A DNA stretch of 64,000 nucleotides, taken from assembly GCA_964188305.1 (NCBI GenBank), contig OZ076893.1. One strand, written 5' to 3'. The DNA comes from Podarcis bocagei (lineage: Eukaryota). Position 1 is the stretch's first letter. Each line of letters starts with the position of its first letter. The position numbers and the translations under genes are program-made. Below, piece by piece: positions 1 to 64,000 of this stretch. The notes below the pieces were generated by a model. That model saw nothing but the letters and a program-made list of their open reading frames with translations. It made no database searches and was not told the origin of the DNA.

Positions 1-963
1 AGACAGAGGAGCTTTGAGTGGGTCTCCCTAAGGCTGGATAACTGGTCAGTTGTGTGCGTTGGGTGGGGTCCTCCTGAATGAGTAGGTTCATAGTCAGGGG
101 GTGCTACTATATCAATATTGTCACCTGCTAACACCTTTTCTTTCTCAAAGCCAATGTTGTTGTTTTTTAGGAGGAAGGAAGAAACTAACAAGAATAGGAG
201 AGCAAAAGCTCTGGTTTCTAATCAAACACTAAAAAACCCTATCTGTGTTTGTTTTGTTTTCGTTTGACGCACTTTGGTTTATGTTTGTGTTCTACAGGAC
301 AGCTGAGATCATTGTCAACTCATTGGTTTATTCTGATTTATTGGGGGGGGGATCCCTTCTAATAAAACTGAAAAAAGCAAGAGATCTGTGATTGGGTAAA
401 ATTATCTGTTACATTTTGAGATTATATCTTTGGCATCAAAGCAGAAATCACAGATATCAGTAACAATTGCCCATGTTTCTATCAGGGAAATGCAAAATAA
501 GATCAATGGGATATCAGTGCTGGAATATCCGTACCGTAGTTCTGGTTTCCATTCTATGAAGCTTCGTCAAGTTTCTCTTTTAGTACAGATTATTTCCAGA
601 CAAAACAGTGCAACAGTCACTGTAGTAAAACCCCTTAAAGGAAAAGCCACTGAAGAGGTAATTCAAAAATAGAAAGGAAAAAAGAAATGCTGGCACATAA
701 ATTGTGGAAGCAGATCCTTGTATACAAGGAAAGTTGCACTTGGAGAAACACAGAATCATATCAGAGGAAATTCCCACCCCAATGCCAAGTCCTGCAGGAA
801 AGAGAGAATCCCCAATATATGACTGTCCAGGCTCTGCTTGAATAACTGCAGCAAAGCAGCTCCATTGCTGAGCACCTCTTAGCATTGGGATGTTTCTCCT
901 TCACATTCCGAAATATAATACCCAAACTGCTGTTCTATTTTCAAGTAAATGAGAAAAATCCCT

Positions 964-1004
964 TGTAGTTCTCCATCTGAGCCTCAGGGTGTCACTGTTG
1001 GCCA
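964..1004 (+). promoter_or_regulatory. Pcdh promoter conserved sequence element (CSE, CTCF site) of V1
   Basis: tgtagttctccatctgagcctcagggtGTCACTGTTGGCCA, about 255 bp before the ATG. The same motif and spacing recur before every exon and match the CGCT-box CSE with its upstream TGCAG module. Confidence 0.85.
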
Positions 1005-1258
1005 TTGTGGCAGCCAGACTGATAAAAGATCCACGCATGTGTTTCCTAAGGAGCAACTGTTTAATCATTGCTGTGCAAGTTGGACAAGCAGCACATCACA
1101 AAGACAGAGCAATCCTGCTAGAAAGGAAAAGAAAATTCAACTACTTTCTGTAAACATTAAGAAGAAAGGCAGCTTATTTTTCCTTATGGTGATCGTGCAC
1201 CTTGAAGGGGCTTTGATCTGATCTGCAAAAGGAAGCAGCTAATTTGTTGTAAAGCCAG

Positions 1259-3679
1259 ATGGACAGAAGACACGACGACAATGGCAGAGCGCTCAGAAGG
1301 CAAGTACTGCTTCTCTTACTTTTGTCGCCTTCCTGCTGGGCTGCCTCAGAGCAGATTCGTTATTCTATCCCTGAGGAGATGGCAAAGGGTTCGATTGTGG
1401 GGAATCTTGCCAAGGATTTGGGACTGAATACAAGAGATCTTGCAAAGCGCAATCTGCATGCTGTCTCTGTGAACAAAATGCAGTTTTTCAGTATTAATGC
1501 AGAGAATGGAAACCTCTATGTAAGTGACAGAATAGATAGGGAGCAGCTATGTGACATAACTCCCATTTGCGTAGTAAATTTTGAAGTGGTAGTTGAAAAT
1601 CCCCTCAATATCTTCCATTTAACTATAGCAATTCAGGACATTAATGATAACGCGCCACTGTTTCCCAATGATAACATCAACTTGGAGACAAGTGAACTTA
1701 CTGTACCAGGCGCACGATTTCTCCTTGGGAAAGCTGAAGATCCTGACATTGGGATGAATTCGCTCCAGAATTACCAGTTGAGCACCAATCGGTACTTCAC
1801 TTTGGAAGTTAGAGAAATGGAAGATGGAAGTAAAAATGCAGAACTGGTGTTGCAGAAATCTTTGGATCGGGAAAGTGAGCACTCTCTTCACTTGATCCTT
1901 ACAGCCTTGGATGGGGGGGAACCCAGAAAAACGGGGACTGCCCAGATATGGATTAATGTCACAGATGCCAATGACAACCCACCAGTTTTCACTCAAGAAG
2001 TGTACAAGGTCAGTGTGCATGAAGAAGCTCCTGTTGGGTCCTTTGTGCTCCAAGTTGTAGCCTCTGACAAAGATGATGGTTTAAACGCCCAGATCAGATA
2101 TGAATTCAGCAACATTCCAGTGAATGGACAAAAGAAATTTGGCCTGGATCCAGTTGATGGCATAATCTCCCTTCTGCAGATGTTGGATTTTGAGGAAACA
2201 AGAAGATATACTATGACAGCAGCAGCAAAGGATGGAGGTGGATTGGTGACACACTGCAACATTGAAATAAATGTTCTTGATGGGAATGATAATGCCCCAG
2301 AGGTGACGTTAGCCTCCATGTTCAGTCCTGTTCCTGAAGATTCGCTGCCAGGAACTGTCATTGCTCTGATCAATGTAAATGACAAAGATAGTGGAGATAA
2401 TGGAAAGGTCACTTGCTACTTACAAGATGATTTACCCTTCAAAATTCTTCCCTCATCTAACAATTACTTCAAGCTCCAGACAGACAGTCTCCTGGACAGA
2501 GAAATAGCTCCTGCATATAATATTACAATCACAGCCACTGATAAAGGAACTCCACCTCTTTCCACACACAAAACAATCTCACTACAGATCTCAGATATCA
2601 ATGATAATGCCCCTACATTTCAGAGATCAACCTACAGCATCTATGTGCCAGAAAACAATCCTTCAGGTGCCTCCATTTTCACCATCAAAGCCTCTGATCC
2701 CGATATGGACCAGAACTCACGGATTACATACTCCATCCTCAACAGCAACATTGAGGAGCTTCCCATCTCCTCCTATATCTCCATTAATTCTGAGACCGGC
2801 ACCATCTATGCCCAGAGATCCTTTGACTATGAACAATTCAGAGAGTTCCGGCTGCAAGTGAAGGCCCAAGATGGGGGTTCTCCCCCTCTCAGCAGCAATG
2901 TGACCGTCAGAGTGTTTGTTCTTGACAGGAATGATAACAGCCCTCGTATCCTGTCCCCCTCACAAGAAGCCAAGGGCTCAGCCTTGTTTGAGATGGTGCC
3001 TCGTTCGGCCGAGGCAGATTATCTTGTCACCAAGGTGGTGGCCGTGGATGCAGATTCTGGACACAACGCCTGGCTCTCCTACCACCTGACTCAGGCCACT
3101 GAGCCGGCACTCTTCACGGTTGGTTCTCATACTGGAGAGATCAGGACCGCCAGGGCCTTTGTGGAGAGAGACGCTGTGAAACAGAGACTGGTCATTCTGG
3201 TGAAGGATAACGGGCAGCCGTCTCTCTCGGCCACCATGACTCTGAACCTGGTGTTTGCTGAGAACTTTCAGGAGGCCCTTCCGGAAATGAAGAGCCAACC
3301 CAGCAGCTCGGAGTATCAGTCTGACCTGCAGTTCTACTTGGTGCTGGCCTTAGCTGTGATCTCCTTCTTGTTCCTCTTGACTGTCATTCTGGCCGTTACA
3401 ATGAAGCTCCGTCAATCAGGGCATCCCAGGTTCCTACAGTGCTTTGGTCCTGTTCCCCATTCCAAGAATGGTGCCATCTTCCCACCCAACTTTGAAGATG
3501 GGACTTTGCCCTATTCCTACCAGCTGTGTCTGTCTTCTGAGACCAGGAAGAATGAGTTTGCCTTCCTGACACCCAGTGTTCAGATGGTAGACAATATTGT
3601 TAGCGGTGAGAAACCTGATGTGCCTTTTACAGGCAACAGTGGAAACAATTTTCATTCTGAAAAGGCTAAGGATGAAGAG
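1259..3679 (+). CDS. PCDHGB: Protocadherin gamma-B-like variable exon V1 (signal peptide, EC1-EC6, TM, variable cytoplasmic tail)
   Basis: ORF has cadherin motifs (PEE, DRE, DxNDNxPxF, AxDGG), the EC1 C-X5-C motif (CDITPIC), a TM helix ([20 protein letters not shown]) and the gammaB-type tail [16 protein letters not shown]. Phase-0 donor GAG|GTAAGC after 3679 (807 codons); ORF beyond it is intron read-through. Symbol is subfamily level only. Confidence 0.93.
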
Positions 3680-3789
3680 GTAAGCTTTATGGTCAGGAAT
3701 TATTTGTATTGCACCTTTGATACTCTTCCCCGCATTTCTGCAGAATTTTATATTCTATTTTAGCAGTTATGGAATAAGAGGAGATTGGT

Positions 3790-4818
3790 AAGTGGAGACT
3801 AGGAATAAAGTGACGATTCTCCTTATGGAGAGATGTAGAAAGTATGATCCTCCAAGAATCAGTATTGAGCTTTTAAACTTGTTCATAAATGATCTAAAAT
3901 TAGGAGTGAACCATGATGTAGCCAAGTTTGCTAATCCCAAATAGTTCAGAGTGGTTAAAACAAGAAGGGGTTGCAAAGAGCTCGCAAAGGATCTCTCCAA
4001 ACCACACCGAGTGAATGGACAGTAAAATGGCAAATGCAATTTAATGTGAACAAGTGTAATGTGGGCCAAAAGAACTGTTGTTTCACTTATATGCTTATGG
4101 GGACTAAACAGGAATGAGATCTTGGGGTCATAGCGAACAGTTTGATGTAGATGTTGACATAGCATGAGGCAGCTGTGAAAAAAAACAAAATAAATTTTGG
4201 AATACTGTGTATAGTTCTGGTCAACTTACCTAAAAACAGGTAAGGTGGAGCTGGAAAATATGAACCAAAATTGGCAAGGGGATGGAGCCATTCACCCTTT
4301 TAATTTACTTTGATACAGCTTAGAGAAAAGGCAATTAAGTGAAGACATGGTATAGGTGTATATAATTATGCGTTGTATGGAAAGTGTGGGTGGATAAGTG
4401 CCCCTTCCCCACATAACACTAAAACTAAGACACATCCAATGAAGCTGAATGTTGGAAGATTCAGGACAGACAGCAGAAAATACTTCTTCACACAGCCCTG
4501 AGTTAAACTGCGGAGTTTGTTCCCATGAGAGGTAGTGATGCCCACTAACCTGGGTGGTTTTAAAAGAGAAATGGACACATTCATGTACAACATTATTTTA
4601 TGGCCTGCTAGCAATGGTGTTTAGGTTCTCTCTCCATAGTTAGAGAGAGTATGTCTCTGAATACCAGTTGTGGGGAATCAGAAGTGAGGAGAGTGCTGTT
4701 GCGCTCAGGTCCCACTTTTGGGCTTCCTGCAGGCAACCAGTTGGCCACAAGGAAAATAATATTCTGAACTAAATGGGACACTGGCCTGATCCAACATGCT
4801 CTTCTTATATTTTTATGT
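3790..4818 (+). mobile_element. Degraded 5'-truncated CR1-type LINE
   Basis: Decayed RT C-terminal coding remnant (LNLFINDLKLGV..DVAKFA; WTVKWQMQFNVNKC) around 3870-4060; 3' end ctggcctgatccaac..tcttcttatatttttatg typical of CR1. Boundaries approximate. Confidence 0.75.
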
Positions 4819-6825
4819 CAATCATGTGCTTCTAATTTATTCTATCTACAGAAGTTCGGTTAGCAAGTGAAGAGACTGTGGATTTGTCTGTATTTTATGT
4901 CATAGCTATGTTTTGTGTAGATGTCAAGTTGCTGAGGCTAAGAGTTTGGGGCTGAATTCAGCCAAGGAGGTGTGCCAAATGCAGGAGGTCTGAAATGAAT
5001 GTGCACACAGAGAAATGTTGAGGATGGGACTTGTGTGTGCACCTGCACACACAAGCATGCACATATTTGTCCCAAACACCTGTGATTTTGGTGAAGACTA
5101 AGAGCTGCTCCAAAATAGTCACTTTTGTGTTTAATCTTTCTTCCAGTGTAGAAGCAGCTGCATTATTTTGCTCAGCTCTCTATCCTGAGAAAGCTTTTAA
5201 ATGAAAGTCCCATTCACAGAACGAAGCAATATGCGCATGCACTGTAAAGGTTCTACTTCTGAGGAAGACACACACACACTTGAACTATGTCACCATATTG
5301 TTCAGAATTTCATCAAAAGAATGCAATACTGATCTGGAAGTTCAGAAAATAAACACGGATCTTCTAGTCCTCCTCTGAGTGTACCAATTTACAATGCAAG
5401 GGATTAAAACATATATTGCATGCTTTCCTCTTCTACTCATAATAATGTGTTCACATCAGAGCCAAATATTCTAGACTACATTTTCCTTCTCTCTACATCA
5501 TGGGAAGAGTATAGTAAGTGATTTTACAGGACATATAGGTAGACATATAACAGTGCTAGATGATGCCTTGTCAAGTGCTGCTTTAGTATTCCACAACGTA
5601 ATCTAGCATTCCACTGTTTAGCATTCTAACCGTGATATTTTATTGCTGTGACTCTTACCTTTGTACAATAGACCACATTTCAAGCATGCAGTATTCAGAG
5701 GTTTCAATATCTCCACTTCTATAGATCTGTGAGTCCTCCAGCCAGGCAAGCAGCAATATCCTAGTTCAAGGACACATTGCCGCCAGCAAAAGTTCTTGAG
5801 GAGGGCATGGAAGAAGGCCAGTGAGGGGTTGAGGGGTGTGATCTGGGAAGGGAGGGAAGCCTATGGAAAGCCTGAGGGGTGGGGAGAGAGAGGATTCAAG
5901 TTCCCAAGAGAAACTGTAGCATGATCTTGAGTAAGCATTGTACTTTTAGTGCTGTTCTCATTATATGACTGAGTTGCATAAGTCAAGTAATGCCTTTAGA
6001 AAAGAAAAGAACTTGCCAAACATTAGGAATTTCTCCAGGTATCCCAAATCACTCACATCACTGTCAACTAACACAGCTACTTACATGACTGATTAAGTGC
6101 CTCAACTGGCAAGTAGTTGAGGAGACGATTGCCAGCAAGACAGTTGGTGCAATAGAAAGTAGAACTGTGGTACCTTAGAGGGGAAATTTTGTGTGACACA
6201 AAGATTCCAAAGGCCTTATTGCACATTTTGGGAAAATAACTTTTAAACTCAGAATTCATTAGGTCTGAGAACCACTTCCTGGGGTTAAATACGTTGATAC
6301 GTACCTATATGGATGAATAGTTTCTAACTGTCAGAAAAATACAATTGCACAACTGTACTATCAGACAAGGACACTAATCAGTCAGTTCAGTTTTCTGAAG
6401 CGCACCCCCATGAGCTATGCCAAATGTGCTGCTACGAAAGTGTGAAAGCACCGTAGGGGCAAATTAAATGACTGGAATAATTTTCAGCACCCTTGTATGT
6501 TTATTACAAAATAATCAATTTTCTCTGGTATTTTGAAGCTATCATTCCTAAGTTCTAAGGGGTAATAAGGTAGGGAAAATGACATAAATTACTTGGGAAA
6601 GGGATAATTTCTAAAATATATAATTTGCTTGTTTTCTGTAGGTCAGTTTTGTCTAATTAAGTTGAGTTGTTGCTTCTCCTAATTTCAAAACACAGAAACC
6701 AAACTCTAATTATTATTATTTTTACCATACCACAAAAGATTCTCTACCTGAGAATCTTTGTATGTAAGATTAAAAATGGCAAGAAATCCTTTACATGTTA
6801 TTTACTTAAAAGAAAAGACACATCT

Positions 6826-6866
6826 TGCAGTTCTCCATCTAAGACTCAGAGTGTCACTGTTGGCCA
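6826..6866 (+). promoter_or_regulatory. CSE/CTCF site of V2
   Basis: tgcagttctccatctaagactcagagtGTCACTGTTGGCCA. Confidence 0.85.
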
Positions 6867-7121
6867 ATATAGTTCTCATGAAGGAGTGGAGAATCCACTA
6901 CCAGATGCTTTTGCAATTTGATTGCTCATGAACAAACTACAGAGCCGGGAAACAGCAGAACACAGGTACAAAACCACTGCAAGGTATAGAAATCCAGCAG
7001 CAGCTACTGACTTCGTTCATGATTCTTTATTGAACACTTCTACAGAGTGAATGGGATTTAATACTCCTCAATTTAACTAATCACAGAAAGAAAGGATAAA
7101 GCACATTTCTCTGCAAGAGGG

Positions 7122-9542
7122 ATGGCCGGCAGACAGAAAGATAGCAGCAGATCCCTAAGAAGGCAAGTACCTCTCCTCTTATTATTCTCTCTGTGTGGTC
7201 AGATTGCCTCAGAGCACATTCATTATTCCATCCCTGAGGAAATGGAAAAGGGATCCATTGTAGGAAACCTGGCCAAAGACCTGAGATTGAATAACGGAGA
7301 AATAGGAAATGGCAATCTGCATATCCTTTCCCTAGGTAAAAAGCAATACTTTACTCTCAGTGCAGAAAATGGGAATTTGTATATAAGGGAGAGGATTGAT
7401 AGAGAGGAATTATGTGGTCAAACTGCATTCTGCTCCATCAATTTTGAAGTGGTGCTTGACAGCCCTATGAATATTTTTCATATAACTGTAGAGATCCAAG
7501 ACATTAATGATAATGCACCATATTTTGTAAATGGGGATATCAAACTGGAGACAAGTGAATCCTCCTTACCAGGCACCACATTTCTTATTGGACAAGCTGA
7601 AGATCCTGATCTTGGGGTGAATTCTCTCCAGGATTACAACCTTAGCACAAATCCATACTTTATTCTGGAAGTGAGAGAAATAGAAGGCGGAAAGAAATAT
7701 GCAGAATTAATGTTGAATAAACAGTTGGATCGGGAAAGTGAGAGCAGCTTCCAATTAATCCTTACGGCGCTGGATGGAGGGAAGCCTGCCAAAACTGGAA
7801 CAGCCAAAATATGGATCACCGTCATTGATGCAAATGACAACCCACCAGTCTTCACACAAAAAGTATACGCGGTCAAGCTGAAAGAAAATGCCCCCAAAGG
7901 GTCTTCAGTGGTCCAGGTGAAAGCCACAGATAGAGATGATGGTTCAAATGCCCAGATAAACTATAGTTTTAGTAACATCCCTGAAAGTGCTCGTCAGAAG
8001 TTCCACTTGGGTTCACAAGATGGAACAATTATAGTTAAGGAGATTCTGGACTTTGAGGAAACAGAAGGATATGTGATGGCAGTAGAAGCAAGAGATGGAG
8101 GTGGATTAGTGGCTCACTGTAAAGTTGAAATTTCACTCCTAGATGAGAATGACAATGCCCCAGAAGTGATTCTGGCCTCTTTATCCAGCCCAATCCCTGA
8201 AGACTCTGCAGTAGGAACCCTGGTAGCCCTTATCAATGTAAATGATAGAGACTCTGGAGATAATGGGAAGATTGCTTGCGATTTACAATACAATTTGCCA
8301 TTCAAAATGGTATCAGCCTCCAATAATTATTATAAGCTTCTCACAGATGCCCCCTTGGACAGAGAAAGAACTCCAGAGTACAATATCACAGTCACAGCCA
8401 CAGACAAAGGCAACCCCCCTCTTTCCACATACAAAACCATCACACTGCAGATCTCTGACATCAATGACAACTGCCCTGCCTTTGAGAAACCCTATTATAC
8501 TGCCTATGTCCCAGAGAACAATCCTTCAGGCTCCTCCATTTTCAGGGTCAAAGCCTCCGACCCAGATGTCTACCAGAATGCTCAAATCACCTACTCCATT
8601 CACAACAGCATCACTGAGGGGCTGCCTCTCTCGTCCTTCCTCTCCATTAATTCTGAGACTGGCACTATCTATGCTCAGCGCTCCTTTGACTATGAGCAAG
8701 TCAGGGAGTTTCAGGTGGAGGTGAGGGCCGAAGATGGAGGCTCCCCCCGCCTCAGCAGCAATGCCACCGTGAGAGTGTGTATTCTGGACCAGAATGACCA
8801 AAGCCCTCAGATTCTTTACCCTTCTCAAGGGGTAGAGGGCTCCTCCTTGTTTGAGATGGTGCCTCGCTCAGCAGAGGAGGGTTATCTGGTGACCAAGGTG
8901 GTGGCTGTGGATGCTGACTCTGGACACAACGCTTGGCTCTCCTACTATCTGCTGCAGGCAACAGAACCTGGGCTGTTCTCAATTGGTTCCCATACTGGGG
9001 AGATCAGGACCTCACGGGCTTTTCTGGAAAGAGATGCTGTGAAGCAGAAGCTCATCATCTTAGTCAAGGATAATGGGCTGCCGCCACTATCTGCTACTGT
9101 GAGTCTCAACCTGGTGTTTGCTGAGAACTTCCAGGAGGCACTTCCGGAAATTAGCCACCAGCCCAGTGACTCCGAGTATCAATCGGATCTGCAGTTCTTC
9201 TTGGTGCTGGCCTTAGCTTTGATCTCCTTCTTATTCCTCCTGACAGTGATTCTGGCCATTCTCATGAAGATTCGGCGATCAGGGAACCCCAAATTCCTGC
9301 AGTGTTTTGCTCCTGTTCCCCATTCAAACAACACAGTCATTTTCCCACCAAACTATGAAGAAGGAACATTGCCGTATTCCTATCAGCTGTGCTTATCTTC
9401 TGAGTCCAGGGTACAGGAGTTCACCTTTCCAACACCCAATGTTCAAACCGCAGAGAATATTTCATGCAACACTCAGTCTGATGCACCTTTGACTGCCAAT
9501 GGAGGCAATATCCTAATTTCTGAGATGGATAGAACTGATATG
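7122..9542 (+). CDS. PCDHGB: Protocadherin gamma-B-like variable exon V2
   Basis: Six cadherin repeats, CGQTAFC, TM, tail [16 protein letters not shown]; donor ATG|GTGAGT after 9542 (807 codons, phase 0). Confidence 0.93.
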
Positions 9543-9774
9543 GTGAGTTTTAATCTGAGCAGTACCTACTTTATTCATTCTTGCTGCTTTGAGCATGGAA
9601 ATTTTTAAGAATCTTTGTTGCTGATTCCATAATCTTTTTTTATACAACTAATATATTTTAATTTATTGTTTTTCAACCTGCCTTTAACCAACTAATTGGT
9701 TCAACTTGATTGAATAATCTTTCAAGTCTTATTGGTTCATAAACTGTTGGAATTGGTTCTTTTAATGATTTTTT

Positions 9775-9820
<46 letters not shown>

Positions 9821-9848
9821 GATAGATAGATAGAGATGATATAGATAT
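9775..9848. repeat. (ATAG)n microsatellite
   Basis: Direct reading of tandem atag units. Confidence 0.95.
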
Positions 9849-10790
9849 ATATTTTCATTTTACTGGAAAATATCTATGTGTTTTCTGTGTTTGTGTGTTT
9901 ATGAAAATGTGTTGCGTGGAGGAGACATTTTCCAGGAGAAATCAGGCCAAGGTGTTTTCCTGTGGTTCTTTGGGGCAAAATAAAATGAAAGGGGCTTTGG
10001 TAATCTTAAATTATGAACATGTGGGGCCTTAGAATGAAATCGCTAATTGGATGTTATGAAAGAGAAAACATCTGATATATTTCTCCCATAGTATCAGTAA
10101 TTTCCAGAGAGTACTTCAAGTATTTAGAACATGTTCACATACATTATCCTAGTCTGTAGTCTGAAATGTATTTAGTTTTAAACATTTTTATCTGCCTTTC
10201 AACTGCTAGAGCAAGCCTGTCAGGTGTGGTCCCAAGTTTTGTCAGAGGCTGCAAGTCAGAGTTCTAAAGCTGCCTAGAAAATTTGTAACTGAAGAACTAG
10301 GAATCTCACAGCTCACATTTCAGCCCCTATATGAATTCTAGTGTATCTTAATTTGGATAGCCATTGGCAAAACCAACTTAGAAAGGACAGGAAAGAATAA
10401 TTTAAATTAAGAAAAATGTAAAAGTAAAGTAGAGCTACCAACACAAAGATATATACATCCCATGTCCAGAGAGAACACAAAAGTGCAAAACTATTTGCTG
10501 TTTTGAAAAGCCTCTGCCTGGTTATTTTATTTATGATTTATGGTTATACCCTCAAAGCAGCTTGCAATTTAAAAGTCTAAAAATGCAAAAAAATGAGCCC
10601 TCAGTGAAATCATATGAATCAGTTCATTAAGATAACAATAATACTGTTAATGTTGTTGTTGATGATGATGATAACGAAGTACAGTATAGCAAAAGCAGAG
10701 CCACTGCCATTTCACCTGTCCATAATGTTCTTAATAGCTCCTGACATCAGACAATAACGTCCACATCCTATATGCAGTATCGACACATTA

Positions 10791-11138
10791 AAGGTAAAGG
10801 TAAAGGGACCCCTGACCGTTAGGTCCAGTCGTGACCGACTCTGGGGTTGCGGCGCTCATCTCGCTTTACTGGCTGAGGGAACCGGCGTACAGCTTCCAGG
10901 TCATGTGGCCAGCATGACTAAGCCGCTTCTGAAGAACCAGAGCAGCGCACGGAAACGCCGTTTACCTTCCCGCCGGAGCGGTACCTATTTATCTACTTGC
11001 ACTTTGATGTGCTTTCGAACTGCTAGGTTGGCAGGAGCTGGGACAGAGAAACGGGAGCTCACCCCGTTGCGGGGATTCGAACCGCCGACCTTCTGATCAG
11101 CAGGCTCTGTGGTTTAACCCACAGCGCCACCCGCGTCC
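10791..11138 (-). mobile_element. Sauria SINE (tRNA-derived), full length
   Basis: Minus strand starts GGACGCGGGTGGCGCTGTGGGTTAAA with B-box GGTTCGAATCC and ends in an (ACCTTT)n tail; flanked by a 12-bp TSD atc(g/c)acacatta at 10779-10790 and 11139-11150. Confidence 0.9.
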
Positions 11139-11634
11139 ATCCACACATTACAAATGAACAAAATGAAAATGAACAAAATAGATGAATACATGGAAGTTTG
11201 TCATATAAAATCTTGACTATAGATTACAGAAACTGAAAGAAACCAAAAACCTTCAATGCGGTAAAACAGTATAATAATTCTTTTCTAAGCAATGGCTTCA
11301 TTTCTTCCTGAAATTAGTTTGAGTCTTATACTTTTTGCAGTGGCTCCTCTCTTGGAACTGTGGATCCCAGAATAAAAGTGCAAGACACATAAATAGGATA
11401 AACTAAAGCCACAACATTGTTAGTGACTGATCTGTGTCTTCCGTCCCTACTTAGTTGTCTTACCTTCTGCACCTCCAGTGAGGAGTTATCTTCCACTTAG
11501 ATGAGACTTTAAGAAACCATCTCCTGCTGCCTCCCTTTGACCTGAAGAGCAAGAGTATAATATGTGTTCTTGGCTTTTTATTGCCCTTATATATTAATAT
11601 TTTGTTGTTAGTGTCTCCCACCTCTAGGCCAGAC

Positions 11635-11949
11635 TGTCGCGTATTCCACGCGGCGTTTTCAGCAAAACACTAAGAGTTCCAGGTTTTTCAGTGCAGTCCT
11701 TTTTAATGTGAGCTATATACAGGCATTTACAAAAGAAACAGTCCATACAGAGTACTTACAAACGAATACTCTCCACCACAGCACCACCACACTACAGCAC
11801 AACCACCACACCCCCTGTTAAACAGGCTTTCCTTTTTAAAACAGCCAATTACACTAATCACACTCCTGCTGAGTCACTCTGACCCAGCAAAGTATTGCAT
11901 CATCCTGTTGAAGCCTGCAGACTTATCCAGTATCCTGCGAATCCCAACA
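11635..11949 (-). mobile_element. Solo LTR (315 bp)
   Basis: TGT...ACA ends with an imperfect inverted repeat (tgtcgcgtattc / gaatcccaaca); perfect 5-bp TSD cagac at 11630-11634 and 11950-11954; TATA-like and ATTAAA signals read in order on the minus strand. Confidence 0.7.
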
Positions 11950-12220
11950 CAGACAGCAGGCTAGCACATGCAACCAGGCCTCAAGATACTCTCAGTCCCA
12001 GATCTCCTTTAATCAGTGACCCTTCAATGAATGGTTTGGGGAAACGTCTTTTCACTACCTTGATTTCTCAGTGTGTTCACCAGCCTACTCTCTGCACTCT
12101 GCCCTGATCTTGCCTGTTCTACCACCTAGTTAGGACCTAAGTACCTTGACAAAGCCAGATTGTTAACTTGCCACTCCCAACTTGGCAGTAGATAAAAATT
12201 GTCCTGTCAGAGAGCCTTGG

Positions 12221-12228
12221 TAATAATA

Positions 12229-12303
<75 letters not shown>
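12221..12303. repeat. (AAT)n microsatellite
   Basis: Direct reading. Confidence 0.95.
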
Positions 12304-12914
12304 TTGATTCTACATAGCCCCAGCAGGGACCAATCATGCCTGTAATATCTTCAGAAAGAGTGGGAGAGCACAAGTGCTGCCAGCTGCACAGAGATTCCCT
12401 TTATTGGCTGGGATGGGACATCTTTGGAGTCCCTTTGGAGAATTCTTCTCCCTCGCTCATCAAGCCTTTCTCCTAAGGAAGGAGTGGGAAAGTTCTGCAA
12501 GAGATCTGTGGTTGGGGGGAAATTGTTTTTATGTTTTGACATTATCATGGAAATATAGTAAACTTCCCAAGATTTGTTTTAAATGGAAACAGGAGATTAT
12601 ATATATATAACCTGAGATGACAATGTTGAGACTGTTGAGATTCTGGCGCTCAGGATTGTAACTTTGATAATATTATTTCCAAGATACCAAGAAAAGAATC
12701 CTTTGCTACATTGCAAGCCATTTACCCAGGCAATTAGAAAGGTTTGAAGTGTTATTGATTCCAAAACAAAGATTCCCAAATATTCAGCTCAAGTCAAAAT
12801 TCTGTAGAAATAGCTCCTGTGTAAACTTCCAGTTGCATGTTTTTCCTACTGTATAAAACTTGAATTATATCCACGTTGCATTGTCTCTTAAATTGAAAGG
12901 TTGAAAGCATCCCT

Positions 12915-12955
12915 TGCAGTTCTCCTGCTGAACCTCACAGTGCCGCTGTTGGCCA
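12915..12955 (+). promoter_or_regulatory. CSE/CTCF site of V3
   Basis: tgcagttctcctgctgaacctcacagtGCCGCTGTTGGCCA (canonical CGCT box). Confidence 0.88.
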
Positions 12956-13199
12956 ATCTAGTAGCCATACAGTGATGGAAATCCACTGATCCTTTCTACA
13001 GTGAGCTTACTTCTTTAGTGCTGTGCAGATCAGGGAACAGAGAGAAGGCATTGCTGCTCACATAAAGAAAATACAAAAATGATTTTTACAAATTAAAGAG
13101 AAAGACGGTTTATTCTTTTTTATGGAGACTTAGTGCATACTGGTGAAAATTTGATCTGGTTCTTAAAAAAAGGAAACAGCTGATTTTTCACAGAGCCAA

Positions 13200-15620
13200 A
13201 TGGAGAGAAGACACAAGAAGAATGGCAGGGCACTCACAAGGCAAGTACAGCTTCTCTTAATATTCTTGCCCTCCTGCTGGGCTGCTTCAGAGCAGATTCA
13301 TTATTCAGTTCCTGAGGAAATGGCTAAGGGTTCAGTTGTGGGGAATATTGCCAAGGATTTGGGACTAAATGCCAAAGAACTAGGGAAACGCAACATGCAT
13401 GCTGTCTCAGTGGATGAAATGAAATATTTCACTATGAATGCAGAGAATGGAAACCTCTATGTAAATGACAGGATAGACCGGGAGGGAATATGTGGCAAAA
13501 ATCCGCTTTGCTTTATTAATTTTGAGATGGTAATTGAAAGCCCCTTGAATATTTTCCACATAACAATAGCAATCCAGGACATTAATGATAATGCACCACA
13601 GTTTTTCAATGGAAAAATCAACTTGGAGACAAGTGAACTTACTGTACCAGGCACACGATTTCTCCTCGGAGAAGCTGAAGATCCGGACATTGGGACAAAT
13701 TCTCTTCAGAATTACCATCTCAGCCCCAATCCATATTTCAGCCTTGATGTTAAAGAGAGTCAGGATGGAAATAAATTTGCAGACTTGGTGCTTCAGAAAC
13801 CACTAGATCGGGAAAGTGAACAGACCATTCACTTGATCCTCACAGCCTTGGATGGGGGTGAACCTAGGAAGACTGGAACTGCCCAGATATGGATTAATGT
13901 CACAGATGCCAATGACAACCCACCTATCTTCACCCAAGAGGTTTACAAGGTCAGTCTGAAGGAAAATGCTCCTGTTGGCTCCCTTGTGCTCCAGATTTTA
14001 GCCTCTGATAAAGATGAAGGTACAAATGCCAAAATCAGTTACCATTTCAGCAACATCCAAAAAAGTGCTCAGGGGAAATTCAACTTGCATTCTAGTAATG
14101 GCACAATCACTCTTTTGAGCCCATTAGACTTTGAGGAAACCAGAGAATATACTATGACAGTTGCGGCAAAAGATGGAGGTGGATTAGTAACACACTGTAA
14201 AGTAGAAATACAGATTATTGATGAGAATGACAATTTCCCAGAGGTAACTCTGGTTTCCTTATTTAGTCCAGTCCCAGAAGATTCTGTGTCTGGAACCTTA
14301 ATTGCTCTGATCAATGTAAAAGACAAAGACACTGGTGAGAATGGAAAGGTTAGTTGTTATTTGAAAAACGATCAGCCCTTCAAGATTGTTCCCTCGTCTA
14401 ACAATTACTTCAAACTCCTGACAGACAGCCCTTTGGACAGAGAAAAAACTCCTGCATATAATATCACAATCACAGCCACTGACAATGGAACTCCCCCACT
14501 GAACACCCATAAAGTCATCTTACTACAGATATCTGATATCAATGATAATGCCCCTTCCTTTGAGAAATCTTTGTATGCTATCTATGTGCCAGAAAACAAT
14601 CCTTCAGGTGCCTCCATTTTCACCATCAAAGCCTCTGATCCTGATATGGATCAGAACTCACGGATCACATACTCCATCCTCAACAGCAACATTGAGGAGC
14701 TTCCCATCTCCTCCTATATCTCCATTAATTCTGAGACCGGCACCATCTATGCCCAGAGATCCTTTGACTATGAACAATTCAGAGAGTTCCGGCTGCAAGT
14801 GAAGGCCCAAGATGGGGGTTCTCCCCCTCTCAGCAGCAATGTGACCGTCAGGGTGTTTGTTCTTGACAGGAATGATAACAGCCCTCGTATCCTGTCCCCC
14901 TCACAAGAAGCCAAGGGCTCAGCCTTGTTTGAGATGGTGCCTCGTTCGGCCGAGGCAGATTATCTTGTCACCAAGGTGGTGGCCGTGGATGCAGATTCTG
15001 GACACAACGCCTGGCTCTCCTACCACCTGACTCAGGCCACTGAGCCGGCACTCTTCACGGTTGGTTCTCATACTGGAGAGATCAGGACCGCCAGGGCCTT
15101 TGTGGAGAGAGACGCTGTGAAACAGAGACTGGTCATTATGGTGAAGGATAACGGGCAGCCGTCTCTCTCGGCCACCATGACTCTGAACCTGGTGTTTGCT
15201 GAGAACTTTCAGGAGGCCCTTCCGGAAATGAAGAGCCAACCCAGCAGCTCGGAGTATCAGTCTGACCTGCAGTTCTACTTGGTGCTGGCCTTAGCTGTGA
15301 TCTCCTTCTTGTTCCTCTTGACTGTCATTCTGGCCGTTACAATGAAGCTCCGTCACTCAGGGCATCCCAGGTTCCTACAGTGCTTTGGTCCTGTTCCCCA
15401 TTCCAAGAATGGTGCCATCTTCCCACCCAACTTTGAAGATGGGACTTTGCCCTATTCCTACCAGCTGTGTCTGTCTTCTGAGACCAGGAAGAATGAGTTT
15501 GCCTTCCTGACACCCAATGTTCAGATGGTAGACAATATTCTTAGCAGTGAGAAACCTAGTGTTCCTTTTACAGGCAATGAAGGAAACTATTTACATCCTG
15601 AGATGGAGAATATTGACAAG
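13200..15620 (+). CDS. PCDHGB: Protocadherin gamma-B-like variable exon V3
   Basis: Same architecture; donor AAG|GTAAAA after 15620 (807 codons, phase 0). Confidence 0.92.
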
Positions 15621-18600
15621 GTAAAAATTATTTTCATTGCACATCTCATAAACATTTTTACTGTATTGTGCATATTTATGCATATATGGGTCCCTCTGAC
15701 TTAAGTGGGGCTTTTTGCAGTCACATACTGAGATTTCAGTCTGACATATCTGTGACTCAAGTCTCATCTGTCAGCAATTGTGAACACTTTTCTGAAAAAT
15801 AGGCACACCTAACACTGTGTTATGTCATGCTGACTCTTTTATATCATGAGAACTTACCACTTACTTTGTGACTTTCAACTTTTCACTATCCTTCACCTTT
15901 TTTGTTAGTAAAGTGCAATGTGTCTCAAGTAGTTATGAAATTCTGTAGTTTGGCAAGTTCATTTTAATAAGAGAAAAAATCATGTGATTTTCAGGTTTCT
16001 TCTGTACTCCATGTTTCAATCTCTGATTTAGAGTTCTTTATTCCTTTCTGTAGAAAGTCGCTGACTTCTCCTTTCTAAAATCCTCAAGCTTAAATAGTGT
16101 TGTTTCCCCCTTCCAGCCTATTTACATATTAAGCCTCCTCTACTTCCTCTCTCTCCATCCTCACTGATTTCCAGAACTTTGAAGTTGTGTCACTCACAGT
16201 CCTCATATTACTTCTCTCCCACTTTGCTGAGTCTGCTTGCTGTTTTGTGTTCCTCCCTCGCTATGGTAAAGGTTACCAACTGCTTTTCTCAGTAAGCTGC
16301 TGAGAATCCCAATAATAAGGCTGTTGGTAACCTTGCTGGCTATACAGTGGTGAGGGTATAGCCAACAGTCCCAGCACCAGGCCTCATTTAACTGTTGCCA
16401 CGGATAATCCAATTATTTTTTAAAAAATGTTTAATAAAAATACATTTTAAAAAATGTTGACAGTGACCCATTTGCAATATCTCAGTGAACCATTTAAGCA
16501 CCCAAAGGCTCCAATTCTGTACATACTCTCCAAGGAGTAAGTCCCTCGGGTAAGCTCCAGGTAAACATTCATTTGGCTCATGCTGTTAATGATGTTAAAA
16601 CTACGAAGAGGACACATAAAATGGCCTTTGAACAAATGTTCTAACTATAGATGTTAAAATGGAACAGTCTAGGTTGCAATACAATTCAACATGTTAATAT
16701 TCCCTTCTGTTCAAAGAAAGCTACAATGCAAAAATTTGCTTATCAATATTTTTATGCTTAGAGACTTTTTGCAGATGTCCTCCAGCACTCACATACTCCA
16801 CGGATCACATACTCCATCCTCAACAGCAACATTGAGGAGCTTCCCATCTCCTCCTATATCTCCATTAATTCTGAGACCGGCACCATCTATGCCCAGAGAT
16901 CCTTTGACTATGAACAATTCAGAGAGTTCCGGCTGCAAGTGAAGGCCCAAGATGGGGGTTCTCCCCCTCTCAGCAGCAATGTGACCGTCAGAGTGTTTGT
17001 TCTTGACAGGAATGATAACAGCCCTCGTATCCTGTCCCCCTCACAAGAAGCCAAGGGCTCAGCCTTGTTTGAGATGGTGCCTCGTTCGGCCGAGGCAGAT
17101 TATCTTGTCACCAAGGTGGTGGCCGTGGATGCAGATTCTGGACACAACGCCTGGCTCTCCTACCACCTGACTCAGGCCACTGAGCCGGCACTCTTCACGG
17201 TTGGTTCTCATACTGGAGAGATCAGGACCGCCAGGGCCTTTGTGGAGAGAGACGCTGTGAAACAGAGACTGGTCATTATGGTGAAGGATAACGGGCAGCC
17301 GTCTCTCTCGGCCACCATGACTCTGAACCTGGTGTTTGCTGAGAACTTTCAGGAGGCCCTTCCGGAAATGAAGAGCCAACCCAGCAGCTCGGAGTATCAG
17401 TCTGACCTGCAGTTCTACTTGGTGCTGGCCTTAGCTGTGATCTCCTTCTTGTTCCTCTTGACTGTCATTCTGGCCGTTACAATGAAGCTCCGTCACTCAG
17501 GGCATCCCAGGTTCCTACAGTGCTTTGGTCCTGTTCCCCATTCCAAGAATGGTGCCATCTTCCCACCCAACTTTGAAGATGGGACTTTGCCCTATTCCTA
17601 CCAGCTGTGTCTGTCTTCTGAGACCAGGAAGAATGAGTTTGCCTTCCTGACACCCAATGTTCAGATGGTAGACAATATTCTTAGCAGTGAGAAACCTAGT
17701 GTTCCTTTTACAGGCAATGAAGGAAACTATTTACATCCTGAGATGGAGAATATTGACAAGGTAAAAATTATTTTCATTGCACATCTCATAAACATTTTTA
17801 CTGTATTGTGCATATTTATGCATATATGGGTCCCTCTGACTTAAGTGGGGCTTTTTGCAGTCACATACTGAGATTTCAGTCTGACATATCTGTGACTCAA
17901 GTCTCATCTGTCAGCAATTGTGAACACTTTTCTGAAAAATAGGCACACCTAACACTGTGTTATGTCATGCTGACTCTTTTATATCATGAGAACTTACCAC
18001 TTACTTTGTGACTTTCAACTTTTCACTATCCTTCACCTTTTTTGTTAGTAAAGTGCAATGTGTCTCAAGTAGTTATGAAATTCTGTAGTTTGGCAAGTTC
18101 ATTTTAATAAGAGAAAAAATCATGTGATTTTCAGGTTTCTTCTGTACTCCATGTTTCAATCTCTGATTTAGAGTTCTTTATTCCTTTCTGTAGAAAGTCG
18201 CTGACTTCTCCTTTCTAAAATCCTCAAGCTTAAATAGTGTTGTTTCCCCCTTCCAGCCTATTTACATATTAAGCCTCCTCTACTTCCTCTCTCTCCATCC
18301 TCACTGATTTCCAGAACTTTGAAGTTGTGTCACTCACAGTCCTCATATTACTTCTCTCCCACTTTGCTGAGTCTGCTTGCTGTTTTGTGTTCCTCCCTCG
18401 CTATGGTAAAGGTTACCAACTGCTTTTCTCAGTAAGCTGCTGAGAATCCCAATAATAAGGCTGTTGGTAACCTTGCTGGCTATACAGTGGTGAGGGTATA
18501 GCCAACAGTCCCAGCACCAGGCCTCATTTAACTGTTGCCACGGATAATCCAATTATTTTTTAAAAAATGTTTAATAAAAATACATTTTAAAAAATGTTGA

Positions 18601-18931
18601 CAGTGACCCATTTGCAATATCTCAGTGAACCATTTAAGCACCCAAAGGCTCCAATTCTGTACATACTCTCCAAGGAGTAAGTCCCTCGGGTAAGCTCCAG
18701 GTAAACATTCATTTGGCTCATGCTGTTAATGATGTTAAAACTACGAAGAGGACACATAAAATGGCCTTTGAACAAATGTTCTAACTATAGATGTTAAAAT
18801 GGAACAGTCTAGGTTGCAATACAATTCAACATGTTAATATTCCCTTCTGTTCAAAGAAAGCTACAATGCAAAAATTTGCTTATCAATATTTTTATGCTTA
18901 GAGACTTTTTGCAGATGTCCTCCAGCACTCA
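14659..18931 (+). repeat. Near-perfect tandem duplication, period 2,140 bp
   Basis: 14659-16791 matches 16799-18931 with a 7-nt junction catactc; one difference seen by eye (14852 G vs 16992 A). Confidence 0.95.
16799..17760 (+). pseudogene. 5'-truncated, promoterless duplicate of the V3 3' half (part of EC5, EC6, TM, tail, splice donor)
   Basis: Copy of 14659-15620 at offset +2140. No CSE, signal peptide or EC1-4; in-frame TAG at 16759-16761 upstream. The listed ORF at 16939 starts at an internal GTG. Confidence 0.85.
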
Positions 18932-19960
18932 TTGGTGAAACTGATGTCTTGTGTTATACTATTTACGAACAATTTGCAAACATTCTTAAGTTTTGTGGTT
19001 AGTTGGATATGTTTCAGAATCAGATGCCTTTAGAGCTCATGCATTCAGAAGACATTCATACGTCCCTCCCTTGGTGCATTAGACTAGAAAGGACAAATGA
19101 AGGGTGAAATAAATCGCAGTTCCTCTCTTACTGCTTCCTTTATCATGTGATGCCACCTGGAGACTAACGCATAGATGAGAGTGCTTTGACGAAGCATGTG
19201 ATCTGCATAGAATTGTTGTTGATACACCATCAGGGTACATGGTACTCTGCAGAGGTGCCCAATATCTGTGAAACCACTTTCTTCCATATCAGTCTGCCCA
19301 TGCTTTAGCAGATGAGGCCCTCTTGGTGGTCTCTAAACAGGATGGTGCAAGGCCCAGGGGAGGGCAGTGTCAGTGGTAGCTCCTCACATGTGAAACTCCC
19401 TCCCTTCTAAGGTGTATCTAGTCCCATATCTATATAATTTTAGGTGGCTAGTTAAGGCAAACTTTTTTCAGGTGATGTTTGGAGAAGGAGAGACTTGATT
19501 AGAAAAAAAAGTGTTTAGTTTGCTGTTGCTATTAGGAAATTGCTACTTAGTTGAATTGTTATGAGTTGCCATGTTTTCCATTTAAAAATTTGTACTAGTC
19601 TATGGATTTTATATATTGATTTTATTTTATTTTATTTTATTTTATCTGATTGTAAACCTGTGGCTTGAAATGTAGTGTATAAATCAAGTAGATAAATAAG
19701 CAAAAAATAGACAAATCTCTTCCTCCAAGGAGCAAGTTGTCTGACATGCACAAGGGGTGGGGAATGGAATGATTAAAGATGAATGGTAATAAATACATTT
19801 TTACATGTGCTTAATTACCATGTTACTCTATCTAACTTTTGAATCCACGAATATGTATCCATGCATAGTTTCTGGAGCCTGGAAAATAAGTGCCCTAAAA
19901 TGTGAATTATAACAAAATTCTGTATCCGTCATCTTGTATATTCATATAATTTTATCATTT

Positions 19961-20013
19961 ATATTCCCACTTCCCACACATATGCAATATTCCCACTTCC
20001 CACACATATGCAA
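19961..20013. repeat. 26-bp perfect tandem repeat, two copies
   Basis: atattcccacttcccacacatatgca occurs twice in tandem. Confidence 0.9.
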
Positions 20014-20582
20014 GTTTCAACATTGTACTGAGCTGTTCATTTCTGGAGTGATCCAGCTCTCTGTTTGTTCAAACTGAAGGTAGGACATAGAGGCTTCCAT
20101 GGATCTTTGCCAGGAACAATATTATCTGGGGACCACATCTGTATGAGGACAGCACTATGGGCATGTCAAGTGTCAAGATGCATGGTGTGGTTAAAGGGGG
20201 GTCTTTTCTAGAGCATTCAACACTGCAAACACCATCTGGCACAGACACTCAGAATGCTTACTGACAGTCAGTTTGCCTGGGCCAGGAAGAGCAACCTGCA
20301 AGGATAGAGTGACTGATGAATGAGATGGGCAGGCAAGGTGGGTCTCCAAAGCTCATACAAAAACAAGTTTTGTATATGTAGAGGTCTCAGACTGTGAATC
20401 CAACTAGAGTCCAATTCTCATGGCACACTCACTCCCATGAATCAGGTGGCAACGGTTATGATCTGGTGCTGAGGTCTTTCTGCTGCTTTCAGTATTTTAA
20501 ATGAAGTTACATAACTATTTCAGCTATGTTCCTAGAACTGTGCAGCTAGAATATAAATGTTAATAGTATTGCAGTATTGTCA

Positions 20583-20710
20583 GCCTGGATAGCTCAGTTG
20601 GTTAGAGTATGATGCTGATGATGCCAAGGCTGTAGGTTCTATTCCTGTATGGGACAGCTGCATATTCCTGCATTGCAGGGGATTGGACTAGATGATTCTA
20701 TGATTCTATG
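20583..20710 (+). mobile_element. tRNA-derived SINE with a CR1-type 3' tail
   Basis: A-box tagctcagttgg, decayed B-box ggttctattcc, then ggactagatg and an (ATTCTATG)2 tail. Confidence 0.75.
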
Positions 20711-21364
20711 TCACAACAGTATTTGAGGATACATTGACAAACAGTTCAAACTTTGGCCAAACTGTTATTTAGCACTCATGCACGCCATTATGTATTCACC
20801 TTAAACCCAGGCCAACATTTTAGTGACAAATGATAACAAAGTTAACTATTTTTAAAGGTCTCTGTTTTATTCATCTCTCTGTATTTTGTACCCTGTAAGT
20901 GGCATGCATAAAATGAATTAGAAAAATAACCACCAGTGCGGTTTTACAAGTGTTTGTGCAAGCGTTTAGAGAAGAGTTTGGAGTAAGTAGCAAGGACTTT
21001 TTTAGTCCTCTGTTGGAAGTGGTCCCAGGGGACCTGGGATTCTGCAGACCTTCGCCTCTGAGCAGAGAAGGTTATCTAACAGCAGTGAGGAAGCTCCACT
21101 GGAGAGGTCCTTCCTTGACCAGTGACAGAATGCTCCGTTGCCATAGCTGTATTGCAGGCAGTGCTCTATGGGTGGAAAAGGCAAGAAGGGGGTCTCCAGG
21201 GAGGCTTTAGATTCCCTTGTTTCCCAGACCTACTCAAGGATGGAATAGGTGGGAAACTACACCAGCCCTGGAGTTATTTTCCTTCCCTGTGGAACCATTA
21301 TTTTTTTTTACAAGAAAGAAAATGGGGAGAGTAAAGAAGCCACCTCATATCTTATGCCCTATTC

Positions 21365-21885
21365 CAGTGTTTCCCAATCGGTGTTCCGCGGCACACGAGT
21401 GTGCCGTGAGACGTTGCCTCGTGTGCCGCGAGATGCCTGGAGGGAGGCAGGCGAGTCGGGCGGCGAGAGGCGGGGCGGCGGCGGCGAGGAGAGGCTGCGC
21501 CTCCTGCTGCTGCCTGGCGCTCCTCCTCGCAGCCGGCAGCGCTGCCTGGGCGCCTCCGCGCGACTCTGCCTCGCTGGGTTTGGTCTCCCAGCAGAGACGG
21601 GTCACACGCGCACCTCCCTCCCTCCCTCAGCCTGCGCGGAGGGAGAGCCAGAGAGAGGCATCGCTCCTGCGCGGCGGGAGAGGGAGCAGCCGGAGTGATG
21701 CCCCAAACGAGCTGAATTCCGAGCGAGGGACTGAGGGGGGAGGGAAAAAACTTTCACTTTCGTGCGTCCTCCCGGCGTGACGCTGCGCGCTGACGTCACG
21801 GGGCGGGGCTTTAATGGTGGTGTGCCGCGAGATTTTTTTTCAGTAAACAGGTGTGCCGTTGCCCAAAAAAGTTTGGGAAACACTG
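21365..21885. mobile_element. Non-autonomous hAT-type DNA transposon with GC-rich cargo (521 bp)
   Basis: TIR cagtgtttcccaa / ttgggaaacactg; 8-bp TSD ccctattc at 21357-21364 and 21886-21893. Confidence 0.92.
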
Positions 21886-22322
21886 CCCTATTCATCACTT
21901 GGTTCCTCTGCTACAGTTATCTCTGCCATCCCTGCTGCCTATCCAACCTCCATAGGATTGTTCTGTTAGTTGCTCACATTTTCATTAAAAATAGTAATAT
22001 CACTGAATTTTATTAAATGTATTGTTTTACAGAGGAGGGCTGGACATAGAAGTTGCATTAATTGTCTACAAAATGTTTTTGAGTGCTAACAATCTCTTCC
22101 ATCAGTTATCTGTGGAAGTACAGAGGGAAGATGGAAAAGTTGAGGGATGGGGAGGTTGTTGCATCTCTAAAGCACTTGAAATATATTTCCATTTCCTGCT
22201 ACTGTAAAAGCAAAACACCAGAAAGTAGTTACAAATCAAGAAAACCTTCTCATACTGCCTTTGAAAATAGATTGCTCTTGTATTCTACATCTAAGCACTA
22301 GAGGAAGGGGGAAAACAGCACA

Positions 22323-22363
22323 TGAAGTTCTCCATCTCAGACTCAGAGTGTCGCTGTTGGCTA
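22323..22363 (+). promoter_or_regulatory. CSE/CTCF site of V4
   Basis: tgaagttctccatctcagactcagagtGTCGCTGTTGGCTA (CGCT box). Confidence 0.88.
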
Positions 22364-22637
22364 ATGCAGTTCTCATGGTGCTGCATGGAATCTGCTAAGC
22401 GATGCTTCCTGCAGTGCTGTTGTTTAGTCACAGACTGCAGAACTGGGAGATAGTAGAACACAGGGACATGAAAACACTTTTGCTAAGGAAATAAAACCCA
22501 CTGCAACATATAGAAAGGGACAGTGACTGCTTTTATACTTCCTTGTTGTGGATTTGTGGGTCTTGATGGGAACTTGAGAATCTCCATCTAATGAAAATAT
22601 GCAAGAAAAGAATAAAGCAATTGTCTCACCAAATCAG

Positions 22638-25058
22638 ATGGACAACAGGCACAAAGAGAAAAATGGGTCGGTAAAAAGGCAAGTACCACTCCTCTTGTTA
22701 TTGTCCTTGTTGTGCCAGACTGCCTCAGAGCACGTTCAGTATTCTATCGCTGAGGAAATGGAAAAAGGCTCCATTGTAGGAAATCTTGCCAAAGATTTGG
22801 AGCTGAATGCTGGAGAAATAGCAAATCGCAATCTGCATATCCTTTCCCTAGGTAAAAAGCAATATTTCTCTCTCAGTGCAGAAAATGGGAATCTATATGT
22901 AAATGACAGGATAGACAGAGAAGGAATATGTGGAAGCAGTGCATACTGCCTCATTAGTTTTGAAGTGATGGTTGAAAATCCTATGAATATTTTTCATGTT
23001 ACTGTACAGATCCAGGATATCAATGATAATGCACCACATTTTGTAAATGAGAATATCAAACTAGAGACAAGTGAATTCACTTTGCCAGGAGCCCGATTTG
23101 TGCTTGGGTTTGCTGAAGATCCAGATGTTGGAATAAACTCTCTCCAGAATTACCACCTTATGCCCAATCAATATTTCATAGTAGAAGCTAGAGAGAGAGA
23201 AGATGGGAAGAAATATGCAGAAATAGTACTGAATAAACAGTTGGATCGAGAAAGTGAAAGCAGTTTCCATTTAATTCTTATGGCTCTGGATGGAGGGAAG
23301 CCTGCCAAAACTGGGACTGCCACAATATGGATCAGTGTCATTGATGCAAATGATAATTCACCAATCTTCACACAAGAAGTGTACAAGGTCTGTCTTAAAG
23401 AGAATACCCCAAAAGGATCTTCAGTAATACAAGTGAAAGCCACAGATAGAGATGAAGGCTCAAATGGTCATATCACGTATAGTTTTAGCAACATCCCTGA
23501 AAACGCTCGCAAAAAATTCTTCCTAAATTCCCAAAATGGGACAATTACAGTTAAGGAGTTGTTGGACTACGAAGAAGCAGAGAAATATGCAATGACAGTA
23601 GAAGCAAGAGACGGAGGTGGATTAGTGACTCATTGCAGTGTTGAAATAAAGCTATTAGATGAGAATGACAATGCCCCAGAAGTGATCCTAGCTTCCTTAT
23701 CCAGCCCAATTCCTGAAGATTCTGCAATAGGAACCCTGGTAGCCCTTATCAATGTAAACGATAAAGATTCTGGAGACAATGGGAACATTACTTGTCATTT
23801 ACAAAGTCATTGGCAATTTAAAATAATTGCTACATCCAATAACTTCTATAAGTTGGTTACAGATGCCCCCTTGGACAGAGAAAGCACTCCAGAATACAAT
23901 ATCACAATTATAGCCACAGACAAAGGTGCACCACCTCTTTCCACCCACAGAACCATCTCCCTGCAGATTTCAGATATCAATGATAACCCCCCAGCTTTTG
24001 AAAAATCTTCCTATGTCACCTACTTGTCAGAGAACAATCCAGCTGGAACTTCCATTTTCCGTGTAAAGGCTACAGATGCAGATCTAGAGTACAACTCGCA
24101 AATCACTTATTCTCTGCTCAATAGTAATATGGAGAACCTGCCTCTGTCCTCTTATATCTCCATTAACTCAGAAAATGGCATGATCTATGCCCAACGCTCC
24201 TTTGACTATGAGCAAATCAGGGAGTTCCAGTTCCAAGTGAAAGCACAAGATGGTGGCTCCCCACCACTCAGCAGAAACACCACAGTGAAAGTGTTCATTG
24301 TGGATCAGAATGATAACAATCCTCAAATCCTCTACCCTTCACAGGAAGTCAAGGGTTCATCCTTGTTTGAGATGGTGCCTCGCTCAGCAGAAGAAGATTA
24401 TCTGGTGACCAAGGTAGTGGCAGTAGATGCTGATTCTGGACATAACGCCTGGCTCTCTTACCACCTGCTTCAGGCTACAGAGCCAGCATTGTTCAGAATT
24501 GGGTCCCACACTGGGGAGATCAGGACCTCACGGGCTTTTCTGGAAAGAGATGCTGTGAAGCAGAAGCTCATCATCTTAGTCAAGGATAATGGGCAGCCAC
24601 CACTATCTGCTACTGTGAGTCTCAACCTGGTGTTTGCTGAGAACTTCCAAGAGGCACTCCCAGAAGTGAGCAGTGAAAGTATTGATTCACATAATCAATC
24701 TGACCTACAGTTTTATTTAGTACTGACTTTAGCTGTGATTTCATTCTTATTTCTCCTTACGGTGATTCTGGCAGTTGTTACGAAGCTTCGCACATCAAGC
24801 AGTCCTCAGTTCCTTCAGTGCTTTGGTCCTACTCCTTTTTCAAAGGCTGGTACCGTATTCCCACCGAATTTTGAAGAAGGGACTTTGCCCTACACCTACC
24901 AGCTCTGTCTGTCCTCAGAGACCAGGAAAAATGAGTTTGCATTCCTGACACCTAACGTTCAGATTGCAGACAATGTTATCTGTGATGACAAAACTGCTCC
25001 ACCTTTTACAGGCAGCAGAGAAAACCATTTTAATTCTGAGATGGATAATGCAAACATG
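22638..25058 (+). CDS. PCDHGB: Protocadherin gamma-B-like variable exon V4
   Basis: Start placed at MDNRHKEK by alignment with paralogues (an in-frame ATG at 22599 would add 13 aa); donor ATG|GTGAGT after 25058 (807 codons). Confidence 0.9.
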
Positions 25059-26714
25059 GTGAGTTTTCATTCTAGCTTTATTCACATTATCTCCTGCACT
25101 ACTTTTAAACTGTGTCTATATATGAAGAACTATATTGTAGATAGTGGATGTATCTTCCAATAGATTCATAATGATGTACAGTCTGAGGAAAAGAAATATA
25201 ATTTCTTTTATAACAGATGCTAAATAGTCCTTGTTTTTCTAGTTGCTTCAGCTTTAATGAAGCAATCATTTTATCTATATTAATTCTGACTAATCCTACT
25301 GTCGTTATAGACGTGCTCTGTAGTTACTTATTTACAGATCTACATATTGCCATCTATATGGATACTTAATAAGGCGGTTAAATGTGCATATATGTCACAG
25401 TCTGGAAGTGACGGGAGTGGAGAAGGAGGAAGGAAGAGGAAGTGATAAATAATTTTGGATCCCACCCACTTAGTTCACATCTTATGATATCATTTCATAG
25501 CACCCCTGTGTGCAATGAAAATTGGGTTGCTTTATAATGTCTGCCATTTGATACGGGAATATTCTTTCACCTTTAATTGCAGTGAATACTAGAGGAATTA
25601 TTTATACACCTAATAGATAATTAGCAATGTCTTCAGTTTTCATTTGTTCTAATAGCTTGTACCTGCCCAAATTCCCAATCCTCAACTTAGAATTGAAACA
25701 ATCATCACCCTTCTGTGATGTTGGGCTGTGCCATTTAAAATTTTGGATAGAGGAATCTAATATTTGAAGATTCCACACATTAACCAAATAACTTCCTACC
25801 CAAACAAAATGATCAGGTGAGGAAAGAGGCAAAAACTAACTTAGCACTGACAAGCTAGGGTGGGCATTCAGGTTCAGATCCAGTTATCTGTGTGTGGATA
25901 CTTTGTTGCTGGATGAAGGTGGATGCATATTCCAAACATTCTGCAAAGCTTTTTTCTTAACTTATTTCAGAGATAGGGTGGTGGTAATTTTCTCCATATT
26001 TTTGAATTAGTTTGGTCACTCATTTCGAATCATTTGCTATAATTCTACACTTTTATGATTTTTTTTTTAAAAAAAGGAAAAAAGAATCAGTTTTCAAACC
26101 AGTTTAGAAAGAAAGAGATGATAAAGATTTCAGAGAAGCAGAGAATTTGAGAATACTTGATGCAGTTTTAGATGACAAAATCAGAATTGGATAATTCATG
26201 TCATGCTTAGCATCACAACACAGTATAAGATAAAATGTTTTCCCCCCTAAACACTTGACAGAATCACATTCCTACAGACATGCTTGATGTCAGATGAAGC
26301 TTCTAGAAATGTAGTGCTTATAGAAAGAAAGTTCTTGTGGTGTAGTTGTTTGACTGTTGGACTAGGGGCCGCTTGAGACAACCTGTTTATTGAGAAGTCA
26401 TCCTGATTTCCTTGCACAAAGCTTACTGGGGAGGTTAGACTATACAGTATCTTTATTGCACACTTGTTCTGATTTGTTTGCAGGGAGGTTCTGTGACAAT
26501 GAGCATGGATCCTGATTTGTTTCTGCAGCATTTATGCATCTTCCCATGAATCATTCATTCACCTCACTCTTTCCAGTGCATTTCCCTAGCACTTGCCTAA
26601 CCACAAAAAGTCCCATTTTTTTACAAACAGATTTGTTGTGCAATGGCATCAGAGCACTTCAGTTGAGTTTAATTGTGTGCTTGAATCCCTCCCACAAAGT
26701 TCTGAAAGTTTGGA

Positions 26715-26880
26715 GATGAAAGGATTGGGGAGAGATAGGTTAAAATCCTCACTCAGCCATGAAGCTCACTGGGTGAACTTGAGCCTGTCACTGACCTATC
26801 AACCTAACCAACATCATTTGCACTGTGAAGAGAAAAGAGGGCTGGGGGCCATGTAAGCTCACTGGAGGAAAGGCAAAATA
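26715..26880 (+). mobile_element. Old MIR/CORE-like SINE remnant
   Basis: ggttaaaatcctcactcagccatgaagctcactgggtga...ggaggaaagg; similar to 31925-32130. Boundaries approximate. Confidence 0.5.
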
Positions 26881-28012
26881 TAACTATAATAAAAAAATTA
26901 TTGGGAGTCCTTTAAAATCCATTTTTGTATTTATTTGTAGTGCTCTGCCCTGTTTGAGACTGCATGTAAACATTTCAATCAAAAAAACACTATTGTTTAA
27001 AATAGGATTCAGCAATTCTTGGGATTCAGGATTCTGTGTGTGTGTGTCTACACATACACACACTCCTATGCTTGAACACAGTGGATCTTCTGAGAGATAA
27101 ACTACTTGTTACATAGGAGCTCTGCATTTGGCGATCCTAATATAATTTTCTTCTTTGTAGAAGCAGTCGTGAAGATTTTCTAATTTTGATCAGGGCCACA
27201 GCATGAGAATGGGCGGGTCTAATGTTTTTCTCTGTGCCAGAACCTCAGTGCAGATCACCCAAAGCAACATGTTGGGGGGAAATGAGAGCCTGATTAGGGT
27301 ACCCCCTGCATCACGGCACTGATCCAAGTCACAGGGTCCACACATGCTATTTTAATGTACCATGTATTCGGCCTTGAGTAAATGCGCATATGAATGTGTA
27401 TGTTATAGGCACAACCCTTCCTGTTACCTTATCCTTATATTTCTTGAGATAAAGTTGCTCTGAGCAAATTTGGGGGCATGGGTAGGATAAACATTTTAAA
27501 AATAAATATTTTGGAAACATATTTTATCATTATTTTATTCCCATAATTTAAGAGTTATCTATTTTTATAAGAGAGTTGGTTTAAATTCTAGATAGCACAG
27601 AAAAGATTTATGATCACATGTGTGCATGCATATATACATGTGAGTTTCTAGCTGGATTCCACGTTATTTAAAATCTGAACAGAAAAAATGCTTATTAAAG
27701 TACCAGAAAATATCAGGGAAACATATTTCATGATATTTCAGACAAGATCGTCACAGTGTCTACCATAGTCCAACTTCCAATAGACTGTGTGGAGAGTAAC
27801 AGCCTACAATAGCAGGATAATGATTATAAGCAGAGAACATTCAGTTTCCATGATCAGAAGTGTGATTCAATCATGAACCTGGATTGCTACAAAATGTCAC
27901 ACAAATGGAGTGGGAGTTTTTTTCTGGTCATCTACTGTACTTGCAGCTGATGTATCGGGATGAGAAATATACCATACTAAGGAAAATGACATTTCAGAAA
28001 GCACCAAGAAGA

Positions 28013-28053
28013 TGAAGTTATTGTTTTAGGACTCTGGGTGTCGCTGTTTACCA
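28013..28053 (+). promoter_or_regulatory. CSE/CTCF site of V5
   Basis: tgaagttattgttttaggactctgggtGTCGCTGTTTACCA (CGCT box). Confidence 0.85.
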
Positions 28054-28324
28054 ACCAAGGCTGAACAATTTAGTAAGAGATTCAACTTTCCCATCCAACC
28101 GCTTCATTACAGAAAATGCAGAAAGAGAGATCACACGTACGGAATCTGAACAACTGGAGGATCTTATATTAAATCAAATCTGTATTTTAAATACAGGCAA
28201 TAGAGATATCTGTGTTGTCTGTGTGTATATATTAAGAATTTCAGTCACATACAGACAAATCTAAAATATAGCCACTCTATCAAAGAAGTAGGATCTTCAC
28301 CTTGGCACAGAAGTACAACTGGCA

Positions 28325-30739
28325 ATGGAAACCTTTTTCCAGGATTGCAGAAGGAGAGCTGTCTTTTGTTTCATTCTGGTTCATGTTTGGCAAGCTGTTA
28401 CAGGGCAGATTCATTATTCCATCCCTGAAGAAGCAGAAAAAGGTTCTTTCGTGGGGCCCATCGCCATAGACCTGAAGCTGGAATTAAAAGAGCTCTCACA
28501 CCGTGGAGTCCGCATTGTTTCTCGAGGTAGGACACAGTATTTTGCTTTGAATTATAAGAGTGGTCATTTGTACGTCACAGAGAGAATAGACAGAGAGGTG
28601 CTCTGTGGACAAGTGGAAAAGTGTGTCTTGAATTTTGATACCATAGTGGGGGATTCAATGAAAGTATATGGTGCTGAAGTGGAAATCACAGATATTAATG
28701 ACAACGCTCCCACCTTCCATTCAGAGAAACTGGAGCTCAAAATGAGTGAACTCACAGCACCCGGAACTCACTTTCCCCTCGATGAAGCTCGGGATCTAGA
28801 TTTGGGCACCAATACCCTTCAAGGATACAAACTCAGCAACAGTAGCCATTTCTCCCTAAATGTGCAAGAGGCAGTTGACGGTAGACAATACACTGAATTG
28901 GTACTGGAAAGGCCTTTGGACCGTGAAGAGGAAGCTATTCATAATCTGGTCCTCACAGCATATGATGGGGGAGATCCAGTCAGGACAGGAACTATACAGA
29001 TTCAAGTGACAGTTTTAGATGCTAATGACAATGCACCAATTTTTAGCCATCATAGCTATGAAGTAAGCGTTAGGGAAGATACTCCTGTTGGTACCACAGT
29101 GGTTATATTAAAAGCCATTGACCTGGATGAAGGTGTCAACAAGGAACTGAAATATTCATTCAGAAAGATCACAGAAAGGGCTTCACAAATATTCCATTTG
29201 AATTCACAAACTGGGGAAATTACGCTTGCAAGAGGCTTAGACTACGAGGAGTCTACACTTCATGAAATTGAGGTCCAGGTCCATGATGGTGGTGAACTCT
29301 TTGACAAATCTCAACTTTTGATATTTGTTACTGATGTAAATGACAATGCACCCAAACTGGAAATAACTTCACTTATCAGCTCCATCCCTGAGAACTCTCC
29401 ACCAGCGACTGCAATAGCCCTTTTGAATGTGCAAGATGAGGATTCGGCAGAGAATGCAGAAGTCACGTGCTCTATCCCCAGCAACCTCCCCTTTCTACTG
29501 ACAAAAGCCTATGGCAACTACTACAGTTTGGTGACAGCAAGAGCCCTGGACAGAGAGAAGGTGGCAGCCTACAACATCACTGTCACAGTCACGGATCACG
29601 GGACCCCTCCACTTTCCACATCAATTGTTATTCCACTTGAGATTTTAGACACAAACGACAACCCTCCACACTTCCTGCAATCCGTTTATACTTCGTATTT
29701 AATGGAGAACAACCCAAGAGGGGCCTCCATATTTTCCCTGAAGGCTGATGATCCAGACTGTGGAGAGAACTCCAGAGTCACTTATTCCATCATTGAGCAC
29801 AACATCAGTGACTCCCCAGTATCTTCCTTCCTCTCCATTAACTCTGAGACTGGGACTGTCTATGGCCTGATCTCTTTTGATTATGAGGAGATGAGGGAGA
29901 TTAAGTTCCTGGTCAAGGCCCAGGATGGAGGTTCCCCACCACTCAGCTCCAACGTCTCAGTGACTCTCTTCATCCTGGACCAGAATGACAATGCTCCCCA
30001 AATCCTTTACCCCTCCCCTCCCACTGATGGCTCCACAGGGATAGAGCTGGCCCCTCGCTCCTCAGAGCCAGGCTACCTGGTCACTAAGGTGGTGGCCGTG
30101 GATGCGGACTCTGGCCAGAATGCCTGGCTCTCCTACCAGCTGATCAAGGCCACCGAGCCAGGTCTCTTCACTCTGGGGCTCCACACGGGAGAGATCAGGA
30201 CGGCCCGCTTCTTTCTGGAGAAAGATGCCCTCAAGCAAAGCCTGGTGGTTTTAGTCAAGGACAATGGGCAGCCACCTCTCTCTGCTTCAGCCACTCTGAC
30301 TGTGGTGCTGGCTGACACCATCCCTGCAATCCTCTCAGACCTGAGCAGCATCTCAGCACCTGTAGATCCTCCGTCTGACCTCACCTTCTACCTGGTCCTT
30401 GCAGTGGCTTTTGTCTCCTGCTTGTTCTTCATCTTCCTCCTTGTGTTACTGGCCATCAAGTTGCACAAGTGGAGAAATTCTCAGCTGTTTGAGTCGGGGA
30501 GTGTGAATTTCAGTGGCGCTCCCGTCTCACAGTTTGTGGGGATTGATGGAGTCCGAGCATTTCTGCACTCCTACTGCCAGGAGGTTTCTCTCACCACAGA
30601 CTCTAGGAAAAGTCAGTTTAATATTTCTAAGGCAAATTATTCCAATACTTTGAGCAATAAAGATACATGTGAAATAAAGGATCCCTTCCTCATTGCTGAA
30701 GATATTAATAGCAGTAATGGAGATTCGGCCAATACACAG
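28325..30739 (+). CDS. PCDHGA: Protocadherin gamma-A-like variable exon V5
   Basis: Six cadherin repeats; gammaA-type signatures [14 protein letters not shown] and tail [27 protein letters not shown]; donor CAG|GTGAGC after 30739 (805 codons, phase 0). Confidence 0.92.
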
Positions 30740-31924
30740 GTGAGCTATCCCTTTCAGATCTGGGCTCTGAGGTTTTAAATATAATGCCTGCTATTAATTG
30801 TTATGTGCTTTTATGAAGAGGGGGTTGGAAGAACATTCTTCCACTCATATTATTTTATCTTTACTAGAATCTTATAGTTTTTGGTATTTGAAAATACCTA
30901 CGCCACACATACAACAAGCACACCACTTTTTCCCATAAAAACTAGACTTCTCTTGGTCAAAAGAAATATTTGACAGAGTCCCCCAGGAAACAAAGAATCG
31001 GAGTGAATGTTTGCTTACTCTCTTTGACAAGAAAAACTATTTCATAGTTGTTATATAAGTAGATTTGAGATCAAAACAATATTATGCATTTATTTGCCTT
31101 GTTCGAAGTATAATGTATGCCTAGTTCTTAGATGACACACACTTCTAAGTGAGGACGATACCCAGGTTTTATCACTCACCACTCTTGTGGATGGGGAAAT
31201 TCATTTCTAACCCCACATATGGTGACAGACCCATAATATGATCAAAACACATCAGCTGTATTTTCCCAATGGAAGTCTGAGACAGTTCAGGAGTTTGAGA
31301 GATGATTGGGAAGCTTTAGAACATGCTAAATTAAAACATTACAGTCATTATACAACAACTGCATTAATCAAATCTTATTAAGAAGTATGCAAACCTTTGG
31401 AGTTAATTATGTGCTTTCACACCTTGAGTATAAAATCCAGGGCTAGTTCATGTGAACAACTACATCACTTGTTAACTGTGTGAACACAGTTTGATCACTT
31501 GGCAGCTGAGCTGATATGTTGGATTTGTTTCAGAACATTCAACCATTTTATTTGTGGTGTGACATCTGTGTTCACACTAGATGTTGCAGTCATCAAATGA
31601 TAAATATGCACATGTGAACCGGGACCTACTGTCATCTGTTTGTAAACCTATTTAATTGCAGTCTTTGATTCTCCGTAATATTAAATATTTAGTTATAGGA
31701 ATTTGGCTTTATGTGACAGAGTATATTATCTTTAACCAGCAGTCTATGCATAGTGATTTCAGTTTATGTTTTTACCAGTTTAGGAGAAAGCAAAGAATGA
31801 GAAATATCTAGAAAAAGTATCTCAAGTATGAACAGAATATGTTTCACATAAGTAGACATATTAATAATAAGTGTATTGTGGCAATGCTTAAGTATGGCAG
31901 CTTTGAGAGGTTTTATATTTGAAG

Positions 31925-32130
31925 CCTGTGGTGCAATGGACAGAATGTTGAACCACGGAATCTTGAGTTCAAATAATTACTCATCCAAAAAGAAGCTCAC
32001 TGGGCAGCGTTGGTCACATCTCTCTCAGCCTGGCCTTTCTCCAGGGTTGTTGAGAAGATAAAATGGAATGATCCCACACTCACATACCTCTAAGCTGCCC
32101 TGAACTTCTTGGAGGAAAAGTGGGATAAAC
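31925..32130 (+). mobile_element. Old MIR/CORE-like SINE remnant
   Basis: gagttcaaat..gaagctcactggg..tctctcagcc..cagggttgttgagaagataaaatgg..ttggaggaaaagtgggataaa. Boundaries approximate. Confidence 0.55.
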
Positions 32131-32173
32131 AGGTGACCAATAATAATCTCTACTCCCCCACATTTGGAATTCT

Positions 32174-32310
32174 ATAGCTGAGTGGTGGAATTCTATAGTT
32201 TGTTGTACTCAGAAGGTCCCAAATTCAATTCTTACCCTCTCCAGTTAAAGGATCTCCAGGAACATAGCTGGGAACGATCTCTCCATGAGACCGAGAAGAG
32301 CCACTTGATG
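32174..32310 (+). mobile_element. Degenerate tRNA-derived squamate SINE head
   Basis: tagctgagtggtgg (A-box) ... cagaaggtcccaaattcaattc (B-box-like) ... ctccagttaaaggatc. Confidence 0.45.
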
Positions 32311-32458
32311 GAAAATGTGGTCTTCTCTGGTGTCTCATCTTAGAACTGTACGGCAGCATAGTTTTTAGGATGTCTGGATTGCTCATGATCCTCCATAATG
32401 GTAAGGTGGCAAAGCCAGGGGAACATGCAGCCTGTATGTATGATATGCAGAAAATGTA

Positions 32459-32828
32459 CCGTATTTTTTGCACCATAACACTCACTTTTTTCCTCCTAGA
32501 AAGTAAAGGGAAATGTCTGTGCGTGTTATGGAGGGAATGCCTGCGGGTGGCGGGGGGGGGGGGATCTGCTGCAGTCGTGAGCAGAGGATCCATGGTTCCC
32601 CTTCCTTCCCTCATCCGTGGTTACAAAGCATGGATCCACATGGATCCTCAGGATTTTTGCATTGGGCTACTCCAAACTCACTGTCAGATCACATGTCTGT
32701 GGCCACAGCATGAACCACAAAAATCATATATCCACTATTTTGTTTAGAATATTTTTTTTCTTGTTTTCCTCCTCTAAAAACTACGTGCGTGTTATGGTCT
32801 GGTGTGTGTTATAGAGCGAAAAATACGG
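32459..32828. mobile_element. Tc1/mariner-superfamily (pogo/Tc2-like) MITE
   Basis: 23-bp imperfect TIR ccgtattttttgcaccataacac / gtgttatagagcgaaaaatacgg; TA at 32457-32458 and 32830-32831. Confidence 0.8.
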
Positions 32829-33325
32829 GTAATTGACACAAGTATTTGGTAAAGTCACAAAGTATGAGAAGTACATACATGGGCGGTTGGGTTTATTGGC
32901 TGCTTGTCCTACTAGCATTAGAAGCTGTCCTGCCCTCAATGCCCATCTGAGACAGTCCCATGCAGAAGGATACTATGCCAACGCCAAAAGCAGCCCCCCC
33001 ATTTGCTCCTTTTAAAAAATCTGTAACATCTAATGAATCTTGTTGCAATTTTCCTCACTTCATTGGTTGCCACATGCATGGGTGGTGAAGCTTTGAAAGC
33101 AATGGCATCATGTTACACCTTTTGTTTTACTTTGAGTTCTTTTGGTGAGAGGGGGAGACACAGAACTGCTGCTTTTGATGCCAGCCACACATCCTTTGAA
33201 AGAACATCTAGTTCCAGCTTTAACGCTATTCATTTTCCCCAGAAAGATTACACAGAGAGATCTCTGGTCAGGCAGAAGTGTCCAATAAAGTATGAGCTTC
33301 TGGTTGAGAAAATGTAAATACTTCT

Positions 33326-33726
33326 TGTCAGGGAACTGCCATCAGTGTCCGAGGGAGAGAGCAAGCTCCAAAGGGATCCCAGAGAGCGTCCCGGGAGTGG
33401 GAGAGGCAGCCCATCTTCTGGGGAAGGGAATCAGCGTAGCTCCAGTGGAGAAGGGAGGCAGATGGGGGAATCGGCGAGGCGGTCCCATGACTCTTTGCCA
33501 GGGACCAGCAGAGAGAGAAAGAGTCCTCCGCTGCCTACGCCCTCCTTGCGCAGAAGGCTTCCGCGCAGGGAGAGTAGGAGGAGACTGGGCGTCAAAGAGC
33601 TTCTTTGCTGGAAGAAGTTTAAGAAATGCCCACTGACGGATTCTGCCAACGATTGAGACAGTCACGGGTGAGTGGCTGCCCGGACAGGAAAGGTTCACTC
33701 AGGCAACCCAGCCAGGTGTTGGGACA
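33326..33726 (+). mobile_element. Purine- and GC-rich LTR-like fragment
   Basis: Abrupt compositional shift starting at TGTCAGGG, CpG-containing, ending near ...ggaca; no convincing TSD. Confidence 0.35.
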
Positions 33727-34113
33727 AGCTTACACATGAGCAACCCCTAGAACCATTACACTTCTGCAAATGGAATTGTAAAAATACTGCATCTCTGGAA
33801 ATTTCTGATATGACAATTTCAGGAGCTAGAATTTGTGGCATTTTTGTTGGCAATAATGAAGGTATTGCGTGACCATGGAGTTTGAAAGTTCTCTTCATAG
33901 TCACAGTAGCAGTTCCAAGACATTAAAAGTCACTGGCCAGCATGAAAAAATCTAAAAAGTGAGTCTAAAAAGCAATGAAGTATTAATTCCAAAAGAACCA
34001 AAGGAGGGCATTCTCAAATATCTGACTCTTTCAGTTGTCCTTTTTACTGGAACACAAAGATATGATCATACTGGTAGTATTTCTGCTTTTTATTTTCATA
34101 ACAAAACAACATT

Positions 34114-34154
34114 TGCAATTCTCTCTCTGAGCCTCAGAGTGTCACTGTTGGCCA
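34114..34154 (+). promoter_or_regulatory. CSE/CTCF site of V6
   Basis: tgcaattctctctctgagcctcagagtGTCACTGTTGGCCA. Confidence 0.85.
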
Positions 34155-34419
34155 GTGTGGTGCCAGAAAAAAGGATGGAGATCTAGTTATGCTTCTCCTA
34201 CAAAGTGAGTGTTTCATCAGTTCTGTACAGACTGGACGAAGAGAAAAACACAAAGGCGTTGCAGTCTGGCTGAAAAAAAGGAAAAGGCTCCCAATCCTCA
34301 CAATCTAAGAAGGAGGACAATTTATATTTACTTACAGAGATTTCCTCTGTGTTATTGAGAAACTGGTCTGGTCACTACAAGCTGCAGAAAAGGAGGCAGA
34401 AAATTTCTCAGTGATCTGG

Positions 34420-36840
34420 ATGGACAAAAGGCAGGAAGAGGATGGCAGAACATTCAGAAGGCAAGTACTGCTTCTCTTATTTTTGCCTTTCTCCTGCTGG
34501 GCTGCCTCAGAGCAGATTCGCTATTCTATCCCTGAGGAGATGGCAAAGGGTTCGATTGTGGGGAATCTTGCCAAAGATTTGGGACTGAATGCCAGAGATC
34601 TAGGAAGGCGCAATCTGCATGCTGCCTCTGTGAACAAAATGCAGTATTTCAGTATAAGTGTAGACAATGGAAACCTTTATGTGAATGACAGAATTGATAG
34701 GGAGGAAATATGTGGCACAACTCTACTCTGCCTTATTAATTTTGAAGTGGTGATGGAAAATCCTTTAAATGTTTTCCATATAACAATAGTTATACAGGAT
34801 ATTAATGATAATGCACCACAGTTCCTCAGTGATATAACCAACTTGGAGATCGTAGAATCAACTGTTCTAGGAACCAGATTTCTCCTTGGGAAAGCAGAAG
34901 ATCCTGATATTGGGTTGAACTCTCTCCAGAATTACCAGCTGAGCTCCAACCAGTACTTCACCTTGGAAGTAAGGGAGAGAAAAGATGGAAATAAATATGC
35001 AGAATTAGTGCTAAGTAAAGTTATGGATCGAGAAAGTGAACAGACTATTCACTTGATCCTTACAGCTTTGGATGGCGGCGAACCAAGAAAAACTGGGACT
35101 GTCCAGATACGGATTAATGTCACAGATGCCAATGACAACCCACCTGTTTTCACTCAGGAGGTGTACAAAGTCAGTTTACCTGAAAATGTTCCTGTTGGGT
35201 CACTTGTGCTCCAGGTTGTAGCCTCAGATAAGGATGAAAGCTCTTATGCTCAGATAAGGTATCAATTCAGCAACATAGCAGCAAACACCCACAAGAAATT
35301 CAGTTTGGATCCAATTAATGGCATAGTCACTCTTACGGGACTGCTCAACTTTGAGGAAACTAAAGAATATACCATGACAGTAGAAGCCAAAGATGGTGGT
35401 GGATTGGTGGCACAATCCAACATTGAAATAACTGTACTTGATGAGAACGATAATGCCCCAGAGGTGACGTTAGCCTCCATATTCAGCCCTGTTCCTGAAG
35501 ATTCTCTGCCAGGAACTGTTATTGCTCTGATCAATGTAAATGACAGAGATAGTGGAGATAATGGGAAGGTTACTTGCTATTTACAGGATGATTTACCCTT
35601 CAAAATTCTTCCCTCATCTAACAATTACTTCAAGCTCCAGACAGACAGTCTCCTGGACAGAGAAAGAGCTCCTGCATATAATATTACAATCACAGCCACT
35701 GATAGAGGAACTCCACCTCTTTCCACACACAAAACAATCTCACTACAGATCTCAGATATCAATGATAATGCCCCTATATTTCAGAGATCAACCTACAGCA
35801 TCTATGTGCCAGAAAACAATCCTTCAGGTGCCTCCATTTTCACCATCAAAGCCTCTGATTCCGACATGGATCAGAACTCACGGATTACATACTCCATCCT
35901 CAACAGCAACATTGAGGAGCTTCCCATCTCCTCCTATATCTCCATTAATTCTGAGACTGGCACCATCTATGCCCAGAGATCCTTTGACTATGAACAATTC
36001 AGAGAGTTCCGGCTGCAAGTGAAGGCCCAAGATGGGGGTTCTCCCCCTCTCAGCAGCAATGTGACCGTCAGGGTATTTGTTCTTGACAGGAATGATAACA
36101 GCCCTCGTATCCTGTCCCCCTCACAAGAAGCCAAGGGCTCAGCCTTGTTTGAGATGGTGCCTTGTTCGGCCGAGGCAGATTATCTTGTCACCAAGGTGGT
36201 GGCCGTGGATGCAGATTCTGGACACAACGCCTGGCTCTCCTACCACCTGACTCAGGCCACTGAGCCGGCACTCTTCACTGTTGGTTCTCATACTGGAGAG
36301 ATCAGGACCGCCAGGGCCTTTGTGGAGAGAGACGCTGTGAAACAGAGACTGGTCATTATGGTGAAGGATAACGGGCAGCCGTCTCTCTCGGCCACCATGA
36401 CTCTGAACCTGGTGTTTGCTGAGAACTTTCAGGAGGCCCTTCCGGAAATGAAGAGCCAACCCAGCAGCTCGGAGTATCAGTCTGACCTGCAGTTCTACTT
36501 GGTGCTGGCCTTAGCTGTGATCTCCTTCTTGTTCCTCTTGACTGTCATTCTGGCCGTTACAATGAAGCTCCGTCAATCAGGGCATCCCAGGTTCCTACAG
36601 TGCTTTGGTCCTGTTCCCCATTCCAAGAATGGTGCCATCTTTCCACCCAACTTTGAAGATGGGACTTTGCCCTATTCCTACCAGCTGTGTCTGTCTTCTG
36701 AGTCCAGGAAGAACGAGTTTACCTTCCTGACACCAAATATACAGATTGCAGAGAATATTCTTAGCAGTGAGAAACCTGCTGTGCCTTTTACAGGCAATGT
36801 AGGAAACAATTTTGATTCTGCTGTAGATAATGGAGAACAG
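34420..36840 (+). CDS. PCDHGB: Protocadherin gamma-B-like variable exon V6
   Basis: First ATG at 34420 (the track ORF begins at a GTG, 34411); donor CAG|GTAAGG after 36840 (807 codons). Confidence 0.92.
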
Positions 36841-39523
36841 GTAAGGTTTGTTTTCTGAAATTAAATGCCATTATCTATCATTCTTTGCCATTAGTGACAT
36901 TGTCAGAGTGCTTTCTATCCAGCTAATGTGACTGCCTTTTTGTTTTTCATCATATAAATGAAAAGTTTGGCTCTTACATCATTTGGCTTTCATGAATCAG
37001 GATGCGTCCTTTTCCCTCCATGGGGAAGCTACACATTGCAGCTTCGAGCCATGCCCTTGAAACCATCTGGTAGAACTTATCTTGTTGTCATTTGAACAAC
37101 TAGTATTTTGAGGAGTTGACCTTCAACTACTTTCATTAAATTAAATAAAGTGAGGGAAAGAACTTTGCTTTTCACATTACTTGGCTTTGGGGGGGGGGCA
37201 GAAATTTTGGCTGTAGAATCAAAGGAGGGCACCTTACTATATAGCAGAAAATACTGTCACTGTTATTAGTATTACTAGCAATTTTTTAAAGCAATAGATT
37301 TTAAAGATATACGCTTTTGAGAGGTGCCTGTAAATTATGCTTTACTTCCTTCTCCATAAAATCAAATTCATAGGGGTTCAATAAAGGCATGTGTGTTCCT
37401 GCATGAGTGATGTAAAAAAAAAGTCATGTCAAGACTGACTGACTGGCCTTCTAGAGTAGATTGTGGATATTTTCAGCCCCCATATTCCTTTAAGTGAAAC
37501 CACATTGCATTAAAGCTCTTTCTAAACAACTGTCTGAAAGGCGGACAGGCGGACAGATAATGTGGGATATTTTGTTAAAGACATGAATTGTGCATTTATT
37601 TATTTTTAAATTTTATTTAAAACAAAAATAAAACAATTACATACAGCCAGAGAGTTATCTTCAAATACTCCACAGAGCTTTGCTAAAGTGTATATTCTAA
37701 AATCATTTCAATCTCAACAGAAACAAAATGGTACGTAATAACCTCCATCTCTTTGACTGTTGATCACAACTACAAATATATATTGTATCAGCAGCAGTGT
37801 TGGTCTGCAGGAATTATTCAAAGGCAAGAAGGAAGGAGGAAAAATAAAATAAAATATGTGCTTCATGCACGCCAAACTGTGCTGTAGGACAAGGCACCGT
37901 TCTGCCACATTCCTCATTGTTTGTATAATCTATAAAGTCATCCAAGACTGCATAAAAGTTATCATATTTCCCCTGGCCTCTTGCTATCTTCAATTTCCAT
38001 GTCAGTTTTTTCAATAATGCTACCTGCCAGATTGCACTGCCTGCGTCATGTATTTCTGCCTCATGATTTAGACAATAATAATGATAGTTAAATGATATTT
38101 ATATGTTTCAAAGGGCATTGCATATAATGGGTCAGATTCAGAATTAGTTATCCTTGGACCAAGTTAGTCAAGTAAGTCAATTCTATTTAAGTCTGGCTAC
38201 TTGAAGTATGATGAAGTCTGGATTTGACACATTATCTTATAATTCTTATATAAGTGAGTTCTTGTCAGAGGCAAAATTCATACCATAGAATTCCTGGTTC
38301 ACAGTTTTGTTTTTTACATGAGACCAGCTCAATATACATGAAGCAAGTTGAATTCTTGAACTGCTCTACCAACATGTTAGCTATGCTGCTTACATGGCAT
38401 GAATGCATGAATAGATGGATAACTGTATTTCTGATCATAGCATTGTGGGATATCTTAGCAGGTTCTTGAGTTACTTAAGCCTGCAATGAACAACCCCCTC
38501 CAACTCCCTGCTGGGCTCATGGCCAGTAGGGCAGATGTGAGGTTGGAGGAATGTTCTTGCCAGGATTGGTGCTAGCTGTTGGAAGGAATTAGGGGACAGG
38601 ACCATGACTGACAATTGCAGTGTGCTCAGCTACCACGTAAACATAGAAAAAGAAGTTTAAAAATGGAGGGGAAAGCTCAGAACATTTGAGGTTCAGCATA
38701 TAACACCCCAGGGCTAATTTATGTAGTTTTGTTCCTTGATTAAATGTAGTTGCATTAACAGCTGTAGCTTCCTAAAATACTGAAAGGACCGTAGTGATTT
38801 CTGAGTAGCTTTCTGGTTGTCCTGTCCAACCCCCACTCCCCACCGGAAAAATAGGGGTCTCCATATTGTTTGCATATGTAGAGGGGATGACCCATATCTG
38901 TGATATTGTGAAGTAGCTGGGGTGTTGTGTAAGGTCAAAAGCACACACCACAAACTAAATGAAATCAGCAAAGTGTCTATCGTAACTGGACAAATGGGCA
39001 GGTGGGGAAAATGGCAAAGGTAAATACTGACACAGTACATCTGTTGAAGGAGAAAGCTACACAAACAGACCAGAAATCGTGTGGACATAAGGTGACAAAA
39101 TAGGACTTGAGATGTGGCACTATTCTCAGTGAAATTATGTAAAGATAAACACACTTTTCAGACACGTCCTTAGGCTTTCCACACACAGTCTAAGATGCCT
39201 GTAAATACCTAATACAATATTTTTCTAATTTGTTTAAAAGTCTTTTATTATAAATAACAATATCATTCTCATACTTCAGTCTGCTATTCTGATTTTTTTC
39301 TAAAGAAATTGTGGAAATAGTGCTATAAATTCATTACTGCTTTTTCTTTGCTGTAAATATTTACTTGAAGCTGATTCCTTTTAACCCATTTGAATGGTGA
39401 ACAGATAACACTTTCTAACAGGCATATTCACATAACCTGTATGAGAATATGGTCTGAGTCATTACATAAAAATACTACTATGTCATGTCATGAATTAGGA
39501 GAGAAAAATCAGTGGGAAAAGAT

Positions 39524-39564
39524 TGCAGTTCTTGGTTTCAGACTCACAGTGTCACTGTTGGACA
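39524..39564 (+). promoter_or_regulatory. CSE/CTCF site of V7
   Basis: tgcagttcttggtttcagactcacagtGTCACTGTTGGACA. Confidence 0.83.
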
Positions 39565-39783
39565 AGGCGGCAATCCATGAGCAGCTGAAGTTGCACTGAT
39601 GCTTTCTGCAGAGAGATCTCTTTGTCCTAAACTGCACATCGGGAATACCAGCAGACGCTGGAAAAAACGTTTCAGCTGGAAAACAGAAAACACTGCAGCA
39701 TATACAAATTAAGCCAAAGGATCCAGTTCTTTTTTTACTGGGGGAAAATCTGAAATCCTGTGCTCATCAAAGAGAAGAGGAAA

Positions 39784-42213
39784 ATGAAGATGAGAGGAAT
39801 CCTTCATGGAGAGAGCTTTCAAACACCAGGAAGGTATATTACCCTTCTGATATTTTCATCTTTGTTCTGTGGAGCAGTTTTGGAAGAGGTTAACTATTCC
39901 ATCCCTGAGGAGATGGCAAAGGGGTCTTTGGTGGGAAATCTTGCCAAGGATCTAGGACTGAATGTCAGAGAACTGAAGAGCAGAAACCTGCATATCATTT
40001 CTGAAGGTAAAAAGCCATATTTCACTATCAATGCTGAAAATGGAAACCTGTATGTGAATGAGAGGATAGATCGTGAGGGGATGTGTAGAGAGAGCACACA
40101 CTGCATTACTGATTTTGAAGCGATGGTTGAAAAGCCATTGAATGTTTTCCATGTAAGTGTAGCAATTCAGGACATTAATGATAACGCGCCACAATTCTTA
40201 GAAGCCAATATTAGACTGGAAATAATTGAATCCACATTGCCAGGTGCTAGATTTCTCCTTGGGAAAGCTGAAGATCCTGATATTGGGATTAATTCTCTCC
40301 AAAACTACCAGTTAAACCTAAATCAGTTCTTTGTATTAGAAATTAAACACAGTCTAGATGGCCATAAAAATGCAGAGTTGGTGCTGCAAAAACCTTTGGA
40401 TCGGGAAAGTGAGCACTCGCTTCAGTTGATCCTCACAGCTCTTGATGGAGGTGAACCCAAAAAAACTGGGACTGCCCAGATATGGATTAACGTCACAGAT
40501 GCCAATGACAACCCACCAGTCTTCACTCAAGAACTTTATACAGTTAGCCTGAGGGAAAATTCCCCTGTGGGGTCCCCCATACTCCAAGTAAAAGCCTTGG
40601 ATAAGGATGAAGGTTCAAATAGTCAGATCCATTACACATTCAGTAAAGTCCCAGAAAAAGTCTATGAAAAATTTAGACTAGATCCACAAAGTGGAACAAT
40701 TACAATTAAGGAGACCCTTGACTTTGAGGAAACAGAGAAGTACACTATGGCAGTTGAAGCAAGAGATGGAGGTGGATTAGTGGCTCACTGTAATGTTGAT
40801 ATAAAGATTATAGATGAGAATGATAATGCTCCAGAAATTATTCTAGCCTCCTTATCTTCTCCAATTCCCGAAGATTCTGTTTCTGAAACAGTAATAGCTC
40901 TCATCAACGTAAAGGATAGGGATTCGGGAGAAAATGGAAAGATCACCTGCCACTTACAAAGTAATGTACCATTTAAAATAGTCTCAACATCTAAGAACTA
41001 CTACAAAATCCTTACAGACAGTCCTTTGGACAGAGAAAAAGCCTCAGGATACAACATCACAATCACGGCCACCGACAAAGGTAGCCCTCCTCTCTCCTCC
41101 AACAAAACCATCTCCCTGCAGATTTCAGATATCAATGATAACCCCCCTGCCTTTGAAAAATCAACTTACAGTGTCTTTGTGCCTGAAAACAATCCCTCAG
41201 GTGCCTCCATTTTCTCCATCAAAGCCTTGGACCCAGATCTGGACCGTAACTCACGTATCACTTACTCCATCCTCAACAGCAACATGGAGGAGCTGCCTCT
41301 CTCCTCTTACGTCTCCATCAGCTCTGAGACGGGAACTATCTATGCACAGCGCTCCTTTGACTATGAGCAATTCAGGGAGTTTCAGATCCAAGTGAAGGCC
41401 CAAGATGGCGGCTCTCCCTCTCTCAGCAACAACGCCACCGTGTGGGTGTACATTTTGGATCAGAACGATAACAGCCCTCGCGTTCTGTATCCTCTCCCGG
41501 GTGTTGAGGACTCTGCCTTGTTTGAGATGGTTCCTCACTCGGCAGAGCCAGGCTACCTAGTGACCAAAGTGGTGGCTGTGGACGCGGACTCTGGGCACAA
41601 TGTCTGGCTCTCCTACCAAGTGCTGCAGGCCACAGAGCCGGCCCTTTTCACCATTGGGACCCACACGGGAGAGATCAGGACGTCACGAGCCCTTCTGGAG
41701 AAAGATGCTGTGAAACAGAAGCTGGTCATCCTGGTGAAGGACAGTGGGAAGGCTCCGCGCTCAGCTACTGTGGTCCTCAACCTCGTGGTTGCCGAGAACT
41801 TCCAAGAGGCACTTCCAGAAATGACTAGGCAATCCAGTGACACAGAGCATCATTCTGACCTCCAGTTTTACTTGGTGCTGGCTTTGGCATTGATCTCATT
41901 TTTATTCCTCCTGACGGTGATACTGGTCATTGTCATGAAACTTCGACAGTCAGGAAATCCCAAATTATTCCAATGCTTTGAACCTAATGCTTTTTCTAAG
42001 GCACAGGTCATATTTCCACCAAACTATGAAGAAGGAACTTTACCTTATTCCTACCAACTCTGCCTATCGTCAGAGATGAGGAAAGAGCAGGTCTCTTTCC
42101 CGAAACCCCATATCCAGGTGGCAGAAAACTTGCTATGCAATGATAGCTCTCAGGTGGTTCTTGTGGATGGCAACTGTGGGGATGCCAATGCCAAAGAGGA
42201 GGTTGGTGAGCAG
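39784..42213 (+). CDS. PCDHGB: Protocadherin gamma-B-like variable exon V7
   Basis: First ATG 39784 (alternative 39790); tail [16 protein letters not shown]; donor CAG|GTAAGC after 42213 (810 codons). Confidence 0.9.
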
Positions 42214-42408
42214 GTAAGCTTTGCTTTTAGAAACAGCCTTACCTTATCGGAATAAAACTAATATTTTTATTTTGTTTTACTATATAAGGGGGTCAGGAAA
42301 ATGAAATTACAGTGTTAACAGCAATTGTTCTGATTGTGGAGAACTTTCCCTACACATAGAAATGCTAGATGCAGCATAAATTCTGAATCATACAATAATG
42401 TCAGAGTG

Positions 42409-42505
42409 TGTATCTGAAGAAGTGTGCATGCACACGAAAGCTCATACCAAGAACTAACTTAGTTGGTCTTTAAGGTGCTACTGGAAGGAATTTTTTTATT
42501 TTGAG
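42409..42505 (+). mobile_element. 97-bp Penelope-like retroelement terminal fragment
   Basis: 13-bp TSD taatgtcagagtg (42396-42408 and 42506-42518); empty site in the duplicated copy at about 54890-54902. Family call rests on the hammerhead-type head and recalled similarity to reptile PLE ends. Confidence 0.75.
42410..42447 (+). ncRNA. Minimal type-I hammerhead ribozyme motif
   Basis: GUAU-CUGAAGA-A-GUGUGC-AU-GCACAC-GAAA-GC-UC-AUAC: stem I GUAU/AUAC, CUGANGA and GAAA core, hairpin stem II, palindromic AGCU in place of stem III. Confidence 0.65.
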
Positions 42506-42714
42506 TAATGTCAGAGTGAGTCTTCATCTCAGGAATTAAAGGAAATGTAAGCATGCATACAGCTTGAGTGTTCAGTCTTCCTGTGGGGTATTAGCATGTC
42601 ACCATAAATATATAGTTATTTATACACCCCTCATCAATTAAAAATAAGGATCAACTTAACTGAAGAATGCATAAAAAATGAATACTTCCTGTTTATTTGT
42701 AGTATAATTTTGGG

Positions 42715-44097
42715 CTCTATGTGGCTTTTCTGGAGGATTCATAAAAAGAAGTTGTGTGAAATACAGCAAGCACAGAAAAGGCATCCCAAATGATCAATGG
42801 GTGCAACAACTTCTGTAGGGATATTTAGTTTGGATAAAAGACAAGAAGAGAAGTGAGACAGCTGTATAGAATTATGAACGAGGTTGAGAAAATGAATAGA
42901 GAGATCCCCCTCCCCCATATTACTGGAACCTGCAGCCATTAGATGAATCTGAACATTGGGAGATTCAGAACAGATAAAATGAAGTACTTCTTTATACAAT
43001 GCATAGATAAACTATGGAATTCCTTGTTGACAACTAAATGCAACAAAGTAATTGCCAGAGAAGTCTGGGACATCGGATCAGTGAAAATGGATGTGGCAGC
43101 AAACAATTAGTGTGAATCTTAAGAAACACTTGTATACGTTTATTTTTTGATGGTACATGACACTGCTGTGGCTTCGTCACATTTTAGTTGTTGTTGTTTA
43201 TTTGTTTAGTCGCGTCTGACTCGTCGTGACCCCATGGACAGAGCACGCCAGGCACTCCTGTCTTCCACTGCCTCCCACAGTTTGGTCAAATTTATAGTAT
43301 AGCAAATAATTACGTTGGAAGTACAATTCAACCAATGCTAGGATGCAACATATTTGGGAGGCATGTCCCTAAATTAAGAATTTGTGGGTGGATATAATAA
43401 GAGAAAATGAAATAATGACAGGATGCACTTTCCCAATGGATCCTCTCATTGTTTTATCTAGTTGTTTTAAGGATTTAGTATAACAGACGACAGATAATTA
43501 CTCCAACAGTTACTGTCTGTGGCCAGAGCAACTATTTGTTATAACTGAGGGCATTGGCTAAGAACACCAGCTTTAGGGGAATGGATTACTACAGCATGGA
43601 ATATTTTATCAATGGTTCAAATAATTAATACATTAAGAATCAGAGAGAGGAGGCAGTCTGATAACTTTCAATGTGTTTTTCATAATTTTTTGGTGCAATG
43701 AAGTTCAAGATAACGCAGACCCACATACTTTATTCAGATCTTTATGAAGGCTATATACTTTATTTGAGTTCATAATAAAAATTTAAAGATAATTGTATAC
43801 ACAAACATTTGGTTTTTATATAAACCATTATTAAATATTTTACTTATTTAAACAAACAAACAATGGAAATCACTATCACAAGATGCAACGATGGTCACCT
43901 ACTTGGGTGGTTTTAAAGGGGGATTAGAAAAAAATCATTGTCACGTTGGCTATATTATGTCTAGTACCAGACACCTCTGAATGTGGGCCAAGGGCAGAGC
44001 TTTTGAGGGGCAATTGGTTGCCCATAGTGGGAGAAAGGATGCTGGACTCAATAGAGCTCTGGCCTGATCCAGCAGGGCTCTTCTTATGTTTTTATGA
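42715..44097 (+). mobile_element. Fragmented CR1-type LINE 3' region (pieces at about 42715-43030 and 43875-44097; paralogous pieces at about 55150-55385 and 55875-56097)
   Basis: Similar to the 3' part of the element at 3790-4818 (gatgaatctgaacattgggagattcag; ggtggttttaaa; ctggcctgatccagcagggctcttcttatgtttttatg). Confidence 0.6.
43187..43290 (-). mobile_element. RTE/BovB LINE 3'-end fragment
   Basis: Reverse complement reads ...cctggcgtgctctgtccatggggtcacgacgagtcagacgcgactaaac followed by a (CAA)n tail. Confidence 0.8.
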
Positions 44098-44554
44098 AAT
44101 AGAATGGTGTGCAATGTTTCTGTGTGATAGACTAGCACATGAAAAACTAGAAGCATGTTGAAAATTAGGCAGCACTCTGGTTGTGATCACTTGGAAATGT
44201 CAGTTCTGTTCAGTGGGGTTCCAGTTTCAAGGGGATATATGGCAGGCAAAAATATTTGAATAGCATACACATCTCCAGATTGGGTTTATGGTCCTGTAGG
44301 CTGTTCTATGGAGCAATAAGAGGAGCTATCCCCTTTAATGCGTACAAACTGAAAGTAAATTACTTTAGTTATTTTCTAATAAGACCTGTATCATATACTC
44401 TTTCAATTAGACACAACTGATTTCTTCTAACACCTCTTGTCTCTCCACTGTTCTCAGTTCCCAAACTTCATGATGCTATTATCATGATATGAGCTCACGT
44501 GTAAAGTGCCAACCAACATTTCATCCTGTTGGATCATGCCTAGCTTCCGTCAAG

Positions 44555-44715
44555 GTGTTCCGTTTTGCCAAAAGCTGTTTAGTCATGCTGGCCACATGAC
44601 CTGGAAAGCTGTCTGTGGACAAATGCCGGCTCCCTCGGCCTGAAAGAGAGATGAGCGCCGCCACCCCATAGTCGCCTTTGACTGAACTTAACTATCCGGG
44701 GGTCCTTTACCTTTT
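44555..44715 (+). mobile_element. 5'-truncated Sauria SINE
   Basis: ttagtcatgctggccacatgacctggaa...gagatgagcgccgccaccccatagtcg...gtcctttaccttt matches the 3' half of the SINE at 10791-11138. Confidence 0.8.
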
Positions 44716-45391
44716 TTTACTGCTGGTAGAGCAGCTACAGCCATTGGTCCTACACTTGTGCTGAGTTCCTGCTTTGATCACAGGGGAGCAACTGCTAAGC
44801 AAGGACATTTGTATGGCATCAGCAGGTAGGAGGCAGGTGGCAGAGTCTGATGTAGAACCAATACCAGCGAACACACTTTCATTACGTTACTCTTGGAATT
44901 CCTACCCAACACTGAGAAGAACTTGTACTCTGTTCCATAAATGTTGATGAACAGACATCCAACAACTTAGGAGAGATAAAAAAAGAGAATAATTTCAATA
45001 GGGTGTTTATATTCTATTTAAGCAACAACAACAAAAATACAGTTGACTTACAGCTCTTGTGCTACTATAGCGTAACTATTATCGTAATACATTAATTTTA
45101 AGATAAGGTTTTACTATGTAACTGGATATTTATATATTAATAATAATGTTTCCATGTTTCAAAAAAAAATGAAGATGTGTATAACCTTCATGTAATTGCA
45201 GTATTAGATACGACCCCAATTTTCACAGTACTGAAAAGCCACGAACATAAATGAGGGTAGCTGTACACTAAGAAAGAACACCAAGGAAAAGCTTTCTCAA
45301 ATGCTCCACTCAGTGAGCAGAAAGGAAGGTACAGTATGTGCTGGAGAAACACCTGCATTTATTCACCTCTGTCTATTTTCATAGAACAAAA

Positions 45392-46275
45392 TGCAGTTCC
45401 TTGAGTGGTCCTCTAAGTCAGTGTTTCCCAACTGGTGTTCCGCGGCACACTAGTGTGCCGCAAGACGTTGCCTGGTGTGCCGTGGGAGGGAGGCGGGCGA
45501 GTCGGGCGGCGAGAGGCGGGGCGGCAGCGGCGAGGAGAGGCCGCCCAGCGCGGGGCTCTCGCCGTCTGCCTGCCTGGCTGCCTGCGTGGCGCTGACGTCA
45601 CGGGGCTGTAACGTGCCCCACATAGGCACACGCGGGGCGGCGAGCGAGCTCCCTCCCACATCCCATCGCTGCTCGCTTCGGCCGGCCTACTGGGCTGTCG
45701 CAGGCGGAAGGCCTGTGCATGCACGAGGCTTTCGCGCCTTCGGGATTCCCTTCACGCCTTCCTCCTCCCGGGTCCTTGAGAGCGCGGGAAGCGGCAGCGC
45801 GAGACCGGCGTTGAGCCTGGTAGGTATTGCGCTTGCCAAGGCAGTCATTTGGGAAATGAAAACTTGCAAAGCAAGCAACCAGTTCAATCTGAAGTACGTG
45901 TATGCTTAATATCCTGTATCTGAAACCTGTTCTGCCCCCTCCCCCACACTTGGTGCCATTTTCATCTACACATGCAGCAGAGTAAGTTGACCCAGAATAG
46001 TACCAATTCAGATGGCAGATGGGAGAATGACAGTGCTGAATGCTTTCCCATGTAGAACAGTCCCTGCAAATAAAAACCTAGCATATTTGGAAGAGGGATG
46101 CTAGCCTAACCATTACCTTCTATGCTGTTACTATTTTTTATTTTTTTTTACATAAGTAAAAAGTGACCTTTCCCCATCTGGCATGGTGGTGTGCCTCGAG
46201 ATTTTTTTCATGAAACAAGTGTGCCTTTGCCCAAAAAAGGTTGGGAAACACTGCTCTAAGTGTCAGTGTTGGCCA
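45392..46275 (+). promoter_or_regulatory. CSE/CTCF site of V8, split by a hAT-type insertion
   Basis: 5' half tgcagttccttgagtggtcctctaagt (45392-45418) and 3' half ctctaagtgtcagtgttggcca (46254-46275) rejoin to match the intact paralogous element at 57341-57381. Confidence 0.85.
45419..46253. mobile_element. Non-autonomous hAT-type DNA transposon with CpG-rich cargo (835 bp), inserted in the V8 CSE
   Basis: TIR cagtgtttcccaac / gttgggaaacactg; 8-bp TSD ctctaagt (45411-45418 and 46254-46261); empty site at 57360-57367; arms shared with 21365-21885. Confidence 0.95.
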
Positions 46276-46545
46276 GTATGAGAGCCAGAGAGAGGATAGA
46301 CATCCATTGATGCTTCCTAGACTGCAGTAACTCCCATCACTGCTATTCGGATCAGGCCAGCTGAAGAGCACAGTGACGGAACTCGGGCAGAGAAGGAAAA
46401 ATCTCTTTTGCTTTGCACAAATATAAGAACAAGGGCAGTTTATTCTTCCTCAGTGATACCTCGTGTTGTTTCCTTCATCATTGTGAGAGCTTGAGCATAG
46501 GAAACTGAGAAAAGGAAGCAGCCTGTTTTTGAGAGAACCAGCCAA

Positions 46546-48966
46546 ATGGAGAGAAGGCACCCAGGGAATGGCAGGGCACTCACAAGGCAAGTACTGCTTC
46601 TCTCTCTCTTGTCTTTTACCTGTTGGGCTGCATCAGAGCAGATTCATTATTCAACCCCTGAGGAGATGGCAAAGGGTTCCGTTGTGGGGAACCTCGCCAA
46701 GGACCTGGGACTGAGCGCCAGAGAACTAAAACATCGCAATCTGCACACTGTGTCTGTGGCTAAAATGCAGCATTTCAGTATCAATGCAGAGAATGGAAAC
46801 CTCTATGTAAATGACAGGATTGATAGGGAGGGGATATGTGGCAAAAATCCAAATTGCTTTGTTAATTTTGAAGTTGTGGTGGAAAACCCTTTGAATATTT
46901 TCCATGTACTAGTGGAAATCCAGGATGTTAATGATAATGCACCACAATTCCTCAATGGCAACATCAACTTGGAGACAGGAGAACAAACCTTGCCTGGGGC
47001 CCGCTTTCTCCTTGGGAAAGCAGAAGATCCTGACATTGGGATGAACTCTCTCCAGGATTACCAGTTGAGCTCCAATCAGTATTTCTCTTTGGAAGTTAGA
47101 GAAAGGAAGGATGGAAATAAATATGCAGAACTGGTGCTACAGAAACCTCTTGACCGAGAAAGTGAACAGACCCTTCACTTGGTTCTTACTGCTATGGATG
47201 GGGGTGAGCCTAGGAAAACTGGGACGGCCCAGATACAGATTAATGTCACTGATGCCAATGACAACCCACCTGTTTTCACTCAAGAGGTATACAAGGTCAG
47301 CTTATCTGAAAATGTTCCTGTTGGGTCACGTGTTCTCCAGGTTGCAGCCTCTGATAAGGATGAAGGTACAAATGCCCAAATCAGGTATCATTTTAGCAAC
47401 ATACCGGCAACTGCTGAACAGAAATTCAGGCTGGATCCCATCAGTGGTAGAATCACTCTTCTGGAGGAACTGGATTTTGAGGACAATGATGAATATACTA
47501 TGACAGTTGCTGCAAAAGATGGTGGTGGATTGGTGACACATTCTAATATTGAGATAAGGGTTCATGATGAGAATGATAATGCCCCAGATGTGACCTTAGC
47601 CTCCATGTTCAGCCCTGTTCCTGAAAATTCTCTGCCAGGAACAATCATTGCACTGATCAATGTGAATGACAAAGATAGTGGAGATAATGGGAAGGTTACT
47701 TGCTACTTAAACGATAATTTACCCTTCAAAATTCTTCCCTCATCTAACAATTACTTCAAGCTCCAGACCGACAGTCCTCTGGATAGGGAAATAGCTCCTG
47801 CATATAATATTACAATCATAGCCACTGATAGAGGAACTCCACCTCTTTCCACACACAAAACAATCTCACTACAGATCTCAGATATCAATGATAATGCCCC
47901 TGCTTTTCAGAGATCAATCTACAGCATCTACGTGCCAGAAAACAATCCTTCAGGTGCCTCCATTTTCACCATCAAAGCCTCTGATCCCGATGTGGACCAG
48001 AACTCACGGATCACATACTCCATCCTCAACAGCAACATTGAGGAGCTTCCCATCTCCTCCTATATCTCCATTAATTCAGAGACTGGCACCATCTATGCCC
48101 AGAGATCCTTTGACTATGAACAATTCAGAGAGTTCCGGCTGCAAGTGAAGGCCCAAGATAGGGGTTCTCCCCCTCTCAGCAGCAATGTGACCGTCAGAGT
48201 GTTTGTTCTTGACAGGAATGATAACAGCCCTCGTATCCTGTCCCCCTCACAAGAAGCCAAGGGCTCAGCCTTGTTTGAGATGGTGCCTCGTTCGGCCGAG
48301 GCAGATTATCTTGTCACCAAGGTGGTGGCCGTGGATGCAGATTCTGGACACAACGCCTGGCTCTCCTACCACCTGACTCAGGCCACTGAGCCGGCACTCT
48401 TCACGGTTGGTTCTCATACTGGAGAGATCAGGATGGCCAGGGCCTTTGTGGAGAGAGACGCTGTGAAACAGAGACTGGTCATTCTGGTGAAGGATAACGG
48501 GCAGCCGTCTCTCTCGGCCACCATGACTCTGAACCTGGTGTTTGCTGAGAACTTTCAGGAGGCCCTTCCGGAAATGAAGAGCCAACCCAGCAGCTCGGAG
48601 TATCAGTCTGACCTGCAGTTCTACTTGGTGCTGGCCTTAGCTGTGATCTCTTTCTTGTTCCTCTTGACTGTCATTCTGGCCGTTACAATGAAGCTCCGTC
48701 AATCAGGGCATCCCAGGTTCCTACAGTGCTTTGGTCCTGTTCCCCATTCCAAGAATGGTGCCATCTTCCCACCCAACTTTGAAGATGGGACTTTGCCCTA
48801 TTCCTACCAGCTGTGTCTGTCTTCTGAGACCAGGAAAAATGAGTTTGCCTTCCTGACACCCAATGTTCAGATGGCAGACAATATTCTTAGTGGTGAGAAA
48901 CCTGCTGTGCCTTTTACAGGCAATGTAGGAAACAATTTTGATTCTGCAGTAGATAATGGAGAACAG
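46546..48966 (+). CDS. PCDHGB: Protocadherin gamma-B-like variable exon V8 (hybrid: V10-like 5' part, V6-like 3' end)
   Basis: Intact ORF; donor CAG|GTAAGG after 48966 (807 codons). N-terminus almost identical to V10; the C-terminal [24 protein letters not shown] is identical to V6. Confidence 0.92.
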
Positions 48967-50651
48967 GTAAGGTTTGTTTTCTGCAATTGAATGCCATTAT
49001 CTATCATTCTTTGCCATTAGTGACATTGTCAGAGTGCTTTTTATCCAGCTAATGTGACTGCCTTTTTGTTTTTCATCATATAAATGAATAGTTTGGCTCT
49101 TACATCATTTGGCTTTCATGAATCAGGATGCGTCCTTTTCACTCCATGGGGAAGCTACACATTGCAGCTTTGAGCCATGCCCTTGAAACCATCTGGTAGA
49201 ACTTATCTTGTTGTCATTTGAACAACTAGTATTTTGAGGAGTTGACCTTCAACTACTTTTATTAAATTAAATAAAGTGAGGGAAAGAACTTTGTTTTTCA
49301 CATTACTTGGCTTGGGGGGGCAGAAATTTTGGCTGTAGAATCAAAGGAGGGCACCTTGCTATATAGCGGAAAATACTGTCACTGTTATTAGTATTACTAG
49401 CATTTTTTTTAAGCAATAGATTTTAAAGACATATACTTTTGAGAGGTGTCTGTAAATTATGCTTTACTTCCTTCTCCATAAAATCAAATTAATTATAAAT
49501 TTGTTAATTTATACTGTGTGAGTTTTCAGTTTAATGAACTGCAGCTACCATGAACTTCAGTAGATTGTTTGAATCTAAGTTATGAGTGTGAATTATGCTG
49601 TTTATATAATTTCACTTAGAAATTATACAATGAATTGCTGCCTACAATTCATATTAAACATCATTGTATAAAGTATTTATACATAGTTCAGATCTAGAGC
49701 TTCCCTGTTTCATTCAATGAAGAGGAAAGTTCCAGAAACATCTGATTGAATTGCCTTATCAAACTAATGACATCCAAATTAGTTTAGTCCACACATTTTT
49801 CTAACTTTAATACTGGAATTCAGTATTAAAATTCAGAGTGTGGAGATTTAAAGCCTTGCTACATCTAGATACCAGTATTCCATTTAAATAGTCCACAATG
49901 CACATGTTCTATGTAGATTAGAAACCTAAGGAACCTAGAGTGGGTGGAACATGGCATAAAAGGATGCTTAGCTTCATAGTGTCCTTACTACCTTGGGTGG
50001 ATCTGGAAAGGAGAACTAATTATCTCATACCTAAGATTTACCAGCTCCTGGTGTTTAAATGTCCTCCTCTACACAAAATTGAGTGAAGAGCAAATACCAG
50101 TTTCAGTACTGATCCCAATCTTAAGTCCAGATTGGGGTCACCAATTAAATGTGACCTGCAAGGAAGGCCTTCAACTTGGTAGAAATCAGATCAGACTTGT
50201 AAATAAATGAGTCGATTGTGGATATTTCCAGCCCCTATATTCCTTTAAGTGAAACCACATTGCATCAAAGCTCTTTCTACACAACTGTCTGAGAGACAGA
50301 CAGGCGGACAGATAATGTGGAATATTTTCTTAAATACATGCGTTGTGCATTTATTTATTTTTAAATTTTATTTAAAACAAAAATAAAACAACTACATACA
50401 GCCAGAGAGTTATCTTCAAATACTCCACAGAGCTTTGCTAAAGTGTATATTCTAAAATCATTTCAATCTTAACAAAAACAAACTGGTACGTAATAACCTC
50501 CATCTCTTTGACTGTTGATCACAACTACAAATATATATTGTATCAGCAGCAGTGTTGGTCTGCAGGGATTATACAAAGGCAAGAAGGAAGCAGGAAAAAT
50601 AAAATAAAATATGTGCTTCATGCACACCAAACTGTGCTGTAGGCCAAGGCA

Positions 50652-50741
50652 CATAGCTGTCAACGTTGCCATTTTTTCAAGGGAAATTCCCTTATTCCGA
50701 ATAGGATTCCTCGCAAGCAAAGGGAAAAGTTGACAGCTATG
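50652..50741. mobile_element. 90-bp hAT-type MITE
   Basis: 13-bp perfect TIR catagctgtcaac / gttgacagctatg; 8-bp TSD ccaaggca; empty site at about 37889-37896 in the other duplicate copy. Confidence 0.9.
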
Positions 50742-51996
50742 CCAAGGCACTGTTCTGCCACATGCCTCATTGTTTGTATAATCTATAAAGTCATCCAAGA
50801 CTGCATAAAAGTAATCATATTTCCCCTGGCCTCTTGTTTCTTCAATTTCCATGTCAGTTTTTTCAATAATGCTACCTGCCTGCGTCATGTATTTCTGCCT
50901 CATGATTTAGACAATAATAATGATACTGTGTATATGATATTTATAAGTTTCAAAGGACATTGCATATAATGGGTCAGATTCAGAATTAGTTATCCTTGGA
51001 TCAATTAGTCAAACAAGACTAATTTAAGTCAAATTTGTTTAAGTGGGGCTACTCTAAGTATGATGGAGTCTGGATTTGACACATTACCTTAGAATTCTTA
51101 TATAAGTGAGTTCCTGTCAGAGGCAAAATTCATACCATGGAATTCCTGGAAAGCTCAGAACATTTGAGGTCCAGCATACCCAGGGCTTATGTATGCAGTT
51201 TTGTTCCTTGATTAAATGAAGTTGCATTGACAGTTGGAGACCACATGTAACTTTCTAAAATACTGAAAGGACTGTAGAGATTTCTGAGTAGAATTCTGGT
51301 TGTCCTATCCCATCCCCCGGCAAAATAGGGGTCTCCATATTATTTGCATATGTAGAGAGGATGAACCATATCCGTGATATTGTGAAGTACCTGGGGTGTT
51401 GTATAAGGTCAAAAGCACACACCACCAAGTAAATGAAATCAGCAAAGTGTCTATCATAACTGGACAAATGGGCAGGTGGGGAAAATGGCAAAGGTAAATA
51501 CTGACACAGTACAACTGTTGAAGGAGAAAGCTACACAAACAGACCAGAAATCATGTGGGCATAAGGTGATAAATTAGGACTTGAGATGTGGCACTATTTT
51601 CAGTGAAATTATGTAAAGATAAAGACAATTTTCAGACACGGTTTTAGGCTTTCCACACACAGTCTAAGATGCCTGTAAATACCTAATACAATATTTTTCT
51701 AATTTGTTTAAAAGTGTTTTATTATAATCAACGATAGCATTCTCATACTGCAGTCTGCTATTCTGATTTTTCCTAAAGAAATAGTGGAAATAGTGCTATA
51801 AATTCATTACTGCTTTTTCTTTGCTGCAAATATTAATTTGAAGCTGATTCCTTTTAACCTATTGTAATGGTGAACAGATAACACTTTCCAACAGGCATAT
51901 TCAGAAAACCTGTATGAGAATATGGTCTGAGTCATTACTTTAAAATACTACTATGTCATGTCATGAATTGGGGAAGAAAAATCACTGGGGAAAGAT

Positions 51997-52037
51997 TGCA
52001 GTTCTCTGCTTCAGACTCACAGTGTCACTGTTGGACA
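51997..52037 (+). promoter_or_regulatory. CSE/CTCF site of V9
   Basis: tgcagttctctgcttcagactcacagtGTCACTGTTGGACA. Confidence 0.83.
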
Positions 52038-52270
52038 AGGCGGCAATCCATGGGCAGCTGAAGTTCCACTGATGCTTTCTGCAGAGAGATCTCTTTGTCC
52101 CAAACTGCACATCGGGAATACCAGCAGACGCGGGAACAAACGTTTCAGCTGGAAAACAGAAAACACTGCAGCACATAAAAGCCAAAGGATCCAGTTCTTT
52201 TTTTACTGAGGGGAAATCTCCTGTCTTGGTGGAAATCTGAAATCCTGTGCTCATCAAAGAGAAGAGGAAA

Positions 52271-54700
52271 ATGAAGATGAGAGGAATCCTGCCTGGAAAG
52301 AGCTTTCAAACAGCAGGAAGGTATATAACACTTCTGATATTATCATCTTTGTTTTCTGGAGCAGTTTTGGAAGAGGTTAACTATTCCATTCCTGAGGAGA
52401 TGGCAAAGGGGTCTTTGGTGGGAAATCTTGCCAAGGATCTAGGACTGAATGCCAGAGAACTGAAGAGCAGAAACCTGCATATCCTTTCTGAAGGTAAAAA
52501 GCCATATTTCACTATCAATGCTGAAAATGGAAACCTATATGTGAATGAGAGGATAGATCGTGAGGGGATGTGTAGAGAGAGCACACACTGCCTTATTGAT
52601 TTTGAAGCTGTGGTCGAAAATCCATTGAACGTTTTCCATGTTAGTCTAGCAATCCAAGACATTAATGATAATGCGCCACAATTCTTAGAAGCCGATATTA
52701 AACTTGAAATAATTGAATCCACATTGCCGGGTGCCAGATTTCTCCTTGGGAAAGCTGAAGATCCTGATATTGGGATTAATACTCTCCAGAATTATCAGTT
52801 AAGCCTAAATCAGTTCTTTATATTAGAAATTAAGCATAGTCTGGATGGCCATAAATATGCAGAATTGGCGCTGCAGAAACCTTTGGATCGGGAGAGTGAG
52901 CACTCCCTTCAGTTGATCCTTACGGCCCTGGATGGGGGTGAACCCAGAAAAACTGGGACTGCCCAGATATGGATTAATGTCACAGATGCCAATGACAACC
53001 CACCAGTCTTCACTCAAGAAGTTTATACAGTTAGTCTAAGGGAAAATTCCCCTGTGGGGTCCCCCATACTCCAAGTAAAAGCCTCTGATAAGGATGAAGG
53101 TTCAAATAGTCAGATCAGTTACACATTCAGTAAAGTCCCAGAAAAAGTCTATGAGAAATTTAGACTAGATCCACAAAGTGGAACAATTACAATTAAGGAG
53201 ACCCTTGACTTTGAGGAAACTGAAAAATACACTATGACAGTTGAAGCAAGAGATGGAGGAGGATTAGTGGCTCACTGTAATGTTGATATAAAGATTATAG
53301 ATGAGAATGACAATGCTCCAGAGATCATCGTGGCCTCCTTATCCACCCCAGTATCAGAAAACTCTGTTTCTGGAACAATAATTGCTCTCATCAATGTAAA
53401 GGATAGAGATTCTGGAGAAAATGGAAAAATTACATGCCATCTACAAAGTAATGTACCATTTAAAATAGCATCTATATCGAAGAACAACTATAAAATCCAC
53501 ACAGACAGTCCATTGGACAGAGAAAAAGCCTCAGGATACAACATCACAATCACGGCCACCGACAAAGGTAGCCCCCCTCTCTCCTCCAACAAAACCATCT
53601 CCCTGCAGATTTCAGACATCAATGACAACCCCCCTGCCTTTGAAAAATCAACCCACAGTGTCTTTGTGCCTGAAAACAATCCCTCAGGTGCCTCCATTTT
53701 CTCCATCAAAGCCTCGGACCCGGATCTGGACCGCAACTCACGTATCACTTACTCCATCCTCAACAGCAACATGGAGGAGCTGCCTCTCTCCTCTTACGTC
53801 TCCATCAACTCTGAGACGGGAACTATCTATGCACAGCGCTCCTTTGACTATGAGCAATTCAGGGAGTTTCAGATCCAAGTGAAGGTCCAAGATGGCGGCT
53901 CTCCCTCTCTCAGCAACAACGCCACCGTGTGGGTGTTCATTTTGGATCAGAACGATAACAGCCCTCGCGTTCTGTATCCTGTCCCAGGTGTTGAGGACTC
54001 TGCCTTGTTTGAGATGGTTCCTCACTCGGCAGAGCCAGGCTACCTAGTGACCAAAGTGGTGGCTGTGGACGCTGACTCTGGGCACAATGCCTGGCTCTCC
54101 TACCAAGTGCTGCAGGCCACAGAGCCGGCCCTCTTCACCATTGGGACCCACACGGGAGAGATCAGGACGTCACGAGCCCTTCTGGAGAAAGATGCTGTGA
54201 AACAGAAGCTGGTCATCTTGGTGAAGGACAATGGGAAGGCTCCACTCTCAGCTACTGTGGTCCTCAACCTCGTGGTTGCCGAGAACTTCCAAGAGGCACT
54301 TCCGGAAATGACTAGGCAATCCAGTGACACAGAACATCATTCTGACCTCCAGTTTTACTTGGTGCTGGCTTTGGCATTGATCTCATTTTTGTTCCTCCTA
54401 ACGGTGATTCTGGTCATTGTCATGAAACTTCGACAATCAGGAAATCCCAAATTATTCCAATGCTTTGAACCTAATGCTTTTTCTAAGGCGCAGGTCATAT
54501 TTCCGCCAAACTATGAAGAAGGAACTTTACCTTATTCCTACCAACTCTGCCTATCGTCAGAGATGAGGAAAGAGCAGATCTCTTTCCTGAAATCCCATAT
54601 CCAGGTGGCAGAAAACTTGCTATGCAATGATATCTCTCAGGTGGTTCTTGTGGATGGCAACTATGGGGATGCCAGTGCGAAAGAGGAGGTTGGTGAGCAG
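52271..54700 (+). CDS. PCDHGB: Protocadherin gamma-B-like variable exon V9 (recent paralogue of V7)
   Basis: First ATG 52271; donor CAG|GTAAGT after 54700 (810 codons). Confidence 0.9.
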
Positions 54701-56514
54701 GTAAGTTTTGTTTCAGAAACAGCCTTACCTTATAGGAATAAAACTAATATTTTTATTTCATTTTACTATATAAAGGGGTCAGCAAAATCAAATTACAGTA
54801 TTAGCAGCAGTTCTGATAGTGAAGAACTTTTCCTACAAGTAGCTTTTAAGTTGCAATGCTAGACGCAGCATAAATTCTGAGGCATACAATAATGGCAGAG
54901 TGAGTCTTCATCTCAGGAATTAAAGGAAATGTAAGCATGCATGCAGCTTGAGGGTTCAATCTTCCTGTGGGGTATTAGCATGTCACCATAAATATATAGT
55001 TATTTATACATCCCTCATCAATTAAAAATAAGGATTTGTACTTTTTCACTCACACAAAGCACAGTTTATTTGCCCTGTTATGATCAACTTAACTGCAGAA
55101 TGCATAAAACATGAATGCTTCCTGTTTCTTTGTAGTATAATTTGGGGCTGTATGTGGCTTTTCTGGAGGATTCATAAAAAGAAGTTGTGTGAAATAACAG
55201 CAAGCACAGAAAAAGGCATCCCAAATGATCCATGGGTGCAACAACTTCTGTAGGGATATTTAGTTTAGATAAAATAAATTACAAGAAGGGAAGTGAGACA
55301 GCTGTATAGAATTATGAACGAGGTTGAGAAAATGAATAGAGAGATCCCTCTCCCCCATATTACCGGAGCCTGTGGCCATTGGGTGAAGATAAGGGAAACT
55401 GAAAGAATAAGAGGATGCACTTTGCCAATGGATCCTCTCATTGTCTTATATGATTACTTTAAGGATTTAGAACAACAGAAGTCAGATAATTACTCCAACA
55501 GCTACTGTCTGTGGCCAGAGCAACTATTTGTTATAATTGTGGGCAGGGGGCAGGGCTAAAAACACTAACTTTAGTGGAATGGATTACTACAGCATGGAAT
55601 ATTTTATCAATTGTTCAAGTAATTAATACAGTAAAAATCAGAGAGGGGAGGCAGTCTGATAACTTTCTGTGTGTTTTTTCATAATTTATTGGTGCAATGA
55701 AGTTCAAGATAACCCAGACCCACATACTTTATTTGGATGTTTATGAAGGCTATATGCTTTATTTGATTTCATAATAGGAATTTAATGATAATTGTATGCC
55801 TAGCCATTTTGTTTTTATATAAACCATTTCTAAATAATTTACTTATTTAAACAAACAAACAATGGAAATCACTATCACAAGGTGCACCGATGGTCACCTG
55901 CTTGGGTGGTTTTAAAGGGGGATTAGAAAAAAATCATTGTCACATTGGCTATATTATGTCTAGTACCAGACACCTCTGAATGTGGACCAAGGGCAGAGCT
56001 TTTGAGGGGCAATTGGTTGGCCACAGTGGGAGAAAGGATGCTGGACTCAATAGAGCTCTGGCCTGATCCAGCAGGGCTCTTCTTATGTTTTTATGAAATA
56101 GAATGGTGTGCAATGTTTCTGTGTGATAGACTAGCAGATGAAAAACTAGAAGCATGTTGAAAATTAGGCAGCACTCTGGTTGTGATCACTTGGAAATGTC
56201 AGTTCTGTTCAGTGGGGTTCCAGGATACACATCTCCAGATTGGGTTTATGGTCTTGTAGGCAGTTCTATGGAGCAATAAGAGGAGCTATTACCTTTAATG
56301 CGTACAAACTGAAAGTAAATTACTTTAGTTATTTTCTAATAAGACCTCTATCATATACTCTTTCAATTAGACACAACTGATTTCTTCTAACACCTCTTGT
56401 CTCTCCCCTGTTCTCAGTTCCCAAACTTCATGATGCTATTATCATGATATTAGCTCACACGTAAAGTGCCAACAAACATTTTATCCTGTTGGATCATGCC
56501 TAGCTTCCGTCAAG

Positions 56515-56675
56515 GTGTTCCGTTTTGCCAAAAGCTGTTTAGTCATGCTGGCCACATGACCTGGAAAGCTGTCTGTGGACAAATGCCGGCTCCCTCGGCC
56601 TGGAATAGAGATGAGCGCTGCCACCCCATAGTCGCCTTTGACTGAACTTAACTATCCGGGGGTCCTTTACCTTTT
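56515..56675 (+). mobile_element. 5'-truncated Sauria SINE (duplicated copy of 44555-44715)
   Basis: Same sequence and flanks as 44555-44715. Confidence 0.8.
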
Positions 56676-57340
56676 TTTACTGCTGGTAGAGCAGCTACAG
56701 CCATTGGTCCTACACTTGTGCTGAGTTCCTGCTTTGATCACAGGGGAGCAACTGCTAAGCAAGGACATTTGTATGGCACCAGCAGGTAGGAGGCAGGTGG
56801 CAGAGTCTGATGTAGAACCAATACCAGCGAACACACTTTCATTACGTTACTCTTGGAATTCCTACCCAACACTGAGAAGAACTTGTGCTGTGTTCCATAA
56901 ATGTTGATGAACAGACATCCAACAACTTAGGAGAGATAAAAAAAGAGAATATTTTCAATAGGGTGTTTATATTACTTCTATTCAAGAAAAAAATACAGTA
57001 GACTTACAGCTCTTGTTCTACTACAGCATAACTATTATCGTAATACGTTAATTTTAAGAAATATGTTTTAATATGTAACTGGATATTTATATATTAATAA
57101 TAATGTTTACAATAAAAAAGAAGATGTGAATAACCTTCATGTAATTGCAGTATCAGATATGAACCCAATTTTCACAGTACTGAAAAGCCACGAACATAAA
57201 TGAGGGTAGCTGTACACTAAGAAAGAACACCAAGGAAAAGCTTTCTCAAATGCTCCACTCAGTGAGCAGAAAGGAAGGTACAGTATGTGCTGGAGAAATA
57301 TCTGCATTTATTCACCTCTGTCTATTTTCATAGAACACTA

Positions 57341-57381
57341 TGCAGTTCCTTGAGTAGTCCTCTAAGTGTCAGTGTTGGCCA
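57341..57381 (+). promoter_or_regulatory. CSE/CTCF site of V10
   Basis: tgcagttccttgagtagtcctctaagtGTCAGTGTTGGCCA (CAGT variant). Confidence 0.8.
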
Positions 57382-57652
57382 GTATGAGAGCCAGAGAGAG
57401 GATAGAGATCCAGTGATGCTTCCTAGACTGCAGTAACTCCCATCACTGTTATTCAGATCAAGCCAGCTGAAGAGCACAGAGACAGGGAACTCTTGCAGAG
57501 AAGGAAAAATCTCTTTTGCTTTGCACAAATATAAGAATAAGGCAGTTTATTCTTCCTCAGTGATACCTCATGTTGTTTCCTTCATCACTGTGAGAGCTTG
57601 AGCATAGGAAACTGAGAAAAGGAAGCAGCCTGTTTTTGAGAGAACCAGCCAG

Positions 57653-60073
57653 ATGGAGAGAAGGCACCCAGGGAATGGCAGGGCACTCACAAGGCAAGTA
57701 CTGCTTCTCTCTCTATTGTCTTTTACCTGTTGGGCTGCATCAGAGCAGATTCATTATTCAACCCCTGAGGAGATGGCAAAGGGTTCCGTTGTGGGGAACC
57801 TCGCCAAGGACCTGGGACTGAGCGCCAGAGAACTAAAACATCGCAATCTGCACACTGTGTCTGTGGCTAAAATGCAGCATTTCAGTATCAATGCAGAGAA
57901 TGGAAACCTCTATGTAAATGACAGGATTGATAGGGAGGGGATATGTGGCAAAAATCCACATTGCTTTGTTAATTTTGAAGTTGTGGTAGAAAACCCTTTG
58001 AATATTTTTCACGTACTAGTGGAAATCCAGGATGTTAATGATAATGCACCACAATTCCTGAATAGCAATATCAATTTAGAGATCCTTGAATCCACTCTGC
58101 TGGGCACACAATTTCTCCTTGGGAAAGCAGAAGATCCTGACATTGGGATGAACTCTCTCCAGGATTACCAGCTGAGCTCCAATCAGTACTTCACTTTGGA
58201 AGTTAGAGAGAGAAAAGATGGAAATAAATATGCAGAACTGGTGCTGCAGAAACCTCTTGACCGAGAAAGTGAACAGACCCTTCACTTGGTTCTTACCGCT
58301 ATGGATGGGGGTGAGCCTAGGAAAACTGGGACTGTTCATATATGGATTAATGTCACTGATGCCAATGACAACCCGCCTGTTTTCACTCAAGTGGTGTACA
58401 AGGTCAGTTTATCTGAAAATGTTCCTGTTGGGTCACTTGTTCTCCAGGTTGCAGCCTCTGATAAGGATGAAGGTTTATATGCCCAAATCAGGTATCATTT
58501 TAGTAACATACCAGCAACTGCCGAACGGAAATTCAAGCTGGATCCCATCAGTGGCTCAATCACCCTCTTGGAGCAACTGGATTTTGAGGACAACGATGAA
58601 TATACAATGACAGTTGCTGCAAAAGATGGAGGTGGCTTGATGACACATTCTAACATTGAGCTAAGGGTTCATGATGAGAATGATAATGCCCCAGATGTGA
58701 CCTTAGCCTCCATGTTCAGCCCTGTTCCTGAAGATTCTCTGCCAGGGACAGTTATTGCTCTGATCAATGTAAATGACAGAGATAGTGGAGATAATGGGAA
58801 GGTTACTTGCTATTTACAGGATGATTTACCCTTCAAAGTTCTTCCCTCATCAAGCAATTACTTCAAGCTCCAGACAGACAGTCCTTTGGATAGAGAAATA
58901 GCGCCTGCATATAATATTACAATCACAGCCACTGATAGAGGAACTCCACCTCTTTCCACACACAAAACGATCCCACTACAGATCTCAGATGTCAATGATA
59001 ATACCCCTACATTTCAGAAACCATCCTACAACATCTATGTGCCAGAAAACAATCCTTCAGGTGCCTCCATTTTCACCATCAAAGCCTCTGATCCCGATAT
59101 GGACCAGAACTCACAGATCACATACTCCATCCTCAACAGCAACATCGAGGAGCTTCCCATCTCCTCCTATATCTCCATTAATTCAGAGACTGGCACCATC
59201 TATGCCCAGAGATCCTTTGACTATGAACAATTCAGAGAGTTTCGGCTGCAAGTGAAGGCCCAAGATGGGGGTTCTCCCCCTCTCAGCAGCAATGTGACCG
59301 TCAGGGTGTTTGTTCTTGACAGGAATGATAACAGCCCTCGTATCCTGTCCCCCTCACAAGAAGCCAAGGGCTCAGCCTTGTTTGAGATGGTGCCTCGTTC
59401 GGCCGAGGCAGATTATCTTGTCACCAAGGTGGTGGCCGTGGATGCAGATTCTGGACACAATGCCTGGCTCTCCTACCACCTGACTCAGGCCACTGAGCCA
59501 GCACTCTTCACGATTGGTTCTCATACTGGAGAGATCAGGACCGCCAGGGCCTTTGTGGAGAGAGACGCTGTGAAACAGAGACTGGTCATTATGGTGAAGG
59601 ATAACGGGCAGCCGTCTCTCTCGGCCACCATGACTCTGAACCTGGTGTTTGCTGAGAACTTTCAGGAGGCCCTTCCGGAAATGAAGAGCCAACCCAGCAG
59701 CTCGGAGTATCAGTCTGACCTGCAGTTCTACTTGGTCCTGGCCTTAGCTGTGATCTCCTCCTTGTTCCTCTTGACTGTCATTCTGGCCGTTACAGTGAAG
59801 CTCCGTCAATCAGGGCATCCCAGGTTCCTACAGTGCTTTGGTCCTGTTCCCCATTCCAAGAATGGTGCCATCTTCCCACCCAACTTTGAAGATGGGACTT
59901 TGCCCTATTCCTACCAGCTGTGTCTGTCTTCTGAGACCAGGAAGAATGAGTTTGCCTTCCTGACACCCAGTGCTCAGATGGTAGACAATATTATTGGCAG
60001 TGAGAAACCTGTTGTGCCTTTTACAGGCAACAGTGGAGACAATTTTCATTCTGAAATGGCTAATGGTGAAGAG
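57653..60073 (+). CDS. PCDHGB: Protocadherin gamma-B-like variable exon V10
   Basis: Intact ORF; donor GAG|GTAAGA after 60073 (807 codons). Confidence 0.92.
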
Positions 60074-61540
60074 GTAAGATTTGTTCTCTGCAGTTACATG
60101 TATGGTACACTCTGTAGTTCTTTAGCTTTAGTGACATTGCAATACAACCTTTTATACTGCAAGTGTACCTGCCTTTTTCAGCCTTTGGTTAGTTTTTCAT
60201 ATAGAAATTAATAGGTGGGTCTTTATTTTGTTTTTTATGTTCATTTTAATTATTTATTAGCTTTCTATTCTGCCTTTCATCCAAAGATCACATGGCAGCT
60301 TGCAATATAAATGCCCTCATGAGTCATCATCTTTCCTATCTAGTCTAAGTAGATGAGACTAAACCACCTTGTGCAATTAGCCATTTCGTAGTCAGTTGGG
60401 GTATTCCATTTTCTATTTTGTTTTATATTGACAGTTCAATCCCAAGGATATCTACCCAGTAGTTGTATTGAATTCAACGAGGCTTACTTCCAGGGAAGAT
60501 GGCTTACGATTTCAGCTTTAGTGCTTAAATAAATTTAATCTTAAATGATAAGAAGTGAGGTTTTGTGCTCCTTTTATGGCACGTGGTTTGGAGTATGTCA
60601 TTTTTTTTACTATATAATCAAGGAAATACACTTCTTTCTGTTGGCAGAAAATATCATCAGTGATATGCATACTTTTGCTTATAAGTACATACTACTTTCA
60701 GGGGATATTGCAATTTTTTGTTCTTTGTTTTGTTCTTCAACATTTGACACAATAATAGTGTATTAATAGTCAATGTATCCTGGATTGTCCACACATCATT
60801 TTTCTTTATTAGTTGTTTTGAGCTGCCTCCCCAGTGTTATTGCAATTTTTAAGAGAACAGCTGTCATTGCATTAGTCCTTAGCACAGAGCGAGGTAACAA
60901 AATCTAAACTAGGTAATAAGATTTACATAAACTTACATGAAAAATATCACTACTTGCTAGTTAAACTATTGCCATTTGTAGGGGCACTACTGTATAATGA
61001 AAGTGGGACAAAGAATAAACCAGAACATTGGTATTATAAAAAGTGGCAGGATTTCAGCAGGAAGATATGGGACACTCACTCACATTAGTCACAAAGCGGC
61101 TTATTGTACCATAAACAATAACACAGTAGAACATCACAAGCACAATAAAAATCATATAAAATAATAAACAAATCATCAGTAAAGAAAAACAACCACCTTT
61201 TAAAATACACTTTTAACAAAACAAGTTTAAAAATAGGCTAAAGTCATATTATAAAATTCACAAAGCATTACAGCTCTCATAGTCCACAAAACAATATCAA
61301 GAACATTAACAAAGAACCAAAAACAAAATAAGCATTCATACATCATCATGAGTCACAATAAAAATGGCATGGGGGGGCTTATGATTTACTTAAATCTCCC
61401 TAAAGCTAGGCTAGTTATAAATCTCTTTTTTTCAAGATTTGTTCGGGGGGGGGGGGTTGGTTACACACATACACACACAACGCACATGTATACCTTGCAT
61501 AAAGTACGTTGTGACATGATGAATGGACAACTACAACATT

Positions 61541-61715
61541 NNNNNNNNNNNNNNNNNNNNNNNNNNNNNNNNNNNNNNNNNNNNNNNNNNNNNNNNNNNN
61601 NNNNNNNNNNNNNNNNNNNNNNNNNNNNNNNNNNNNNNNNNNNNNNNNNNNNNNNNNNNNNNNNNNNNNNNNNNNNNNNNNNNNNNNNNNNNNNNNNNNN
61701 NNNNNNNNNNNNNNN
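61541..61715. other. Assembly gap (175 N)
   Basis: Run of N. Confidence 1.
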
Positions 61716-63017
61716 GCTTCCAAAAGAATATTAAACCACTCTGGGCGGCTTCCAAAAGAATATTAAAATACTATGATACATCAAACATTAAAAGCTTCCC
61801 TAAACAGGGCTGCCTTCAGATGTCTTCTAAAAGTCTGGTAGTTGTTGTTCTCTTTGACATCTGGTGGGAGGGCGTTCCACAGGGAGGGCGCCACTACCGA
61901 GAAGGCCCTCTGCCTGGTTCCCTGTAACTTGGCTTCTCGCAGTGAGGGAACTGCCAGAAGGCCCTCGGTGCTGGACCTCAGTGTCCGGGTAGAACGATGG
62001 AGGTGGAGACGCTCCTTCAGGTATACTGGACCGAGGCCGTTTAGGGCTTTAAAGGTCAGCACCAACACTTTGAATTGTGCTCGGAAACGTACTGGGAGCC
62101 AATGTAGGTCTTTCAAGACCGGTGTTATATGGTCTCAGCGGCCGTTCCCAGTCACCAGTCTGGCTGCTGCATTCTGGATTAGTTGTAGTTTCCGGGTCAC
62201 CTTCAAAGGTAGCCCCACGTAGAGCGCATTGCAGTAGTCCAAGCGGGAGATAACCAGAGCATGCACCACTCTGGCGAGGCAGTCCGCGGGCAGATAGGGT
62301 CTCAGCCTACGTACCAGATGGAGCTGGTACACAGCTGCCCTGGACACGGATTTAACCTGTGCCTCCATGGACAGCTGTGAGTCCAAAATGACTCCCAGGC
62401 TGCGCACCTGGTCCTTCAGGGGCACTGTTACCCCATTCAGGACCAGGGAATCCCCCACACCTGCCCGCCTCCTGTCCCCCAGAAACAGTACTTCTGTCTT
62501 GTCAGGATTCAATCTCAATCTGTTTGCCGCCATCCATCCTCCAACCGCCTCCAGACACTCACACAGGACCTTCACCGCCTTCACTGGTTCTGATTTGAAA
62601 GAGAGGTAAAGCTGGGTATCATCTGCATACTGATGAACACCCAGCCCAAACCCCCTGATGATCTCTCCCAGCGGCTGCATATAGATGTTGAAAAGCATGG
62701 GGGAGAGGACAGAACCCTGAGGCACCCCACAAGTGAGAGCCCAGGGGTCTGAACACTCATCCCCCACCACCACTTTCTGAACACGGCCCAGGAGGAAGGA
62801 GCGGAACCACTGTATGACAGTGCCCCCAGCTCCCAGCCCCTCAAGACGGTCCAGAAGGATGTTATGGTCGATGGTATCAAACGCCGCTGAGAGATCCAGC
62901 AGAACTAGGAAACAGCTCTCACCTTTGTCCCTAGCCCGCCGGAGATCATCAACCAGTGCGACCAAGGCAGTTTCAGTCCCGTGATGAGGCCTGAATCCCG
63001 ATTGGAAGGGATCCAAA
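61716..63017 (-). mobile_element. 5'-truncated L2-clade LINE (reverse transcriptase domain and C-terminus)
   Basis: LDPFQSGFRPHHGTETAL, LLDLSAAFDTIDH, GVPQGSVLSPMLF, YADDTQLY, LVISRLDYCN, LHWLPV. ORFs 62135-63061 and 61781-62116 are one frame broken by a single TGA at 62137-62135. The 3' end runs into the gap. Confidence 0.92.
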
Positions 63018-63232
63018 TAGTATTCCAATAGTATTACTATACTATTATTATTACCACCCAATATAGTGTATCTGTATCGTTTTTAACCTGTAGTGAGCTG
63101 TAGCAATCTGGATTTATGTTATAAATTGATTTTAATCTAGTACTAGGCTGCTTATATTTACAAGTCTGAATAGGTTGCCTATAGTTTATATTGAAGATCA
63201 TTGTAATACACACCCGCACTCACACCCCCGGT

Positions 63233-63759
63233 GGTTCAGATACAGAATTTCCCTGTTCCATTCAATAGCAAGAATTGGGTTCCTCTCCTTAAATTGTTGG
63301 CATTTAATTGAACATTGGCTGCAACATGTAACCCATTATTTTAATACAGGACTTCATCTGTAATGTGGATGCAACATTTTTTGTGCACCTTTGAACTCCA
63401 CAGAAAATGCATTTGCTTTAATTTTTTGGAGATGTAAATGGTTGTGCATGTTCTCAATGCTGCCTCTGTGGACAGTTGGGAAAAATATTGTACAAAGTAC
63501 TTTGACATCATGGTTCAGATCTAGAGTTTCCCTGTTTCATATACCAGTGAGGGTTGGATTTCACTGATCAAATTATTGGTATTTAATTGAGCATTGGATG
63601 CAATGCTTAACCCATTGTTTTAATGTAGGAGGTCATGTGTAATGTGGATGCAACCTTTTTATGTGTATCTTTGAACTCCACAGAAGACGCTTTTGCTTTA
63701 ATCTTTTGGAGGTGTAAATTGTGCAGCGTGTTCTCAACGCTGCCTCTGTGGACAGTTGG
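63233..63759. repeat. Diverged tandem repeat, two units of about 280 bp
   Basis: 63233-63479 aligns to 63512-63759 (shared ggttcagat, tgtaatgtggatgcaac, ctttgaactccacagaa, gctgcctctgtggacagttgg). Confidence 0.85.
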
Positions 63760-64000
63760 CGTGGGCATGGTGGCACCATTCTCTAGGCCTCTGTTTGGCA
63801 TGGCAGTATCTGGCCTTCTCCTTCTAGCTTCAAACAAGGCAGGATCTATCAGTTCCCAGTTGGGGCTGAATGGTAGTATTTTGTTCTTGTTGCTAAATTG
63901 GCCGAATGAGAGGATGAATGACAGGAGCTTTCTCATCTGCTAGGCAGTCAATAATTAAAGACTGGCTGTAATTGGACCCCAGCCATTCTTTTTAAATGTG

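Follow-up and report, generated by a model that had tools for sequence, protein, structure and literature searches.

What happens to a protocadherin gene when a transposon settles inside the conserved promoter block that precedes it? In protocadherin clusters the start codon of each variable exon is preceded, at a fixed distance of about 200 bp, by a conserved element, the CSE (PMC7811963, PMC4978886), and mammalian CSEs are CTCF sites, whose CGCT box is contacted by ZF3 (PMC7811963). Here we analyze a 64,000-bp stretch of the Podarcis bocagei genome (GenBank assembly GCA_964188305.1, contig OZ076893.1), hereafter the window, which carries ten tandem protocadherin variable exons of 814-871 codons each on the + strand, and in which the promoter block of one of them, V8, is cut by a hAT-type element.

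The V8 gene (ORF 46546-48990, 814 codons) and its paralogue V10 (57653-60211) share the Pfam architecture Cadherin_2, five Cadherin domains and Cadherin_C_2, and their best protein matches are lacertid protocadherin gamma-B proteins at 90-96% identity, the top one coming from Podarcis lilfordi (96%). A gamma-b variable exon is ~2.4 kb long, encodes six cadherin repeats between a signal peptide and a transmembrane segment with a short tail, and ends in a splice donor; the Pfam domains, the protein matches and the donor agree with this description, the donor of V8 being an intact CAG/GTAAGG at 48966/48967. The gamma-b subgroup is known to have expanded in lizards (PMC2764143); the same paper, devoted to the Anolis protocadherin cluster, contains nothing on promoters or the CSE. 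V7-V8 and V9-V10 represent a two-gene tandem duplication (37454-49067 vs 50209-60178) that P. lilfordi has as well. The assemblies of P. raffonei and Lacerta agilis hold only one V8/V10-type gene, placed between V7-like genes, which reflects either a change of copy number or an assembly collapse. In the protein tree the close partner of V1 is a protein of P. raffonei, and a run of 175 N, a gap or a masked stretch, occupies 61541-61715.

Each of the ten variable exons has, 211-287 bp before its start codon, a conserved block consisting of TGCAGTTCT, a variable spacer of ~10 bp and a 22-bp core, CTCAGAGTGTC[A/G]CTGTTGGCCA, and the block of V8 is the only interrupted one among the ten (Table 1). 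The upstream module is kept as TGCAGTTCT/C in eight of the ten window promoters and in all lacertid orthologues; its V8 version resembles the published CTCF upstream motif (PMC12885311). The spacer differs among the paralogues and is identical in V8, P. raffonei and L. agilis. The insertion point of the element coincides exactly with the 5' border of the 22-bp core, and the two copies of its TSD stand 843 bp apart, start to start. Because of this duplication a complete core still adjoins V8. A preliminary description of the locus, made from the sequence, had the TSD rebuilding most of the core; the retention is real, and it extends to the whole 22 bp, with only the four bases 5' of the core changed, these being now the transposon end. 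The rest of that anatomy (an 835-bp element, its TSD, the 843-bp displacement and the cut through the V8 promoter block) holds in coordinates and numbers. The insertion has also placed 381 bp of CpG-rich sequence at 430-810 bp 5' of the V8 core.

Table 1. Features of the interrupted V8 promoter, the inserted element and the loci compared with them (positions in the window).
Feature	Position	Strand	Remark
Upstream module TGCAGTTCC of the V8 block	45392..45400	+	displaced from the core by 843 bp
Gene-specific 10-bp spacer TTGAGTGGTC (SSE-like)	45401..45410	+	displaced together with the module
TSD CTCTAAGT, left copy	45411..45418	+	single copy at all empty sites
835-bp non-autonomous hAT (Buster/Charlie-type) element	45419..46253	+	perfect 14-bp TIRs, no coding-like ORF, high-copy family
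CpG-island-like part of the V8 element	45440..45820	+	72% GC, 48 CpG, observed/expected 0.97
572-bp internal segment, missing from the commonest family form	45611..46182	+	joint 45610->46183 in public runs
TSD CTCTAAGT, right copy	46254..46261	+	
22-bp CSE core CTCTAAGTGTCAGTGTTGGCCA, beside V8	46254..46275	+	identical to V10, Podarcis and Lacerta orthologues
V8 variable exon, coding part, protocadherin gamma-b type	46546..48966	+	open, donor intact
Sister copy, hAT family of the V8 element, 521 bp, TSD CCCTATTC	21365..21885	+	two of the five TIR-pattern matches bound it
Uninterrupted 41-bp V10 promoter block, paralogous empty site	57341..57381	+	

The element is bounded by the TIR CAGTGTTTCCCAAC at 45419-45432 and 46240-46253, complementary at 14 of 14 positions. 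A hAT-type TIR starts with YARNG, a rule with which CAGTGTTTCCCAAC, beginning CAGTG, agrees. TA stands at positions 4-5 of both TSDs available in the window, CTCTAAGT and CCCTATTC, a modest support from two sites for nnnTAnnn, the target consensus of Buster-group hATs as opposed to nTnnnnAn for Ac (PMC3517528). The hAT-type identity proposed earlier is thus borne out by the 8-bp TSD, the CAGTG TIR and the nnnTAnnn target sites of both copies. Within the 835 bp we found no transposase remnant or coding capacity, and no ORF with coding character. The element has the same orientation as the protocadherin cluster, and its CpG-rich part, in a window whose overall CpG observed/expected ratio is 0.27 (vs 0.97 in 45440-45820), includes a cAMP-response-like TGACGTCA at 45593-45600 and terminates on the sense strand at a donor-like CTG/GTAGGT (45819/45820). 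The first 210 bp of the 572-bp internal segment extend the GC-rich, exon-like part up to this donor-like site.

We compared the locus with orthologous regions of three annotated lacertid genomes (P. lilfordi, P. raffonei and L. agilis), reached via their proteins. P. lilfordi has the same V7-V8-V9-V10 order, and its V8 orthologue (96.2% identical) and V10 orthologue are both uninterrupted, with one CTCTAAGT each; the single V8/V10-type genes of P. raffonei (95.3%) and L. agilis (93.1%) likewise have an uninterrupted block. Together with the precise empty site of V10, which upholds the earlier choice of this gene as the uninterrupted counterpart, five empty sites with a single CTCTAAGT are available, namely V10, the two P. 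lilfordi genes, P. raffonei and L. agilis, and no TIR was found in the loci of the three other lacertids. Since the block is uninterrupted in V10 and in all three genomes, the insertion at V8 is derived and lineage-specific. When the flanks of the element are joined, ~44 bp including the spacer are identical between V8, P. raffonei and L. agilis in surrounding DNA that differs by 5-7%; overall, V8 differs from its orthologues by 4-7%. The interrupted block is thus strongly constrained and otherwise almost invariant.

How old is the insertion, and to what family does it belong? A search of the window with the TIR pattern, allowing up to two mismatches, returned five matches against 0.67 expected. 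The sister copy lies ~440 bp upstream of the V4 promoter block; it shares the 5' 126 bp and the 3' 71 bp with the V8 copy at 87-90% identity and has an unlike interior. For abundance and age, reads and contigs of the public runs X1, X15, X19 and X23 were compared with the window. In these runs words of the element reach depths of 1e4-1e5 (summed, up to 1e5 at the ends) vs 20-200 in the unique flanks, and therefore the family is very abundant. Its commonest form lacks 45611-46182, as shown by the joint 45610->46183 (depth 969 in X1; 73 reads with 55 starts in X23); the common short form measures ~260 bp, and longer variants also occur. The 572-bp interior is itself multi-copy in the reads, with other copies at least 99% identical to that of V8, and contigs of other copies differ from the V8 copy at five sites and one gap in ~640 bp. 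Every read and contig differs from the window at 45723 and 45729, and 14 of 16 X23 reads differ at 45716, where two match; at two of these three sites a CpG of the family has become TpG/CpA in the V8 copy. Given the ~99% identity to other copies and CpGs that are nearly undecayed, the V8 insertion is young, and methylation-driven decay has probably begun in it.

Further observations concern the family and the neighbouring repeats. An 18-bp stretch with TGACGTCA is common to both copies (45589-45606 and 21787-21804) and in the reads falls just inside the 3' subterminal region of the common short form, and has the look of a conserved family feature, not of cargo. A contig of run X15 has the joint 46258->45418, which leads from the 3' end of an element to a 5' end across the 8-bp spacer CTCTATAT, also of the nnnTAnnn type; it represents either two tandem copies sharing one target site or another end-to-end form. 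Neither the window nor the orthologous lacertid loci showed an autonomous hAT partner. Upstream of V8, the segments 44552-44735 and 44000-44183 reach a summed depth of up to 8.8e5 in the public runs, above that of the hAT element, and are presumably very abundant repeats of another family.

The age of the insertion determines what the V8 and V10 coding sequences can tell. The two promoters had been called nearly identical apart from the insertion; V10 is indeed the uninterrupted counterpart, and the identity of the genes is lower than that wording implies, with 93.5% over the exon and 91.9% over 2 kb upstream (43397-45425), rising to 95-97% only within ~500 bp of the insertion site. Synonymous divergence is 0.128 overall and mosaic along the gene (46546-48966 vs 57653-60073), with 0.015 in codons 1-100, 0.44 in codons 101-200 and 0.03-0.05 in codons 501-700, and 21 V8/V10 differences are concentrated inside 46954-47053; this pattern suggests gene-conversion tracts. 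We also considered relaxed constraint on V8 and rejected it, as the protein branches are equally long (0.042 for V8 vs 0.046 for V10) and dN/dS is 0.28, although such a test cannot be informative here, the V8/V10 duplication being far older than the insertion. For the same reason the open ORF of V8, to which the preliminary description had pointed, carries no weight, intact as its 814 codons and donor are.

Is the interrupted block a CTCF site? The CTCF upstream motif resembles CAGCTGTTCC and is bound by ZF9-11 (PMC12885311, PMC9004084); it usually stands 5-6 bp from the 19-bp core (PMC9004084), is present in only 13-15% of CTCF sites genome-wide, and its mutation lowers binding 3-fold (PMC12885311). 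The lizard block fits this two-part geometry, with the module, ~5 bp, a 19-bp core and C[G/A]CT at core positions 15-18. The box reads CGCT in V3, V4 and V5, CACT in V1, V2, V6, V7 and V9, and CAGT in V8 and V10, the last form being found in the V8/V10-type genes of all species examined. We scored the cores with a CTCF core matrix whose scores serve as a lead only (maximum 28.7 bits; the top 0.01% of the window scores at least 8.2). With this matrix the cores score from -3.4 to 8.9 bits (V1 8.9, V5 8.6, V10 5.6, the rest at most 1.2), so that only V1 and V5 reach the top 0.01%, and V8 falls to -1.1 against 5.6 in V10 because the C at core position 4 has been replaced. CTCF binding at the V8/V10 block is thus plausible, and since the intact core matches weakly and lacks the CGCT box, its dependence on CTCF would be an extrapolation from mammals. 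A CTCF site brought in by the insert was also sought with this matrix and rejected, the best score in the element being a weak 6.5 at 45528. The sister copy has a match of 12.4 bits to the same matrix at 21495 on the minus strand, among the best of the window and absent from the V8 copy.

Combining these observations, we propose that a Buster/Charlie-type non-autonomous hAT of a recently active lacertid family moved by cut-and-paste into the V8 gamma-b promoter after the lineage of the window had split from the compared Podarcis species, and inserted itself at the 5' border of the 22-bp CSE core. Owing to the TSD, the core remained as it was, and so did all that follows downstream, from the start site and 5' UTR to the exon and donor; the module and the gene-specific spacer were pushed 843 bp off, and the transposon end took the place of the four bases 5' of the core. 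The block is expected to act as a single unit of two parts, which in mammals are a CTCF site and the adjacent specific element, and its splitting would leave V8 with weaker or no CSE-dependent activation and choice, on a coding sequence that would so far have had too little time to decay. As the block presumably works as such a unit, the insertion probably, though by no means surely, weakens or abolishes the normal activation of V8. Mammalian promoters of this kind also require the gene-specific element that directly precedes the CSE. In reporters of human PCDHA6, moving the specific element 5, 10 or 15 bp away from the CSE reduces activity to the promoter-less level (PMC3333863), and on these data V8 is predicted to be impaired.

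It is less likely, if still worth serious attention, that the insertion is real and functionally near-neutral, the 22-bp core and the downstream promoter being sufficient for V8 to be chosen much as before. The core, 5' UTR, ORF and donor of V8 are all intact, its protein shows no excess change, and the upstream motif is rare among CTCF sites (PMC12885311). Transcripts bear on the matter as well. The public runs come from related organisms that differ from the window by 0.5-3.5% in unique DNA; X1, X15 and X19 are RNA-like, with exon depth above intergenic depth, and X23 is stranded RNA, in which the V8-type exon is covered in the sense direction from ~46392. V8-type contigs and reads are present in V8-diagnostic stretches, including bins of 7% divergence, and the depth of the V8-type exon is of the same order as that of the V10-type exon in these relatives; an estimate of V8 vs V10 expression from the depth per bin against divergence gave a trend towards lower depth where only V8-type reads can match, which is not significant (rho -0.43, p 0.13) and was discarded. 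Such transcripts would favour near-neutrality, but the runs may be from animals without the insertion. Against it stand also the displaced 19 bp of module and spacer, whose invariance across lacertid genera argues that they matter, and the human promoter that is abolished by short spacers at the equivalent place (PMC3333863).

An improbable alternative is that V8 has gained a promoter or first exon from the element, with transcripts that start in the CpG-island-like part and either run or are spliced into V8, or are spliced straight to the constant exons without a V part. Its base composition and CpG ratio, the good donor-like site at 45819/45820, its orientation along the cluster and the TGACGTCA it carries would all suit such a role. 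Yet none of the 16-17 X23 reads (13 + 3-4) has the letters of this copy at 45716, 45723 and 45729 together, the two that match the window doing so at 45716 alone; element reads fall on both strands and derive from other copies, the joints listed for the public runs include none from 45820, and no ATG-initiated frame passes through the 45820 donor. The two CpG-decay changes even hint that the V8 copy is methylated in the germ line. Least likely of all, and very improbable, is that the insertion stems from an error of assembly, or that the sequenced animal carries it as a rare allele and the species as such does not have it. No contig of the public runs bridges either V8 junction, and of those that reach 46254 from the right, that of X19 stops there and those of X1 and X15 run into non-TIR sequence. 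These contigs at first resembled an empty V8 allele, a reading that we dropped, for they carry 10 of 16 V10 states, and V8 and V10 are 95-99% alike around the site, so that V10-type genes pass the 95% filter and the contigs fit either gene; the non-TIR contigs probably belong to V10-type genes, and the animals of the runs, given their divergence, are probably not the one sequenced. An artefact is also hard to reconcile with a perfect TSD and TIRs at the exact position of the empty sites, the signature of true transposition.

In kind, an insertion of a transposon in a promoter is a fairly ordinary event. There is a slim chance of something more unusual, either that a two-part CTCF-type site of a stochastically chosen gene has been split naturally, perhaps still segregating, with one isoform lost or re-weighted, or that the interior with its CpG island and donor has become a new first exon of a V-less transcript. 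Should V8 be silenced or re-weighted in carriers, the locus would offer a clean natural allele showing that the module and spacer are needed in vivo outside mammals, and would show that active transposons can alter the set of neuronal isoforms gene by gene. The paralogue V10 and the empty sites of the Podarcis and Lacerta orthologues are ready controls. If the insertion has no effect, it would be one more young transposon insertion near a gene. Our literature search found no published case of a transposable-element insertion in a Pcdh promoter.

Comparison with known systems places the element and the block it splits. Like other Buster/Charlie non-autonomous hATs (MITE-like ones such as Drosophila Mar, and the vertebrate Charlie-type), the family has an 8-bp nnnTAnnn TSD, a short CAGTG TIR, no transposase and many copies in a common short form with longer variants; unlike them, the V8 copy has an extra 572-bp internal segment. 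The mammalian protocadherin promoter is reportedly built on an SSE-CSE unit bound by CTCF (Golan-Mashiach 2012; Guo 2012; Monahan 2012). The lizard block resembles this unit in its position 210-290 bp upstream of the start codon, its 22-bp core with a CGCT or CACT box, the gene-specific conserved stretch before the core and an orientation that follows the genes; it differs in the weak agreement of the lizard gamma-b cores with the canonical CTCF core and in the CAGT of the V8/V10 type. Transposable elements are known to create and destroy CTCF sites and loops, for example SINE B2 in rodents (PMC7156512), and the V8 insertion is similar in that a candidate site for an architectural protein has been altered, in one lineage, by a mobile element. 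Unlike cases of the SINE B2 type, the V8 element brings no site of its own and splits one that was already there, conserved and in a promoter of a gene family subject to stochastic choice. The CpG-island, first-exon-like interior of the element, ending in a donor-like site, is finally reminiscent of Pack-MULE and Pack-TIR-like transposons; this interior is itself multi-copy and thus defines a subfamily, and is no one-off capture.
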